Notes under the pieces: model-generated
What the model was told of the DNA's origin: nothing
Seen by the model: the letters and a program-made list of their open reading frames with translations, nothing else
Database searches by the model: none
Part shown: positions 1 through 64,000 of the stretch, piece by piece
Position numbering within the stretch: position 1 is the stretch's first letter
Layout: every line of letters begins with the position of its first letter
Position numbers and translations under genes: made by a program
Source: Candidatus Bathyarchaeia archaeon
GTDB taxonomy: Archaea; Thermoproteota; CALKCG01; B24
Direction of reading: 5' to 3'
DNA: 64,000 bases
Assembly: GCA_038870975.1 (NCBI GenBank)
Contig: JAVZJD010000001.1
Location: 256,001-320,000 of the forward strand

Positions 1-2
1 AC

Positions 3-1205
3 CTCGTAATAGATCTTGCAAAGCGAATTGAAAACAGAGCCTTAAACGAAAAACCACCGTCTGGTTTTACCGAGAGAGAGTACCTTGTGAAGATAGTCTA
101 TGATGAGATTGTGAGTCTTTTAGGTGGAGAAGGTGTTCCGCCTTTCACGATAAAACCAGGTAGGTTAAATGTCTACATGCTTGTTGGCTTACAGGGCTCA
201 GGTAAAACTACAACCGCTTGCAAACTCGCTTTTTACTACCAGAAAAGAGGAGTCAAATGCGGGCTTATATGTGCAGACGTCTACAGACCAGGAGCATACC
301 ATCAACTTAAACAGTTGGGGGATATGGTCAACATACCGGTTTATGGAGAACCAGATGGGAAAGACCCTGTTAAAATATCGTTAAATGGTTTAAAATTCTT
401 CCGTGATGGTAAACGCGAACTTGTGATAATAGATACTGCTGGAAGACATAAGGATGAAGAATCGCTTATGAGGGAAGTGAAAGAGCTTCATGAGGCCATA
501 AAACCTGATGAAGTTATTCTAACGATCGACGCTACGATAGGTCAGCAAGCCTATAATCAGGCTAAAGCATTCCATGAAACGGTTAAAGTCGGTTCTATAA
601 TATTGACTAAAATGGACGGTTCTGCAAGAGGAGGGGGAGCATTATCGGCGGTAGTTGCTACAGGGGCGCCTATAAGGCTTATAGGTATCGGTGAAAAAAT
701 TGAGGATTTAGAGGTATTTAACCCTAGAAGGTTTGTCGCCAGATTATTGGGATTTGGGGATATTGAAGGACTTATAGAGAAGTTTAAACAAGCTGAAATC
801 AAGGTTTCTGAAAAAGAGGCTAAAGAAGTTTTAACTGGAAAGTTTACGCTTGAAGATCTGTATAAACAGATGGAGAACTTGAGAAAAATGGGGCCTCTCA
901 AATCCATCGTAAGTCATCTACCCGGTTTCGCCTACAGTCTTCCAAATGGATCTCTCGAAGAGGTTGAAGTAAAGATGGATAAGTGGAAGGCTATAATAGA
1001 GTCTATGACTAGAGAGGAGAGAATAAACCCTAGGATTTTAAACTCTTCGAGAATACGTAGAATAGCCCGCGGTGCTGGAGTTGCTGAAAAAGAGGTAAAA
1101 GACCTAGTTAAATATTATGAGCAGACTGTTAGGCTTCTAAAAGCTATGCGTAGCAGAAGAGACTTGCTGAGAATGGGGAGACTATTTAGTTCAAATGTAT
1201 CTTAA
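3..1205 (+). CDS. srp54: Signal recognition particle protein Srp54 (5'-truncated by window edge)
   Basis: Frame open from position 3; GLQGSGKTT, DVYRPGA, DTAGR, TKMDG GTPase motifs; M domain (SMT..ER..P, SRIRRIARGAG). Confidence 0.97.
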   Translation, partial: LVIDLAKRIENRALNEKPPSGFTEREYLVKIVYDEIVSLLGGEGVPPFTIKPGRLNVYMLVGLQGSGKTTTACKLAFYYQKRGVKCGLICADVYRPGAYHQLKQLGDMVNIPVYGEPDGKDPVKISLNGLKFFRDGKRELVIIDTAGRHKDEESLMREVKELHEAIKPDEVILTIDATIGQQAYNQAKAFHETVKVGSIILTKMDGSARGGGALSAVVATGAPIRLIGIGEKIEDLEVFNPRRFVARLLGFGDIEGLIEKFKQAEIKVSEKEAKEVLTGKFTLEDLYKQMENLRKMGPLKSIVSHLPGFAYSLPNGSLEEVEVKMDKWKAIIESMTREERINPRILNSSRIRRIARGAGVAEKEVKDLVKYYEQTVRLLKAMRSRRDLLRMGRLFSSNVS

Positions 1206-1345
1206 CTGGCGCTCAACACTAAGTTCACTTAACAATTTTCCTAATGTGGACTGTAAATCTGGCATTTTAGAATTGACAGTTTAAGGAAATGCTTAAAAGA
1301 GCGCGATTCATTATCAAAAATGTTTGAAAACAGGGGGGAGCATTA

Positions 1346-1636
1346 ACGCCCTATTCCAAGGGTTTTAGAAGAAAAACTAGACAACTTTTACGTCTTAGGA
1401 GACGAGAGAATCCGCTCAAAGTAACCTCTATCTTGAGAGAGTATAAACTAGATGAGCCTGTTGTAATTGATATAAATCCGAGTATTCATAAAGGTATGCC
1501 TCATAGAAGGTACCACGGTAGGGTTGGAATAGTTACTGGAAAAAGAGGAAGGGCTTATATATTGAAGATGACGATAGGAAGCGTGGAGAAGACTCTCATA
1601 GTTAGACCAGAGCATCTGAAACCATTAACTCATTAA
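1346..1636 (+). CDS. rpl21e: 50S ribosomal protein eL21; true N-terminus (xPYSKGFRRKTRQLL) begins at an ACG codon
   Basis: HKGMPHRRYHGRVG and VRPEHLKP motifs; in-frame extension upstream of the 1433 TTG encodes the conserved SKGxRxKTR start; SD-like GGGGGGAG at 1333-1340. Confidence 0.93.
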   Translation, partial: TPYSKGFRRKTRQLLRLRRRENPLKVTSILREYKLDEPVVIDINPSIHKGMPHRRYHGRVGIVTGKRGRAYILKMTIGSVEKTLIVRPEHLKPLTH

Positions 1637-1663
1637 AATCTAATTTGATGGGGGAGGGATAGA

Positions 1664-2005
1664 ATGGTTCTCAGGAAAATCAAAGAGGTAGATATAACTA
1701 TAGCTGAAGCATATAGCATACTTAAGGATTTAAAAAACCCCAATCCATTCCAAGCTAGAGTTTTAGAATACGCACGTAAAATGACTAAAGTGGACCCCTC
1801 AAAAGCATCTGAGCTTATTGATAAGTTGATAAATGAATTCAATATTGAGCGTGATAGAGCCGTACAAATAGTTAATGTTATGCCCGAAAGTGTTGAAGAG
1901 CTTAGAATATTCTTCACAGGTTTAAAAGGTAAACTGATAACGACTTCTCAACTTAAAAAGATATTAGAATTGCTAAATGAGTATAGGCTTCAAGAGGCAA
2001 TCTGA
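1664..2005 (+). CDS. rpoF: RNA polymerase subunit Rpo4/RpoF
   Basis: LEYARK, AVQIVNVMPESVEELR motifs; conserved rpl21e-rpoF-DUF655-ksgA order. Confidence 0.93.
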   Translation: MVLRKIKEVDITIAEAYSILKDLKNPNPFQARVLEYARKMTKVDPSKASELIDKLINEFNIERDRAVQIVNVMPESVEELRIFFTGLKGKLITTSQLKKILELLNEYRLQEAI

Positions 2006-2024
2006 ATTTTCGGTATAATTTGAG

Positions 2025-2600
2025 GTGTTATTATTAATGAAGACCCAGAAGCCGTATGAAGATTACGGCTATATATTAAACATTCTTCCATATCCTTCTA
2101 GAAGAGCACCTAAAATAGTTCAATTTGCGGGAAGTTGTGTAGAGATAATAGGCGAGAGGTATTTTACCTTATTGGAGGGTGTTCTCAAGAAAAATGCCTC
2201 TGTAACGGTAGGTGAAAGAGTTGCTTTAACTAGAGGACCTGAAAGTAAGATTGCATTTATAATTGGACGGTTAAGTTACCGTGAACTTTCTGGGCCAGCT
2301 CAAGCAGAAGTTCCGGAAATTGTAGAGAAAATAATAGCCTTCAATGAAAAGGAATTTGTAGAGTTTTTTAACAAATCCCAACCGATAAGCCCTAGAATGC
2401 ATGCTCTAGAATTGATACCAGGTGTTGGAAAGAAACACATGTTAACTATATTAAGAGAGAGAAGTATAAACCCCTTCAAATCCTTTAAAGATATAAAGGA
2501 ACGGACTGGGATACCCGATCCCATTAAGCTTTTAACCAAAAGAGTTTTAGAGGAACTCATGGAGGAGAACCCAAAGTATAGACTTTTCGTAAAAGCTTAG
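2025..2600 (+). CDS. DUF655 family RNA-binding protein (OB + HhH)
   Basis: IGERYFTLLE, FFNKSQPISPRMHALELIPGVGKK; conserved position after rpoF. Confidence 0.9.
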   Translation: MLLLMKTQKPYEDYGYILNILPYPSRRAPKIVQFAGSCVEIIGERYFTLLEGVLKKNASVTVGERVALTRGPESKIAFIIGRLSYRELSGPAQAEVPEIVEKIIAFNEKEFVEFFNKSQPISPRMHALELIPGVGKKHMLTILRERSINPFKSFKDIKERTGIPDPIKLLTKRVLEELMEENPKYRLFVKA

Positions 2601-2989
2601 AATATTCAATGATTCGATATTCATCACCTCCCATGAACTTCTCTTCATTTCAAACTCTTCTATTTCACACCTAGCGTTTAATTATCCATGGACATGTTAA
2701 TTCCAAGGCCTTACACACCGCTGCGTAAGTTTTTATCTCCCATTCTCTAAGATTATGGAAGTTTAAAGCAACTTTCCGAGAAGCTTGAGAATACGGAAAA
2801 GAAATAGTATAATAGTTCTATCCATGGAAAAATCTATGAGGGTCTACCGCACCTTAAAGAATCCCTGGAATGCTGTTATAATAACCCGTGAAAGCGCGGT
2901 AAAGCTAGAACCCTACCAGGTAAGTAAAGACATGGTTGTGGATGTGACGAATAATAGTTTTTAGAAGGCAGAAGTAACACATATAATTT

Positions 2990-3808
2990 TTGAGAGAAAG
3001 GTTAACCATGGATTTTAAAGATGTTGTTCAAACACTCATAAGAGTTGGAATCATTTCTCCTAAGAGAAGACTCGGCCAATATTTTATGGTTGATGAGAAT
3101 ATTCTACGTAGACTTGTAGATTATGCTTATATTTCAAATGGAGACGTCGTTTTGGAAATTGGTGCTGGGATAGGTCTTCTAACGAAATTACTATCTGAAA
3201 AAGCAAAGACTGTGTATGCTGTTGAGTTAGATCACAAGCTTGTAAACTATTTGAAAAGTAGGTTTCCTGATGGATCTAATGTTAAAATAGTCGAAGGAGA
3301 CTTCCTTAAAATTGGAATAAAGGGATTTAATAAAGTTGTTTCAAATCCTCCATACGCAATATCAACTCCAATGATTCTTAAACTCATCAAAGAAAAACCA
3401 GACATTATTGTTTTAACTCTTCAAGAAGAGTTTGCTAGAAAATTATGCGCTAAACCAGGAGATACGGAATATGGTAGGTTAACAGTCCTAACTTATTTAA
3501 ATTACGAAGTTGAAATTATGGAGAAGATTCCCAGAGAAGCTTTCTATCCGCGAAGTAAGGTCAATAGTGTCGCCGTTAGACTCAAACTTAAAACTCATGC
3601 TTTAGACTCTGTAGCTTTTGAAAACGCTGAAAAAATTGTAACTAAAGCGTTCAGTCTGAGGAATAAAACGCTGAACGCCTTCATTAAAAAAACATTCCCA
3701 AATATGCAATTACACTATGACCCTAAGATCAGAGTGTATCAGACTCCTCCGGAAGTTTTCTTAGAAATTGCGGAACGTTTTTTAAGAAGGCAAATCGATA
3801 AAAATTAA
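2990..3808 (+). CDS. ksgA: 16S rRNA adenine dimethyltransferase (likely start ATG 3008)
   Basis: LGQYF, VLEIGAGIG SAM motif, SNPPY, YGRLTV. Confidence 0.95.
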   Translation: MRERLTMDFKDVVQTLIRVGIISPKRRLGQYFMVDENILRRLVDYAYISNGDVVLEIGAGIGLLTKLLSEKAKTVYAVELDHKLVNYLKSRFPDGSNVKIVEGDFLKIGIKGFNKVVSNPPYAISTPMILKLIKEKPDIIVLTLQEEFARKLCAKPGDTEYGRLTVLTYLNYEVEIMEKIPREAFYPRSKVNSVAVRLKLKTHALDSVAFENAEKIVTKAFSLRNKTLNAFIKKTFPNMQLHYDPKIRVYQTPPEVFLEIAERFLRRQIDKN

Positions 3809-3819
3809 TGTGAGCGGCT

Positions 3820-4314
3820 TTGAAGGCAAGAAACTTTAGGAAAATTTCTGGTTCAGCGTATACTAGACGGGAATATATTGGAGGAGCCCCTCAGAGTAAA
3901 GTAGTTCATCTTACAATGGGAGACCCTAATGGGAATTTTAAATATGAAGCTAGGCTTATAGCGCTTGAAGACGCACAGGTAAGACATAATGCTCTAGAAG
4001 CGGCTAGAATGGCTGTTAACAAGTTTCTAGAAGAAAAGCTAGGTGACAAAGGATATTTTTTAAAAATATCCGTATACCCACATCATGTTCTTAGAGAGCA
4101 TAAAGTTATGACTGGAGCTGGAGCCGATAGGCTTTCAGAAGGTATGCGGAGAGCATTTGGTAGGCCTGTAGGGCTAGCTGCTAGAGTTAAAAAAGGACAG
4201 AACATAATAATACTTCGTACTACTGAAAACGGATTAAGCTATGCTAAGGAAGCTCTAACCAGAGGAGCTAGTAAAATGCCCATTCCTACACGGATTGACG
4301 TGGTAACACTATAA
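3820..4314 (+). CDS. rpl10e: 50S ribosomal protein uL16 (L10e)
   Basis: YTRREYI, QVRHNALEAAR, GAGADRLSEGMRRAFGRP. Confidence 0.97.
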   Translation: MKARNFRKISGSAYTRREYIGGAPQSKVVHLTMGDPNGNFKYEARLIALEDAQVRHNALEAARMAVNKFLEEKLGDKGYFLKISVYPHHVLREHKVMTGAGADRLSEGMRRAFGRPVGLAARVKKGQNIIILRTTENGLSYAKEALTRGASKMPIPTRIDVVTL

Positions 4315-4335
4315 ACGCTATGTAGACGATTAGAG

Positions 4336-5346
4336 GTGTTCATCTTCTGCTGTTTAAGACTTGAAGAAGATGAGATTCAGAGGGAAGTCGTCTCTAGAGG
4401 TTTTAAACGCATTTTAGTTCAAGCTCCTGAAGGTCTTAGACCTCACTTGAAAAAATTAATCGAAAAGCTTAGAGAATGCGGAGCTACTATTTTGCTTTCC
4501 GGAAATCCATGTTTTGGCTCTTGCAACGTGGCTCTAACAGAGGCTGAGAAGCTTAAAGCAGATGTGATAATTCACATTGGACACAGTCCAATAATCTCAT
4601 ATGCAAATATCCCAGTCTTGTATTTTGACGCTATGTGTGTTCCCACATTCGAAGAAGGTCTTAGAATGTTTAAAGAGGAGATTAAAAATGCTGGTAGGAA
4701 AGTGGCATTATTCTCAAACCTCCAGTTTGTAGGATGTTTAGAGGAAGTACGTAGTGTTCTCGAAAGCTGGGGTTTAGAAGTCTCAATAGGAAGAGGAGAA
4801 GGTGTTAAATATCCAGGTCAGGTTTTAGGCTGTAATTATACAGCTCCCTTGAGTGTTGAAAGATATGTAGACTTCTTCCTGTTCGTAGGAGATGGAAAAT
4901 TTCACCCCTTAGGATTGGCGTTACTTACCAATAAGAGGGTTTTAACATTAAACCCGGTAACTTCCTCGCTTCAAGATATGTCAGAGTTAAAGCGTAGATA
5001 CCTGAGAAAAATCTACGCATCAATAGTCAAGGCGAGAGAAGGGAAAATTTTTGGAGTACTTGTTGGACTTGAGCCTGGACAATTTAGACTTGAGAATGCC
5101 GAAGGGATTAAAAAACTCATTGAAGCCACGGGTAGGGAAGCCTATCTTATAGGCTTCAACTATTTGGACCCAGGTTTCTTGGAAGCATACACATGGATAG
5201 ATGTATTCGTCAATACCGCTTGTCCAAGACTTTCGATAGAAGATTCAGATAGAATTAGTAAGCCTATTTTAAATACGGCTGAACTTTTAGTAGCACTGGG
5301 CTTAACTAGTTGGGAGGAGTATGTTGGAGAACATTCCAAAGCGTAG
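4336..5346 (+). CDS. dph2: Diphthamide biosynthesis Fe-S enzyme Dph2
   Basis: QAPEGL, CFGSC, HIGHS, GQVLGC, GDGKFH, TACPR. Confidence 0.93.
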   Translation: MFIFCCLRLEEDEIQREVVSRGFKRILVQAPEGLRPHLKKLIEKLRECGATILLSGNPCFGSCNVALTEAEKLKADVIIHIGHSPIISYANIPVLYFDAMCVPTFEEGLRMFKEEIKNAGRKVALFSNLQFVGCLEEVRSVLESWGLEVSIGRGEGVKYPGQVLGCNYTAPLSVERYVDFFLFVGDGKFHPLGLALLTNKRVLTLNPVTSSLQDMSELKRRYLRKIYASIVKAREGKIFGVLVGLEPGQFRLENAEGIKKLIEATGREAYLIGFNYLDPGFLEAYTWIDVFVNTACPRLSIEDSDRISKPILNTAELLVALGLTSWEEYVGEHSKA

Positions 5347-5950
5347 AGAACTTGAAATATTGCTTAATGGTCTTAAAGCCCATCCATCACCAAACAGACT
5401 TCTGGAGCAGTATACAATACCAGCTGACTTAGCAGCTAAAATTCTATCAGTAGCTACATATGTCTATGGTGATATCTCAGGTAAAATCGTATTTGACTTT
5501 GGATGTGGAACTGGTAGATTATCCATAGGTGCGGCTATTCTAGGAGCCGAATATGTTGTAGGTTTTGATATAGACAGAGTTGCTCTAGAGGTAGCTAAAT
5601 TGAATTCTGTTAAAGCTGGAGTTTCAGGTAGAACTGACTGGGTTTTATGTGACATAGCTAAGGTTAAAGGATACTGTGATACCGTTATTCAAAACCCCCC
5701 ATTTGGAACCGGATTTAGAGGAGCTGATAGAATATTTCTAAAGAAGGCACTAGAGGTTGGACATGTGATATATACGATTCATAAAAGTGAAACTGATGAG
5801 TTTATTAGGAAGCTTGTAGAAGAATATGGTGGTTCAATTTCGGTAGTATTTAGGTCTTCAATAAACATACCTAGAATGTTTGAATTTCACAGAAGGAGGT
5901 TTTACAAGTTTCAGGTGAATGTGTATCGGATTGAGGTGAAACACGTTTGA
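5321..5950 (+). CDS. METTL5-family N6-adenine RNA methyltransferase
   Basis: LEQY, DFGCGTG, NPPFG, PRMFEFH motifs. Confidence 0.9.
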   Translation: MLENIPKRRELEILLNGLKAHPSPNRLLEQYTIPADLAAKILSVATYVYGDISGKIVFDFGCGTGRLSIGAAILGAEYVVGFDIDRVALEVAKLNSVKAGVSGRTDWVLCDIAKVKGYCDTVIQNPPFGTGFRGADRIFLKKALEVGHVIYTIHKSETDEFIRKLVEEYGGSISVVFRSSINIPRMFEFHRRRFYKFQVNVYRIEVKHV

Positions 5951-6525
5951 TGGGGAGGCTGAAGAATAGAATCGTCGTCCCAGGAGATAAGATAGGTGTC
6001 ATAGAGGAATACATTCCTCGCGATGGAGCTTATGAATATAACAATGAAATTCTATCATGTTTAGTTGGATTTTTGGAGGAGGACGTTGAAAAACATACGG
6101 TTAGTGTAAAGACTGAAAGACGAAATTTGCTTCCAAAACCTGGAGATGTAGTATATGGTGTTGTCGTGACGGCTTCCGAGAAAAACGCATCGGTCATGAT
6201 AATATCCGTAAATAATAGATTACTTAACTATTACTTTTCAGGTTTAATACAGACTAGGTTATTTTCCATGAATAATGTGAAAAGCGTTAGAGGAGCAATT
6301 AAACCAGGAGATTTGGTGAAGTGTGAAGTCCTAAGTTACAATAATGACGTCTATCACTTAATGATGCATAAACCGGAGTTTGGAGTAGTTTACGCTCTAT
6401 GTACGAAGTGTGGAGGAGTATTAGTAAGAAGCGGGAGAGGACTCAAGTGTCAGATTTGTGGCAATGTTGAAGGCCGTAAGATTGCTAACGATTATGGTGT
6501 TATTAAATTGGGGTGTTTTACATGA
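5947..6525 (+). CDS. csl4: Exosome RNA-binding subunit Csl4
   Basis: VVPGDKIG..EEY, S1 domain, C-terminal CxxC..CxxC and ExRK; precedes rpoL. Confidence 0.92.
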   Translation: MMGRLKNRIVVPGDKIGVIEEYIPRDGAYEYNNEILSCLVGFLEEDVEKHTVSVKTERRNLLPKPGDVVYGVVVTASEKNASVMIISVNNRLLNYYFSGLIQTRLFSMNNVKSVRGAIKPGDLVKCEVLSYNNDVYHLMMHKPEFGVVYALCTKCGGVLVRSGRGLKCQICGNVEGRKIANDYGVIKLGCFT

Positions 6526-6812
6526 AAATTCAAGTTTTAAAGTGGACGGAAAGAGAAATAGAGCTTGAAGTGGAAGGGGAGGGACACACCTTCCTAGGCG
6601 CTCTTCAAAGCATCTTCTTAGAAGACCCTAGAGTCGAGTTTGTAGGATACAATATTCCACACCCATTGATACCTAAAGCTATATTCATGCTAAAAGTTAC
6701 CTTAGGCAATGATGTAAGGACTATATTAAAAGACGGTTTGAGAAATCTAAACATTAGACTTAAAGAACTTGAGGAACGCTTCCTTGAAGCCTATAGAAGT
6801 GTTAAGAAGTAG
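6522..6812 (+). CDS. rpoL: RNA polymerase subunit Rpo11/RpoL
   Basis: EGEGHT, GYNIPHPL; ATG 6522 overlaps csl4 stop (ATGA). Confidence 0.95.
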   Translation: MKIQVLKWTEREIELEVEGEGHTFLGALQSIFLEDPRVEFVGYNIPHPLIPKAIFMLKVTLGNDVRTILKDGLRNLNIRLKELEERFLEAYRSVKK

Positions 6813-6829
6813 CATGAGAGGCTTAATAT

Positions 6830-7213
6830 TTGAAAATTGAAGATATTCTTCGAGACAAAGGGCTAGCACGATTTGGGGATTCTCTAGTTAATTTTCTCTT
6901 TAGCTTAGCAATTACAAGGACTTCAGGTAGGCCTACTGGTTTGAGAATGGATAATAAAATACTTGCAGAAGCCGTTAGAAAATCTACATTAAGAGGCCTT
7001 ATACCCAGGAGAACCGATAGAAAAGCTGTGGGAGATTATGCGGAGGCCATAATAGCTTATGCATGGCTTAAGGGAATCATAACTACAGATGAGTCCATAG
7101 AGATACTTGCAAGAGACCTTGACAATCCCGTTAACGCATTTAAAAATCTCATAGAGAAGATTATGGAGGATTCAATGGAACATGTCGATAAGGACAGTCA
7201 AAAAGGAAATTAG
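6830..7213 (+). CDS. Archaeal ribonuclease III-like protein
   Basis: DKGLARFGDSLVNF and GDYAEAIIAYAW signature; usual position after rpoL. Confidence 0.85.
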   Translation: MKIEDILRDKGLARFGDSLVNFLFSLAITRTSGRPTGLRMDNKILAEAVRKSTLRGLIPRRTDRKAVGDYAEAIIAYAWLKGIITTDESIEILARDLDNPVNAFKNLIEKIMEDSMEHVDKDSQKGN

Positions 7214-7610
7214 AAATCTGAGTTTAACTAAAGTATTGCTAGATGGTAGAACAGATATTTTAGGAGTAGTATACAGGGGCCGTTCTATCATAGATGGTAT
7301 ACTGTATTTTAAATCTGCAGAAGTTGAAAAATATGGTCTCCCGAAGCTTATCAGAGAAAGTAAGCACTTTAAACAGTTGAGAGTTATAGTGTTAAAGTCT
7401 GAAGATGGATTTAACTGCGAGGAACTTTGGAGGGAAACCAATATAGCTATTTTATGTTTAGAAAAAGACGGCATAAAAGTCTACGGCGTAGATAAAGAAA
7501 CAGCTCTTAAAATACTACGCGTAACTTCAGGAAACAACGGCGAGCCTGAAGCTTTAAAAGTTGCTTATAAGCTTAAATCCGCACTAGAGGAAAAATTTAA
7601 AAGAGACTAA
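7182..7610 (+). CDS. DUF99 family (endonuclease V-like) protein, short or divergent
   Basis: KKEIR, GVVYRG...DG, KHFKQLRVI, PEALKVA; conserved context. Confidence 0.7.
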   Translation: MSIRTVKKEIRNLSLTKVLLDGRTDILGVVYRGRSIIDGILYFKSAEVEKYGLPKLIRESKHFKQLRVIVLKSEDGFNCEELWRETNIAILCLEKDGIKVYGVDKETALKILRVTSGNNGEPEALKVAYKLKSALEEKFKRD

Positions 7611-7633
7611 TACTTGTCTCTGAAGAGAGAAAG

Positions 7634-7975
7634 TTGATGGAATTCTGCCCTAAATGTGGAGCGAGAATGATAATTAAGCGTACTGATGAAGGCGTGAAGT
7701 TAGCATGTCCTAAATGTGGATATGAAGAGCTTAGAAAAGTTAAAACTCTACAGGCCAAGTACGAAAATCAAACTAGAGTGTCAAAGGAAACTTTAATAGT
7801 TATAACGAAGGAGAATGAAGACTTATCTACATTGCCTACTACGGATGTTGAATGCCCTAAATGTGGATATGGAAAAGCCTATTGGTGGATTATGCAAACT
7901 AGAAGCGCAGACGAGGCACCGACACAATTCTTTAAATGTAAAAACTGTGGACATGTGTGGAGAGAATACGCATAA
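7634..7975 (+). CDS. tfs: Transcription factor S (TFS)
   Basis: Two Zn ribbons; QTRSADE acidic hairpin intact. Confidence 0.95.
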   Translation: MMEFCPKCGARMIIKRTDEGVKLACPKCGYEELRKVKTLQAKYENQTRVSKETLIVITKENEDLSTLPTTDVECPKCGYGKAYWWIMQTRSADEAPTQFFKCKNCGHVWREYA

Positions 7976-8025
7976 ATAGTGCTTTACCGAGGCAAAATAC
8001 TTCTTCCAAGATATTGGAAAGTTTA

Positions 8026-8418
8026 TCAGCTTTTAACCCTTATAAGTTTTGGTCTACCCATAATTATCCAATATTCCACTTCAACAGAGGGTTTTAGTTT
8101 ATCTTGTAGGTCGGTTTCGATATTTGAAACATCGAAGACTTCAAAACTCTCCAAATCCATGATTTGAGCCGTATTTCCACTTACTGATATTATTTGACCA
8201 TTACGCTTATCTATCAAGGGTACATCTATTTTAGCGTCTACAGGTGACACTATGCTTCTTTTAACGCCGTCGAAAACGCCTATAGCCACCAGTCTGACTT
8301 TAGCACTTCCATGCTTACCCGGTTTAGATTTCTCGATGGTTACTACTCTAGATGGTTCACCATCTATAACTACATACATGCCTTCTTTGAGAGAACCAAT
8401 TTCGACAGGTCGGCTCAT
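8026..8418 (-). CDS. eif5a: Translation factor aIF5A
   Basis: Hypusination motif SKPGKHGSAK. Confidence 0.97.
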   Translation of the reverse strand: MSRPVEIGSLKEGMYVVIDGEPSRVVTIEKSKPGKHGSAKVRLVAIGVFDGVKRSIVSPVDAKIDVPLIDKRNGQIISVSGNTAQIMDLESFEVFDVSNIETDLQDKLKPSVEVEYWIIMGRPKLIRVKS

Positions 8419-8441
8419 TAATAAACACCATCATAAAAATA

Positions 8442-8948
8442 TCAGTAGTTTCCTCTTAAATCTTCCGACTTAAAAACTTCAGGTCTAAGAGAGAGCCTAC
8501 CGTAAGCGTTCAAAATTCTGGCGACGGCTTCATCAATGGTTATTAAAGAGCCTAAGTATACAATATGGCTGAAACAACCGAATCTGCAGTCGGAAGAACC
8601 GAAACCTTTCAGTTGAGGGTTGTGAAGACCGATTTTCGCGATCTCCTTGACGACTGAACACTCCATATTATTCGTAGTTTTACATATTATTACTCTTTCT
8701 ACTGAGGCATCTTCGCTGGAGAGAAGGAAATCTATATGCCACTTTGCCTTTTTATATCTAGATAAATGTCTTCTAATGCGATTTTCAAGGTTTTGCGCCT
8801 TAGATCCCATGGCAGATCCAACGTAAACGTAGAGGCCTTCATCGAATTTTACATAGCCTAAAGCCCCTATTCTAACGGTAGTAGGCTTCCGAATCCTCAA
8901 GATCAAACTGTAACATCCTTTACTACTCGTTTTTCTCACGTTAGACAT
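8442..8948 (-). CDS. GIY-YIG (DUF123) nuclease
   Basis: GCY..YVYVGSA, RIRRH, WHIDFL, GFGSSDC..GC.SH. Confidence 0.85.
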   Translation of the reverse strand: MSNVRKTSSKGCYSLILRIRKPTTVRIGALGYVKFDEGLYVYVGSAMGSKAQNLENRIRRHLSRYKKAKWHIDFLLSSEDASVERVIICKTTNNMECSVVKEIAKIGLHNPQLKGFGSSDCRFGCFSHIVYLGSLITIDEAVARILNAYGRLSLRPEVFKSEDLRGNY

Positions 8949-9015
8949 TCACCGCCTCCACCGAGGAGAAGTTTACATTATGGAGATATTAAACATAAGA
9001 AGCTTAAAACGGCTA

Positions 9016-9390
9016 TTATTCTGTTTTTCCATTCATTTTAATCCAATCAAACCGCGGTGTTAAACCCATTAACATTAAACCTTCCAAAGCTTCTTTAAAC
9101 ATCCAGTAAGGATCTTCTTTCTCAAGAATTAAAACCTTACCCTTCTTGAGAGTATTGAAATGTTTTCTATCCCTTGTTATGAGTACCGCTTCCTTCGATT
9201 CTACAAACTGCCGGATATACTCATCCCCTACATCCAGAGGATATAAATCTCTTAAATGATAAACGTTAACATATCCTAGAACTTTAAGATAGGCTTTCAT
9301 ATAATGTGGGATCATAGCGTCGAGGACTATTACTGGCTCCTCCATTCTTGGATGTAGAAGATGGGGACCGGGTAAATAAATTTTGTACAC
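9016..9390 (-). CDS. PIN-like (Mut7-C/DUF5615-type) domain protein; probable start at MEEPVIVLDAM
   Basis: IVLDAM, L..LGY, D..I, LITRD..F pattern. Confidence 0.65.
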   Translation of the reverse strand: MYKIYLPGPHLLHPRMEEPVIVLDAMIPHYMKAYLKVLGYVNVYHLRDLYPLDVGDEYIRQFVESKEAVLITRDRKHFNTLKKGKVLILEKEDPYWMFKEALEGLMLMGLTPRFDWIKMNGKTE

Positions 9391-9422
9391 TTTTTTATAT
9401 AAAAAAATTCATTGATTTATAC

Positions 9423-11261
9423 TTAACCCGTGCTGATTAGAGGTTGAGTGGAGGTGCCGAATTGCGTTTCATACAGTTTAGCATACAAACCTCCATTACG
9501 TAGAAGCTGTTCATGAGAGCCTTCTTCAACTATTCTACCGTTATCCAACACTATTATCCTATTTGCAAGTTTAACCGTTGCAAGCCTATGTGCGATTATT
9601 ATACAAGTTCTTCCTTTTAGAAGCTTAACCATAGCTTCCTGAAGCAACGACTCAGTCCTTGAATCCAGACTACTAGTGGCTTCATCAAGAATTAGAATTT
9701 TCGGATTTTTAAGCATAGCTCTTGCGAAACTTATAAGTTGTCTCTGACCTACTGAAAGATTTTCCCCGCCAGGAGATACTATTGTATCGTATCCTTTGGG
9801 AAGACTCTCTATTAGTTTTTCAAGACCTAACGATTTAATGATATTCTCAACATGCTCTCTAGATGCCTCCGGAAAACCAGCTCTAATGTTTTCAAAAACG
9901 GTATCGTTGAAGAGAACCGGCTCTTGAGGCACTAGAGCCGTTGCTCTACGTAAAGACCTGAGAGTGAATTCTCTAAGATCGTGGCCGTCGATCAATATGC
10001 GACCTTTCTGAGGATCGTAAAGCCTCAATATGAGGTTTGCGATTGTTGTCTTACCTGCACCAGTAGGACCAACAATTGCAAGGATCTCCCCAGCTTTAAC
10101 TTTAAAGCTTATATTCTCAAATACCATGTTTGAGTTGTAACTGAAGCTGACGTTTTCAACAACTATCTCGCCATTCTTGACTTCTAAATCTTTAGCGTAT
10201 GGTGTATCTTTGACAGCTGGTTCTGTGTTTAAGAAAATGTAGACTCTTTCAGCTGCAGCTAGGGCTGATTGGAGAGTTGTATAGAACATTGTGATCATCA
10301 ATATGGGTCTAAAGAAAGAATCAGTGTAACCGTAGAAGGCTAAAAGTCCACCTATTGTGAACTCATGTGAAGCTATCAGATAACCACCGTAACCCACCAG
10401 TATTGCAAAAGAGAGAGCTCTGACGGAATCTAAAGACGGACGTATAAGTGAGGATATCAGTATCGCTTTAACCCTTGTAGCCATTGTTTCCCGACTTACA
10501 CGTTCAAATGATTGAACATCGATATTTCTACGCTCAGTAAATGCTTGAGCCACTCTTGCGCCAGATACACTCTGCTCAACACTACTAGTGAGTTGACTTA
10601 CCTTAACTCTAGTTTCTCTGAACACTTCACGAGCCTTCTTCGCAAAAAACCTTGTGAGAATGACCATGATGGGTATCGTCGATGTAACGGCCAGTGTAAG
10701 CGCTAAATGCATACTTGCCATCATATATACAGCACCAACTATCGTAGACGCGCTTATTAGAAATTCTATAGCACCCATTGTAACAACCTCACCTATCGCC
10801 GTTATGTCATTCGTTATCAGAGAGATCAATCTACCTGATGGCCTTTGCGTTACATAGTGTACATCGATATCCATTAAATGTTGGAATGCCCTGCGTCTTA
10901 AATCGAATAAAAGTCTCTGGTTTAGGTAGGCCGTTAAATATCTTCTGAGCGCTGTTAAAAGAGCGCCAGCGGAAATAGCGAGGATGGCTAAAATCGTGTA
11001 GAACACTAACGCGTCGGCATTCATAGCTACAACTCCTTTGTCTATGAGTAGCTTGCTAATATAGGGGGTTGCTATGTTTAAGCCAATAGAGGCTACTGAG
11101 AGTACAATGATAGCCAATACTACGAGTTTCATCGGCGCTAGAATTTTAAGAAACCATTTAAGCAGAGTAGACGTCGGGACTTCAACTGGTTTTTCATCCG
11201 TGGCTCTCTCAGCATGGTGCATAATATGCCATCCCATGATCTTACACCCCCTCAGCCCCAA
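9423..11261 (-). CDS. ABC exporter, fused TMD-NBD subunit
   Basis: N-terminal TM helices; GPTGAGKTT, LSVGQRQ, LILDEATS, IAHRL. Confidence 0.95.
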   Translation of the reverse strand: MGLRGCKIMGWHIMHHAERATDEKPVEVPTSTLLKWFLKILAPMKLVVLAIIVLSVASIGLNIATPYISKLLIDKGVVAMNADALVFYTILAILAISAGALLTALRRYLTAYLNQRLLFDLRRRAFQHLMDIDVHYVTQRPSGRLISLITNDITAIGEVVTMGAIEFLISASTIVGAVYMMASMHLALTLAVTSTIPIMVILTRFFAKKAREVFRETRVKVSQLTSSVEQSVSGARVAQAFTERRNIDVQSFERVSRETMATRVKAILISSLIRPSLDSVRALSFAILVGYGGYLIASHEFTIGGLLAFYGYTDSFFRPILMITMFYTTLQSALAAAERVYIFLNTEPAVKDTPYAKDLEVKNGEIVVENVSFSYNSNMVFENISFKVKAGEILAIVGPTGAGKTTIANLILRLYDPQKGRILIDGHDLREFTLRSLRRATALVPQEPVLFNDTVFENIRAGFPEASREHVENIIKSLGLEKLIESLPKGYDTIVSPGGENLSVGQRQLISFARAMLKNPKILILDEATSSLDSRTESLLQEAMVKLLKGRTCIIIAHRLATVKLANRIIVLDNGRIVEEGSHEQLLRNGGLYAKLYETQFGTSTQPLISTG

Positions 11262-13008
11262 TTATCTGAGATTTGTAAATTTTAGCATATAACCCGTTCC
11301 TAGCTATTAACTCATCGTGAGTGCCATCTTCAACTACACGTCCATCGTCGAGCACCACAATCCTATCGGCGAGTTTTAAAGTGGATAAACGCTGAGTTAC
11401 TATGAAGACTGTTTTGTCTTTTATGAGCTCTTTTAAGGCCTCGCATATCTCTTTCTCAGTTTCAGAGTCTACGCTTGATGTAGAATCATCGAGTATTAAA
11501 ATTCTTGGGTTTAAAATTAAAGCTCTAGCAATAGCTAATCTCTGCCTTTGACCTCCAGACAACGTCACACCTCGTTCACCTATTATGGTATTGTATTTTT
11601 CAGGCAGACTCATTATGAAGTCATGGATACGGGCAATCTTAGCTGCTCTCTCTATTTCTTCATACGTAGCATTGGGTTTACCGTACGCGATATTTTCCCG
11701 GATGCTTATTGGAAATAGGAAGATATCCTGGTGTACAACACCTATCTGTTTACGTAGGGAGTGAATTTTAACGTCCTTTATATCGTAACCGTCTATCAGA
11801 ATACGGCCTTCCTGTGGGTCGTAGAACCGGGGTATAAGCTTTATCAACGTACTCTTACCTGAACCTGTAACCCCTACTAGAGCAACTTTTTCACCTGGTT
11901 TAACTTCTAAGTTTACACCTTTAAGCACAGGCTTATTTGAATCGTAACCGAATACAACGTTCTCGAAGACTACATGCCCTTTAATATTCGGAAGCTCTAT
12001 TGCATCTGGCTTTTCTTTGACTTCTGGTTCAGCATCTAAAGCTTCAAAAACCCTTCCAGCAGAGACACTCGTCCTCTGATAGTCTGCGAATAGGAATCCG
12101 AAGGACATTATAGGCCAGACGAGATAACCTAAGTACATCGAGAAGGCTACGAGGTCTCCTATTGTAATCTCATTGCTGAAAAACTTTAACCCTCCATACC
12201 AGTATACGATGGCTGATGCCACACCTATAACGAGGTTCAGAAATGGCCACGTTCGAGTTGCTAGTTTTTCAGAGTACATACTAAGGTTGTAGACCTGTTT
12301 ATTTACGGAGTTGAACTTTGTAAAAGCCCAGTTTTCAATCCCAAGTGCCCTTATTATTCGAAAGCCTGAAATGGATTCTGCTACGGCAGTGTTTAGTTTA
12401 CTCTGTTCAATCCACCTACGTTCAAATATCGGCCTTACGAGTTTAGCGAAAATCATGGCTATTATTGCTATGAATGGTACCGTGATAGATATGGCTATTA
12501 AAGCCATTGAAGCATTTATTGAAATAAGTACTGCGGAGACCAATAGAACCATTAGAATAGAGCTTAATAATTGCGTTATGCTAGAACTTATGAAATTGCC
12601 GATCGTATCTATGTCGCTGGTGAGGCGGTTTATTATCTGCCCAACATCAACTCTATCGAAAAAGCTGTAGGATAGATCTTGTAAATGTCTATAGAGTTGC
12701 ATTCTCATATTATGGCTGATCTTCTGAGACATTAAACCAGATAAATAGTCTCTTAAGAAGAATAGAGTGCCATGTAAAACTGTTAAACCTAGTATTGCTA
12801 CCGCATAGAGCCATATGTTTGAGACAGACCCTATGAATACATTGTTCACGACGTCTCTACTGATCCAAGGCAGAAGAAGATCTATTACTGTTCCTACTAC
12901 TACGAGCACTGTTGAAGCTATAAAGAGCAGCTTATGCGCTATAAGGTATTTAAAAAGCCTCGGTAGAATTCTTCGAACTGGCTTACCTGCATAAGTCACG
13001 TACTTCAC
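11242..13008 (-). CDS. ABC exporter, fused TMD-NBD subunit with degenerate site (heterodimer partner)
   Basis: GVTGSGKST, LSGGQRQ, Walker B ILDD and switch VTQRL, typical of heterodimeric exporters. Confidence 0.95.
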   Translation of the reverse strand: MKYVTYAGKPVRRILPRLFKYLIAHKLLFIASTVLVVVGTVIDLLLPWISRDVVNNVFIGSVSNIWLYAVAILGLTVLHGTLFFLRDYLSGLMSQKISHNMRMQLYRHLQDLSYSFFDRVDVGQIINRLTSDIDTIGNFISSSITQLLSSILMVLLVSAVLISINASMALIAISITVPFIAIIAMIFAKLVRPIFERRWIEQSKLNTAVAESISGFRIIRALGIENWAFTKFNSVNKQVYNLSMYSEKLATRTWPFLNLVIGVASAIVYWYGGLKFFSNEITIGDLVAFSMYLGYLVWPIMSFGFLFADYQRTSVSAGRVFEALDAEPEVKEKPDAIELPNIKGHVVFENVVFGYDSNKPVLKGVNLEVKPGEKVALVGVTGSGKSTLIKLIPRFYDPQEGRILIDGYDIKDVKIHSLRKQIGVVHQDIFLFPISIRENIAYGKPNATYEEIERAAKIARIHDFIMSLPEKYNTIIGERGVTLSGGQRQRLAIARALILNPRILILDDSTSSVDSETEKEICEALKELIKDKTVFIVTQRLSTLKLADRIVVLDDGRVVEDGTHDELIARNGLYAKIYKSQIIGAEGV

Positions 13009-13580
13009 CTCGAAACTATGGAAATAAGTTCATCCATAAGCTTACGGAATTTTTCATTTCTGTAGAGTTCTAAATGGGTTAAAATATCCATCAATAGGAA
13101 GGATGCCGGAGGTTTTAAAACTGAAGGATTTACATCCCTACTGACTAAATTCTCTAAAACTATTCTTTTAAGGGTGTTAAACTCTTCGATTAGTTTAATA
13201 AGCTTAGACATATTTGATATACTATAGCCGAAGTTCTGCATAAGCAATGCAACGTCTTCAGAGAGTTTTTCATCCCAATCTTTAAACAAAGATGCATCTC
13301 TCTCACTCAAACTATAACTCACGATGTAATGCCTAGCTGAAGCCCTATAGAACCGTTCAATGATATTACCTCTCCTGCGCTCATACGTAAGCTCGATCAA
13401 ACCAGCAGCTTTAAGAGTTTTTAAGTGATGATCAATAGAAGAGGCTGGTTTATCTAAGATCTTAGCAAGTTGATTTGTAGACATCTCCTTAATTTTTAAA
13501 AGACTCAATATTTTACACCTAGTTTCGTCAGCTAGAAGTTTTGCCACTTCAGCATCTTTAATTATAAGGAACTCTTTCAA
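13005..13580 (-). CDS. ArsR-family wHTH regulator heading the ABC operon
   Basis: LADETR..IL..L, QLAKIL....SSI.HHL..L..AGLI; 4-bp overlap with ABC gene. Confidence 0.85.
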   Translation of the reverse strand: MKEFLIIKDAEVAKLLADETRCKILSLLKIKEMSTNQLAKILDKPASSIDHHLKTLKAAGLIELTYERRRGNIIERFYRASARHYIVSYSLSERDASLFKDWDEKLSEDVALLMQNFGYSISNMSKLIKLIEEFNTLKRIVLENLVSRDVNPSVLKPPASFLLMDILTHLELYRNEKFRKLMDELISIVSR

Positions 13581-13590
13581 GTTTCCCCTC

Positions 13591-13623
13591 TTCCAATTCT
13601 TTGGAACGCTACAATAAATTGTA
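13591..13623. promoter_or_regulatory. Two palindromes (TTCCAA-N4-TTGGAA and TACAAT-N2-ATTGTA) between TATA box and ArsR start; putative autoregulatory operators
   Basis: Perfect inverted repeats at 13591-13606 and 13610-13623; TTTATAT on minus strand at 13632-13638. Confidence 0.55.
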
Positions 13624-13830
13624 ATAGAGGAATATAAATTTTGCTCAATACGTCTAATGCAAAAATCACCGTGTTAGAACATAGTTTAGAAAATGCCTAT
13701 GTCGACGTGTAAAACCCTTCTTGGAAATGCATTAGAGTTTAACAATTGGATTAGGTATGGAAAAACGGTATGTAACGTTGGAGAGGACAGTCGAAAGAAG
13801 CTAAACCTCAATGTTTTTACGTCGTAACCA

Positions 13831-14139
13831 ATGATATATCTTATGGATATTATGAGTGTAAGAGATTTGCAGAAACTTATGGGAGATTTATACTTAGAGA
13901 GGGATAGGAAAAGAGGGGTTCTCACAACCTACATATGGTTTATATCTGAAGTGGGAGAGTTAGCTGATGCCCTAATCGAAGGCAATGTGAAGGACTTTGG
14001 TGAAGAGGCAGCTGATGTAGTAGCTTGGCTACTAAGTCTCTGCAATTTGATGAATATAGACTTGGAAAAGGTAGTCTATGAGAAATATGGTAGAGGGTGC
14101 CCAAGGTGTCATACTATGCCATGTCAATGTGGATATTAA
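13831..14139 (+). CDS. MazG-like nucleotide pyrophosphohydrolase
   Basis: EVGELA..EE.AD..W..SL; C-terminal CxxC..CxC. Confidence 0.88.
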   Translation: MIYLMDIMSVRDLQKLMGDLYLERDRKRGVLTTYIWFISEVGELADALIEGNVKDFGEEAADVVAWLLSLCNLMNIDLEKVVYEKYGRGCPRCHTMPCQCGY

Positions 14140-14193
14140 TGGAAATATCTACAAATTCCCATCTATGTCAATAATTACAGTCGAATGTAACAA

Positions 14194-14751
14194 TCAGTCG
14201 ATTAACGATTCCGTGTTAAAACCTTGAGAAAGCTTGTAATAGACTACTTCACCTCTACGGTCTACAACGGCAAGTATAAGCTCTTTGTTTAGAGAAGCAC
14301 TAGATTTAGCTATTCCAATTAAATCTTCTACTTTTAATGGCCTACCTTCTGAAACCCCTACGACGAGATATTTAGCAGGTTGCTCACCATATGTCCCCCG
14401 CTCATACAGTAAAAAGTCCAATCCTAGTCCATATCCCTTACGAATTACATAGCCTTTATCTCTTAAATCCCTATATACCAGGAATTTGACCCAGACGTCT
14501 GGGTCTATAGAGATCAATTTTTCAGTGGCATCCTTCAGTGTAAGTTCACGTCCACCTTCAAGTAGTCTAAGCTTACCTTCACTCATCAAGTAGAGTGTTT
14601 CTTCACCAGTCAAAACTAGAGAGTTGTCGTCTTTAGTACCATAGCCCTTTTGAATCAGAAAACTTCTATAATCACCGTTCTTAACTAAGACCCTGCCATT
14701 TTCTAAGATGGCTATACCAGTTAGGGGTTTAGACTCTGAATTCATCTTCAA
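14194..14751 (-). CDS. endA: tRNA splicing endonuclease subunit, probably structural (catalytic His absent)
   Basis: EETLYL, FLVYRDLRDKGY, DFLLYERG, K..ILAVVD..GEVVYY. Confidence 0.85.
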   Translation of the reverse strand: MKMNSESKPLTGIAILENGRVLVKNGDYRSFLIQKGYGTKDDNSLVLTGEETLYLMSEGKLRLLEGGRELTLKDATEKLISIDPDVWVKFLVYRDLRDKGYVIRKGYGLGLDFLLYERGTYGEQPAKYLVVGVSEGRPLKVEDLIGIAKSSASLNKELILAVVDRRGEVVYYKLSQGFNTESLID

Positions 14752-15028
14752 AGTTCTAATGGTAAATATTTAATTTAAACATTATTGAAAATTTGAAAAT
14801 CTATCAGATGCCGTCTGACGAAAATAAAAGCATAGAGAGGAAATAACTATAGTTTTAATGAAAGATGCTGATTCATATTGGAGCCTAAAATAAGATCGTC
14901 TACATTTCTCTATTCTTAAGAATCAAGGTAGTAAATAGCGTCGGGTGTAAAGGCATACTATATAATGACTTAGAATATATTATGGTGAGAGGTGCGTTAG
15001 AAGGTTTGTTGAAACAGAGTAGCGACCA

Positions 15029-16951
15029 TCACTTAAGTCTCATGCTCTCAAGGTTTTTTGGAGCAGCAGCTGGAAGCTTGAAAACGTGTGATATTGCTGA
15101 AGATAGATTTTGCGTCTTCTGTGCTTCACCGTGACATACAATGACCATTTTAGGTCTTGGAGATAATCTTTTAACGTAGGAGAGAAGCTGTCTTCTATCA
15201 GAATGCCCACTGAAACCTTCGATAGATTTAACGCTCATGTTGACTTTAATAACGTCTACTTTACCATCTCTAGATATTAAAGGAACTTCTCTTAGACCAT
15301 TTTTAATCCTACGGCCTAAAGTACCTTCGATTTGATAACTGACAAACATGAGGGTATTTCTCGCATCTTCAGCCATAAGCTTAAAGTACTCGAGCACGGG
15401 TCCACCCTCCAGCATACCCGATGGGGCTAAAATTATCGAAGGCTCACCTTCAGCTATTTCAATCCTTTGATTCGAATTTGAAACTTGGGTAAAACGTTCA
15501 GATTGAAATACATTCACGTCCTCACGTAAGATGAGGTCTCTAAGCTCTTGAGATAGATATTCTGGATATGCTGTGTGAATCGCCGTAGCTTCATTTAACA
15601 TACCGTCTACATATATTGGAACCTCTTTAAGCAGACCTTTTCTCGCATAAGAGTCTAAAACTATCATTATCTCCTGACCTCTCCCTATGGCAGGAGTAGG
15701 TATCAGAACTTTCCCACCCTTCTCAATGGTTTCGTTTATCGCAGAGATGAAAGATGTCTCTACTTCAGATCTAGGAGGCATAACATCTTCTTCACCACCA
15801 TATGTAGACTCCATTACTAAAGCTTCAATTCTCGGAAAGCTTATTGAAGAGGGGTCTAAGAGCATTGTTTTACCATATTTGAAGTCCCCAGTTATTACAA
15901 TGTTATAGTGTCCCTCACCTACATGTATATGAACTATTGAAGAGCCAAGTATGTGACCAGCATTCCATAGGGTGAGTTTAATATCTGGAGCTATGTCTAC
16001 AACATAGCCGTATCTAAGCGTTACAGTATGTAAAATCATATCTCTAACATCCCTTTGGGTATACGGAGGGATAACGCCTTCCTTCATAGCCACGTCTAAA
16101 TAGTCCAGTTGAGCTAAGACCATAAGACTCAAAGCTGGCTCAGAGCAGTAGACTGGCCCTTTGTAGCCATATTTGTACAACAATGGAATAGCTCCACAGT
16201 GGTCTAGATGACTATGTGTGACAACGACAGCGTCAAGAGTATCGAGGTCTAATCCATCGAAGTCAAGATACGGAAACATTTGATTAGGCTTAGTGGCTCC
16301 TGGGTTTATACCGCAATCCACTAATACAGAACTCTCCTTTGTTTTAATCAATATGGCGGATCTACCGACTTCTCTAAATCCTCCAAGAGGTACTAGCAAA
16401 ACTTCATCGACTGGGAAAACTAAGGGCCTGAATATTCGTTCACCATCTTCTCTTAAAGCCCTCTCCCTATCCTTTGTATCACTATAAAGCACATGTCTTA
16501 TGTTGGCGATAATTTTTGAAGGCATCGAAGGAGCTCTGAGGACTCTAGGTATCCACTTTGTCCTCCTCAAGATTTCCTGTAGAAGTGCACCGTCTTTACC
16601 TATGGCTAAACCAGTCTTCTTAGCCTCTATTATCACCTCACCTAATACCTCGTCAAAAACGAGGTTTTCCACACTTGCCTCTTTAGGGATTATCTGACTT
16701 ATGGTAGCTTTAACTTCCTCCTTCGGCGCTCTGACAGACGGGTCCGATCTAACTACAATCCTCTTCTTCATCGTTTCGACTATGTCGGAAATTATATAGC
16801 TTCTATCTATGAGTAAGACCTCCGGTTTCTTAACGTAGATTGCAAGCTTAGACCCTTCAAAGTTTATCCTAGTTACCGCTACATCTTCCGGTATCTTAGA
16901 TAGCACTATTTCCCTTATCTTAGATAATGGATCTTGCAATTGTTTTTTCAC
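15029..16951 (-). CDS. fttA: Beta-CASP ribonuclease aCPSF1 (transcription termination factor FttA)
   Basis: N-terminal KH domains, LGGFREVGRS, HSHLDH, AGHILGS, GFSGHSD; follows psmB. Confidence 0.96.
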   Translation of the reverse strand: MKKQLQDPLSKIREIVLSKIPEDVAVTRINFEGSKLAIYVKKPEVLLIDRSYIISDIVETMKKRIVVRSDPSVRAPKEEVKATISQIIPKEASVENLVFDEVLGEVIIEAKKTGLAIGKDGALLQEILRRTKWIPRVLRAPSMPSKIIANIRHVLYSDTKDRERALREDGERIFRPLVFPVDEVLLVPLGGFREVGRSAILIKTKESSVLVDCGINPGATKPNQMFPYLDFDGLDLDTLDAVVVTHSHLDHCGAIPLLYKYGYKGPVYCSEPALSLMVLAQLDYLDVAMKEGVIPPYTQRDVRDMILHTVTLRYGYVVDIAPDIKLTLWNAGHILGSSIVHIHVGEGHYNIVITGDFKYGKTMLLDPSSISFPRIEALVMESTYGGEEDVMPPRSEVETSFISAINETIEKGGKVLIPTPAIGRGQEIMIVLDSYARKGLLKEVPIYVDGMLNEATAIHTAYPEYLSQELRDLILREDVNVFQSERFTQVSNSNQRIEIAEGEPSIILAPSGMLEGGPVLEYFKLMAEDARNTLMFVSYQIEGTLGRRIKNGLREVPLISRDGKVDVIKVNMSVKSIEGFSGHSDRRQLLSYVKRLSPRPKMVIVCHGEAQKTQNLSSAISHVFKLPAAAPKNLESMRLK

Positions 16952-16992
16952 AATTGAACACCTAAATTCTCAATAAGACCATAAAATTGTGA

Positions 16993-17643
16993 TCAAGCAC
17001 TACTCATAAGCTTGATTTTATCGTCTTCAGATAATTCTTTAAAGCCTTTGGAATCTATTACGATAATGTCGATGCTGTCTCCTGTAGCAATGTCTCTACG
17101 CATAGCCGCTTTAAGAGACTTAACCACCAAGGGAATTGCCTCTTCAACAGTTAAACCATCTCTAATGTTTGTCTCGAGTTCACCCATAGCTATTGGGGAG
17201 CCTGAGCCTGTTGCAAAGTACTTCTCCTCTGTAACTCCTCCAAATGGGTCTAGAGCGTAGATGTGTGGACCATTTTCATCTACTCCTCCTACTATCGCTT
17301 GAACTGAAAGAGGCATAAGTCTATTGGTGTAGAGTATTTGAGAGGCTAGCCTGGATGCAGCACTAACTGGTATAGGTCTGTTATGTTCAAGCTTATACAG
17401 TTTAGCGTAGAACTTAAGCATATCGACGACGTTCTGACCCTCGGCTACAGTCCCCGCTATGGTCATAGCTAAGTGGTCGTCTATCTGGTATATTTTACGG
17501 CCTCTCTTATGGGCTACTGTAAACCCCATGGTAACTCTTGTATCCGAGGCTAAGATAATACCGTCTTTACAAACTAAACCTATTGTTGTTGTTCCAGTTT
17601 TCAATACTTTGAAACCGTCGTACAATCCTAGAACCTCCTGCAT
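16993..17643 (-). CDS. psmB: Proteasome beta subunit
   Basis: Propeptide ending KTG|TTT, ASDTR, GSGS, RDIATGD. Confidence 0.96.
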   Translation of the reverse strand: MQEVLGLYDGFKVLKTGTTTIGLVCKDGIILASDTRVTMGFTVAHKRGRKIYQIDDHLAMTIAGTVAEGQNVVDMLKFYAKLYKLEHNRPIPVSAASRLASQILYTNRLMPLSVQAIVGGVDENGPHIYALDPFGGVTEEKYFATGSGSPIAMGELETNIRDGLTVEEAIPLVVKSLKAAMRRDIATGDSIDIIVIDSKGFKELSEDDKIKLMSSA

Positions 17644-17775
17644 TTAGTTGAGGATTGTGAAAATGTATCATGTATGAGAAGCGTTTAGAGATATTTTAAC
17701 CTTACTATTTAGAAATGCTTCAAAAGAGTAGAGTTATATACTCTTATCGAGTAGATTGTATATTGCGGTGGTGTT

Positions 17776-18387
17776 GTGAAGATTAAATATCTTAGCCATG
17801 CATGTTTTGAAATATCAGACCACAAGAGAATACTCATAGACCCATATTTCACAGGGAATACTCTAGCCCCTAAATACGAGGATAGTCCTGATATAATCTT
17901 AGTAACGCATGAGCATTTCGACCACTTTGACAAACCTTTCATAAGTAGGTTTCCCAAAGCTAAAGTGATAGTTCCTCCGGTATGCGAATATCCTGGAGCC
18001 ATTGTTATGCGCGTGGGAGAGAGGAGAGAAATCGATGGTATTCTCGTTGAAATGATCCCAGCCAGCCACTACCAAAGCAAGTATCCGACGGGTTACATTG
18101 TAGAATTTGAGCAGAAAAGAATTGTACATTTAGGAGACTGTTATCTCGACGGTGTAAAGCCTCTGGAACACGTAGATTTATTGTTAATACCGATAGGGGG
18201 GACGTATACGATGAACGTGGATGAAGCTTTAAAAGCTTTAGACATACTGAAGCCTAAACTTGCAATACCCATGCACTATAATACCTTCCCGCAGGTGAGA
18301 GCAAATCCTGAAACATTTAAGAGAGGAGCTGAGAAGAAAGGCTACAACGTTAAAATTCTGAGAATAAGTGAAGAGGCAGTTTTATAA
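17776..18387 (+). CDS. Metallo-beta-lactamase fold hydrolase (UPF0173-like)
   Basis: IDPY, THEHFDH, HLGD, PIGG, PMHY. Confidence 0.88.
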   Translation: MKIKYLSHACFEISDHKRILIDPYFTGNTLAPKYEDSPDIILVTHEHFDHFDKPFISRFPKAKVIVPPVCEYPGAIVMRVGERREIDGILVEMIPASHYQSKYPTGYIVEFEQKRIVHLGDCYLDGVKPLEHVDLLLIPIGGTYTMNVDEALKALDILKPKLAIPMHYNTFPQVRANPETFKRGAEKKGYNVKILRISEEAVL

Positions 18388-18893
18388 TGACCATTGAGGT
18401 CGATGATGCTGGATGGGGAGACCTAGTAGGAGGATGTATAATAGTAGTTAGAAGGGTTGAAACTGGCGAATACTACGTAGGTGAAATACCTGTAGAATTG
18501 TTTCAGGAGCCTAAGTTTAAAACTAAACACTACCTGGATAAAGCATTAGAGATAGTTGAGAGTGGATTAAGGAGTCTTAAAGCTTCTATAAGCGAAGAAA
18601 TACGTATGTGTACAGGCTTCATACTTTCTAAAGCGAGGAAAAAACTCTCCCAACAAGGGTATAAAGTTACTCCAGTTAAGATAACCGGAGAAACCCAGAA
18701 GCTTGCTGAACAAATGTTTTTGAAAACGCTAGAGAAAATAGGGTTGATGCTTACGGAGGAGGAGCCTAGGAGGAGATTTCAGAGCCTTTTAAAATGGGTT
18801 AAAGATGAGCCAGAAATTAGAGAAAAATATGTTAAAACAGGATGGGGAAGTTGGAAGAGTAAATGGCGTGCTAGGGTATTTGGAGTAGTTTAA
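18387..18893 (+). CDS. Uncharacterised RNase H-fold protein
   Basis: IEVDDAGWGDLVGG resembles the RNase HII DEAGRG motif; 1-bp overlap with upstream gene. Confidence 0.55.
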   Translation: MTIEVDDAGWGDLVGGCIIVVRRVETGEYYVGEIPVELFQEPKFKTKHYLDKALEIVESGLRSLKASISEEIRMCTGFILSKARKKLSQQGYKVTPVKITGETQKLAEQMFLKTLEKIGLMLTEEEPRRRFQSLLKWVKDEPEIREKYVKTGWGSWKSKWRARVFGVV

Positions 18894-18901
18894 ACAGGTC
18901 T

Positions 18902-19993
18902 TTATGCGAGGTTTAAAAGCCCTATTGACCTAGCGTATTCTAAAGCCTCAACATACTCTGCATGCGTAAGTCTCCTACGAAGCTCTGGAACTTCAAAAGC
19001 CCTCCAATGCGGTCTATATTGATCCATTATGTTAACCCTAACCCATCCGCCTAGATTATCTCTAATCCATTTAAGGATGGGTTTTCCACAACATTCTATA
19101 TGGTTTGGGAGCAGGAGAACTCTTATTATGAGCTCACCGCTTTCTAAGGCTATTAAATGGTTCCTACTGCAGACTTGCACATAGTTTGGAGCATTAGATA
19201 TTTTAATGGCACATTCATCCCGTCCATACTTGTAATCTAATAGGTACACGTCTATGAATCCTTTTAATAGTTTAGCTGTCTCAACACTATAGTAGCTGTT
19301 ACTATTCCAGACTGTGGGAACATTCACTTTAACGTATTTAAATGCCTCAAGCCAGGCATGTAGCCAAGGAGTGGGAGAGCCACCGACCATGTTACAGTTC
19401 CGACAGCCTTCACGTCTAAGTTTAGTAACTATCTCTGCAAGCTCTTCAGGTATTATAGGTTCACCAGGCTCTATTTGCTGAGAAATAGTCCAATTCTGAC
19501 AATGTAAACAGGTAAGATTACATCCCAGTGAGAATACGGTTCCACTTGGAACAAGTTCGGGTTCTTCACCTAAATGATGGAAAGCTGAAGACAGAAGGAA
19601 GGTATATCCGCATCTACAGTAGCCGAGTTTACCTTCTAAACGGTTAACTCTACATTTCCGCTCACAGAATACGCAGGACTTTAAAAGCCTCTTGGCTATT
19701 TCAACTTTAAGATCTAGATAACTCCTTTTAGGCTCTCCAAGATCCTCAAGAGAGACCTTTCCACTATCTACCATAGATTCCGCACGGTAATATTCAACAG
19801 TTAATTTATCATGTAGAGCCCAAAGTTCATCTAATGAGTAGTTTTCGTCAAAAACTGCTTCTATCCTCTTAGCTATTAAGAATTTAGCTGGAAGTTTATC
19901 TCTGAAAACCTTAAAATATCTACTTAGCGAACGAAGAACCTTATCATCCTTAAAAACTGTTAAAGCATCTGGCCTTACGAGATACCAGTTCAT
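18902..19993 (-). CDS. Radical SAM protein, PflX-like
   Basis: CVFCERKC, HLGEEPEL.PSGT, CNLTCLHCQNW, MDQYRP. Confidence 0.88.
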   Translation of the reverse strand: MNWYLVRPDALTVFKDDKVLRSLSRYFKVFRDKLPAKFLIAKRIEAVFDENYSLDELWALHDKLTVEYYRAESMVDSGKVSLEDLGEPKRSYLDLKVEIAKRLLKSCVFCERKCRVNRLEGKLGYCRCGYTFLLSSAFHHLGEEPELVPSGTVFSLGCNLTCLHCQNWTISQQIEPGEPIIPEELAEIVTKLRREGCRNCNMVGGSPTPWLHAWLEAFKYVKVNVPTVWNSNSYYSVETAKLLKGFIDVYLLDYKYGRDECAIKISNAPNYVQVCSRNHLIALESGELIIRVLLLPNHIECCGKPILKWIRDNLGGWVRVNIMDQYRPHWRAFEVPELRRRLTHAEYVEALEYARSIGLLNLA

Positions 19994-20031
19994 ATTCTAA
20001 CAAATTTTATGAGACTCTAAAGAATAAATGT

Positions 20032-20811
20032 TTACTCGCTCTTCTTTTGACCACAATCTTCTTTAAATATTTCCTCAAGCTCTTTTCTGGTTTCCTCCTG
20101 AAGCTCTTTGATTTTATGAAGCCTTTCTTGCACCCTATTAAGCCAGTCTCTACTAGCTTCAATACCTTTATGCGCAAAATAGGCTAGAGCCTCATTTCTA
20201 CTTCTGAATATACCAGCATCTACTAGGAGCTTTATAAGCTTAGCATCGGATTCGGGGATCCTAATCGAAGAAACAACTTCAGTAGCTTTGGATAATATTT
20301 TCTCGGTTGATGAGAAGACTTCTTTTAAAGCATCTTCTAGAGCCTCACTTAAACCGTCGATTTTTACAGAGACTAGGGGGGTTGAAGAGGCCCCTGTGAC
20401 CAGAAGACTTTTAATACGGGATTCAAATTCTCTAAGGGATTTCTCCAAATCCCGGGATAGATGTAGGTATTTCTCAAGGTCCTTAGTTGCTTCAATCAGT
20501 ATGCTTCTAATTTCATCAGCTACCTCACCATACCCTTTGGGAAGGTCGAGAGCAAGTTCTCTAAGATTTCTCCTAAAACCGTAGATAGTATCTCTGAAAT
20601 TTGTGTAGAGGTTTTGAAGCTCGTGTTTAAAGTCTATTCTCAATCTTTTAACATCTAAGTAGAGGGCTATGAGCTTATCTTTAGAGGATAGGTCTGCTTT
20701 TTTAAGATCCTCCAGAGACTTTTCATACTTCTTAAGGACATTTTCATAACTTTCTCTCATATGTTCTCTAAATTCTTCGATTTTCTTTTTAAACTCGCCT
20801 AAACTATTCAT
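20032..20811 (-). CDS. Coiled-coil protein with C-terminal ribbon-helix-helix-like domain
   Basis: Charged heptad-rich N-terminus; SIRI....LV.AG.F.SR.EA RHH-like motif; ATG at 20811 fits promoter spacing. Confidence 0.65.
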   Translation of the reverse strand: MNSLGEFKKKIEEFREHMRESYENVLKKYEKSLEDLKKADLSSKDKLIALYLDVKRLRIDFKHELQNLYTNFRDTIYGFRRNLRELALDLPKGYGEVADEIRSILIEATKDLEKYLHLSRDLEKSLREFESRIKSLLVTGASSTPLVSVKIDGLSEALEDALKEVFSSTEKILSKATEVVSSIRIPESDAKLIKLLVDAGIFRSRNEALAYFAHKGIEASRDWLNRVQERLHKIKELQEETRKELEEIFKEDCGQKKSE

Positions 20812-20838
20812 ACAAAAATACAAAAATACAGGAATACA
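20810..20838 (-). repeat. Four TGTAT boxes at exact 8-bp period between TATA box and start codon; putative operator
   Basis: ATACA at 20810, 20818, 20826, 20834 on + strand. Confidence 0.7.
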
Positions 20839-20852
20839 TATAAACTTTGCTG

Positions 20853-21932
20853 TTAAGGTTTTATCACAACTTTTAAAGCACCATACTCTTCTTTATTCAA
20901 AGCTATATGGAAAGCTTCTTCAATTTCAGTAAGCGGCAATACATGCGTTATGATCGGTTTAACCCTAACCTTACCAGTTTTAAGCAGATTTACAGCTAGA
21001 TAGTATTCAGGGTACAGATTGTTGGAGGAAACGGTTAAAACCCGTTCGCCAGCTAAAAGCCTTAGATCTAATTGAACATTTTCAGTAGATACGGCTAGTA
21101 AAACCTGCACTCCTCCCCTAGCGAGCATTCTCAAACCTTGTAGGATAGTTTCAGGTGAACCAACCGTGTTGATTACCGCTTCAACTCCAAATCCACCAGT
21201 TTTAGAAAGCACATAGTCGACTGGATCTACTTTAGAAGAATTCACAGTATAATCAGCACCAAGGTTCTCTGCGACGTGTAAAGGAGTATCCCATACATCT
21301 ATGCAGAAAGCTTCATGAGCCCCGAAGGCCTTAGCAGTCTGAAAAGCCATGAGTCCTATGGGGCCAGAGCCTATGACCGTTATCCTATAGCCTGGTTTAA
21401 CTCCAGCCCTATAAGAGGCATGAACTGCGACAGCTAAACCATCCAATTGAGATGCTTCCTCTGGATCCACAGGCCAATCTAATCTAACTGCTTTATCTTC
21501 CCAAACTGTGCAGTATTCAGCCATGCCTCCTGGTGAAGGGCTAAAATTCCAAGCCTCATCGTGACCTATATGTAAGACATCTGCACAGATGTTGTGCCTT
21601 CCCTCGCTACAGAATCTACATTTACCACACGCCTTATAGGCGATTACACCTACTTTCTCACCAACTCTATGTTTGAATTGCTTATCACCTACATCTATAA
21701 TAGTTCCTGAAATTTCATGCCCTAGTATCATGTCAGGTGGATTCGCCTTATCGATACCCAGCGTATGTAATGCCCAGGGATTTCTACCTTGAAAATAGTG
21801 AATATCGCTTCCACATATGCCACATGCATCAACTTTTATAAGAACCTCATCAGACTTAGGTTCAGGCTTTGGAACATCCATAAGCTCGATTTTAAATGGT
21901 CTTCTCAAAACAGCGGCTAGCAAACTATACAC
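20853..21932 (-). CDS. Zn-dependent (sugar-alcohol type) dehydrogenase
   Basis: CGICGSD, GHE, CxxCxxC-x7-C, GSGPIG. Confidence 0.9.
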   Translation of the reverse strand: MYSLLAAVLRRPFKIELMDVPKPEPKSDEVLIKVDACGICGSDIHYFQGRNPWALHTLGIDKANPPDMILGHEISGTIIDVGDKQFKHRVGEKVGVIAYKACGKCRFCSEGRHNICADVLHIGHDEAWNFSPSPGGMAEYCTVWEDKAVRLDWPVDPEEASQLDGLAVAVHASYRAGVKPGYRITVIGSGPIGLMAFQTAKAFGAHEAFCIDVWDTPLHVAENLGADYTVNSSKVDPVDYVLSKTGGFGVEAVINTVGSPETILQGLRMLARGGVQVLLAVSTENVQLDLRLLAGERVLTVSSNNLYPEYYLAVNLLKTGKVRVKPIITHVLPLTEIEEAFHIALNKEEYGALKVVIKP

Positions 21933-22189
21933 CTATACAGAGGTATAGTTGATTCCTAGGATTTAATCCTTTCATCAGGGTACCAACCTGAATAATACTC
22001 ATAGAAGACGGAGATACCACCGTTGAATAAACTGAGGCATGTGCTCTCAGATTTCTACTATCAAGTTCTCTAGCTTTAATACAGTAGTATCATTGGCAGA
22101 AGACTACTGGCCAACCTTCAGACGTAGCTACTCCGTGAAATATAACCTTTAAATTAGGTCAAAATTTGGAAAAAGCTATTTTATTTTTC

Positions 22190-23371
22190 TTATATGAAGT
22201 TTAATCCGTAGTTAAAAGACGGTATTGGGAAGACTCTTTTAAACACATCGGGTATTCTAGTATGGTCAAATTCAATGATATCTGAGCTATGGACGGTCTC
22301 AGGTCTACCAAAGACGAGAAGTGTAAATGCTTTGGGATCTTCAAATCTTACAGATTCTCCAGACATGTAAACTTTAAAGCCGCCATCACTACAACTAGCG
22401 ACCTTAAAATTGGCTTTAACGCCGAGCTTCTCCTCAATGTAGGGGCGAATCTTCTCCGCGAAAACAGCTGGATTTAGTATGGCTAAACTTGCGGGAGCAC
22501 TGGAAGTTTTAGGTTTTAAGCCAGATTCTTCTAAAAGGGCTATAAGTTCCCAGTCTCCATATGGAACAGGTAGCTTAACATGTTCAACTTTAAGAGTCTT
22601 AGATACTTCACAGATTGTTTTAAGAACGGCAATTCTAGACCCTGCATACTCAACAACAGTTAAATCGTCCCAAACTCCTTTAACAAATGCTACATAGGAA
22701 GACGGCTTACCCATTCTATGCGATACAAATATGTTTAACGCTCCAACTTCAGCCAAGAAGGCTCTATCTGTAAGCAACTTAAACTCCTCAAGACTTCTCT
22801 TAAACCTAATAGGTTCCCTCTGATATAGCTCAATTAAACTCAAAATTTTATCCTCAGTATAAGATTCAATCTTTAACTCGTCTGAATACATTGCCAAATG
22901 TTCAAGAGTATCAAGTGGAACATGATAATCGTAGATTATACCAGCTTCTACACAACCAGCTCTACTGTAAAGTGATCTAGCACCTGAGACCATAACGAGG
23001 TCTACATGGTCATTAGACAATTTCGCAAAGGCATCTTGAACCAAGGTTGAGGCATAACCTTTCATCCTGTAGTCTGGATGGGTGCATACACATCCGATGA
23101 GCCCTACTTTGAGTTGAGTACTGTAAAAGTAAAGATAACCCTCCCAAATACCTAAGTGGGAGATGACTTTTCCATTAGATACAATGACCCTTAAATTTTC
23201 AATGTTTTCTTCGCAGAAGACGTGAGGGAAAACCTTGTCTAAATAAACACCGTGCTTCTCAAAACCGAAAATCCAACTTGTAAGTTTAACTATTTGCGGA
23301 AGTTCTTCTGTTTTAGCAGCCCTAGGACCTTCAATCATAGTCTGTACCCTGGAACTCAAAAATACTTCCAC
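22190..23371 (-). CDS. Eis-like GNAT acetyltransferase (likely start ATG 23338)
   Basis: IGCVCTHPDYRMKGYAS acetyl-CoA motif, LY..AG; multi-domain length. Confidence 0.8.
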   Translation of the reverse strand: MEVFLSSRVQTMIEGPRAAKTEELPQIVKLTSWIFGFEKHGVYLDKVFPHVFCEENIENLRVIVSNGKVISHLGIWEGYLYFYSTQLKVGLIGCVCTHPDYRMKGYASTLVQDAFAKLSNDHVDLVMVSGARSLYSRAGCVEAGIIYDYHVPLDTLEHLAMYSDELKIESYTEDKILSLIELYQREPIRFKRSLEEFKLLTDRAFLAEVGALNIFVSHRMGKPSSYVAFVKGVWDDLTVVEYAGSRIAVLKTICEVSKTLKVEHVKLPVPYGDWELIALLEESGLKPKTSSAPASLAILNPAVFAEKIRPYIEEKLGVKANFKVASCSDGGFKVYMSGESVRFEDPKAFTLLVFGRPETVHSSDIIEFDHTRIPDVFKRVFPIPSFNYGLNFI

Positions 23372-23574
23372 TTGTAATATTTAAATTTTCAAAGTCTCAG
23401 CAGATCGACTTGTTGACGCTATCGGAAGTCGTTGAACAGCTTTTAAATCCTTTAAGAACGGGAAAATGAGCCGTCACCCGTTTCAAAAGCTATGTAGATT
23501 CTGAATCCGATGTGATTAGATTTTGAAGTAGACTTACATGACTTTAACTATAAAGTCGTTGAGTTGTCTCTCAT

Positions 23575-24108
23575 TCAACCTAAACCTTTCACATGTAGAA
23601 CCATATGAGCCGCCTCTGGGATTATAAGTCGTTCGAGGGCTAGTTTAACGGCTCTAGGTGAACCTGGTATGACGAATACTACTTTACCTTTATAGACGCC
23701 CGCTGTAGCCCTCGTCAATATGGCTATGGAGCCCTCTTCCTGGAACGTTAACACGCGGAAGAGTTCTCCAAATCCAGGGATTTCTTTTTCAAACATAGGG
23801 CTAACTGCCTCAATAGTCACATCTTTTGGTGATAAACCTGTACCTCCTGATAAGACTACAATGTCTACATCTGATTTAGAGCATAATTCTTCAATTGTCT
23901 GCTTAATCATAGTAGAGTTGTCTGATATCAGGGTTCTATAGGATAGGGAAAAACCAGCCGATTTGATTATTTGCTCAGCTAAGTCTCCAGATTCATCTCT
24001 AAAAGGCTTACCTTGTTTAAAAGATTCAAACCTAGAACTACTACAAGTAATTAGAGCAAATCTGAGGGTTTTAGGAGCCTTAAGTTTATGCTCTTCCGAG
24101 CCCATCAA
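23575..24108 (-). CDS. moaB: Molybdopterin adenylyltransferase MoaB/MogA
   Basis: DESG, GGTGLSPKDVT.EA, PGFGE.FR, PGSP.A. Confidence 0.92.
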   Translation of the reverse strand: MMGSEEHKLKAPKTLRFALITCSSSRFESFKQGKPFRDESGDLAEQIIKSAGFSLSYRTLISDNSTMIKQTIEELCSKSDVDIVVLSGGTGLSPKDVTIEAVSPMFEKEIPGFGELFRVLTFQEEGSIAILTRATAGVYKGKVVFVIPGSPRAVKLALERLIIPEAAHMVLHVKGLG

Positions 24109-24215
24109 ACTGCACTCAGAGGAAAGTATGTCGTATATTTATAAAAATTCTACTAGCCGTAGACCATTCAATAGCTTGATAGCTACATCGTCATATATGG
24201 TCCATTAAAAGTTAA

Positions 24216-24782
24216 ATGAAAGTCGGAGATAAGAATGGATATAGATTACGTATGACAGCTGAAGGATGGATTATGTGGATTACTGGCCTACCATCAAGTG
24301 GGAAGTCCACAATAGCTAATGGTGTTGCCCAGAAGCTTAGAGAAATGGGTCTGAAAATTGAAATCTTAGAATCAGATGAGCTTAGAAAGGTTTTAACACC
24401 TAAGCCGACCTATAGTGAGGAAGAGAGAGATTGGTTTTATAGCGTTATAGTTTACATAGCTAAACTGCTCGCCAGGAATGGTATTGACGTAATCATAGAT
24501 GCTACTGGCAATAAGAGAGTCTATAGAGATAATGCTAGAAGACACCTATCAAAGTTTATAGAGGTTTACGTTAAATGTCCTTTAGACGTCTGCATGAAGA
24601 GAGACGTTAAAGGACTCTATAAAAGAGCTCTAGAAGGTATGATTGAAACTTTACCAGGAGTTCAAACGCTCTACGAGGAGCCTTTAAAACCTGAAGTAAC
24701 AGTTGAAACAGATAAACTCACCATAAATGAATCCGTTGAACTCGTATTAAATAAGCTTAAGGAAATAGGCTATATAAGTTAA
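24216..24782 (+). CDS. cysC: Adenylyl-sulfate kinase (likely start ATG 24252)
   Basis: WITGLPSSGKST, EVYVKCPL..C..RD.KGLY, YEEP..PE. Confidence 0.88.
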   Translation: MKVGDKNGYRLRMTAEGWIMWITGLPSSGKSTIANGVAQKLREMGLKIEILESDELRKVLTPKPTYSEEERDWFYSVIVYIAKLLARNGIDVIIDATGNKRVYRDNARRHLSKFIEVYVKCPLDVCMKRDVKGLYKRALEGMIETLPGVQTLYEEPLKPEVTVETDKLTINESVELVLNKLKEIGYIS

Positions 24783-25383
24783 GTTAGCTGGTACACTTTA
24801 TTTTAGAATTTGAAATCAATCTCATGAGAAACTAAACGTCTTGTGTAGGACTCTACAGACCCATCTCTCGAATACCTGTATCAATAGTGGTTTTAATATT
24901 CTTGAAGCAACTCAACCTTTCAACCCTCAGTCCATTGTCTTAAAGGTTTATTCGGCCAGATGACTAGGCAAATCCTTAGATAGCTGGGAGTAAAATCTTA
25001 TGAGCCATTATCAAGAATGGGGGGGTTTTTGTCTCAGTTAAAATATCGTTAAATTCTTCAGTTGCGAATTTTGAAGTCTATCGATGTAAAAATTGAATGA
25101 ACCTTCTTTTCTTTCAGCTCAGCGGATTTTAAGAGAACAGTCACCCCAATCTTCGTTAATGATGGAGAATCTATCCGATGGATGTTCTCCCTAGGACTTT
25201 AAAAATAGTAACTACCACAACGTAGAGTCTTATTATTCTACTACACGTAACAATTTTTGTATTGCCTGAGTAGTTCAGTAGATAGATATAGTGACACTTC
25301 GTTGAATCCGTACTGAATACCGCAGTCGCCGAATTCGCAATCGACTATTCTTAAGTTAGAGAATCAAAAGAGTGAAGTAGAGG

Positions 25384-26352
25384 ATGTATTCGGAGGAATT
25401 GAGAAAAGGAGAAATAGGAGAATTATCCAAGCATAAAATTGTGAGAGATCCTAACGGGAGAGCCCTCCTAGTTGTCCTTCTCATTATAAGTCTTGCTTTA
25501 AACGTCTATTTAATGATAACAATTGTAAACTTCAAATCTTACATCGTAAGACTTGAAAAAGAGCTTAACAATCTTGCCGCTCAAAACGAAAACCTCTCTA
25601 GGGAGGTTCAAAACCTTAGAAACGTTTTAGATATCACTAGGAGGCAACTTGAGTACTATAAAAATCAAACCTACTATCAAGGGTTTATCTCAACTGGAGG
25701 CTTAATCGGAGAGACTGATGTCAATATTGTTGCCGTTAAAATCGCTCGCGGAGACTTATTTACAACATACTATGAAGGCGTAACACTTAAAGCTGAAGTT
25801 GAACTTAGAGATGGAAAAGGGAGAATATTAGTAAACACAGAGCCTAGAATAGGTATAGACCTTCAGACAAGTGCTCGAATAGCGGTGTCAGTAGCTGAAG
25901 CATACACCGGGTTAAACCTAACGACGGTAGATGTCATCATTACGATTAAAGGTGAGGAGGAGGTGGAAGTCGTAGATGGTCCAAGCGCAGGATTGCCCAT
26001 AACAGTAGCCATCATATCAGCCCTCAGACATGAAAACATCTCGAATGAAGTTTACGCCACTGGGACCATAAATCCTGATGGTTCTATAGGAGCCGTAGGA
26101 GGAATAGCTGAAAAAGCTTTAGCGGCTGCCGAGAAGGGGGCCAGATTCTTCCTAGTACCTAAGGGGCAGAGTAAAATAGTCATTTACGAGAGAAGGGAGG
26201 AGGAAATCCTACCCGGTTTTAAGATAATCCGCTACGTACCTAAAGAAGTATCGTTAAAAGACTACCTTAAAAATCATGGATTTGACGTCGAGGTCTTCGA
26301 AGTATCAAACATAGTGGAGGCATATAGTCTTTACACAATAAAACGCTATTAA
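25384..26352 (+). CDS. Membrane-anchored Lon-like (S16) protease without ATPase domain
   Basis: Single TM helix, coiled coil, DGPSAG (Ser) and GG..EK (Lys) dyad. Confidence 0.85.
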   Translation: MYSEELRKGEIGELSKHKIVRDPNGRALLVVLLIISLALNVYLMITIVNFKSYIVRLEKELNNLAAQNENLSREVQNLRNVLDITRRQLEYYKNQTYYQGFISTGGLIGETDVNIVAVKIARGDLFTTYYEGVTLKAEVELRDGKGRILVNTEPRIGIDLQTSARIAVSVAEAYTGLNLTTVDVIITIKGEEEVEVVDGPSAGLPITVAIISALRHENISNEVYATGTINPDGSIGAVGGIAEKALAAAEKGARFFLVPKGQSKIVIYERREEEILPGFKIIRYVPKEVSLKDYLKNHGFDVEVFEVSNIVEAYSLYTIKRY

Positions 26353-26500
26353 GTTGGCACTATATGGTTTACTTGAAAACTTCGCAGATTTTCTTTTACT
26401 TTAAATATGTATGGAGAAGGTTTAAAGTAAATAGATTGCGAGCATAATGCGTAATGCTTCCCTTTAAGCTGGCAATTTAATGGTGTGTAGATTCAGTTTT

Positions 26501-28027
26501 TCAATCAGATAGCTCAGCCAATATTTTGAAACATTCCTTATAGTGTTCGTATATCTTCTGGTAGACTTTAAGTAATTTAGTGTACTTATCATGAACTTTT
26601 AAGTTGGGATTGTAAGTCTTAGATATTCTAACCATTTGATTTACAGCTGTTTTAAAGTCTACATGTGCTTTTACACCCACGCTGGCAAGTATGCATGATC
26701 CTAAAGCTGCAGCATCGAGTACTTCAGAAATTTGGATACTCATACCTAGGACGTCTGCCTTTATCTGATTCCATAAGTTGCTTTTAGCCTCACCGCCAGT
26801 CATAGTGATTCGCTTAACATCTACTCCAAGCTCTCTGACCAGCTGTAGGGTTTCAGAATATTGGAAAGCAACACCTTCGAGTATTGCCCTTATGAACTCG
26901 GATTTCCTATGAGCGTGTGTAAATCCTATGAATGCTGATCTAGCTAGAGGGTTGAATTTAGGAGCTCTAGCACCCCATAAATATGGATAGTAGAAGAGTC
27001 CTCCTGCCCCAAGAGGTACATTAGCCGCAATTTTATCGAAAAGTACGTAAGGAGATAGCCCTTCTTCCTTAGCCTTATGTACCTCCTCATAGCCGAAGTT
27101 ATCTCTAAACCATCTTAAGGATTCACCTGTTGCATTTATTATTATTTCATACTCCCATGTATCTGGTACGACGTGACAACAACAGTCAATCAAACCTTTA
27201 GAATCTGGCTTAGGTCTTGAGAGGGGCACTTCAAAAACTGTCCCAGTACCAGTACCTATGTTTACACTACCTTCTATATACACGCCTGCACCCAATGCTT
27301 CACAGGGACGGTCACCACCACCTGAAACAACTGGGACTCCAACTGGTAAACCAGTCTGCTCGGAGGCATTACTACTAACTTCACCTACAACCTCCCAAGA
27401 CCCCTTGACATCTGGAAGTATATCCATGGGTATTTCTAAGGATTCGCATATTTCGTCAGACCATTGAAGCTTATTTATGTCAAATAACATCGTCCGCGAC
27501 GCCATACTTCGGTCGGTGGTTTTTACTCCACATAGTTTAAAGATCACGTAGTCTTTGGCGAATAGGATAGAGTCTATTTTTTGGAATACATTTGGTAGAT
27601 TGTCCTTTATCCATAGAATTTTCGCGGCTGAGAAAATGTAGTCAATGGGAACCCCAGTTATTTTAAGGACCTTTTCCGGAGGGATCAGTTTTTCAATTTT
27701 ATCTTTTTGCGGAGTCGCCCTCATATCTAACCATATTATGCTATTGTAGAGTTTTTCTCCAGCTTTATCTATTGGGACAAACGCTTCTCTCTGAGATGTT
27801 AAACCGATACCTACTATCCTCTCAGATGGTATTTTAGAAGTAATCTGCTTTAAAGTGGATTGAGCGGCTTTCCACCATTCCTCAGGGTCCTGTTCGGCCC
27901 AGTTCATTTGGGGATGGTAGACTTGGTACTCTTTAAACGCTTCTGTAACAATATGTCCATTAATATCGAAGGCTACGACTTTACAGCCACCTGTACCGAT
28001 ATCTATTCCGATTAGAATTTCACTCAT
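26501..28027 (-). CDS. FGGY carbohydrate kinase, xylulokinase-like
   Basis: GIDIGT, EQDPEEWW, IIW.D.R, GGGD, GTG, RAILEGVA, GGEAKS.LW.Q. Confidence 0.92.
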   Translation of the reverse strand: MSEILIGIDIGTGGCKVVAFDINGHIVTEAFKEYQVYHPQMNWAEQDPEEWWKAAQSTLKQITSKIPSERIVGIGLTSQREAFVPIDKAGEKLYNSIIWLDMRATPQKDKIEKLIPPEKVLKITGVPIDYIFSAAKILWIKDNLPNVFQKIDSILFAKDYVIFKLCGVKTTDRSMASRTMLFDINKLQWSDEICESLEIPMDILPDVKGSWEVVGEVSSNASEQTGLPVGVPVVSGGGDRPCEALGAGVYIEGSVNIGTGTGTVFEVPLSRPKPDSKGLIDCCCHVVPDTWEYEIIINATGESLRWFRDNFGYEEVHKAKEEGLSPYVLFDKIAANVPLGAGGLFYYPYLWGARAPKFNPLARSAFIGFTHAHRKSEFIRAILEGVAFQYSETLQLVRELGVDVKRITMTGGEAKSNLWNQIKADVLGMSIQISEVLDAAALGSCILASVGVKAHVDFKTAVNQMVRISKTYNPNLKVHDKYTKLLKVYQKIYEHYKECFKILAELSD

Positions 28028-28097
28028 ACTATTCTGAATATCGAACTATGAGAAGATAAGACTTCGCCTCTTAAAATATGATGAGAGAGATGCTATA

Positions 28098-30158
28098 CTA
28101 ATCTTCAAAGTAGAGTATTTCAACATCATGCGAGTTAAGTGTAACTTTAACGGTTTCACCTTTTACATGTAGACCTCTGAGTAAGCTTTTAGCTTCCAAT
28201 ACTTTACCGAAGTCTAATTCTACAGTCTTACTTTTGGGATCATGGTTTATTAAGAATAGTAGACGATAGTCACGTCCTTCTTTAGAAACCAATTCAACAG
28301 GTTCTCCTCTGAGTTCGACTGGAGGTTTAACTAACCTTTCCTCAATGATTCTATCTGCTATAAGTTTAGATGCGTCTTGAGTCAGAAAGCAACCAATGTA
28401 TACAGCGTAACCCCTACCATAACGATTAAGTGTTATAGCTGGTCTACCCTTAAGCCATTCATATTCATGAACCCCCAGAACTTGGGCAGAAGTTACCGTT
28501 AACTCTTCCAGCCAACCTGAAACCGACGTTTGTCCATATTGAGTAGATACTTTCACCTCTATCTCAGGTGGTATAGATGTGTAATCTGTCACCCGTAGTC
28601 CGAATAGATCTTTAAGTTCGCCTGGAAGGCCGTTTGAGTATACACGGTTAAATTCATCTTTAACAGAAGTTCTAGCCGTTGCTATAAGCAAACCTCCGTT
28701 TTCCACGTAGTTTTTAAGTTTTTCTATTAGATTTTTATTCGTCAAATATAGGAATGGGGCTAGTAGTATACGGTAGTTTTTAAAATCATGGTCTGGAGAT
28801 ATTACGTCTACATTTACGCCATGATGCCAGAAGCCTTTATAGGCATTCAATGCTTGTTCATGGTAGCTTTTAGCATAGTACCTATTTTCAATTAATGTAG
28901 CCCAGAGAGAATCATATGAGAATATAAGTCCGACATCGCTTTTACATTTTGCATCGACTAGGATTTCACCAATCTTCTTTAGCTCTTCACCGGTTCTCTT
29001 TACTTCTAAGTACCTTCGGTTTATCTCACCATCATGGTTTAAAATACCATGCCAATACTGTTCTTTGCCAAAACACACGGTACGGTATCTGAAGTAGACT
29101 ACGCCTTCAGCTCCATGGGCAATTGCTTGGTAAAGCCATTTCCTTAACTCACCTGGGTCAGGTGTTACTCCTATTGGATGCCCAGCATAGCCATCAGTTG
29201 GTCCAGCCTGAAGCTCCATAACCCAAAAGCTCTCCATACCCATGCATCTAGTAGCATCGTGAAGCATGGATATCCAAGCAGGATCGTAATATGCTCTAGC
29301 AAACTTAGGGTAGCAATCCCATGAAGGAAAGTCTAGGTTTCTACTTAAATCGTAATAGTCCACGCCTGGAAAAAGCCCCATTAGATTCGTCGTCACCTTT
29401 TTATTAGGGCTTATAGATTTCAATATTCGTACCTGTATTTTAAGGAACTCTACAAAAGACTTTGACCTAAATCTAAACCAGTCTAAGCTTAGCCCTCTGT
29501 TACATTCATCGAAGGGTGGGGTTGGAGGATGTATTTCATCCCAATCTCCATACTCATGGCTCCAGAATATCGTTCCATATACTTTATTGAGTTCACTTAT
29601 AGATCCATACTTGTTTTTAAGCCAGTTTCTAAAGAGAGTAACACAGTGGTCACAGTAGCAGTATTCGTCGCCAAGGGAGAGCTCGTTATCTATCTGATAT
29701 CCTATGACGTCCGGATTATCCCTATAGTGTTTAGCCATAGCTTCCACAATTCTCTCAGAGGCTTTAATGTAGTTTGGATTATTGGGACAGTAGTGCCTCC
29801 TAGCAACAGGAGGCATTCTATGTCCTTGGAAATTTACAGGTAGGATGTCTGGATGGGCTTTTACAAGCCATGGTGGGGGAGCCGCAGTCGGAGTACCTAA
29901 TACTGCCTTAATACCCTTAGTGGAGAGAAGCTCTATAACTTCATCAAGCCATTGAAAGTTGAACTTGCCTGGTGAAGGCTCAAGTCTACACCATGCAAAC
30001 TCTGCAAGTCTAACCACGTTAAACCCAGCGCTACTGATAAGCTCGGCATCCAACCCTCTTCTCTCAATAGGCCAATGTTCAGGATAATAGTCTACACCAA
30101 ACCACAGTTTAATGCTACTCATAGAACCATAGCTCCTTGAGGGGGGATAAGTAGTCAC
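28098..30158 (-). CDS. GH42 beta-galactosidase (start GTG 30158 or ATG 30122)
   Basis: GVDYYPEHW, AEFAW..LEP, LGTPTAAPP, catalytic DNE and MELQ, Zn cysteines; no signal peptide. Confidence 0.93.
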   Translation of the reverse strand: MTTYPPSRSYGSMSSIKLWFGVDYYPEHWPIERRGLDAELISSAGFNVVRLAEFAWCRLEPSPGKFNFQWLDEVIELLSTKGIKAVLGTPTAAPPPWLVKAHPDILPVNFQGHRMPPVARRHYCPNNPNYIKASERIVEAMAKHYRDNPDVIGYQIDNELSLGDEYCYCDHCVTLFRNWLKNKYGSISELNKVYGTIFWSHEYGDWDEIHPPTPPFDECNRGLSLDWFRFRSKSFVEFLKIQVRILKSISPNKKVTTNLMGLFPGVDYYDLSRNLDFPSWDCYPKFARAYYDPAWISMLHDATRCMGMESFWVMELQAGPTDGYAGHPIGVTPDPGELRKWLYQAIAHGAEGVVYFRYRTVCFGKEQYWHGILNHDGEINRRYLEVKRTGEELKKIGEILVDAKCKSDVGLIFSYDSLWATLIENRYYAKSYHEQALNAYKGFWHHGVNVDVISPDHDFKNYRILLAPFLYLTNKNLIEKLKNYVENGGLLIATARTSVKDEFNRVYSNGLPGELKDLFGLRVTDYTSIPPEIEVKVSTQYGQTSVSGWLEELTVTSAQVLGVHEYEWLKGRPAITLNRYGRGYAVYIGCFLTQDASKLIADRIIEERLVKPPVELRGEPVELVSKEGRDYRLLFLINHDPKSKTVELDFGKVLEAKSLLRGLHVKGETVKVTLNSHDVEILYFED

Positions 30159-31501
30159 TCTTCAGAGAGGAATTTCGTACCCCAATATTCTAAGGCTTCT
30201 CTTAATTCAATGTGCTCTTTAGCGTATTCTTCCAATGGGATGCCTTCCATAAATGCTTCCATAGCCTGCAACATGGCTGTTGCACCGATTCTAGTCCCCT
30301 TAGGATGCCCGTGAATTCCACCTCCAGCGTTCAACTGAATATCTGGAGAGCCTAACAGTTGTAGGTTTATCGGGACTAGGGCTGGATGTATTCCGCCTGA
30401 GGCGACGGGCAATACTGGTTTAAGATCATACCAATTGCTTCTTAGGAAGTCATTTATGTAACGGATCCCAGCAATGCCGGAGAATTTTTCAAACTGTTTC
30501 AAAGTGCCGCTACCAGGCTTTTCCATTTTACCTTTAGCTGTTCCAGTATGTAGCTGATCTCCACCAGCCAGCCTAACTAGTTTAGCCAATACAAGCATAT
30601 GAATACCGTGATCTGGGGTTCTAGTCATAGCAGCATGTAAACATCTATGAACATGAATTGGAACTTTAACAGAGGGGTCTTCTGCAAGCGCTCTTAAAAT
30701 GGGATAACCTGTGCAAAGTACGTCAACCATTATACAATTAGCACCATTATCAAGCGCTGTTTCAACGTTTTTCCATAGCATATCTAAATCCGCCGTAACG
30801 TCGACTGCGTACAGTACCGTTCTACCAGTTTCCTCTTTAACCTTATCGAGCATATCCATTACGTGTGAGACCCTCTCCTCCAAACGATTAAACTTTTGAC
30901 TTGTAAGCGTTTCATCGTCTTTTATAAAGTCAACGCCACCTATCGCCGCCTCATAAGCCACTTTAGCAGTTTCTTCGGGGCTAAGCCCTACTTTAGGCTT
31001 AATTATCGTACCTAGGTGGGGTCTTGGATTTCTATTAGTACCAATTATCTTCCTAACGCCTTCTATGCCAAACTTTGGTCCTTTAAACATCTTAACGTAC
31101 TGCTTGGGTAAATTCACATCCAGTAGTCTTACGCTTTTCAAAGCACCTATTCCGAAAAGGTTGCCAGCTATTATTGAAAGCATATGTGAAATCCCAGCTT
31201 CCAAATCGAATAGGTCCAGAGGGAAGGCTACTTGCACCAGCCCTCCGCCGTTCAACTTATCCACGTGAAATACTTTACCCGCCAGCTTCAACACTCTATC
31301 GGTTATTGTTACAACTTTAGTCCATGTTCCTATCGACTGTTCAGCCGCAAGGTTTATTGCAGCGCCTTGAAGGTTGACTCCTTCCTTTGGAGTCATATAG
31401 TATAGACATGTAACATAACGGTCTGGGTCTATCTCTTCAACACTAGCTGTAAACGTCTTTATCCAAAATTCCTCTTCAAACCACTCCTTTAGCGCACTCA
31501 T
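30155..31501 (-). CDS. rbcL: RuBisCO large subunit, form III-like, with loop-6 insertion
   Basis: AEQSIGTW, GNLFG, IKPK, KDDE, HVHR, LHTGT..GKME, ASGG, GGG.HGHP: catalytic residues retained. Confidence 0.88.
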   Translation of the reverse strand: MSALKEWFEEEFWIKTFTASVEEIDPDRYVTCLYYMTPKEGVNLQGAAINLAAEQSIGTWTKVVTITDRVLKLAGKVFHVDKLNGGGLVQVAFPLDLFDLEAGISHMLSIIAGNLFGIGALKSVRLLDVNLPKQYVKMFKGPKFGIEGVRKIIGTNRNPRPHLGTIIKPKVGLSPEETAKVAYEAAIGGVDFIKDDETLTSQKFNRLEERVSHVMDMLDKVKEETGRTVLYAVDVTADLDMLWKNVETALDNGANCIMVDVLCTGYPILRALAEDPSVKVPIHVHRCLHAAMTRTPDHGIHMLVLAKLVRLAGGDQLHTGTAKGKMEKPGSGTLKQFEKFSGIAGIRYINDFLRSNWYDLKPVLPVASGGIHPALVPINLQLLGSPDIQLNAGGGIHGHPKGTRIGATAMLQAMEAFMEGIPLEEYAKEHIELREALEYWGTKFLSEE

Positions 31502-31861
31502 GAAAAATAGACACCCATTTAAGAGTCAGAATAGTTGAAAATAAAAACCTAATTGTTCATTTCCATTACACAGTCCTTGCTGCAAACAGTTGAGTTTATT
31601 AGAAGTATCCCCATGATTGATTCTTCCATAGTTGCAGGAATATGCCAACTTTATCCAATTTAAGACGATATAACATTGCCTTTGGTTTAAGATTAAATGC
31701 TGAATACAGTGTCTAAATGCTTGTGTAAGATCGGTCTTGAGTATGTATTGTCAAACGATAACCTAGAGTCATTCAGAATACGTATGAAGATGTAGATTTT
31801 ACTGAAGGAAAGGAAAATGATTAATTTTTAAACAGAGACAACTATTTAGAGGAGTTTAACT

Positions 31862-33310
31862 ATGAGGTATTTCTTAGGTTTAGATATAGGTACTAAAAAT
31901 ATTAAAGCAGCCATTTTGAATGACGAAGGCAAAGTAGAAGAAGATGCTTTAACACCAGTTTACGACCTTATACATCAGCCCAGAGATGGGTTCGTGGAGC
32001 GCGATCCTCTAGCGCTTTGGAAGAGAGTATGCGAAACTTTGAAGAAACTCAGGTTTAAGGATAAAGTTGAGGGGGTTTGCGTTGACGCTACAAGTGGTAC
32101 CATTGTACCGTTGGATGAAAAAGGTGTGCCACTACATCCGCTTATAATGTACAACGATAGTAGAGCTACGGTAGAAGCAGAAGAACTTAGGAAAAACAGT
32201 CCTAAGGCACGCGAATTCGAAAGTTTTCTTCCAATAACACCTCAGTTGGTTCTACCTAAAATAATGTGGATGAAGAAACACTATGAATTCTACAGGCGAG
32301 TCCATAAGATACTTCATGAGAGTGATTATATAGTCTACAAATTGACGGGGATATTTGCCTCCTCTAGCAATACTGCTGGAAAATCCCACGCGCTTTTAGA
32401 CAGTTTAAAGTATCTTGAAGAAGCATATGAAGATGTAGACGTCCCCGTCGATTTCATGCCTGAATTGAAGCCTATAGGTTCAATTGTAGGCCATGTGACG
32501 GAGAACGCTGCCTTGGAAACTGGTTTACCGAGTGGAATACCTGTAGTAAATGGAGTTACAGATGCTAGTGCTGGAGACATAACCTCAGGTGCTATAAAAG
32601 CTGGACAAGCAAATGCAACAATCGGTACGGCTTTAACTGTCCATGTGATTGTGGATAAACCTGTACCCGATGCACTTCAGAGGTTCTACTATAAGACTTA
32701 TGTCAATAACTTGTTTCTGGCTGGAGGATTTACAAATGCTGGGACAACTGCTTTAGATACTACGAGTAAACTTCTGGGTAAAAACCTCGCAGAGCTCACG
32801 GATATGGCTAGAAAAATCCCACCCGGCTGTGAAGGTTTAATTGCGTGCACGGAATGGTATGGTGTAAGAGTACCGAAAACCCATCCTAGTGTTAAAGGGT
32901 TTTTCATCGGACTTTCAGAAATTACTGCAAACCCAGGTGCCATCTTTAGAAGTATGCTGGAGGGGTCTGCTTTCGCGCTTAAGCTTATGCTGGATGCAGT
33001 AGAAGACGTGACGAAGGTTAAAGTATATGACCTTAGAGTGAGTGGAGGCGCCTCTAGGAATGATTTATTCATGGAGATAATAGCCGATGTTTCAGGTAAA
33101 GATGTTTATATAATTGAAGAGCCTGATTCAGCCATCGGTTCAGCCATATTAGCTATGTGGGGCTGCATGGGTGGAAGAATCGAAGAGGTCGTGAATAAGG
33201 TTGTTAAGATAAAAAAGCTTTTCAAGCCTACTGAAGAAAACACCGTGAAATATTCGAGGCTTCTAGATAAATATGTTCAATTAGTTGATGCTTTATCCGA
33301 GATACTATAG
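31862..33310 (+). CDS. FGGY carbohydrate kinase, ribulose-kinase-like subgroup
   Basis: GLDIGT, VDATSGT, MYNDSRA, GVTD, LEG.AF, SGGASRN. Confidence 0.88.
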   Translation: MRYFLGLDIGTKNIKAAILNDEGKVEEDALTPVYDLIHQPRDGFVERDPLALWKRVCETLKKLRFKDKVEGVCVDATSGTIVPLDEKGVPLHPLIMYNDSRATVEAEELRKNSPKAREFESFLPITPQLVLPKIMWMKKHYEFYRRVHKILHESDYIVYKLTGIFASSSNTAGKSHALLDSLKYLEEAYEDVDVPVDFMPELKPIGSIVGHVTENAALETGLPSGIPVVNGVTDASAGDITSGAIKAGQANATIGTALTVHVIVDKPVPDALQRFYYKTYVNNLFLAGGFTNAGTTALDTTSKLLGKNLAELTDMARKIPPGCEGLIACTEWYGVRVPKTHPSVKGFFIGLSEITANPGAIFRSMLEGSAFALKLMLDAVEDVTKVKVYDLRVSGGASRNDLFMEIIADVSGKDVYIIEEPDSAIGSAILAMWGCMGGRIEEVVNKVVKIKKLFKPTEENTVKYSRLLDKYVQLVDALSEIL

Positions 33311-33563
33311 CTTCAATTAATAAAGGTTTCTTGGTAAAACAGTAGACTTTAAAACAGATGTGAAAGTAGTTTCACGAGTTGTTCAGAAAAAGCTTAGACG
33401 TTTGGACAATATCTACTCGAATCGCTGCGCTATCCTTTAAACAAATGATGTTGACGTAGGTTATTGAACTTGATGCATATGTAGGCAGTCGTATGGAGTT
33501 TTCTGCTTCAATCTGCGATATGGAAAAGGTTTAAATTTAAGACTCTAGAGAATTAAACGATTC

Positions 33564-34232
33564 ATGTCGGTAAATCGTTTTAAACTGGTCGTCTTTGACC
33601 TAGATGGAACGTTGATCAGTGTAGATAGTATATGGCGTTTTCTACACGAGAAGTTGAACACATGGAGTAAAGCAAAACTATACGCTGAAATGTTCTACAG
33701 TGGTAAAATAGACTACGTGACTTGGGCGCGTTTAGACGTATCGTTATGGAGAGGTATACCGCTTAAACGCATCGAAGCCCTCACCTCGGAAATAGAATAT
33801 GTCGAGAACTCCCATGAGACCGTGAGCTGGTTCAAGAGAATGGGTTTTAAAGTGGGTGTTATAAGTGCTGGTTTATCTGTCTTAGCTGAGAGAGCCATGT
33901 TGGACTTTAATCTGGACTTCGCGGAAGCTAATAGGCTTACAGTTAGAAATGGACTTCTGACGGGTGAAGTAGAGGTTACAGTTGCTCATGGTGAGAAGGA
34001 TAAAGTACTCGACAACATTATACGTAGATTTGGAATTGAAAGGGAAGAGTGCATAGCTATTGGAGACGACGAGTCGAATATAAGCCTCTTTAAAGCCGTG
34101 GGACTAGGCATAGCTTTTAACCCCACGTCGCGAGAAGTTGCAGAAAACGCAGACATAGTGGTATATGGGAGGCTTTTAAATGTAGTTTCTAAAGTAGCAG
34201 ACCTCATTTCTCAGCGAGATATTAGAATTTAG
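33564..34232 (+). CDS. HAD phosphatase, phosphoserine phosphatase-like
   Basis: FDLDGTL, ISAG, ANRL....G.LTGEV, IGD, GLGIAFNP. Confidence 0.85.
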   Translation: MSVNRFKLVVFDLDGTLISVDSIWRFLHEKLNTWSKAKLYAEMFYSGKIDYVTWARLDVSLWRGIPLKRIEALTSEIEYVENSHETVSWFKRMGFKVGVISAGLSVLAERAMLDFNLDFAEANRLTVRNGLLTGEVEVTVAHGEKDKVLDNIIRRFGIEREECIAIGDDESNISLFKAVGLGIAFNPTSREVAENADIVVYGRLLNVVSKVADLISQRDIRI

Positions 34233-34290
34233 ATGTATCGAGTGAAGGCGTTTCATCGACCTCTATGCTTCTATGGGTTTCATCTCTCCT

Positions 34291-35550
34291 CTAAATCGTG
34301 TAGCAAACCCCTTTAACGGGTATAATTACGTTGAAGAAGCTCTTAAACATGCTTCTAAAGACCTCAGGATACTCTGTATGTACTGGGAATACCTTTAAAT
34401 CAGTCAATTCTTTAAGCGTTATTAAGCTTCTTCTCAGTTCCCAGGGGTATGCATGTCCTGAGGAGTGAATATGGTAGGCTTCAGCGCCCAAGAGGTTAAG
34501 CCAATTTTGAAGTCTTTTGAAGGCTATGAAAGTCTCTTCTTCGAACGGCTCGGAAGAACTTAATACGTATATGCTTCCAGGTGGAGGGGAGAGGTCTACG
34601 ACTTCTCTAAGATTGTAGAATGAAGTGCATAGAACGTACTCTGAAGGCTTCCTACGCAACTCTTCATCTGCATCTTCATAGTTTAAAACATCCCTACCTA
34701 TTTCAGGGACGTTTAAACCTTCAACCCCCTGTAAGGCTTCTAGAACAACCTTATGACGTTTAGTAATCACTATGTTCCTATTCAAAGTAGAAGCAACTTT
34801 ACATACGGTTCTTAGCCTATCTACATCTCCTGGGGACATGTCAATTATCGCTAAACTGTTGCATTCAGATAGAATTCTCACCATACTGTTTTCGACGTCC
34901 TTCTCCGACAGCGGCGAACTAAGTTGACCTATGTTCGTCCCTTCACAGATAACCGCTTTAACCTGTCGATCTAAAGCCAACTTGAAGACGTCGGTCTTAG
35001 GCTTGAAAACACCATGCGTTCTAAAATCTCCCACGTATAGTATTGAGCCGGAAGACGTTTCAACTATTAGAGAGTATGAGCCTGGAATACTATGGTCTAC
35101 CGCTTGAAATTCCACGGTTATAGAGTCTACGCTCACCCTATAACCTGAATGTACGGTTTTAAACTCTAAATGTTCAATCTTCTCAAACTTCCTCCTACGG
35201 CGTGTTTTAAGCTTAGAATCTATTATACGGTGTGAAACCTCGCCAGTATATACTTGAATATTTTCACTCGGTAGTGTTGTTATCATACCGTAGTGGTCGC
35301 CGTGGGGGTGCGTTAGGAAGCATGCATCTAAACCTTTCAAAACATCCATTTTGGGTATAAGCCCAACCATTTCAAGCTCTTTCACGTCTCTAGGCTCTGC
35401 AAACACGTACTCGAAGTAATCTCTCCAAAGTGAATAGTTTAACCCATAGTCGAGGAGTATTTTAGTAGATCCATCTTCAAGTAGGATTTGATTCCCACCT
35501 ATAACTCCTTCAACACCGCCGTAGAAGAACAGTTTAGCCAATTTAAACAC
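34291..35550 (-). CDS. MBL-fold beta-CASP hydrolase, RNase J-like
   Basis: IGGNQI, THPHGDH, DHSIPG, GDFR, CEGT, HSSGHA, PVHTE. Confidence 0.82.
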   Translation of the reverse strand: MFKLAKLFFYGGVEGVIGGNQILLEDGSTKILLDYGLNYSLWRDYFEYVFAEPRDVKELEMVGLIPKMDVLKGLDACFLTHPHGDHYGMITTLPSENIQVYTGEVSHRIIDSKLKTRRRRKFEKIEHLEFKTVHSGYRVSVDSITVEFQAVDHSIPGSYSLIVETSSGSILYVGDFRTHGVFKPKTDVFKLALDRQVKAVICEGTNIGQLSSPLSEKDVENSMVRILSECNSLAIIDMSPGDVDRLRTVCKVASTLNRNIVITKRHKVVLEALQGVEGLNVPEIGRDVLNYEDADEELRRKPSEYVLCTSFYNLREVVDLSPPPGSIYVLSSSEPFEEETFIAFKRLQNWLNLLGAEAYHIHSSGHAYPWELRRSLITLKELTDLKVFPVHTEYPEVFRSMFKSFFNVIIPVKGVCYTI

Positions 35551-35602
35551 GACTTTATGTAATTAGAGACTTAAAGTTTTGCTAAAAAATAATGGAAGTA
35601 TT

Positions 35603-36838
35603 TTACCTGCCGAGTTTTCCCAGTAGCTGGTATAAGAGTGAAGCTATTCTAACAGCTCCAGTTGAATCTCTCTGGTCGAATCCTGCTCTCTTAAGGCTCC
35701 TCATCTCAGGTGAGAACAGTGAAGATGGCGACTCGCGTTTGACTATGTCTACGTTACCCTTGTATAGTTTAACCCATATAGTGCCGTTTACGTGTTGTTC
35801 GCATGCATCTATGAATGCGTCTAAATCTCTTCTGAGAGGATGATACCACATAGCGTGGTAAACCATGTCAGCCCAAAGTCTATCAACTTCACTTTTAAGT
35901 CTAAGCTCTTCTTTAGTTAAAGTTAAGTGTTCTAAGTCTGCATGTGCCTTGAGGAGTATTGTGGCGGCTGGAGCTTCGTAAAGTTCTCTAGACTTTAAAC
36001 CTATTATTCCGTCCTCAAGTATATCTATACGTCCAACACCGTTCTCCCCACCAACCCTGTTAAGGTATAGGATTATTTCAACGGGGTCTTTAACGTCATC
36101 TACGCTAACTGGTACTCCGTTTTTAAACTCTACAACGACCTCTCTAGGTTTATCGGGAGCCTCTTCAGGTGGAATAGTCCATATATAGTCTTCAGGATAC
36201 TGAGACTCTAAATCTTCAACCTGCCCACTTCCTATTGAGTGGCTCCACATGTTTATATCGCCACCTAACCTTCCCTTCCTAGGTTTAGGCGTTATTCCAT
36301 ACTTTTTAAGATACTCTTCCTCTACTGCTCTTGTTAGATTAAGCTCTCTAACAGGCGCTATTACCGTTATTCCTGGGTCTAAGTACTTGGCTGTTATCTC
36401 CATTCTAAACTGGTCATTGCCCTTACCTGTACATCCGTGAGCCATGTATTTAGCACCATATTTTTTCGCAACTTCTACACACTTCGAAGATATGAGGACT
36501 CTAGTCATGGAAGTACCTATTGGATATCCCTGGTAGTTCCCATTAGCCTTGATACACCTGAAAATATACTCTTTTACAAATTCTTCTTTAGCGTCGAAGA
36601 ATATCGGGCTAAGATTGAGCTTTTCAGCTCTTTCAAAGGCCACTTGAATTTCTTCTTCCCCTTGGCCGACGTCTACAAGCACAGGTATGACTTCTTTAAA
36701 ACCATATACTTCTTTCAAAAGTATTGTTACGAGGGTTGAATCAAGGCCTCCGCTGTACGCTGAAACTACGGTTTCTCCATCATATCTTGCAGGAGGTTTT
36801 AACTCCAAAAAGCCCTCTCTCTTCTTTGAGAAAGTCAA
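35603..36838 (-). CDS. argG: Argininosuccinate synthase
   Basis: AYSGGLDS, HGCTGKGNDQFR, GVGRID..ED...GLKSRE.YEAP. Confidence 0.97.
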   Translation of the reverse strand: MTFSKKREGFLELKPPARYDGETVVSAYSGGLDSTLVTILLKEVYGFKEVIPVLVDVGQGEEEIQVAFERAEKLNLSPIFFDAKEEFVKEYIFRCIKANGNYQGYPIGTSMTRVLISSKCVEVAKKYGAKYMAHGCTGKGNDQFRMEITAKYLDPGITVIAPVRELNLTRAVEEEYLKKYGITPKPRKGRLGGDINMWSHSIGSGQVEDLESQYPEDYIWTIPPEEAPDKPREVVVEFKNGVPVSVDDVKDPVEIILYLNRVGGENGVGRIDILEDGIIGLKSRELYEAPAATILLKAHADLEHLTLTKEELRLKSEVDRLWADMVYHAMWYHPLRRDLDAFIDACEQHVNGTIWVKLYKGNVDIVKRESPSSLFSPEMRSLKRAGFDQRDSTGAVRIASLLYQLLGKLGR

Positions 36839-36955
36839 ATATAAAAATTTCGGTATGAAGTATGTGGAAAACTTATTGGTTGAAGCGATAGCATCTAACT
36901 TTTTCCAAATCTAAGCTATTATTTATAAACAGCAGAATAGGTTGAATAGATTCTG

Positions 36956-38464
36956 ATGAGTCAAGACATCTTAAGAAGAGGAAGACTGAAGGGGTTTAAA
37001 CCTCCTGAAGTAGACGCATATACGAGCTCTTTGGAAGCGGATAGGTGGCTCTTCAAGTCGGACATAATGGTTGACAAAGCTCACGTAATAATGCTCACAG
37101 AGCAAGGAGTGATTAAAGTAGAGGAGGGCTTGGCGATTCTTGAGACTCTTGAAGAGCTTGAACATTTGAGCTATGAAGAGCTTGTAAAAGGCCCGTTTGA
37201 AGACGTCCATGTAGCCATAGAGTCTAGAGTCATAGAGAGGCTTGGTGAAGATATTGGAGGTAAAATGCATACAGCTAGGTCTAGAAACGATGAAGTCGCG
37301 ACATGTTTAAGGTTGACGGTTAGGAGGCAGGTTATTGAAATACTTAGAGAACTTTTAAACCTGCTTAAAGTCATCTACGATAGAAGCCTAGGGGAATTGA
37401 ATACTATTATGCCAGGCTATACGCATACTCAACACGCTCAACCAGTCACTCTAGCACACCATCTTCTAGCCCATTTCGATGCGTTAGCTAGAGACTTTGA
37501 AAGACTGTTAGACGCCTATAAGAGGGTTAATAAGTCGCCGCTTGGCGCATGTGCTTTAGCAACTACTGGTTTTCCTATAAGTCGATTTAGAACTGCTGAA
37601 CTCTTAGGCTTTGATGGTCTTGTTGAAAACTCTATGGATGCTGTCTCTAGTAGAGACTTCATACTTGAAATACTGTCCGATATAGCCATACTGGCTACTG
37701 ATTTAAGCCGTATTGCTGAAGAGTTGGTCTTATGGAGTAGCTCAGAGTTTAAATTCGTAGAGCTCCCAGATGAGTATTCGTCAACTAGCAGCATTATGCC
37801 TCAGAAGAAGAACCCCGACACTATGGAGATAACTAGGGCTAAGGCTGGTAGAATATATGGAAATCTTATGAGTACTTTATCTATGCTTAAAGCCCTGCCT
37901 TTAACGTACAATAGGGATATGCAGGAGGTTACTCCTAGGCTTTGGGATTCCATTGAAACCGTTAAATACATGCTTAGAATAATGTCTGGAGCTTTAAAGG
38001 GGGCTGTTTTCAATAGGGAGGTGATGCGTAGAGCCGCTGATGAAGGCTTTTCAACGGCTACAGAGCTTGCAGATGTCCTTGTGAGGAAAAAAGGCTTGGC
38101 TTTTAGAACAGCACATATGATAGTTGGAGCATTAGTGCTTGAAGCTTTAAAAAGAGGGCTTAAACCCGGCGAAGTAGACAGTCGGCTTTTAAACGAGGTT
38201 TCAGAGAGGGTTTACGGTAAGCCCGCCGATTTAACAGATGAAGAGGTTAAGAATGCCTTAAACCCTGAAAAATTCATAAGTGCTAGGAGCATCATAGGTG
38301 GACCTAGCCCTAGTACGGTTGAAGAGGCGCTAAAACGTAGAGAGGAACTGCTGAGCATTTTAAAATGCAAAGTTGAATGTTTGGAAAATAGAGAAGTAGA
38401 GGTTGAAAGGAGTCTTAATAATGCTATAGCGTCTATTGGAAAGCAAGTAAGAGGCAAATCGTAG
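36956..38464 (+). CDS. argH: Argininosuccinate lyase
   Basis: HTARSRND, MPGYTHTQHAQP, SSIMPQKKNPD. Confidence 0.97.
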   Translation: MSQDILRRGRLKGFKPPEVDAYTSSLEADRWLFKSDIMVDKAHVIMLTEQGVIKVEEGLAILETLEELEHLSYEELVKGPFEDVHVAIESRVIERLGEDIGGKMHTARSRNDEVATCLRLTVRRQVIEILRELLNLLKVIYDRSLGELNTIMPGYTHTQHAQPVTLAHHLLAHFDALARDFERLLDAYKRVNKSPLGACALATTGFPISRFRTAELLGFDGLVENSMDAVSSRDFILEILSDIAILATDLSRIAEELVLWSSSEFKFVELPDEYSSTSSIMPQKKNPDTMEITRAKAGRIYGNLMSTLSMLKALPLTYNRDMQEVTPRLWDSIETVKYMLRIMSGALKGAVFNREVMRRAADEGFSTATELADVLVRKKGLAFRTAHMIVGALVLEALKRGLKPGEVDSRLLNEVSERVYGKPADLTDEEVKNALNPEKFISARSIIGGPSPSTVEEALKRREELLSILKCKVECLENREVEVERSLNNAIASIGKQVRGKS

Positions 38465-38592
38465 AGAAATCGTTCTCTAAGCTGTGGTTATAGTTTAAAA
38501 CAAAATTTTCCTCATGTATACACGTTTAAAAGATACAGTGTCATAGTGATGTAATGTAGAGATGCTACGTATTATCAGAGGGTGGAAATGCG

Positions 38593-39111
38593 TTGATTTT
38601 TGAAGAAATCGGTGTTCATAACTTTCCAAAAGTCCCAGAACCTTGCAGGTTTTGCCTCTACTGGCAGACGAGTGGCGGATTAAAAAGTGAACAGTGTAGA
38701 AGTAAAATAGAAGCTGAGAGATTAAAATGGCTTAGCGTAGTGGAGAAGACTTTTGGATGCTGTATTGAAATCCTACATGTTAGCGGTGCTACGGTAGGTT
38801 TTATGCAGTATGCACCAGCGGAGTATTTTCCACGTGTAAAGGATTATCCTTCAGGTCCTCCGAGCGAAGACTCAGTTTTCATCGCATGCCTCTACGTAGT
38901 AGACAGCAGTCAACGTAGGAGAGGATATGGAACAGCTATGCTTAGAAAGCTGTTGAAAGAGCTCACTTGTAGAGGCTTTAAAACTGTGGAAACTTTTGCG
39001 AGGATGGATAGTGAAAATAATCCATCTGGACCTTTAGACTTCTACTTGAAAAATGGGTTTGAAGTAGTACGTCAAAGAGACGACTTCCCCCTTATGCGTT
39101 TAAACCTCTAG
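38593..39111 (+). CDS. GNAT acetyltransferase with N-terminal CxxC
   Basis: CRFCLYW, IACLYV...RRRGYG, FYLKNGF. Confidence 0.8.
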   Translation: MIFEEIGVHNFPKVPEPCRFCLYWQTSGGLKSEQCRSKIEAERLKWLSVVEKTFGCCIEILHVSGATVGFMQYAPAEYFPRVKDYPSGPPSEDSVFIACLYVVDSSQRRRGYGTAMLRKLLKELTCRGFKTVETFARMDSENNPSGPLDFYLKNGFEVVRQRDDFPLMRLNL

Positions 39112-39190
39112 TTTTGTTGCTCCAACTGAGAAGGTTTTCAAAATTAAAATTAATAAACCCCTCTAGTACTTTTGAGTTTTTAGAGGCTGT

Positions 39191-39265
39191 GCGGCTGTGG
39201 TCTAGTCTGGTTAGGATTGGGGCCCTCCAAGCCTCAGATCGCGGGTTCAAATCCCGCCAGCCGCA
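39191..39265 (+). tRNA. tRNA-Gly(TCC), no intron, CCA not encoded; C instead of U at position 33
   Basis: Acceptor GCGGCTG/CAGCCGC, anticodon arm GGGGC-CCTCCAA-GCCTC, T arm GCGGG-TTCAAAT-CCCGC. Confidence 0.93.
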
Positions 39266-39280
39266 TTAAGCTTTATGTTT

Positions 39281-41464
39281 TTACTTCCATGGAAACTCTA
39301 CCAGTTCTTTAACTGTGAATGCCCCCGTAAGCCTTATGTCTTCTGACGAAGAGCCTACCATGACTTTGAATAGACCAGGCTCTACGACGCGTCTCATCTC
39401 TTGGTTTAGAAACGACAGCATTTCCAGAGTCAGTGTGAATTCTACTGTCTTCTCCTCACCAGGCTTTAACGTGATACGTTTAAACCCCTTCAGCTCTTTA
39501 ACCGGTCTAGTCACGCTTGCAACAGCATCGTTTATGTACAGTTGTACAACCTCATCGCCTTCACGACTACCAATATTCTTCACCTTAAGCTTGATTTTGA
39601 CTATGTCTTTAGGCTCTACTTCTCTAGGTGAAATTTCTAAATCACTATATTCAAACTTCGTATAGCTTAAGCCGTGTCCGAATGGGAATAGAGGTGAATA
39701 TGGTATATCTAGATACTTCGATGTCCATCTATCTGGAGACGGGGGTCTTCCCGTGTTCTTATGGTTGTAGTATATGGGTACCTGTCCAACAGTGCGTGGA
39801 AAAGTCGCCGGGAGTTTGCCTCCGGGATTGTAGTCTCCAAAGATTACATCTGCTATGGCGTAGCCTGCTTGAATTCCAGGGAACCAAGCTTCTATTATAG
39901 CTGGTATATGTTCTGCAGACCAGGATATTGACAGAGGTCTACCGTTCATTAAGACCTCTACTACTGGAACCCCAGTCTCATATACGGCTTTTACAAGCTC
40001 CTCTTGGACTCCCGGAAGGTCGAGAAACGCTCTAGAGGCGGCTTCACCGCTCATATCTCTACTCTCACCGACGACTAAAATCGCCACCTTACACTTTCTA
40101 GCTACTTCAACAGCCTCTTTGAAGCCTTCGGTAGACTTTCCATTTATATCGCAACCTTTAGCGTATAAGACTCTAGTTTCGGGTGAAACTTTACTTTTAA
40201 CCCCCTCTAGGACTGTAACTACGTCTTTAGGATTGCCTAGGCAGGACCATGGGCCTAACGGGGCTTCTTTATCATCTGCTAGAGGACCTATGACTGCGAT
40301 GGACTCTACGTTTTTACTTAACGGTAGGAGGCCTCCATCGTTTTTCAACAGGACGATAGATTTTCTAGCTATTTCAACTGTAGCTTCAACATGCTCTCTA
40401 CACTTTACTATATATTTTGCGCGTTCAGGGTCGACATATGGACAGTCAAATAAGCCCAGTCTAAACTTGATTCTAAGTATACGTCTAACAGCTTCATTTA
40501 TCCGGTCCTCAGATATCCTTCCGTCTTTGACAAGTTGAAGGAGTGTTCTACGGTAAACATCACCTTGCATATCCATATCCACGCCGGCGTTTAAGGCTTT
40601 CTCTGCGGCTTCGAATACGTCTCCTGCTATTCCATGGTTGATAAGCTCTCCGACGGCGTTCCAATCACTCACGACAAACCCTTCAAAACCCCATTCTTCA
40701 CGTAGAATCTTCCTAAGTGTAAATGGGTTTGCTGAAGCAGGTATGCCGTTTAAATCGTTGAAAGCGCTCATTATTGTTCCAGCTCCGGCTTCAACTGTCG
40801 CTTTAAAAGGAGGAAGATACACTTCTCTAAGCGTCCGCTCAGATATGTCTACAGTGTTGTAGTCTCTCCCCCCTTCTGCACCTCCGTAGGCTACGTAGTG
40901 TTTTGGACATGCGACTAAGGTATTTAAATCCGAAAGGTCTCTCCCCTGAAATCCCTCTACTAGGGCTCTAGCCATGACCGAGCCCAAGTATGGGTCTTCA
41001 CCAGCTCCTTCAGCTATCCGTCCCCACCTTGGGTCTCTCGCGATATCAACCATAGGTGCGAAAGTCCAATGTATACCTTCAGCACGGGCTTCAGAGGCCG
41101 CTATTGATGCGGCCCTTTTAACGGTATCGGGGTCCCATGTGCTCGCTAATCCTAGGGGTATTGGAAATATCGTCTTATAGCCGTGTATAACGTCTAATCC
41201 GAATATTAACGGTATGCCAAGTCTTGTCTTCTCAACGGCTATTTTCTGTATTCTGTTGGTTTCTTCGGCTCCGAAGACGTTTAAAAGAGACCCTATTCTC
41301 CCCTCTGCGATCCACTTCTCATATTCATCTGTAAAACCGCTATACTGACATAGCTGTCCAATCTTCTCTTCAAGAGTCATCCTACTGAGGAGGTCTTCAA
41401 CCCTCTTATCAACCGGTTGATTCGGGTCTAAATAGACTGGTTTTACGGCTTCAGAGTTTCCCAA
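39281..41464 (-). CDS. GH3 beta-glucosidase (BglX-like), cytoplasmic
   Basis: RMTLEEK.GQL, RDPRWGR..EG.GEDP, KHY, VSDW nucleophile, PFGHGLSY, Fn3-like tail. Confidence 0.94.
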   Translation of the reverse strand: MGNSEAVKPVYLDPNQPVDKRVEDLLSRMTLEEKIGQLCQYSGFTDEYEKWIAEGRIGSLLNVFGAEETNRIQKIAVEKTRLGIPLIFGLDVIHGYKTIFPIPLGLASTWDPDTVKRAASIAASEARAEGIHWTFAPMVDIARDPRWGRIAEGAGEDPYLGSVMARALVEGFQGRDLSDLNTLVACPKHYVAYGGAEGGRDYNTVDISERTLREVYLPPFKATVEAGAGTIMSAFNDLNGIPASANPFTLRKILREEWGFEGFVVSDWNAVGELINHGIAGDVFEAAEKALNAGVDMDMQGDVYRRTLLQLVKDGRISEDRINEAVRRILRIKFRLGLFDCPYVDPERAKYIVKCREHVEATVEIARKSIVLLKNDGGLLPLSKNVESIAVIGPLADDKEAPLGPWSCLGNPKDVVTVLEGVKSKVSPETRVLYAKGCDINGKSTEGFKEAVEVARKCKVAILVVGESRDMSGEAASRAFLDLPGVQEELVKAVYETGVPVVEVLMNGRPLSISWSAEHIPAIIEAWFPGIQAGYAIADVIFGDYNPGGKLPATFPRTVGQVPIYYNHKNTGRPPSPDRWTSKYLDIPYSPLFPFGHGLSYTKFEYSDLEISPREVEPKDIVKIKLKVKNIGSREGDEVVQLYINDAVASVTRPVKELKGFKRITLKPGEEKTVEFTLTLEMLSFLNQEMRRVVEPGLFKVMVGSSSEDIRLTGAFTVKELVEFPWK

Positions 41465-41628
41465 CTACACATCCCCTCAGTCTACAGTTAGACTGTTTAA
41501 ATCTATAAGACTAATCGTTCAAGCATCCACCGTAGGATCAGCATGGTGAGACTTTAAAACCATATAGCTTAGAGCAGTATTGAGAAATTTAAATGCAATT
41601 TTCAATAGGGATGATTGAATTCCAGACG

Positions 41629-42141
41629 TTATACGACTAGTAGAAGCGCATAGTAAGTCGGCGTCTCATCGCGGTTGCGGAGTACATGGATGTTAAAACC
41701 AGCCTTTCTAACGGTTGAGTATACGTCTATTCCACAAGCCTCCATAGACGGCCTAGCCAACTCCGGATGACGGCAATAGTCTAAACTACACTCGTCGCAT
41801 AATGTGCATGGTCCTGCAACCATGGCAAAGGCTGAGTAGTATCCAGATAGGAAGGCTTCTCTCTCAAGTTCAGCCATGGCTCTATGGATATCTGAATCGG
41901 GTGGGAAATACACTAGAATCGCATACTTATAGTATGAGAGTATTTTCCTCGTTTGATCTGGTGTTGGAGAATATGGTGGACAAGTGAGGCACTTACCATA
42001 ACCGTCGCAACCATACTGACATTTAAGCCGAACCCAGTCTGCTACAACAACATCCTCTGCTTTAATAATCTTAGCTTCTTTAGCCCCAAGCCTTAAAACA
42101 ATATTACATAATTCTTTTAAACCGTCTTGAATACTGGACAT
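41629..42141 (-). CDS. DUF2284 Cys-rich metal-binding protein
   Basis: KCQYGC..YG...TCPP, C..C..C, C.HP..ARPSMEACGIDV. Confidence 0.88.
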   Translation of the reverse strand: MSSIQDGLKELCNIVLRLGAKEAKIIKAEDVVVADWVRLKCQYGCDGYGKCLTCPPYSPTPDQTRKILSYYKYAILVYFPPDSDIHRAMAELEREAFLSGYYSAFAMVAGPCTLCDECSLDYCRHPELARPSMEACGIDVYSTVRKAGFNIHVLRNRDETPTYYALLLVV

Positions 42142-42284
42142 TTCAACCGCTGTTAATTCAATCGGCCGTCAATTTAAGGCTTATTCCAATCTAGAACTGC
42201 CTCTAGAAACTTAAGTATCCAATCTATGATAATCTACTGCATAAAAATGGAAAGGAAGACATAGTAAATGATATAAGTCTTCGG

Positions 42285-44288
42285 GTGATAAATACCCATT
42301 TGGGTGGAAAAAAGTTGGCAAAGGAAGCTGTTGAGGAAAAGTTTCCATGGCTTCTTGTAATTTTAATACCAGCGGTTTTAGGCTTCATAGGCCCCATATG
42401 GCAGCTCCTCATAAGTAGCTTCCCCTACTGGATAGTGAACTCGCTTGGCGAATCGGTCTGCAATATAGGTCTGACGACTGCGCCATTTCTAATGTTGTTG
42501 CTGTCTGCTCCATTATACAGAGTGAAGTCTCTGAGGGACAGGTTTGGCGCTAGGACTCTGGCTTATATCTACGTAAGTTCTCTTGTAGTATCTTACTTCA
42601 TAAACTTTCCATGGGCTTTAGACCAGAGATACCTCTACTCTGTGAGGATTCAGGAACGAGAGCTTGCGGATAGAGTGGTGCCAACGTTCATGTGTCCTCC
42701 ATATGAAGTAGTCATACTCTTATCAAAGGGCGGTCCGATAGATTGGGGTGCTTGGGCAACGCCAATTACGTGGTTTTGGTTGCATAACATAACTATGGGA
42801 CTATTCATGTTATCTGTAGCGACTCTTTTCAGAAGACTTTGGATAGACATTGAGAAAGTGCCATTTCCACATGCTTTAGTAGCTTATGAGCTTGCTAGAA
42901 ATAACGTGGCCGAAAGAGGCTGGGGTAAACTATTCATTACAGGGGTAGTAATAGGCTTAGCTTTCGAAATTCCAGTAACCCTCAGAGGAATTTTTCCATG
43001 GTTCCCAGATATATATGGCGTTGGATATAGGACATGTCCTCATTTAACAAGATGGATTGGTGGAGATGAACCGCTTGGAACGATACCAGGTATAATGTCG
43101 ATGAACTACAACCCACCAGTAGTGGCTATGGCTTATATGGCTCCCTTAGCCGTTCAATTCAGCACTTGGTTCTTCGCCCTAGTGTACATAATAGCTGTTC
43201 AAATAGCCTACACAATGGGTTACTATACTGGTATAACAGGTATGGGTACGTGTGGCAGGTTCTGGTGTTCTCCATCGCCCACTACGGAACCGCCGTTAAA
43301 ATTCGGAGCTATCGCCGTAGGTGCTATTGTAGCCATGGGTATTATGCATTTAATACTCAATAGACGATATCTGGCTGAAGTCTTTAAAGCTGCATCTAAA
43401 GGCTCTGATGAGTTTAAAGAGGAAGCTATAAGCTATAGGACGTGTTTCACTATGATGGGGATAACACTCATCGCAACCATAGCATTCTGGATGTGGTCAA
43501 GCCTATCATTTATAGATGCACTTTTCATGCCCATAACAGCGTTCTGCATATGGTATCCGATGAATAGACTTTTCGGGCTTGCTGGAGCCTACTGGAGGAG
43601 CGCCGATAAAGGGCTTGTCTTCTTCAGAATCCTACATCCTACGTGCCACGACCCCATAACAACTCAAGAATACCTGATATATAGAACAGCGGTCCAATCA
43701 TGCTCAGACACGCCGACTTATCCTTGGGGTGGGGCAGCAGTTTCATCCTTTACAGCATACAAGTTTGCTAGCCTTGCAGGTTTAACCGCAAGAAATACAT
43801 TCAAAACGTTGCTAGTGGCTTTACTGGTGGCTCCACTGGCGTCACATATAGCATTCATATGGATACTACATACGATAGGTGGTGAACGCATAGGTATATG
43901 GTCAAGTTGGTTCCTAGGAATAGGTGAAAGGCTTGCACAAATGCCAGGTTGGTGGATTTCAACCCCTGCACGTGAGCCTTGGGTTGAATACGCAGTATTA
44001 GGGGCCTTCATCATGGTCATCTTAAGCTGGCTTCATGCGAGGTTTGTATGGTTTCCCCTCGAACCAATTGGCTACATACTAGGCACAACCGCGGCCTCAA
44101 CTCTCTTCGGACTATGGATACCGTTCTTCGTCGCATGGGTGCTTAAAATGCTGACCTTAAGGATTGGGGGCGCTAAGCTCTATGAAGGCTACGGCGTTCC
44201 AATTGCCTCAGGTGCAGTAACAGGATGTATGATAGGGATGATACTCGGTGGAATAATATGGATAATGAGGTTCTTCACACCCTTCTAA
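42285..44288 (+). CDS. Multi-pass membrane protein, OPT-like (DUF6785/DUF6784-type) putative transporter
   Basis: Many TM helices; RRLWIDIEKVPFP and RF.WFPL.PIG...W..K....R.GG..LY motifs. Confidence 0.7.
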   Translation: MINTHLGGKKLAKEAVEEKFPWLLVILIPAVLGFIGPIWQLLISSFPYWIVNSLGESVCNIGLTTAPFLMLLLSAPLYRVKSLRDRFGARTLAYIYVSSLVVSYFINFPWALDQRYLYSVRIQERELADRVVPTFMCPPYEVVILLSKGGPIDWGAWATPITWFWLHNITMGLFMLSVATLFRRLWIDIEKVPFPHALVAYELARNNVAERGWGKLFITGVVIGLAFEIPVTLRGIFPWFPDIYGVGYRTCPHLTRWIGGDEPLGTIPGIMSMNYNPPVVAMAYMAPLAVQFSTWFFALVYIIAVQIAYTMGYYTGITGMGTCGRFWCSPSPTTEPPLKFGAIAVGAIVAMGIMHLILNRRYLAEVFKAASKGSDEFKEEAISYRTCFTMMGITLIATIAFWMWSSLSFIDALFMPITAFCIWYPMNRLFGLAGAYWRSADKGLVFFRILHPTCHDPITTQEYLIYRTAVQSCSDTPTYPWGGAAVSSFTAYKFASLAGLTARNTFKTLLVALLVAPLASHIAFIWILHTIGGERIGIWSSWFLGIGERLAQMPGWWISTPAREPWVEYAVLGAFIMVILSWLHARFVWFPLEPIGYILGTTAASTLFGLWIPFFVAWVLKMLTLRIGGAKLYEGYGVPIASGAVTGCMIGMILGGIIWIMRFFTPF

Positions 44289-44457
44289 AAGTCCCCTTTT
44301 TATTTCTAATCTTATAATCTATTTTAAAGAAAGTATCTACTTTGATTGATGTTCAGTCTAATAATAGACCATTGCATCGAAGATCACGATAGCGTCGAGG
44401 TAGAGATTGAACTTTCACCGCTAGTGAAGACTATTTATCTAGGTTATTACTCTCTAT

Positions 44458-44748
44458 TTGAATGATATGGTTTGCGTTAGAGTGAGGTTTTATGCTAGTT
44501 TGAGGGATGAAATTGGCGCTGAAGAAGTTGTTATGTATTTAAGCGACTCGTCGTTCTACTCTCTCCTAAGTCGTCTTAAGGCGTTGTTTGATGGGAGAGC
44601 GGATAGACTGTTTTCGGAGGACGGAAAGTTGAGGGACGGTTTAATAGTCTCGGTCAACAATAGTATTGTTCACTTGTCGAATGTTCGAGAGCTTAAGCTC
44701 TGTGAAAACGACATAGTTGACTTCATGCCTGTCCCCTCAGGTGGTTGA
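44458..44748 (+). CDS. moaD: MoaD/SAMP ubiquitin-like sulfur carrier
   Basis: V.VRFYASLR, VSVN, C-terminal PVPSGG; adjacent to moaE. Confidence 0.85.
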   Translation: MNDMVCVRVRFYASLRDEIGAEEVVMYLSDSSFYSLLSRLKALFDGRADRLFSEDGKLRDGLIVSVNNSIVHLSNVRELKLCENDIVDFMPVPSGG

Positions 44749-45157
44749 ATTGAAGGTTAAAGTAGGCCGGGAGTTGGATCCGCTTCCATCTCTTATAGAG
44801 CATTTAAAACGGTCTTCTGATGAAGTTGGAGCTATAGCCGTATTTATAGGAGTTGTACGCGGAGTGAGCAACGGCGAGAAGGTTTTGAAGCTTAGCTATG
44901 AGGCTCATGAGGTTTTAGCATCTAGAGTCTTGGAAAGTCTAGTGGAGGATGTTAAGAAGAAGTATGGATTGTTGGATGCCGTGGCGGAGCATAGGCTTGG
45001 CGACGTCCCAGTTGGAGAAGATATAATGTACGTCTTAGTCGCGTCGAAGCATAGGGATGACGCGTATAAAGCTTTGATGGAGTTGGTTGATAGAATAAAA
45101 CGCGAAGTGCCTATTTGGAAGAAAGAGCATACTGAAAAGGGCTCTAAGTGGGTGTGA
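44741..45157 (+). CDS. moaE: Molybdopterin synthase catalytic subunit (start GTG 44741 or TTG 44750)
   Basis: GAI..F.G.VR, L.YEA, HRLG...VGE, HR, K..VPIWKKE. Confidence 0.93.
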   Translation: MVELKVKVGRELDPLPSLIEHLKRSSDEVGAIAVFIGVVRGVSNGEKVLKLSYEAHEVLASRVLESLVEDVKKKYGLLDAVAEHRLGDVPVGEDIMYVLVASKHRDDAYKALMELVDRIKREVPIWKKEHTEKGSKWV

Positions 45158-45176
45158 GAATTCCCTTCGACGCGGT

Positions 45177-47294
45177 TTAAATGCTACTTCTCCATCTTCT
45201 GAGTAGAAGGGAATTGCCTACTACCGATAAGTCTGAAACTATCATGGTTAGTGCGCAGACTTCAGGTTTTAATAGGAAGCCAAGCCACTGGTAGAAGACG
45301 CCGGCAGCCATGGGGATTAACAGGATGTTATAGAGGAATGCTAGAAACAGGTTCTGCTTTATTTTGGAGAAAGTGGCTTTTGAAAGTTCAAAAGCCCTTA
45401 TCACATCTCTTAAATCGTCTTTAACTAGAATTATTCCACCGGCTTCTTTGGCTATGTCTGTTCCAGCGCCCATAGCTATCCCTACATCCGCCGCCGCTAA
45501 CATCGGAGCATCGTTAATACCATCTCCTACGGCTCCCACTATTCTACCAGTCTTCTGAAGTTTTCTGATGACTTCTTCCTTGTCTTGAGGTAGGACTTCA
45601 GCTATTGTTTTCTCAATCCCGAGTTTTCTAGCTATAGCTTCAGCCGTTTTCCAGCTGTCCCCTGTGACCATGTAGACGTCGATCCCCCAATCCTTTAGAG
45701 TCTTAACGACTTCTTTTGAATAATCTTTCAAAGTGTCAGCTACGGCTATAGCGCCTTTAACCTCACCGTCTACTGAAACAAGCATTACTGTTTTTCCTTC
45801 TCCTTCCAATTCAATTCCAAGATTGCTTTGGACTACCCTGCGATTTCCAAGTATAACGTTTTTCCCATCTACTCTTCCTTTAAGACCCCCTCCGGGCATC
45901 ACTTCAAAACCTTGAACCTCCAAAAGCCGTATTCTACGCTTCTCAGCTTCTCTGACGATTGCGACGTCTAATGGATGGGTTGTATTCTTCGCTAAACTAG
46001 CTGCCAATTGTAAAACATCTCCAAAAACGTCTGTCACTTCAGGCTCACCTTTGGTTAAGGTTCCGGTTTTATCGAAAACAATGGTATCAATTTCCCGAAC
46101 TTTCTCTAAATACTGTCCTCCCTTGATCAGAATCCCCATTTCCGCTCCTCTGCTTATCCCAATCATAACTGCGGTCGGTGTAGCGATCCCCAAAGCACAT
46201 GGACAGGCGACGACCAAAACTGAGATGAAAACTGTCAAAGCGAACGTAAGACTTTCCCTTAGAAGGAGATACCAAACGATAAAGCTCAGAATAGCTGTTA
46301 AAACCACCAGGGGGACGAACCAATTTAAAGCTTTATCGGCGATTCTCTGAATTGGTGCTTTGGACTTCTGTGCTTCACTGACGAGACTGATTATCTGGGC
46401 TAAAGCCGTCTCTTTTCCAACCTTAGTTGCTTGAAATTTGAATAGTCCTAGTTTATTTATAGTTCCACCGAAAACTTCATCCCCTTCTTTCCTATCCAAT
46501 GGCATAGATTCTCCTGTGACCATAGAGGCGTCGACTACTCCCTTCCCCTCTACGATGACTCCATCTGTTGGGATTTTCTCACCAGGTCTTACGATTACGA
46601 TGTCCCCCTTTTGGATTTGTTCAAGCGGTACTTCCATTTCTATGCCTTCTCTTAAAACTCTAGCAGTTTTAGCTTCAAGCTTCATCAGTTTTTTAATGGC
46701 TTCGCCGACTTTTCCTTGGGATGTCTTCTCCAATAGGACGCCTAATGTAATAGTCGTTAGTACTGTTGTTGAAGCATCATAGAATACGGGGCCTGAGGTG
46801 AAGAACGTAGTTACGATAGAGTAGAAATATGCGGCTGAAGTACTAAGTGATACTAGAACATTTAAGTCAGTTGTCTTCTGCTTTAAACTGAAGTAGGCTC
46901 CTCGGTAGAATGGTAGGCCGAGTATCACCTGTACTGGTGTAGATAAGCTGAAGAGTAGAAGGTTCAAGCTTGAATTGTAGAAGAAATTGATGATAGCCCA
47001 GGTGGGAACCGTTAAAACGACTCCAAGTAAAAACCTCCACCAGCCACTTTCAACTTCATCTTCAGTCTCTACTCTATCCGACGCCTCATAGCCAGCTTCT
47101 TCAATAAATTTTTTGATCTTTTCAACGTCGACTTCAGCTGGGTTGTATTCGACAACCGCCTCTTCAAGTGTGAAACTGACGTGAGCTGAAACAACGCCCC
47201 TTACTCTTAGGAGAGCCTTCTCAATGGTTTTAGCGCAACTTTCACAATGCATTCCTTTTATTCTGAGTTTGGTTTTTTCAACCATGTCTAACAC
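45177..47294 (-). CDS. copA: Cu(I)-translocating P1B-type ATPase (likely start ATG 47285)
   Basis: GMHCESC metal-binding domain, TGES, CPC, DKTGT, HP, GDGINDAP, YN. Confidence 0.93.
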   Translation of the reverse strand: MLDMVEKTKLRIKGMHCESCAKTIEKALLRVRGVVSAHVSFTLEEAVVEYNPAEVDVEKIKKFIEEAGYEASDRVETEDEVESGWWRFLLGVVLTVPTWAIINFFYNSSLNLLLFSLSTPVQVILGLPFYRGAYFSLKQKTTDLNVLVSLSTSAAYFYSIVTTFFTSGPVFYDASTTVLTTITLGVLLEKTSQGKVGEAIKKLMKLEAKTARVLREGIEMEVPLEQIQKGDIVIVRPGEKIPTDGVIVEGKGVVDASMVTGESMPLDRKEGDEVFGGTINKLGLFKFQATKVGKETALAQIISLVSEAQKSKAPIQRIADKALNWFVPLVVLTAILSFIVWYLLLRESLTFALTVFISVLVVACPCALGIATPTAVMIGISRGAEMGILIKGGQYLEKVREIDTIVFDKTGTLTKGEPEVTDVFGDVLQLAASLAKNTTHPLDVAIVREAEKRRIRLLEVQGFEVMPGGGLKGRVDGKNVILGNRRVVQSNLGIELEGEGKTVMLVSVDGEVKGAIAVADTLKDYSKEVVKTLKDWGIDVYMVTGDSWKTAEAIARKLGIEKTIAEVLPQDKEEVIRKLQKTGRIVGAVGDGINDAPMLAAADVGIAMGAGTDIAKEAGGIILVKDDLRDVIRAFELSKATFSKIKQNLFLAFLYNILLIPMAAGVFYQWLGFLLKPEVCALTMIVSDLSVVGNSLLLRRWRSSI

Positions 47295-47322
47295 AAACCG
47301 GAGAATGACGGTATCAAACGAT

Positions 47323-47335
47323 ATAACGCTGTTAT
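47323..47335. promoter_or_regulatory. ATAAC-N3-GTTAT palindrome abutting the copA TATA box
   Basis: ATAACGCTGTTAT; minus-strand TTTAAAT immediately upstream. Confidence 0.65.
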
Positions 47336-47398
47336 TTAAAGCTTTTCAACCTAAAAATAGCCCAGTCAAAGCGAAAAACGGTGGAGTTTGGATGATTC

Positions 47399-48322
47399 TT
47401 ACTTTGAAAGCTTTAGCATTCTCTCTATTGCAGATCTAGATTTTTCAGCTATGCGGTTAGGCACTTTAACTATGGGTTTCTTCTTCTCTAAAGCCTGGTA
47501 GACTTTTTCAAGCGTGTGAAGCTTCATATTTTCACACACTGCGTTTTCAAGCGCTGGGATATACTCTCTACCTGGGATTTCTCTTCTCAAGCGGTCTACT
47601 AGACCGATTTCAGTTGCGATTATGAACCTTTTTGAAGACGTTTCAAGGCATCTTTTACACATCTGCTCTGTGCTTCCGATGAAATCTGCTATATTTTGAA
47701 CCTCTGGGTCGCACTCTGGATGTACTAGTACTTCAGCATCCGGATACTTCTTCTTAAGAGTGAGGATGTCTTCTGCCTTAAACATTTTATGTACGACACA
47801 GTAGCCGTTTTCAGGTATTGGAATTATCTCCTTGTTTGGGCAGTGTTTAGCCGTATACCAGGCTAGATTACGGTCTGGTCCGAATAATACCCTCGTAGAG
47901 TTTAGTCTATCTGCTATTTTCGACGCGTTTGAAGACGTGCATATGACGTCTGCCTCGGCTTTTGCCTCGGCTAGTGTATTGACGTACAGCATGACTTCAG
48001 CGTCTGGATACTTCTTTTTAGCTTCAACAACTATGTTTGCGGGTAGTTGTGCAGCCATAGGGCATTTAGCTTCAACATCTGGTATTACGACGATCTTATC
48101 TGGGTTTAAAATGGATGCGGTTTCAGCCATAAAATCGACACCGCAGAAGACAATATACTTGAAGTCTTCAACTTTAGTAGCCGTGAGACACAGCTGTAGA
48201 GAGTCTCCGACGAAGTCTGCAATCTCCTGAATCTCTGGACGCTGATAGTTGTGGGCTAGAATTAGAGCTTTCTCCCTCTCTTTTAGCTGAATTATCTTCT
48301 TTTGAATCTGTGTAAGTGCCAT
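47399..48322 (-). CDS. nadA: Quinolinate synthase
   Basis: ILAHNYQ, GDSL, CGV.FMAE, three Fe-S cysteines (CPMA, CVVH, CENM), HPEC. Confidence 0.97.
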   Translation of the reverse strand: MALTQIQKKIIQLKEREKALILAHNYQRPEIQEIADFVGDSLQLCLTATKVEDFKYIVFCGVDFMAETASILNPDKIVVIPDVEAKCPMAAQLPANIVVEAKKKYPDAEVMLYVNTLAEAKAEADVICTSSNASKIADRLNSTRVLFGPDRNLAWYTAKHCPNKEIIPIPENGYCVVHKMFKAEDILTLKKKYPDAEVLVHPECDPEVQNIADFIGSTEQMCKRCLETSSKRFIIATEIGLVDRLRREIPGREYIPALENAVCENMKLHTLEKVYQALEKKKPIVKVPNRIAEKSRSAIERMLKLSK

Positions 48323-48339
48323 TGTCTACCTAACCTTCC

Positions 48340-48352
48340 ATAACACCGTTAT
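48340..48352. promoter_or_regulatory. ATAAC-N3-GTTAT palindrome near predicted nadA transcription start
   Basis: ATAACACCGTTAT; minus-strand TTTATAA at 48376-48382. Confidence 0.65.
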
Positions 48353-48450
48353 TAGTCTTCATTTCTAGAAAAAGCTTATAAATGTTTCTCCAAGGACGGC
48401 TGATAATCTGTTGAACAGGTGTGACAGGTTTACGGTTATAATCCGTTCAC

Positions 48451-49560
48451 CTAATCTTCAGAATACGGTATATAGAACTGGGGTTTAGGAGGTTTAGGTC
48501 TGAAAGCTTCGCTTTTAATCTTGAAAACTTCAATCTGACGTTTTAATGTCTCCTCTTCTACTACGCTATTTACCAGTTTATGCAGCTCCTCGGGGTCTAG
48601 TTTAACTCTAGCGTTCAGTAGGAGCATTCCATAGTCCGTATAGTTGACGTCTTCAGATCCAGTTATAGTTGCACCTTGCTCTATTGATGTGATGTTGGCT
48701 TTGAATACTCCGCTTTTCGTCCTGAGATAAGCTTTTACGTGCGCAATAAACCCATTGAGGTCTGTAATGCGTCTCCCGATCCGAGATAAAACATCTCTGA
48801 CGAAATCTCTAGGGTTGAAACCGTGTTTTGTCTTTAATTCGTAAAGCCCGTCGAACCATGCGAGTTCAAGCTCAGCCTGTGTATATTTGATCATGTCTAT
48901 ATCTGGATATGGTAGCCTTTTCGACACACCCTTGAGTACAATTTCAACTATTCTGTCGACTCCGACGTTGAATTTAGCAGATGTCAATACGTATTCTGCC
49001 TCAGGCCTCAGCTTTTTCAAGAGGTTGACTGTTTCCGCTACTGTTGGGCTGTCAACCAGATCTATCTTGTTGATACATAAGACTTCCCCCTCTTTTATCT
49101 GCGATGCTATGAGGAAGGATATGGGGTCTTCAGCATTTAAGAGGTTGACTTCTTGGTGAAGCGTGAGGATTCGTGAAGCATCTACAATGACGATTAGTGG
49201 AGCAAGCTCAAGCCTGTCTGAGTAGAACTTTTTTACAGGTGCGTATAGTGTTGGCATTAGTCCAGCGCAGCTTCCAACAGGCTCTGCGAGGATTATATCT
49301 GGCTTCAGTTTTTCTAAAATTTTCTGAGTTTGGCTGATGAAGTCTTGAAAATTGCAGCAGAAGCATCCTTTAAATACTTCTGCTACTTCGAAGCCGTAGT
49401 CTCTAACCGTAGCGCTATCAACTAAGACTTCTCCTTGATCGTTTGTTACAACTGCGACTTTTTTCCCATACTCGTTTACCAGCTGTTCGCCTAGTTTGAG
49501 TAGGAGGGTCGTTTTTCCGCTTCCTAAGAAGCCTCCTACAAGTACGAGTTTAGGCTTCAT
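48451..49560 (-). CDS. CobW/HypB/UreG-family (G3E) metallochaperone GTPase
   Basis: GGFLGSGKTT, TNDQG, GCFCC, AEPVGSC, NKID. Confidence 0.88.
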   Translation of the reverse strand: MKPKLVLVGGFLGSGKTTLLLKLGEQLVNEYGKKVAVVTNDQGEVLVDSATVRDYGFEVAEVFKGCFCCNFQDFISQTQKILEKLKPDIILAEPVGSCAGLMPTLYAPVKKFYSDRLELAPLIVIVDASRILTLHQEVNLLNAEDPISFLIASQIKEGEVLCINKIDLVDSPTVAETVNLLKKLRPEAEYVLTSAKFNVGVDRIVEIVLKGVSKRLPYPDIDMIKYTQAELELAWFDGLYELKTKHGFNPRDFVRDVLSRIGRRITDLNGFIAHVKAYLRTKSGVFKANITSIEQGATITGSEDVNYTDYGMLLLNARVKLDPEELHKLVNSVVEEETLKRQIEVFKIKSEAFRPKPPKPQFYIPYSED

Positions 49561-49671
49561 AATTTTAATCGCTACTGTTAACCTTGATTATTATTTTTAA
49601 ACTTTATGTTAATTTTTTCTTTACATAGGGCAACCATTATAAAAGGCTTTGTAGAAATTTAGACAGGAGTC

Positions 49672-50568
49672 ATGTCTGATGAATCGGTCTATGGGAATAG
49701 TGGGGGCTTAGAGACTTATTCGAAAGCCCAAAGTCTAATTCGGAGGCTTTTAGACTGGTTTAAAGATAAAAACAGTGTATTGGTTGCTTTTTCAGGAGGC
49801 GTAGATAGTACTCTTGTAGCTTATGCTGCCTATAGGGCTTTAGGTAGTAGAGTTTTAACCGTTACAGTAGCCTCACCTATGTTTCCCCGTGAGGAGGTTG
49901 AGGAGGCTGTTAAGTTAGCCCGCTTAATAGGGGTTAGGCATAGGGTTGTTGAAATCGATATGTTGAACGATTCTAAGATTGTTGAAAATCCTCCGGATAG
50001 ATGCTACTACTGTAAAAGGCTTATGTTGAAAGCTTTAACCGAAGTCGCTGAAGCGGAAGGTTTAGAGCTGCTGGTTGACGGCTCGAACGCCGAGGATTAT
50101 CGAGACTTCAGACCTGGTCTTAAGGCTTTAAGAGAATTCAAAGTAAGGAGTCCACTGGCGGAATTGGACTTCAGCAAAAACGACGTGAGGACTGTTTCGA
50201 GGTTTTTAGGGCTTCCCACGGCTGATAAACCTTCAATGGCTTGTTTAGCTTCGAGGATTCCATATGGTGTGGAATTAACCTATGATAGGCTTAAGAGGGT
50301 TTCAGAGGCTGAATCCTATATAAGGCAGCTAACAGGTGTTAAGCAGGTTCGAGTTAGAGACCATGGTGGAATAGCTAGGATTGAAGTCGGTAGAGATGAG
50401 AGGAGGGGCTTTTTCAAAGAAGAGCTTATGGACATAATATGGGCTAAGCTTAGAAGCCTAGGATATGTATACGTTACTCTAGACCTATACGGATATAGGT
50501 CTGGAAGCTTAAACGAGCCTTTAGATTCTCCACAACCCCCTCCATCTCCTGGAGAGAGGAGCGCTTAA
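49672..50568 (+). CDS. larE: ATP-dependent sulfur transferase LarE (CxxC-C type)
   Basis: AFSGGVDS, NP.DRCYYCK, DG.N..D..D.RPG, KPSMACLASR.PYG, QVRVR.HG..ARIE. Confidence 0.92.
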   Translation: MSDESVYGNSGGLETYSKAQSLIRRLLDWFKDKNSVLVAFSGGVDSTLVAYAAYRALGSRVLTVTVASPMFPREEVEEAVKLARLIGVRHRVVEIDMLNDSKIVENPPDRCYYCKRLMLKALTEVAEAEGLELLVDGSNAEDYRDFRPGLKALREFKVRSPLAELDFSKNDVRTVSRFLGLPTADKPSMACLASRIPYGVELTYDRLKRVSEAESYIRQLTGVKQVRVRDHGGIARIEVGRDERRGFFKEELMDIIWAKLRSLGYVYVTLDLYGYRSGSLNEPLDSPQPPPSPGERSA

Positions 50569-50599
50569 AGCCGCTCCGGCTCAACAGCCGTAATACGTT

Positions 50600-50803
50600 T
50601 TATGGTAGCTGTACATGTTTAAACTTCTCACTGGCTCGTTCTTCACCGACTCTCCAATTCTCTCTTGGAACCTCATGTATAAGTACTTCGACTGCGCTCG
50701 CGTGTATGCCTATTTCAGTGAAAAGCCTAGTTATGCCTGCTATCACCTTCTTCTTAGCTTCGTTTGAAAAACCACTCCAAGCATAAACGTGGACGATTGA
50801 CAT
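50600..50803 (-). CDS. 4-oxalocrotonate tautomerase family protein (N-terminal Pro replaced by Ser)
   Basis: IVHV...G...E.K..VI.GIT, V.V.I.EV..ENW.VG. Confidence 0.8.
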   Translation of the reverse strand: MSIVHVYAWSGFSNEAKKKVIAGITRLFTEIGIHASAVEVLIHEVPRENWRVGEERASEKFKHVQLP

Positions 50804-50966
50804 GGTTGAAACGTTTCCTCCTATGATTTAAAGCTTTACTATGTTAAACTCTAGACTTAAAACCTCATGAAGCAGTGGGTTTTAATGGCTGTAGCTCCAT
50901 TGGATTCAGGCTGACGGGGGCCTGATCTTTAAATTATTTTTCTAAATTTTTAACACTTATTTTTTC

Positions 50967-51015
50967 TATAATTTTAGAATATTAATATTATAATTTTAGA
51001 ATATTAATATTATAA
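50967..51015. repeat. 22-bp tandem repeat (TATAATTTTAGAATATTAATAT x2.2) inside an ~88% AT tract
   Basis: Identical units at 50967-50988 and 50989-51010; 19 G+C in 163 nt over 50928-51090. Confidence 0.9.
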
Positions 51016-51230
51016 AGTTTAAACGTCATTTTCAAATATTATAATTCATTTCTCTCTTTTTTATAATATTATAAGTTTCATATATGTATCTATCTGAGCC
51101 TCTTGTTTCAAATTGAAATTCCCGTTCAGGTGTATATATGGATTTTTGGGATTTTTCAAATGTTTACAAATGAAATATTGCAGAAAATCCTTAAAAAACT
51201 TATGTAAACGTTTGTTTAACATTAATACAT

Positions 51231-51698
51231 ATGTCTCAAACCACGGCTTCCACTAAAAAGTCTATAATAGCGTTCAGAGTTGCACCTTATGTGAAAGACC
51301 TTGTTACACAGGTTGCTTTAAGTGAGGGTTTAGCGCCTTCCGAGTGGTTGAGAAACCTACTCATAGGAGAGTTTAAAAGGCGTAATCTACTCCCTAAGAC
51401 TGTTACAACGCCAAAATCTAGTCTGGCTTTGGAGAAGTTTAAAGAGCATGGTAGGGTTAGTGTTGCACGTAGACGTGACAAGTTTGAGATATTCGCTGAC
51501 ATTTTACAAGCTGCTTTAGACGGAGCGAGGACTACTGAGATAATATACCGTGTGAATTTGAATTCTAAACGTTTCAGAGAATACTCTGAGTATTTGGTTA
51601 AGGCTGGGTTTCTAGAGGTTTTAGAGAAGCCTGGAGGGTTTAAAATCTACAAGACTACTGGTAGGGGTAGGATATTCCTAGAGGCTTTATCAAGGTAG
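51231..51698 (+). CDS. DNA-binding protein: N-terminal RHH-like plus C-terminal winged helix
   Basis: IAFRV....K..V...A..EG..PSEWLR; RRR...EI..DIL......T.I.Y..NLN.....Y...L...G.L..Y.TT..G..FL. Confidence 0.8.
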   Translation: MSQTTASTKKSIIAFRVAPYVKDLVTQVALSEGLAPSEWLRNLLIGEFKRRNLLPKTVTTPKSSLALEKFKEHGRVSVARRRDKFEIFADILQAALDGARTTEIIYRVNLNSKRFREYSEYLVKAGFLEVLEKPGGFKIYKTTGRGRIFLEALSR

Positions 51699-51890
51699 TC
51701 TTCTAAACTCCGGGTCTACTCTCACCCTGCCCTTTTCGTCGAATTCTACGAAGTTGAAGTAGGCCAGTTTACTGAGAAGTTCAGAAGTTTCCGTAATGTT
51801 CTGACCTACGGCTTCAGCTACTTCTTCAACAGTATGCCATTCTCCGTCTATGGCTAAATACTCTAATATACGGCTGAACTTGCTAAGCAT
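51690..51890 (-). CDS. Small winged-helix protein
   Basis: ILE.L.....WH..EE.A..V......L..L....F.E pattern; own TATA box. Confidence 0.6.
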   Translation of the reverse strand: MLSKFSRILEYLAIDGEWHTVEEVAEAVGQNITETSELLSKLAYFNFVEFDEKGRVRVDPEFRRLP

Positions 51891-52112
51891 TTAAAGCATT
51901 TTTTTACGCGTTTCTATATTTAAGCTTATAGAACTACAGCGTATGTACCTCCAAGTATGTACCACATGGTTCACACGTCTTATATACCCATAGCTCCATA
52001 GATTCTAAACGACCATCATGCGTTTAGATGCGTCTGGGGGACTAAAAGGGGATCAGCCCCCGTTAAAGCCGAGAGCGATGATAGCTCCCCAATTAGAGAG
52101 GAGAGTGAGTAA

Positions 52113-54353
52113 ATGAAGAAAATACTGGTCAACTTATTGATACTGCTCATGCTTGTAGCGGCTGCTCCTACAATATTACGTGTAACTGGTGACAATCAAA
52201 GTCAGGCTGGAACAACCCTTAGCGCAGAAGTAACGGCAACTGCCTACTGGGTAATCAGATATGGATGGATGATTGAGAAATCCGTAAACCCAGATACTTG
52301 GCATCTATTTAAAGGCGATTCCGGCACATCAAAGTACACGATCACTGTGACGAAGTACAGCGGTACTGAAGAAGCATGGGTAGAGGGCGTAGTAACCGTC
52401 ACTAACGGTGGTGAGAGACCTACTGAAAACCTGAAGATTGTAATCGAGCTCAGGGATGGCTATCCACCGCCAAAGGATTTAATCGCGACTACTACTGTTG
52501 ACGTCAGTAGTAATCCCGTCCTAGATCCTGGAGAGACGGGAGAATACCATTATAAAATAGCAATACCTAGTAATTGTATACATGCCGACGGCACATACAA
52601 GGTTACTGCTAATGTGACTATTACAAATCACAGTGGGTTTTTGGGCGAACCTTTTGGGCCTAGTCCTAGCGATACAACGAAGTTACCGAGTAGTCCAACA
52701 TTAGTCAACAACGTTATTCACATCGACGATACTAACGGTGGTTCGTGGGAATTCAGTGAAAGCGGCTCTGTATCTTATGAGAAGACTTTCACATGTGCTG
52801 ATGAAGGGGAGAATGTGAATACTGCGACGATTCGAGAGACTGGGCAGTCTGCTTCTGCTACTGTTATAGTCAACTGTTACGAGCTTGAGGTGAGGAAGAC
52901 TGCAGACACCTCCTTTACACGCACCTATAAGTGGACCATAGATAAAGAGGCTGATACGTCGGAGCTAACGCTTAAGGTTGGAGAAACTGCAAAAGTCGAA
53001 TATGAAATAACTGTGGATGCAACCTATACTGACAGCGATTGGAAGGTTTCGGGAACGATTACCGTGCATAATCCTGCTCCAATACCAGCAAACATAACCA
53101 GCATTACAGACGTAGTATCGCCAGACATTAATGCCGACGCAGACTTCGGAGTAACATTCCCATATTTGCTTCCAGCGGAGGGTACTTTAACTGGAACATA
53201 TAGTGCAAGCCTACCTGATGCTTCATCCCGTACAAACACGGCTACTGTAACTATTCAGAACTACGCCTACAATTGGGATGGAACTAAAACCGCTACGGAA
53301 ACTACAGACTTCTCCGGCACTGCAGAGGTCGATTTTACTGAAGCAACTATAGAGGAAGTTGATGAAAGCATAAGTGTTAGCGATACCTACGCTGGTGACC
53401 TTGGCACAGTCAAGTATGAAGAGGCTCCTAAGACCTTCACGTATACTCGTCCGATAGGACCATACTATGAACCCGGCAACTATGAAGTTAAGAATACGGC
53501 TTCATTCGTCACATGCGACACTGAAGTGACGGGTAGCGACGACTGGACAGTCGAAGTACATGTTCCATCGGTTAAAGCAACGATTAGCGGCTTCAAGTTC
53601 TACGATGCTAATTCGAATGGTGTGTGGGATGAAGATGAACCTGCCGTTGGAGGATTTAAAATAGAACTTTACGATATGGACTGGAAATTATTGGATACAG
53701 TATTTACCGGTGAAAATGGAAAATACTGTTTCGAGGGGCTTGATGCTGGAACGTATATTGTGAAGGAAGTTCTACCAAGCAATTGGATCAATACAACTTC
53801 CGCAGAACTGACTGTTACCTTAGAGTCTGGGGAAGTAAGCGAAGGCAATAACTTTGGAAACGTCTGTCTAAAGCCCGGCGAGGGAGGTAGAACGTTAGGC
53901 TTCTGGACTAATAAGAACGGACAAGCCTTGATAACCTTAGACGATGTAACGGCATTAAACGGATTAAATCTTTACAAGCCGAGCGGATGGACTTATCCAC
54001 CCTTCAGTGGTACTCTTGAGACGGCGAAAACCCAGATTAGAGACTATTTGCTTAAAGCTAATGCTAAGGATATGCGTTGGATGCTTTCAGCCCAGCTTAT
54101 CGCGACGAAGCTAAACGTTTTACACGGGTTCTTAAGCAACAGTACAATTGTATATGTTGGTCCATCGTCATACGTTCCAACAGGCTTCATAAAGATAGGC
54201 GAAATATTAGATAATGCAAACACGGCTCTGTCTGGAACTAATAGAGCTGAGCAGGCGTATTGGAAGGATCTGCTTGACGGGCTTAACAACAACAGGTTTC
54301 CGTTTGTATGCCCTCTATCATGCTCTGTAGAATATCCCTCAGGAGACCCATAG
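52113..54353 (+). CDS. Secreted Thr-rich beta-sandwich repeat protein with SdrD-B/CnaB-like domain
   Basis: Signal peptide MKKILVNLLILLMLVAAAP; repeated Y.W.I.K/NTAT modules; ISG.KF.D.N.NG.WD..EP motif; C-terminal TLGFW..AQL.A.KLN domain. Confidence 0.8.
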   Translation: MKKILVNLLILLMLVAAAPTILRVTGDNQSQAGTTLSAEVTATAYWVIRYGWMIEKSVNPDTWHLFKGDSGTSKYTITVTKYSGTEEAWVEGVVTVTNGGERPTENLKIVIELRDGYPPPKDLIATTTVDVSSNPVLDPGETGEYHYKIAIPSNCIHADGTYKVTANVTITNHSGFLGEPFGPSPSDTTKLPSSPTLVNNVIHIDDTNGGSWEFSESGSVSYEKTFTCADEGENVNTATIRETGQSASATVIVNCYELEVRKTADTSFTRTYKWTIDKEADTSELTLKVGETAKVEYEITVDATYTDSDWKVSGTITVHNPAPIPANITSITDVVSPDINADADFGVTFPYLLPAEGTLTGTYSASLPDASSRTNTATVTIQNYAYNWDGTKTATETTDFSGTAEVDFTEATIEEVDESISVSDTYAGDLGTVKYEEAPKTFTYTRPIGPYYEPGNYEVKNTASFVTCDTEVTGSDDWTVEVHVPSVKATISGFKFYDANSNGVWDEDEPAVGGFKIELYDMDWKLLDTVFTGENGKYCFEGLDAGTYIVKEVLPSNWINTTSAELTVTLESGEVSEGNNFGNVCLKPGEGGRTLGFWTNKNGQALITLDDVTALNGLNLYKPSGWTYPPFSGTLETAKTQIRDYLLKANAKDMRWMLSAQLIATKLNVLHGFLSNSTIVYVGPSSYVPTGFIKIGEILDNANTALSGTNRAEQAYWKDLLDGLNNNRFPFVCPLSCSVEYPSGDP

Positions 54354-54376
54354 GAGAGTATTAACCTCTTAAATTT

Positions 54377-54393
54377 CCCCTCTTATTTTTTAT
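54377..54393 (+). terminator. Probable archaeal T-rich terminator after the secreted protein gene
   Basis: CCCCTCTTATTTTTTAT about 25 nt after the stop. Confidence 0.45.
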
Positions 54394-54696
54394 GCTAAAT
54401 GGTTATGTTGGCTTCTCTCTAAATAGGGTTGTGTTTTATATCTAATTGAAAATTTTATGTTAGGTATAGGTGGGTAGGACATACCGAGTGTAGAACCATT
54501 CCATGCACTACTCCTTTGATGGAAATACGGCATACCGAGGTTCAAATACCTAGGCTAAGGTGGTTAGACGGCTATTCACAACATGCCTACTTTGACAGCG
54601 CGATAGGTAAATCCACATTCTTTTACTCTAGCCTTATAGTTGATGAATCTACAATTGGAGAAGCGATTAAGATTTTCCCCTATTTAACCCTCTATT

Positions 54697-55515
54697 TTAC
54701 CCCTGCCTTTTGAAGGCTCTTTTGAAGTAAACCGCGTAGAGGTCTGTGTTTCCAAGCAGTTCAAAGTATGTCTTCTTCTCCCAGTTTCTCCTCAATGCTT
54801 CGTCGCATTGGTATATGACAACTCCCTCCTTTAGAACCCTCGATATGAGCGTCGGATCAGCCTTGTTCAAAGATGAAACATCAACCTTATCCACGGGTAT
54901 TCCTAAGGAATCGGCTATTTCCAACGCTAGTTCAGCCTCATTTAAGATTGTTGCATCATATTTCTCAAATAGAACAGCTATATCGTAGTCGCTATCTTCT
55001 CTAAAATCTCCTCTAGCTCTACTTCCAAATAAATATGCTATCATAACCTTATGCTTTTTAAAAGTCTCAGCCATCCTATTCAGCATAGACTCCGCCGATT
55101 CAAACCCCCTCCCATCAGGGTCTAAACCCTTCTCCTCGATTATCCTACTTATAGAGCCTATCAGCTTCTCAACATCCGGCAGTAGCCTATTAACTATATC
55201 TAGCAAATCTTCGATTGAAATTCTCCGATAGGCGTGGGCTAAAGTATTCCTAACGGTTGCGATTCTTCTAACGATTTCAACAGCATCCACGTTTACAAGA
55301 CCACCTTCATAGAAGATGCGTCCCAACTCAGAGTATGAACTTGGCTTCCTTAAGCCAAGGTCGACTACAACCATAGACATAACGTCTAAGACATTCTGCA
55401 ACGTAGCGTAAACCTCCCATCTAAGCGCTGAAGCCTCAACATCAGAACTGGGCTTAATACTTCTAGCCCTCTTAATACAATTCAACGCCTCAGATAGAAT
55501 GGCCTTCAACTCCAC
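54697..55515 (-). CDS. Fused HEPN (HepT-like RNase) - minimal nucleotidyltransferase (MntA-like)
   Basis: N-terminal RNTLAHAY (Rx4HxY); C-terminal YLFGSRARG....SDYDIAV. Confidence 0.88.
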   Translation of the reverse strand: MELKAILSEALNCIKRARSIKPSSDVEASALRWEVYATLQNVLDVMSMVVVDLGLRKPSSYSELGRIFYEGGLVNVDAVEIVRRIATVRNTLAHAYRRISIEDLLDIVNRLLPDVEKLIGSISRIIEEKGLDPDGRGFESAESMLNRMAETFKKHKVMIAYLFGSRARGDFREDSDYDIAVLFEKYDATILNEAELALEIADSLGIPVDKVDVSSLNKADPTLISRVLKEGVVIYQCDEALRRNWEKKTYFELLGNTDLYAVYFKRAFKRQG

Positions 55516-56235
55516 ATTATTCTCCCAACGAAAAAACGACTTAAACGCATATAAACGTTTACCGCTTGATAGGATATGAATTAGAGAAGTACACTCATAG
55601 TCTTAAAAATATGTGTAGAATTAACCTTCATCTTCCAGTCAAAATATATCTTCACATCCTTCCTTTAGAACTATGGATATTTTATCCATGCTGTTAAAGA
55701 AGCTTTTTCTGAAAACTTCAAACCAAGAAAACGGGCAGTTGAATTTCACCTTACGAGTGTTAACCTAGGTTTTCCCTACCATAAACTCTACACCCTCTCT
55801 TATCAACCACGAAAGAATCGTTTAAATAAATCCGATAAAATTGCCATAGCTACGACTGTACATCTTTAGATTCTACTCTCCACGTCTACTTTATCAAAGC
55901 TTTGTCGAAGGAGATTATTTTTAGCCCCGTCTTCTTAGCATAGTAGTACGGTAGTCCGCCGTCGAAGTCTAGATCCACATTCCCCGATAATTCGCATGCT
56001 ACGAGTTAATTCCCAACCGGAAGTTCAACTACTGTTAAACCATGCCAAGTTAAAACCTCTGAGAGGGGTTCCGTCACAAGCCTTGGCTCTCCCAAGATTG
56101 CCGAGGGGGTTTAGAATAGAAACATCTCACACATTTTCCACCAGAAACAGCCATGTAACGGCTCAACAAGCAAAAGCCTTAACTTCAGTTCACACAAATC
56201 CACTCAGATAGAACAGCAGTTGAAAACGAATAGGG

Positions 56236-57006
56236 ATGTCTGAGACTATGGAAGTCTCCTTCAGAAAACTTCGAATAGTGAAATTCAAAGGCAGGTCCTT
56301 CGAGTATGTAGAGGATGAAGTGGCAGTAGAACATCCTATAACCATACACATCAATGGAAAACTTCTAGACGTTCTCTACGCAACCCCTCAAGAGCTTATA
56401 GAACTTACAGTAGGCTACTTGATGACAAAAGGACTCATCAAAAACCTCGGGGAAATAATCGAGATACGTACGAGAAACTCCTCAATTTACATCACAGTTC
56501 TAGAATCGGTTGAACAGAGAGTAAAGAAGCACAGCATTGAACACACTAAGACACTAAAAACGGCATTCGACCAAACCCACAATTGGAAAGTTGAATCCGA
56601 AGTTAAATGGCCTCACACTAAAATACTTGAAACCGTTGAAAAACTCAACACCAAAGCAACGATATTCCGAAGAACTGGTGGAACACACGCCGCTATGATC
56701 ACAAGCATCGAGGGAATTGAAATCCTATGTGAAGACGTGGGGAGGCATAACGCTGTAGATAAGGTCATTGGGGCATACGCTTTAAGAGGGTTTAAAGACT
56801 TCAGCCGTGTACTCTTAACTTTTAGTGGAAGAGTTTCATCTGAAATCGTCCTTAAAGCCGCCGAGGTGAAAATTCCAATCATCGCCTCAATATCGGCACC
56901 GACTTCCCTCGGAATAACACTCGCAGAGCAATCTGGAATAACGCTTATCGGTTTCGTCAGAGAGAGTGGATTCAACGTGTACACCCATCCTGAGAGAGTC
57001 ACCTAG
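56236..57006 (+). CDS. fdhD: Formate dehydrogenase accessory sulfurtransferase FdhD (lacks CxxC)
   Basis: E.P..I.ING, TGGTHAA, EDVGRHNAVDK.IG, SGRVS.E, SAPT, GF.R...FN.Y. Confidence 0.92.
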   Translation: MSETMEVSFRKLRIVKFKGRSFEYVEDEVAVEHPITIHINGKLLDVLYATPQELIELTVGYLMTKGLIKNLGEIIEIRTRNSSIYITVLESVEQRVKKHSIEHTKTLKTAFDQTHNWKVESEVKWPHTKILETVEKLNTKATIFRRTGGTHAAMITSIEGIEILCEDVGRHNAVDKVIGAYALRGFKDFSRVLLTFSGRVSSEIVLKAAEVKIPIIASISAPTSLGITLAEQSGITLIGFVRESGFNVYTHPERVT

Positions 57007-57027
57007 AGCGTATAATTCATCTGCCGA

Positions 57028-57056
57028 TGAAAATATAACTATTAGTTATATTTTCA
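57028..57056. promoter_or_regulatory. Perfect 29-bp palindrome TGAAAATATAACTA-T-TAGTTATATTTTCA upstream of the homocysteine-synthesis promoter
   Basis: 14-bp arms are exact reverse complements; TATA-like TTTAATA at 57066-57072. Confidence 0.75.
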
Positions 57057-57080
57057 ACGATAAAGTTTAATAATATGTAT

Positions 57081-57093
57081 ATAACAGCGTTTT
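57081..57093. promoter_or_regulatory. ATAAC-N3-GTTAT site (1 mismatch) between TATA box and start codon
   Basis: ATAACAGCGTTTT. Confidence 0.55.
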
Positions 57094-57096
57094 ACA

Positions 57097-58275
57097 GTGT
57101 CCTATTTGACAGATTGCGAGCTTGAAAAACCCATAAGAACCTATGAAGAAATAAATGAGAAGATCAGAAAAGGAGAAGTTGTAGTTTTGAGAGCAGATGA
57201 ATTTAAACGTCTAGCTGAAAATAGAGGTTTTGAAGCGGCAGCTAAGGAGGTCGATGTTATAACGACTGGCACATTTGGAGCCATGTGCTCCTCAGGAGCT
57301 GTAATCAACCTAGGACATTCAGACCCACCTATTAAGATAGATAAAGCCTGGATAAACGACGTCCCCGTATGCCATCCGGGGGCGGCAGTAGACCTATACA
57401 TAGGAGCTACTCAAATGTCTGAAACCAAGCCCTTTGAATACGGCGGCGGCCATGTCATTGAAGACTTAATACGTGGAAATGAAGTCGAATTGAGGGCTAC
57501 TGCCTATGGAACAGACTGCTACCCTAGAACTAGACTTGAAACCACGATAACGAAGTACGATTTAAACCAATTCTACATGTTGAACTTTAGAAATGCTTAT
57601 CAAAAATACGTCTGTGCAACCAATAGTAGGGATACTACAATGTATACTTACATGGGTAAATTGTTGCCACATTACGGAAATGCCACCTTTTCAGGGTCTG
57701 GTGAATTAAACCCTCTGATGAACGATCCAGATTACGAAACGATAGGCATTGGAACGAGGATATTCCTTGGAGGTGCGAAAGGCTACGTAATAGGTGAAGG
57801 TACTCAACATGACCCGAAGAATCAAATGGGCACATTAATGGTTAGAGGAAATTGTATGGAAATGGACGCTAAGTACGTCAGAGGAGCGGCTATAACCCGC
57901 TATGGAACATCGATATACGTTGGACTCGGCATACCAATACCAATATTAAGCTTGAAAATCGCTAAAAACATTGCGTCTACAAAAGATGAGAACATAAAGG
58001 TCAAAGTTGTAGACTACGGCATCCCTAAGAGGGAAAGACCCATATTGAGAGAAGTCTCCTACAAAGAGCTTAAAACTGGGAGAATAGAAATCCTAGGTAA
58101 AACTGTCAAAGTAAGCCCTCTATCAAGCATCAAAATCGCACTAGATATAGCTGAAACCCTGAAGAAGTGGATTGAAGAAGGAACATTCTACCTCTCTAAA
58201 CCCGTTGAAAACCTACCTAAAGACTCTATATTTAGACCAATGAGGGAGGGAGTCGTCGCAAAGAGAATACTGTAG
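57097..58275 (+). CDS. DUF39 homocysteine biosynthesis protein (aspartate-semialdehyde sulfurtransferase type), no CBS domains
   Basis: RT.EEINEKI..G..VV, VDV.TTGTFG.MCSSG, YGGGHVIEDL, RNAYQ, NDP...TIGIGTRIFLGG. Confidence 0.92.
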   Translation: MSYLTDCELEKPIRTYEEINEKIRKGEVVVLRADEFKRLAENRGFEAAAKEVDVITTGTFGAMCSSGAVINLGHSDPPIKIDKAWINDVPVCHPGAAVDLYIGATQMSETKPFEYGGGHVIEDLIRGNEVELRATAYGTDCYPRTRLETTITKYDLNQFYMLNFRNAYQKYVCATNSRDTTMYTYMGKLLPHYGNATFSGSGELNPLMNDPDYETIGIGTRIFLGGAKGYVIGEGTQHDPKNQMGTLMVRGNCMEMDAKYVRGAAITRYGTSIYVGLGIPIPILSLKIAKNIASTKDENIKVKVVDYGIPKRERPILREVSYKELKTGRIEILGKTVKVSPLSSIKIALDIAETLKKWIEEGTFYLSKPVENLPKDSIFRPMREGVVAKRIL

Positions 58276-58279
58276 GAGG

Positions 58280-58678
58280 TTGTTAAAAATGGTTAAAATA
58301 CTCTTGAGGTTCCATAGAGGGCTCATGAGGGAACCCATAACTTCAACAGTCATCCTAGAGAAAGGCGTTAAAATAAACATTCTAAAAGCCTTCGTACATG
58401 AGAGGGGCGGAGAGATGCTTATAGAAGTCTCAGATGAATACGCAGATGAAATAATCAGGGCTTTTGAAAGCAAAGGCGTTGAAGTCATACTTAGAAGGAC
58501 AATATCCGTAGACTCGGATAAATGTATACACTGTGGCGCCTGCCTCTCCCTCTGTCCAGCAGATGCCATAAAATTATCTCAAGAGTACACGGTATCTTTC
58601 GATGAAAGTAAATGTGTAGCATGCGGCATCTGCGTAGACGCATGTCCGATGAGAGCCATCTCTCTTATAACCTTCTGA
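58280..58678 (+). CDS. NIL domain-2x[4Fe-4S] ferredoxin partner of the DUF39 enzyme
   Basis: INILKA NIL motif; two CxxCxxCxxxCP clusters. Confidence 0.92.
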   Translation: MLKMVKILLRFHRGLMREPITSTVILEKGVKINILKAFVHERGGEMLIEVSDEYADEIIRAFESKGVEVILRRTISVDSDKCIHCGACLSLCPADAIKLSQEYTVSFDESKCVACGICVDACPMRAISLITF

Positions 58679-58682
58679 ATCT

Positions 58683-59024
58683 TTAAACCCGTAGGCTTTC
58701 TAACTCATCTATATGCTTTTGGATGACTTTACAGATCTGACAAATGTCCAATACATTCGGCTCAGGGCTTTTAGACTTAGCGATATCTTCCGCGATCTTC
58801 TCCACAATATTCCTAACGCTGTCAACTCTCATCAATTTTTCGGAAAGCTTCCATCCACGCTTCGACCGCAAATAGTGACTTATGGCTGCCTGCGTAGTAC
58901 CTAAAGCTTTAGCGGCTGAAGTTTGAGTAAACCCATACTTCTCTACGAGCCTCTTAGCTATAAGAAGTCTTACAGCTGGTAGAATAAACTTGACAGACGA
59001 CTCGCACGGAGGTTTTAAACCCAT
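58683..59024 (-). CDS. XRE-type HTH regulator with N-terminal PPC and C-terminal CxxC (resembles ThiR DNA-binding domain)
   Basis: KPPCE...LPAVR..IAK.L....G.TQ..AA..LG.TQAAIS.YL..KRG...C..C. Confidence 0.85.
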   Translation of the reverse strand: MGLKPPCESSVKFILPAVRLLIAKRLVEKYGFTQTSAAKALGTTQAAISHYLRSKRGWKLSEKLMRVDSVRNIVEKIAEDIAKSKSPEPNVLDICQICKVIQKHIDELESLRV

Positions 59025-59050
59025 AGATTTCTCCTAGAGTAGTAAGGATT

Positions 59051-59063
59051 ATTACTCTGTTAT
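59051..59063. promoter_or_regulatory. ATAAC-N3-GTTAT site (1 mismatch) overlapping the regulator's own TATA box
   Basis: ATTACTCTGTTAT; minus-strand TTTATAA at 59060-59066. Confidence 0.55.
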
Positions 59064-59110
59064 AAATTTTGCCATAGATCCATCTAAAAATTTATACGAA
59101 TCTAAACTTC

Positions 59111-60436
59111 TCAAACTCCTCCCTTAACTTTAAAATATTCTTCAAACTGCTCTACGTACTTATAGCCAGTATCTGGAAAAACCAAAACGTAAACTCCACG
59201 CTCCTTCATCATTCTAGTGAATGCAGTGAAAACAGCCCCAGCACTTAAACCTATTAAAAGCCCCTCCCTTCTAGCGACTGTCAATACGCCCTCTAAAGCT
59301 TCTCTCCTACTAACGTCTACAACCTGGTCGAACACCGCCCAGTGAATCCACTTCATACCTGTTTCAACCCTACGTACGCCGGGTATTGTCTCATTAGGAG
59401 CAGATTGAACACCTATGATCTTCACAGAATCTCCATACTTGCTTTTGAAGTAGATAGATATAGCACTCATATGTCCTGAAGTCCCCAAACACCCTATAAT
59501 ATAGTCTGGAACTAGTCCTAGACTTCCAAGCTGTTCATCGATCTCCCTAGCCGTATATTTGAGATGGACTTTAAGATTCGCGTCGTTTTCAAACTGATTC
59601 AAATGCGTCGCTCCATCCTCTTTAGACTTCGCATCAACTTCTTCTAAGGCTTCTACAGTTAAATCTACAGGTACTCTTACAACATCAGCCCCTAAAACCC
59701 TGAGTAAAACATCGCTAGTCTTCTGAACAGTCCTCGGAAGGAATAGCTTCACCTTTCTCCCTAGGATACTTGCTATAGCCGCTATAGCAATTCCGGTGTT
59801 GGTGGAAGTAGCCTCATACAGAACGTCTCCCAAAACACCATCTTCAAGAGCCCTCATAACTAAAGCCCAGCCAGTCCTATCTTTAACGCTATTACTAAAC
59901 GGATTTAACCCTTCAAGCTTAGCCCAGACAGTTCTTTCACCATTTGAGAAAGACCTAAGCTTAACCAGAGGCGTCGGCCAATCTCCATAGAAAAGCTCTA
60001 AAGTGCTATTATAAACTCTAAGCCTCCTATCATCTTTTCTACGAACATTTAACAAATTCAAGTTTACATCTACTTTTGGGACTCCCCCCTTGATTTGAAC
60101 GTCAAAACTTCCATATGGAAGCCTCGGACCTTTAATACCAGCTCTAATAACATCCTCCAACGTAACAGGTCCAAATCGCGTATTTAGAGTCTTAACAACC
60201 ACTCTAGAAGAGTCGATTTGAAGCACGGGGATTTTCTCAGCTGAGAAAATCTTTAAAGCCTCAAATACTTCCCATCCCTTCAAAACAACCATAGTTGACT
60301 TTTCAACTACAATAGGTTCTCTAACGCATTTTTCACTGAGGATTCGACTGTACGTAGGGATTACAATCTTTAAATCTACGTTTACTGGCTGTTTCACTTC
60401 GTTTATCCCCACGTTTTTGATTCTACCCTTCGACAT
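59111..60436 (-). CDS. cysO: O-phosphoserine sulfhydrylase-type cysteine synthase with degenerate ParB/SerK-like N-terminal domain
   Basis: PTPLV, KLE..NPFS.SVKDR PLP-lysine motif, NQF.NDAN, LGTSGHMSA, IPG.RRVETGM as in Aeropyrum-type CysO; ATG at 60436. Confidence 0.85.
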   Translation of the reverse strand: MSKGRIKNVGINEVKQPVNVDLKIVIPTYSRILSEKCVREPIVVEKSTMVVLKGWEVFEALKIFSAEKIPVLQIDSSRVVVKTLNTRFGPVTLEDVIRAGIKGPRLPYGSFDVQIKGGVPKVDVNLNLLNVRRKDDRRLRVYNSTLELFYGDWPTPLVKLRSFSNGERTVWAKLEGLNPFSNSVKDRTGWALVMRALEDGVLGDVLYEATSTNTGIAIAAIASILGRKVKLFLPRTVQKTSDVLLRVLGADVVRVPVDLTVEALEEVDAKSKEDGATHLNQFENDANLKVHLKYTAREIDEQLGSLGLVPDYIIGCLGTSGHMSAISIYFKSKYGDSVKIIGVQSAPNETIPGVRRVETGMKWIHWAVFDQVVDVSRREALEGVLTVARREGLLIGLSAGAVFTAFTRMMKERGVYVLVFPDTGYKYVEQFEEYFKVKGGV

Positions 60437-60447
60437 AACGGCGTTAT
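60435..60447. promoter_or_regulatory. ATAAC-N3-GTTAT palindrome overlapping the cysO start codon
   Basis: ATAACGGCGTTAT; minus-strand TTTTTAA at 60463-60469. Confidence 0.65.
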
Positions 60448-60637
60448 ATTTAACCCTCAAACTTAAAAACTTTTAGAAGACCAGTAACTGTCGATTAACT
60501 CTAAATATGAGGCGCTACGTTTAAAATCGTAAACTCTCTACATAGAAATCAAAAGTTTTTCTTCACAACACTCGTAAATTACTCTAGAAGAGCCTCTATC
60601 TTAAGGAGAAGTGTAAATCTAAGCTGGAGGGGAGGAA

Positions 60638-61618
60638 TTGGAGGCTTTTAAGAAAGTCAAGTGTAAGAGATGCGGCGTAGTTAAAGAAGGCGTTTATTTA
60701 CCGAGTTACAATTTAAAGCTTTGCCTAGACTGCTTCCAACTCTTCTTCGAGAATAAAACTCAAAAGACCATTGAAAAGTTTAAAATGTTTTCAAAAAACG
60801 ATAAAATCGCAGTCGCTATCTCAGGAGGGAAGGATAGCACAGCTTTAGCTAAATCCTTAAAAAACCTAGGGTACAACATCCATCTCGTTCACATCAACTG
60901 TCAAATAGAAGAAGAAAACTACTCAAAGAACTGCCAAGAAACAGTTGAAAAATTCGCTGAAGAGGAAAACCTCCCCCTTACGATTCTAGATTTCAAGAAA
61001 GAGGTTGAAGTAGACGTAAAACTAGCGGCAAAAATAGCAAGTAAAGAAATATGCGCCCTCTGTGGAATGGTGAAAAGGTATCTTCTAAATAGAGAAGCCG
61101 CAGAGTTTGACGTCCTCGTCACCGGACATACTTTAGACGATGAAGCAGCAAACCTCCTATCCTCCCTAATATTCTGGAGAGAATTCTTAGAGAGACAGTG
61201 GCCAGTATTGAGAGAAGAAGGACCTCTTAAAAAGAGGGCTAAGCCCTTCTGTCTAACTTTCGAACGTGAAACAAAACTTTACTGCGATATTTTAAAGCTT
61301 CCATATGTAAAAAACCCATGCCCTCTTAGAGGTGGAACCTACGTCTTCTTCAAAAAGATAATTCAAGAAGTAGAAAGAGAAATGCCTTCCTCGATAATTG
61401 GCTTCTACAAGGGCTTTCTAAAGAGGAAAGAGAAGCTTGGACTTACACCTAGGAAGGAAAACCTAATGCCCTGTAGAAACTGCGGATATTTAACCGTAGC
61501 TGAAGTCTGTAGCTTCTGTAGATTGAAAGAAAAAGTTAAAGACTATCTAGCTTCAAAAGCAGTATGGTCTAACCACCGACTATCGCAGGCATTATCGTCA
61601 CTTCATCCCCCTCGTTAA
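60638..61618 (+). CDS. TtuA/NcsA-family tRNA thiolation enzyme
   Basis: N- and C-terminal CxxC pairs, PP-loop SGGKDS, CALC...KRY, GH.LDDE, CP. Confidence 0.88.
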   Translation: MEAFKKVKCKRCGVVKEGVYLPSYNLKLCLDCFQLFFENKTQKTIEKFKMFSKNDKIAVAISGGKDSTALAKSLKNLGYNIHLVHINCQIEEENYSKNCQETVEKFAEEENLPLTILDFKKEVEVDVKLAAKIASKEICALCGMVKRYLLNREAAEFDVLVTGHTLDDEAANLLSSLIFWREFLERQWPVLREEGPLKKRAKPFCLTFERETKLYCDILKLPYVKNPCPLRGGTYVFFKKIIQEVEREMPSSIIGFYKGFLKRKEKLGLTPRKENLMPCRNCGYLTVAEVCSFCRLKEKVKDYLASKAVWSNHRLSQALSSLHPPR

Positions 61619-61805
61619 GAAGATGGTCAGATTTCACAGCTCTGCCGTTCACGAGAATAATCTCCTGCGTTAAATCAAAGCCTTTAATACGTTCAGAAAG
61701 TTTACCCATGAGGTCTTTTACGGTAGATTTATCTTCGATTTCCACTTCTAACCTGCTGCCGAGTTTTTGAGCTATAAACCCGTACGTATTAACTTTGACC
61801 TTCAA
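61569..61805 (-). CDS. MoaD/ThiS/SAMP ubiquitin-like protein (likely start TTG 61805)
   Basis: MKVKV, TV.DL, ILVNG....L.EGDEV.I.P, C-terminal VGG. Confidence 0.88.
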   Translation of the reverse strand: MKVKVNTYGFIAQKLGSRLEVEIEDKSTVKDLMGKLSERIKGFDLTQEIILVNGRAVKSDHLLNEGDEVTIMPAIVGG

Positions 61806-61887
61806 CCTTAAACTACCTACGCTTCGGTCTATTATAAGCATTTTCCAACTGAAGGTGAAGATTTATACTTAAATAGTAGAAGTTTAA

Positions 61888-62637
61888 TTGATGACGCTAT
61901 CAGCCTATGAGCTTGAACGCTATGATAGACAAATCCGTATACCAGACTTCGGATTGGAAGGTCAGATTAGACTTAGAAACTCTAAAGTTGCCGTCGTTGG
62001 GATTGGAGGATTGGGCTGTTTAGCATCAATATACTTAGCAGCTGCAGGAGTTGGCAAACTAATACTCATAGATAAAGAAAGATTTGAACTAAACAATTTA
62101 AACAGACAGATACTGGGATACCCGTCAGACTTAGGGAAGCTAAAGGTAGAGGTTGCAAAAATTAAACTTGAAGAGTTTAACCCCAATGTTGAAGTTGAAG
62201 CTCTTCCAGTTGAATTGTCTGAGAAAAACATAGCAGACACTATAGGCCATGTTGATGTTGTCGTAGATTGTCTAGACAACTGGAGAACCAGATTTCTCAT
62301 AAACGACTACTGTGTATCGGAAAACATCTGCTTTGTCCACGCAGCTGTTTCAGAACTATATGGACAGATTACGACGATAATGCCTAGAAAAGGTCCATGT
62401 CTTAGATGTGTCCTCTACAGAATTCCAACAGTGGAAACCGAAGTCATCCCAATACTAGGAGCAGTTCCAGCGACATTAGCTTCCCTTGAAGTTTTAGAGA
62501 CGATAAAACTACTGACGGGAATAGGAGAGCCTCTAGTTGGAAGAATGCTTTTCATAGATTTAAGGAGGATGAGCTTCGACACGATTCAACTATCTAGAAG
62601 AAACGACTGCCCCACATGTAGTGGAACGACAGCTTAA
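61888..62637 (+). CDS. E1-like activating enzyme (UbaA/MoeB/ThiF family)
   Basis: RYDRQ, GIGGLG, NLNRQ, DCLDN, CLRC and C-terminal CPTC. Confidence 0.93.
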   Translation: MMTLSAYELERYDRQIRIPDFGLEGQIRLRNSKVAVVGIGGLGCLASIYLAAAGVGKLILIDKERFELNNLNRQILGYPSDLGKLKVEVAKIKLEEFNPNVEVEALPVELSEKNIADTIGHVDVVVDCLDNWRTRFLINDYCVSENICFVHAAVSELYGQITTIMPRKGPCLRCVLYRIPTVETEVIPILGAVPATLASLEVLETIKLLTGIGEPLVGRMLFIDLRRMSFDTIQLSRRNDCPTCSGTTA

Positions 62638-62668
62638 AATAAAACCTCTCTCCTCTTAAAAGTAGAAG

Positions 62669-62953
62669 ATGAAGGTTAAAATCAAATACTTCGCATATTT
62701 AAGGGAAATCACGGGAAAGCGTGAGGATTTAGTCGAATTAGAAGAAGACACATCTGTCGGAAAACTCTTAGAAGCACTTTCAAACAAATACGGAGAAAAG
62801 TTTAGAGAATATATTTATGGACTCGGCGAATTTGAAGGAGTATCTCTAAACTTTCTACTAAACGGAAGAAACATATCACTCGATAAAATGTTTGAAACAA
62901 AACTTCAAGATGGAGATGTCTTATCTATCCTTCCACCCGTAGCAGGAGGATAG
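62669..62953 (+). CDS. SAMP1/MoaD-like ubiquitin-like protein
   Basis: MKVKIKYFA.LRE, LLNGRN, L.DGD...ILPPVAGG. Confidence 0.92.
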   Translation: MKVKIKYFAYLREITGKREDLVELEEDTSVGKLLEALSNKYGEKFREYIYGLGEFEGVSLNFLLNGRNISLDKMFETKLQDGDVLSILPPVAGG

Positions 62954-63058
62954 ACGTACTTCAACATCTACGTAAACATCTCAGACCTTCAGCATACCAA
63001 CAGCCTTCGCAAACTTATTATAAAATTATTATTGTAGTTATATGTAGTTACTCGGCTG

Positions 63059-64000
63059 ATGTTCATGTTAAACGTTGAACACATACGTAGAGACTTCCCA
63101 ATGCTCTCACTAAGCAGGGAAGACGGCAAGCCCATAATCTACTTAGACAACGCCGCCACAACCTTTAAACCACGTCAGGTTATAAATGCCATAGTCCGCT
63201 ACTATGAACGTTATACAGCCAACGTACATAGAGGCCTATACAAGCTATCCCAAGAAGCGACCACACTATATGAAAACTCTAGAGAGACCATCGCAAAATT
63301 CATAAACGCCGATCCGAGTGAAATAGTCTTCACGAAAAACGCTACTGAAGGCATTAATATAGTTGCCTATGGCTTAAATTGGACACCTGAAGATGAAGTA
63401 ATCACAACTGTTATGGAACATCACTCTAACCTTATCCCATGGCAGATGATACGAGACAGATTTAAAGTCAAACTGAAATTCCTAGATATAACTAATGATG
63501 GACATCTCGACGTTGAAAAACTCCCAAATTTAATATCTAAACGGACTAAACTTGTAACTTTAAACCACGTATCGAATGTATTAGGAACGATAAATCCGGT
63601 TGAAGAAGTGGTCAAAATAGCTCATGAACACGAAATACTGGTCCTCGTTGATGCCGCACAATCTGTTCCTCATATTCCCATAGATGTGAAAAGACTTGAA
63701 TGCGATTTTCTAGTTTTCAGCGGTCATAAAATGCTTGGACCTACGGGAATAGGTATTCTATACGTAAACAGCGACACTTCAAACATCCTTCAACCTGCTT
63801 TTGGAGGTGGAGAGATGATACGTAAAGTCGAACTGGAAAAAGCAGAATGGAACGACGTACCATGGAGATTTGAACCTGGAACTCCAAACGTCGCTGGAGC
63901 AGTTGGACTCGCAGCTGCAGTCGAATACCTCGCAAAAATTGGGATGGATAATGTGCGAAAACATGAAATCCAGCTAAACCATCTAGTCCTTAGAAAGCTT
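63059..64000 (+). CDS. sufS: SufS-type cysteine desulfurase (3'-truncated by window edge; not in ORF track)
   Basis: Manual translation: IRRDFP, IYLDNAATT.KP, ANVHRG, EHHSNLIPW, DAAQS, FSGHKMLGPTGIG, FEPGTP. Confidence 0.95.
   Translation, partial: MFMLNVEHIRRDFPMLSLSREDGKPIIYLDNAATTFKPRQVINAIVRYYERYTANVHRGLYKLSQEATTLYENSRETIAKFINADPSEIVFTKNATEGINIVAYGLNWTPEDEVITTVMEHHSNLIPWQMIRDRFKVKLKFLDITNDGHLDVEKLPNLISKRTKLVTLNHVSNVLGTINPVEEVVKIAHEHEILVLVDAAQSVPHIPIDVKRLECDFLVFSGHKMLGPTGIGILYVNSDTSNILQPAFGGGEMIRKVELEKAEWNDVPWRFEPGTPNVAGAVGLAAAVEYLAKIGMDNVRKHEIQLNHLVLRKL

Follow-up and report, generated by a model that had tools for sequence, protein, structure and literature searches.

An FGGY-family kinase gene beside RuBisCO in several distant archaeal lineages hints at a new route to ribulose-1,5-bisphosphate in a genome that also encodes the usual supply route

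How is a RuBisCO supplied with ribulose-1,5-bisphosphate (RuBP) when its gene lies among sugar kinases and a glycosidase? The question is raised by a locus in the window, the 64,000-nucleotide stretch of a Bathyarchaeia contig analysed here; the host is a hot-spring archaeon. The five ORFs of the original prediction were all confirmed in place and orientation. The reverse strand carries FGGY1 (positions 26501 to 28027; 508 amino acids), a glycosidase of the GH42 beta-galactosidase family (28098 to 30158 as called; PF02449, PF08532, and PF08533), and rbcL (30155 to 31501; 448 amino acids). On the forward strand, FGGY2 (31862 to 33310; 482 amino acids) is divergent from rbcL across an intergenic region of 360 nt (31502 to 31861) and is followed by a SerB/PSP-like HAD phosphatase (33564 to 34232), which scored 150 against the TIGR01491 cut-off of 151.9. 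The Zn sugar dehydrogenase (20853 to 21932) and the GH3 BglX protein (39281 to 41464) said to be nearby were both found. The GH42 gene had been described as overlapping or abutting rbcL; the close spacing stands, but the 4-nt overlap arises from an unconserved GTG. An ATG at 30122 is common to five relatives and gives a GH42 gene of 28098 to 30122, with a gap of 32 nt to rbcL.

RbcL proved to be catalytically complete and form III-like, as predicted. Each of the 20 active-site and RuBP-binding positions examined is retained (including E60, T65, N123, K175, K177, K201, D203, E204, H294, R295, H298, H327, K334, and S379), and its closest PDB matches are archaeal form III enzymes. The genome has one PF00016 match, which makes rbcL a single-copy gene. 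The best-scoring family was TIGR03326 (form III), yet the score lies below the curated cut-off (446.7 versus 497.45 bits). In a quick tree with few named references, from which forms II, II/III, III-a, and III-c were left out, RbcL groups (97% SH-aLRT) with enzymes of prs-e2b2-rbcL-deoA operons, apart from forms I and IV, and this clade is separate from that of the TIGR03326-passing enzymes of genomes G451 and G480.

It is highly improbable that RbcL is instead a form IV-like protein whose substrate, supplied by the kinases, would be a sugar phosphate other than RuBP or a branched one of the apiose or hamamelose type. Both phosphate sites and the loop-6 lysine are intact, the form IV models miss the protein (OiaX, 209 versus a cut-off of 700; MtnW, 211 versus 514 bits), the tree sets it away from RuBisCO-like proteins (RLPs), and it is the sole RuBisCO available to the AMP pathway of this genome. 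These points outweigh the facts that form IV proteins do pair with sugar kinases, that one FGGY2 subclade pairs with an RLP, and that the basic pocket of FGGY2 would also suit a sugar acid. The form IV system of apiose catabolism (OiaX with a DUF1537 kinase) is similar in placing a RuBisCO-family gene beside a sugar kinase. However, this RbcL lies on a different branch from the OiaX-type proteins, whose partner is a four-carbon acid sugar kinase, whereas the kinase neighbours of rbcL are FGGY proteins and not DUF1537. Judged from its sequence, RbcL is form III-like, not form IV, and very probably a genuine RuBP carboxylase, acting as the outlet of the cell for pentose carbon.

The genes for AMP phosphorylase (deoA), ribose-1,5-bisphosphate (R15P) isomerase (e2b2), and phosphoribulokinase (PRK) are all missing from the window, as originally noted, but the first two are encoded elsewhere in the genome and pass their cut-offs (TIGR03327, 619.8 versus 535; TIGR00511, 405.5 versus 314.1). 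The proposal that RbcL stands apart from nucleoside salvage is therefore not upheld. Of the outcomes that the original prediction had named as speaking against it, AMP-pathway genes elsewhere did turn up, whereas a lack of conserved linkage did not. Candidate genes for RpiA, PRPP synthetase, and an APRT-type protein are also present, and only three of the FGGY2-carrying genomes tested gave no AMP phosphorylase. Because a complete conventional supply route is present here, and AMP phosphorylase occurs in nearly all FGGY2 genomes tested, a new step is not needed. PRK was not found: this genome, which is 92.9% complete, gave no PF00485 match, and a motif scan gave no P-loop ORF resembling PRK, in a search that lacked a genome of established archaeal PRK content as a control. 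Transketolase, phosphoketolase, and a canonical ribulose-phosphate 3-epimerase were not found in the genome, and the lack of the last leaves a xylulose-5-phosphate feed from FGGY1 unclosed. As candidates for a ribose-1-phosphate kinase, five PfkB matches were detected; the one scanned could be placed in no named family at the threshold applied.

In Thermococcus kodakarensis, the carboxylating pentose bisphosphate (AMP) pathway comprises AMP phosphorylase, R15P isomerase, and a form III RuBisCO (PMC12628685, PMC9700705), and Qi et al. assigned Bathyarchaeia RuBisCOs to it (PMC8407382). As described, that pathway contains no FGGY kinase. In contrast, rbcL here adjoins FGGY kinases and a glycosidase, not deoA or e2b2, and its product falls below the TIGR03326 cut-off and in a separate clade.

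A conserved module including GH42, the HAD phosphatase, the Zn dehydrogenase, and GH3 was not seen beyond the genus. GH42 is linked to rbcL within the genus only, and FGGY1 lies near rbcL only in the genus, at locus L048, and in genome G007. FGGY1 is xylulokinase-like, as predicted, with a TIGR01312 (XylB) score of 390.3 against a cut-off of 380.25 bits. Its substrate is uncertain: in an alignment to 2ITM, the first two specificity positions are Arg-Glu (glycerol-kinase type), not the Met-His of XylB (PMC3245297). As a lineage-specific addition, GH42 and FGGY1 plausibly supply glycoside-derived sugar, with weak support for their link. The HAD gene does follow FGGY2, but across 253 nt, and it was found in no relative's locus, where a different HAD-IA gene is carried instead; it probably lies outside the module.

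FGGY2 is the member for which the linkage of a sugar kinase to RuBisCO holds across distant lineages. A RuBisCO-family gene lies within 4.5 kb of FGGY2 in 12 of the 17 informative 70%-identity clusters (an intact RuBisCO in 11), in divergent, convergent, and overlapping-operon layouts, and the RbcL partners fall in two separately supported clades, one of which passes the TIGR03326 cut-off. In Thermoproteota and Asgard genome samples chosen without regard to gene context, FGGY2 was carried by 10/401 and 11/281 genomes, respectively, and RuBisCO was present in 21/21 of these carriers; FGGY2 adjoined rbcL in only three of seven lineages. A strong RuBisCO match also occurred in ~60% of FGGY2-negative Asgard genomes, and RbcL was matched in 14 of 44 phylum-level genomes. 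Many bearers of close RbcL orthologues lack FGGY2 altogether (G006, G007, G010, G013, and G015), and other close orthologues sit in prs-e2b2-rbcL-deoA operons. One FGGY2 subclade adjoins an RLP that keeps only the P1 site and should not use RuBP, since R295, H298, H327, and K334 are missing. In Helarchaeota, a SePSK-like relative that had been selected regardless of its context lies 14 nt behind an intact RuBisCO. From this repeated linkage, FGGY2 is likely an accessory kinase functionally tied to RuBisCO. We found no published description of the pairing.

The linkage could also be inherited or accidental, an ordinary AMP-salvage RuBisCO lying among sugar genes in a genome rich in them. This genome has seven FGGY genes, GH42 and HAD are unconserved beyond the genus, and the identities of FGGY2 and RbcL fall off roughly together, as for one inherited block. 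Such a block, however, would need to have persisted through inversions and the exchange of one RuBisCO clade for another, and the association recurs with the more distant SePSK-like kinase; by simple arithmetic, in a 2-Mb genome with one rbcL, a given gene falls within 4.5 kb of it with a chance of roughly 0.5%. We therefore consider inherited or accidental clustering very unlikely.

What FGGY2 may phosphorylate is suggested by its neighbours and its pocket. FGGY2 is flanked by genes of a galactitol-type PTS, next to which no dehydrogenase or hydrolase was recognised; G451 and G480 have the order EIIB-EIIA-FGGY2 facing HPr-rbcL. Behind a PTS, a free-sugar kinase is redundant. A class II aldolase neighbours FGGY2 in 10 loci and a class I aldolase in 10 loci, a xylose-isomerase-like gene adjoins it in several, and glycosidases of GH42 and GH172 also occur. 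The protein had been predicted to be a ribulokinase-like FGGY encoded divergently from rbcL; that orientation stands, but the protein passes no named FGGY family model, with FucK and RhaB scoring worst. It belongs to a small and discrete archaeal family related to SePSK and AtXK-1, and the scores of full-length matches among 1.84 billion representatives drop from 597 to 339 to 280 bits. In a FastTree run where long branches meet, FGGY2 makes up a separate 100% clade without a settled sister group, and a SePSK-like profile at 1e-100 did not retrieve the FGGY2 genomes. For the substrate-side region, matched over residues 150 to 300, AtXK-1 was the best structure match.

FGGY2 has the SePSK/AtXK-1 pocket motifs (T-S-G, lysine 174, T-D, Y276, and basic residues at 261 and 278), and K174, H261, Y276, and K278 are invariant across 53 members. 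At position 261, SePSK-like proteins have K or R, gluconate kinase, whose substrate is acidic, has R, and xylulokinase has F. The cyanobacterial SePSK (Synpcc7942_2462) and the chloroplast AtXK-1 (At2g21370) share with FGGY2 S78, K174, T233-D234, Y276, and the basic 261 and 278 (PDB 5HTN/5HTR) and are likewise orphan kinases of unknown physiological substrate (PMC4880283). However, FGGY2 is only ~30% identical to SePSK-like proteins, forms a distinct clade, has H261 and K278 where these have K/R and H, and carries R47, E153, H176, and D239 in addition. In SePSK, which was tested on neutral sugars only, ribulose binds with O4/O5 at the catalytic-side aspartate, a C5-kinase geometry, and free D-ribulose is stimulatory, whereas AtXK-1 barely responds to ribulose (PMC4880283). 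Together with the PTS and aldolase neighbours, the invariant basic residues, placed in the pocket by alignment and not from measured coordinates, suggest a phosphorylated pentulose as the substrate.

FGGY2 could accordingly be a kinase that uses ATP to convert a D-ribulose monophosphate to RuBP, a putative second, PRK-independent entry to RuBisCO; RbcL would turn RuBP and CO2 into two 3-phosphoglycerate molecules for lower glycolysis. Phosphorylation of ribulose-1-phosphate (Ru1P) at C5 would be about twice as probable as that of ribulose-5-phosphate (Ru5P) at C1. Possible sources of Ru1P are PTS uptake (Njordarchaeia), the joining of DHAP and glycolaldehyde by a FucA-type aldolase, phosphorylation of ribulose by a second kinase, or RuBP losing its C5 phosphate. 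This whole explanation, in which RbcL is a pentose sink and FGGY2 makes RuBP directly, with the Ru1P 5-kinase favoured, is the leading one, although tentative and somewhat less probable than not. Slightly more doubtful is the specific claim that FGGY2 is a natural Ru1P 5-kinase or an FGGY-fold analogue of PRK, opening a PRK- and AMP-independent route to RuBP and a pentulose fermentation with CO2 co-fixation, and that the same activity may be the function of SePSK and AtXK-1.

The main rival, a plain D-ribulokinase, would require no new chemistry. FGGY2 would make Ru5P, the known detour through R5P, PRPP, AMP, and R15P would lead to RuBP, and the genes would cluster because all serve one pentose sink. 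This genome has a candidate gene for every enzyme of the detour, related RbcLs share operons with PRPP synthetase, the closest assayed relative, SePSK, is stimulated by D-ribulose, and xylose-isomerase-like genes lie beside FGGY2 in several loci; since transketolase was not found, RuBisCO is a natural pentose sink. We nevertheless hold this reading to be somewhat unlikely. It leaves unexplained the PTS context, the aldolase neighbours, and the persistence of FGGY2, instead of prs, rpiA, or deoA, right next to rbcL in several layouts; the response of AtXK-1 to ribulose is slight, and for a neutral sugar there is no evident use for invariant basic residues.

The pairing of a kinase with a class II aldolase is classical in fucose and rhamnose catabolism. 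The class II aldolases beside FGGY2 in 10 loci match it and would fit a pentulose 1-kinase, acting on D-ribulose as FucK does, with Ru1P passing to an aldolase, to a RuBisCO-like isomerase, or to FGGY1, which would complete RuBP. The P1-only RLP of the linked subclade agrees with such an enzyme, as do two FGGY genes together in the window and at L099, L122, L143, and L207. However, these second FGGY genes are mutually non-orthologous (22 to 36% identity to FGGY1), the FucK and RhaB models score worst, and the SePSK complex puts C5, not C1, at the main site, so that a 1-kinase is unlikely. The preference for a monophosphate kinase is also set against a repair role, in which FGGY2 would re-phosphorylate Ru1P arising from accidental RuBP dephosphorylation or dispose of a RuBisCO by-product, with little sugar flux and with GH42 and FGGY1 as bystanders. 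In the sampled genomes FGGY2 was never found without RuBisCO, and RuBisCO often without FGGY2; HAD phosphatases lie nearby in several loci, and SePSK and AtXK-1 occur in RuBisCO-rich compartments. The HADs of different loci are not orthologous, however, and the PTS, isomerase, and glycosidase neighbours point to uptake and catabolism, which makes a repair kinase distinctly unlikely.

The proposed FGGY2 step has several counterparts. Halophilic archaea's non-carboxylating pentose bisphosphate pathway likewise has Ru1P, a HAD phosphatase, and a FucA-type aldolase around RuBP, but it runs from RuBP to Ru1P (RuBP phosphatase, then Ru1P aldolase) without RuBisCO, opposite to the FGGY2 step (PMC9700705); the HAD and aldolase found here fall well short of the scores that the halophile models require. 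In the Calvin cycle and the reductive hexulose-phosphate pathway, a kinase also makes RuBP directly from a pentulose monophosphate (PMC5241800). That kinase, PRK, is a P-loop enzyme, whereas FGGY2 has the actin-like FGGY fold, and no regeneration cycle is evident here. For photorespiration, a synthetic Ru1P shunt (Trudeau et al. 2018) needs a FucA-type aldolase and exactly the Ru1P 5-kinase proposed here, for which FGGY2 is no more than a candidate; this activity was called new to nature and was undetectable in >20 kinases tested (PMC6298115).

If the 5-kinase assignment is true, FGGY2 would be the missing enzyme of that bypass (PMC6298115), and its gene context names specific candidate substrates for the orphans AtXK-1 and SePSK. 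The absence of PRK has been used to rule Bathyarchaeia out of RuBisCO-based fixation (PMC8407382); if RuBP were made from a pentulose monophosphate by a kinase of another fold, PRK-negative archaeal genomes would be read differently. If FGGY2 is a ribulokinase, what remains is an inlet for sugar into a pathway already described. To our knowledge, PRK and R15P isomerase are the RuBP suppliers for RuBisCO described so far. A sigma-70 scan of the rbcL/FGGY2 intergenic region remained at chance level, the sigma-70 model being one that excludes archaeal promoters, and in the most compact relatives this divergent region shrinks to 143 to 183 nt.

The kinase gene FGGY2 is the real signal at the rbcL locus, where a known kind of RuBisCO is paired with a genuine kinase that had not been described. 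All five genes stand where the original prediction placed them, with the right coordinates and orientations, as judged from the window ORFs. On the minus strand, rbcL (30155-31501), the glycosidase gene GH42, and the xylulokinase-like gene FGGY1 (26501-28027) follow in series; on the plus strand, FGGY2 (31862-33310), divergent and 360 nt from the rbcL start, is followed by a SerB/PSP-like HAD phosphatase gene (33564-34232). The overlap proposed between rbcL and GH42 depends on a GTG that has no counterpart in relatives; the common ATG is at 30122, 32 nt past the rbcL stop. A sigma-70 promoter scan, the model of which does not cover archaeal promoters, stayed at chance level.

The order rbcL-GH42-FGGY1 is kept in all same-genus genomes, and divergent FGGY2 is present at rbcL in every one of them except one fragmented assembly. 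These relatives are deposited as Candidatus Bathyarchaeia, and the isolate names of some (JZ-2 and QZM) fit the hot springs that an earlier study sampled in Yunnan and Tibet (PMC8407382). Among the relatives' loci compared, no GH42 adjoined rbcL outside the genus, and FGGY1 was near rbcL beyond the genus in two further genomes only (locus L048 and genome G007). In other members of the order, the neighbors of rbcL are unrelated and FGGY2 is absent. The SerB-like HAD gene after FGGY2 was found in this genome (G000) alone; in the compared relatives, the genes 3' of FGGY2 are those for a HAD-IA protein, a small cyclase-like protein, and a class I aldolase. Because of this lack of conservation, the HAD gene at 33564 was rejected as a module member. 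The Zn dehydrogenase and GH3 genes, both of them real, were likewise set aside as having no linkage evidence: in relatives no GH3 lies within 8 kb of rbcL, and the position of the Zn dehydrogenase gene lies past the flanks compared. The sugar module originally proposed is confirmed as an observation and partly borne out as an interpretation, with the FGGY2-RuBisCO link recurring across lineages, GH42 confined to the genus, and the HAD gene unconserved. Further neighbors in the window (25384-26352, 24216-24782, 23575-24108, and 35603-38464) are unrelated to the module and include a membrane-anchored Lon/S16-type protease; others resemble, as judged by translation only, adenylyl-sulfate kinase, MoaB, and argininosuccinate synthase and lyase. 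DUF6785/DUF6784 membrane proteins, which are possible sugar transporters, occur in several copies across the genus (window 42285-44288; locus L041, 1098-3122), and one such gene is close to FGGY2 in relatives.

The rbcL gene is the sole PF00016 gene in G000 (92.9% complete). Of the active-site positions of RbcL, 20 were checked and none has changed; the loop-6 lysine and both phosphate sites are among them. Its closest solved structures are archaeal form III enzymes (317 to 344 bits), form I scoring lower. Its match to TIGR03326 (446.7 bits) is below the cut-off of 497.45, and the form IV models match far less well. In a quick tree, RbcL grouped at 97% with metagenomic archaeal enzymes, among them RbcLs of prs-e2b2-rbcL-deoA operons; the RuBisCO-like proteins and a second clade of intact RuBisCOs branched separately. 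Because of the residues kept, the HMM scores, and the tree position, the form IV option (apiose or hamamelose catabolism) was rejected, and a form IV-like role is ranked lower. From its residues and tree position, RbcL is classified as one of the form III enzymes that serve the pentose bisphosphate pathway, despite missing the HMM cut-off, and Bathyarchaeia RuBisCOs have already been assigned to that pathway (PMC8407382).

The original prediction had noted that genes for AMP phosphorylase (deoA), ribose-1,5-bisphosphate (R15P) isomerase (e2b2), and phosphoribulokinase are absent from the window. A genome-wide search identified the first two elsewhere in G000 (619.8 versus 535 bits and 405.5 versus 314.1 bits, respectively) and no phosphoribulokinase, by profile or motif. 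Both enzymes are also present in nearly all relatives tested, and several Asgard e2b2 matches fall below the cut-off yet adjoin deoA. G000 also encodes RpiA, PRPP synthetase, an APRT-type protein, a Fae/HPS fusion, and seven FGGY kinases; no transketolase, phosphoketolase, or canonical ribulose-phosphate epimerase was found in it. RbcL therefore has an ordinary source of ribulose bisphosphate (RuBP) and, with transketolase and phosphoketolase not found, RuBisCO is the obvious exit for any pentose taken up. Three other candidates were rejected: a gene at 324937 of contig C1, homologues of which adjoin e2b2 in related operons, encodes PRPP synthetase and not a ribose-1-phosphate kinase; a weak PF00834 match is the Fae/HPS fusion and not an epimerase; and a PF00923 match on contig C2 (locus L193, 5009-7183) is a 724-amino-acid protein with a partial transaldolase/FSA match and not a standard transaldolase. 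A 696-amino-acid protein with the same Pfam match (locus L205, 8431-10521) directly adjoins FGGY2.

The FGGY2 family is small, with 60 proteins at an E value of <1e-60, and an exhaustive profile search left a gap in the full-length matches, whose scores went from 597 bits down to 339 and then 280. The named carriers are Thermoprotei, Nitrososphaeria, Brockarchaeota, Korarchaeota, Njordarchaeia, Hodarchaeota, and Freyarchaeota. When loci were chosen by the kinase alone, a RuBisCO-family gene was located within 4.5 kb of FGGY2, mostly within 400 nt, in 12 of 17 informative 70%-identity clusters; a grouping by chance is ranked lower. The arrangements are divergent, convergent, or an operon with a 19-nt overlap. 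The partner RuBisCOs fall into two intact clades, each with its own support, and one FGGY2 subclade is paired with a RuBisCO-like protein without the second phosphate site. In genome samples drawn without regard to context, FGGY2 was carried by 10 of the 401 Thermoproteota and by 11 of the 281 Asgard genomes, and RuBisCO was present in all 21, counts that include kin and hence non-independent genomes. Among these carriers, FGGY2 adjoins rbcL in three of seven lineages (this genus and Hodarchaeota-like and Njordarchaeia-like genomes). RuBisCO is also found in ~60% of the FGGY2-negative Asgard genomes. RuBisCO was not near two other proteins resembling SePSK, the cyanobacterial orphan FGGY kinase, or near three such proteins in Asgard genomes. 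A literature search on FGGY kinases and archaeal form III RuBisCO, with most subscription journals outside its reach, returned no paper, and the recurring link is undescribed in the papers searched.

Other loci hold related clusters. A Helarchaeota operon (L207, 4814-11306) contains GH172, an intact form III rbcL, and, 14 nt behind, a SePSK-like kinase that is a more distant FGGY2 relative; a further FGGY gene and a HAD gene are close by. A Hodarchaeota locus (L099, 2218-12731) contains two RuBisCO-family genes, one for an intact enzyme and one for a RuBisCO-like protein, each next to a separate FGGY kinase gene; genes resembling those for 2-hydroxyacid and malate/lactate dehydrogenases come after them. 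In L143 (1585-10754), L145, and L150, the FGGY2 subclade is clustered with genes for TPP-dependent dehydrogenase E1/E2 subunits, another FGGY kinase, and a class II aldolase, as well as a xylose-isomerase-like gene; the RuBisCO-like protein there lacks R295, H298, H327, and K334, and the cluster is, judged by its genes, an uncharacterized form IV pathway.

None of the named FGGY family models fits FGGY2. The best match of residues 150 to 300 was AtXK-1, the chloroplast orphan kinase, and a profile of the nearest relatives of FGGY2 matched AtXK-1 and SePSK best. The predicted structure is confident (pLDDT 95.6), and a fold search with it returned only the FGGY fold at 17 to 26% identity. The physiological substrate of neither SePSK nor AtXK-1 is known; among five neutral compounds, D-ribulose stimulated SePSK, and AtXK-1 barely responded (PMC4880283). 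The main rival explanation is that FGGY2 is a ribulokinase feeding a route from ribulose through ribulose-5-phosphate, R5P, PRPP, and AMP to R15P, which needs no new chemistry, has a candidate gene for every step, and agrees with the operons that related RbcLs share with PRPP synthetase, but which accounts less well for the phosphotransferase system (PTS) and aldolase contexts. Several loci have galactitol-type PTS genes on the flanks of FGGY2, with no dehydrogenase or hydrolase recognized there, and in genomes G451 and G480 these genes are followed by an intact form III rbcL. A PTS delivers an already phosphorylated sugar, as with fructose-1-phosphate and its kinase. After RuBisCO, the commonest enzyme neighbors of FGGY2 are FucA-type and class I aldolases, which act on ketose-1-phosphates. 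Four residues, K174, H261, Y276, and K278, are invariant in the family, and alignment and predicted secondary structure suggest that they point toward the sugar's far end. At position 261, every SePSK-like protein has a basic residue, as does gluconate kinase; xylulokinase has Phe there. The PTS context, the aldolase neighbors, and the invariant basic residues together suggest that the substrate is probably a phosphorylated pentulose.

Since the partner is an intact, two-phosphate RuBisCO, the simplest product of FGGY2 would be RuBP. FGGY2 would phosphorylate ribulose-1-phosphate at C5, and the RuBP would pass to the adjoining RuBisCO. The 5-kinase is favored because SePSK holds C5 on the catalytic side; activity as a 1-kinase is ranked lower, as is a repair role. 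We regard RuBP formation by FGGY2 as a tentative proposal, somewhat more likely to be wrong than right. Earlier work looked for a natural ribulose-1-phosphate 5-kinase without success (PMC6298115).

Galactitol-type PTS sets (EIIA, EIIB, EIIC, and HPr) were identified in L241 (1-5567), L242 (251-4116), L103 (2774-9440; additionally with enzyme I), and L204 (3492-8458). Such sets, in Njordarchaeia-like and other archaea, adjoin FGGY2 and sometimes rbcL, and after EIIC comes the gene for a 120-amino-acid protein that matches no Pfam family. The PTS-linked FGGY2 orthologue of L241, from Njordarchaeia, is at 2517-3971. In L043 (2108-4116), e2b2 is in tandem with a second gene resembling that for R15P isomerase, which scores below the cut-off and adjoins PRPP synthetase; such a second gene also occurs in genomes G401 and G404 to G407. 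In genome G001 (contig C6, 23619-26555), the AMP phosphorylase match is in two pieces within a single 1017-amino-acid open frame, an intein-like pattern. Beyond the window, an insert of 19 nt (locus L006, 1836-1854; G000 contig C2, 729926-729944) interrupts mtnA within the His-Cys-Asn codons, and its removal restores the frame. The insert folds as a bulge-helix-bulge (z = -4.6), is conserved in genomes G003 and G005, and is likely an archaeal mRNA intron.
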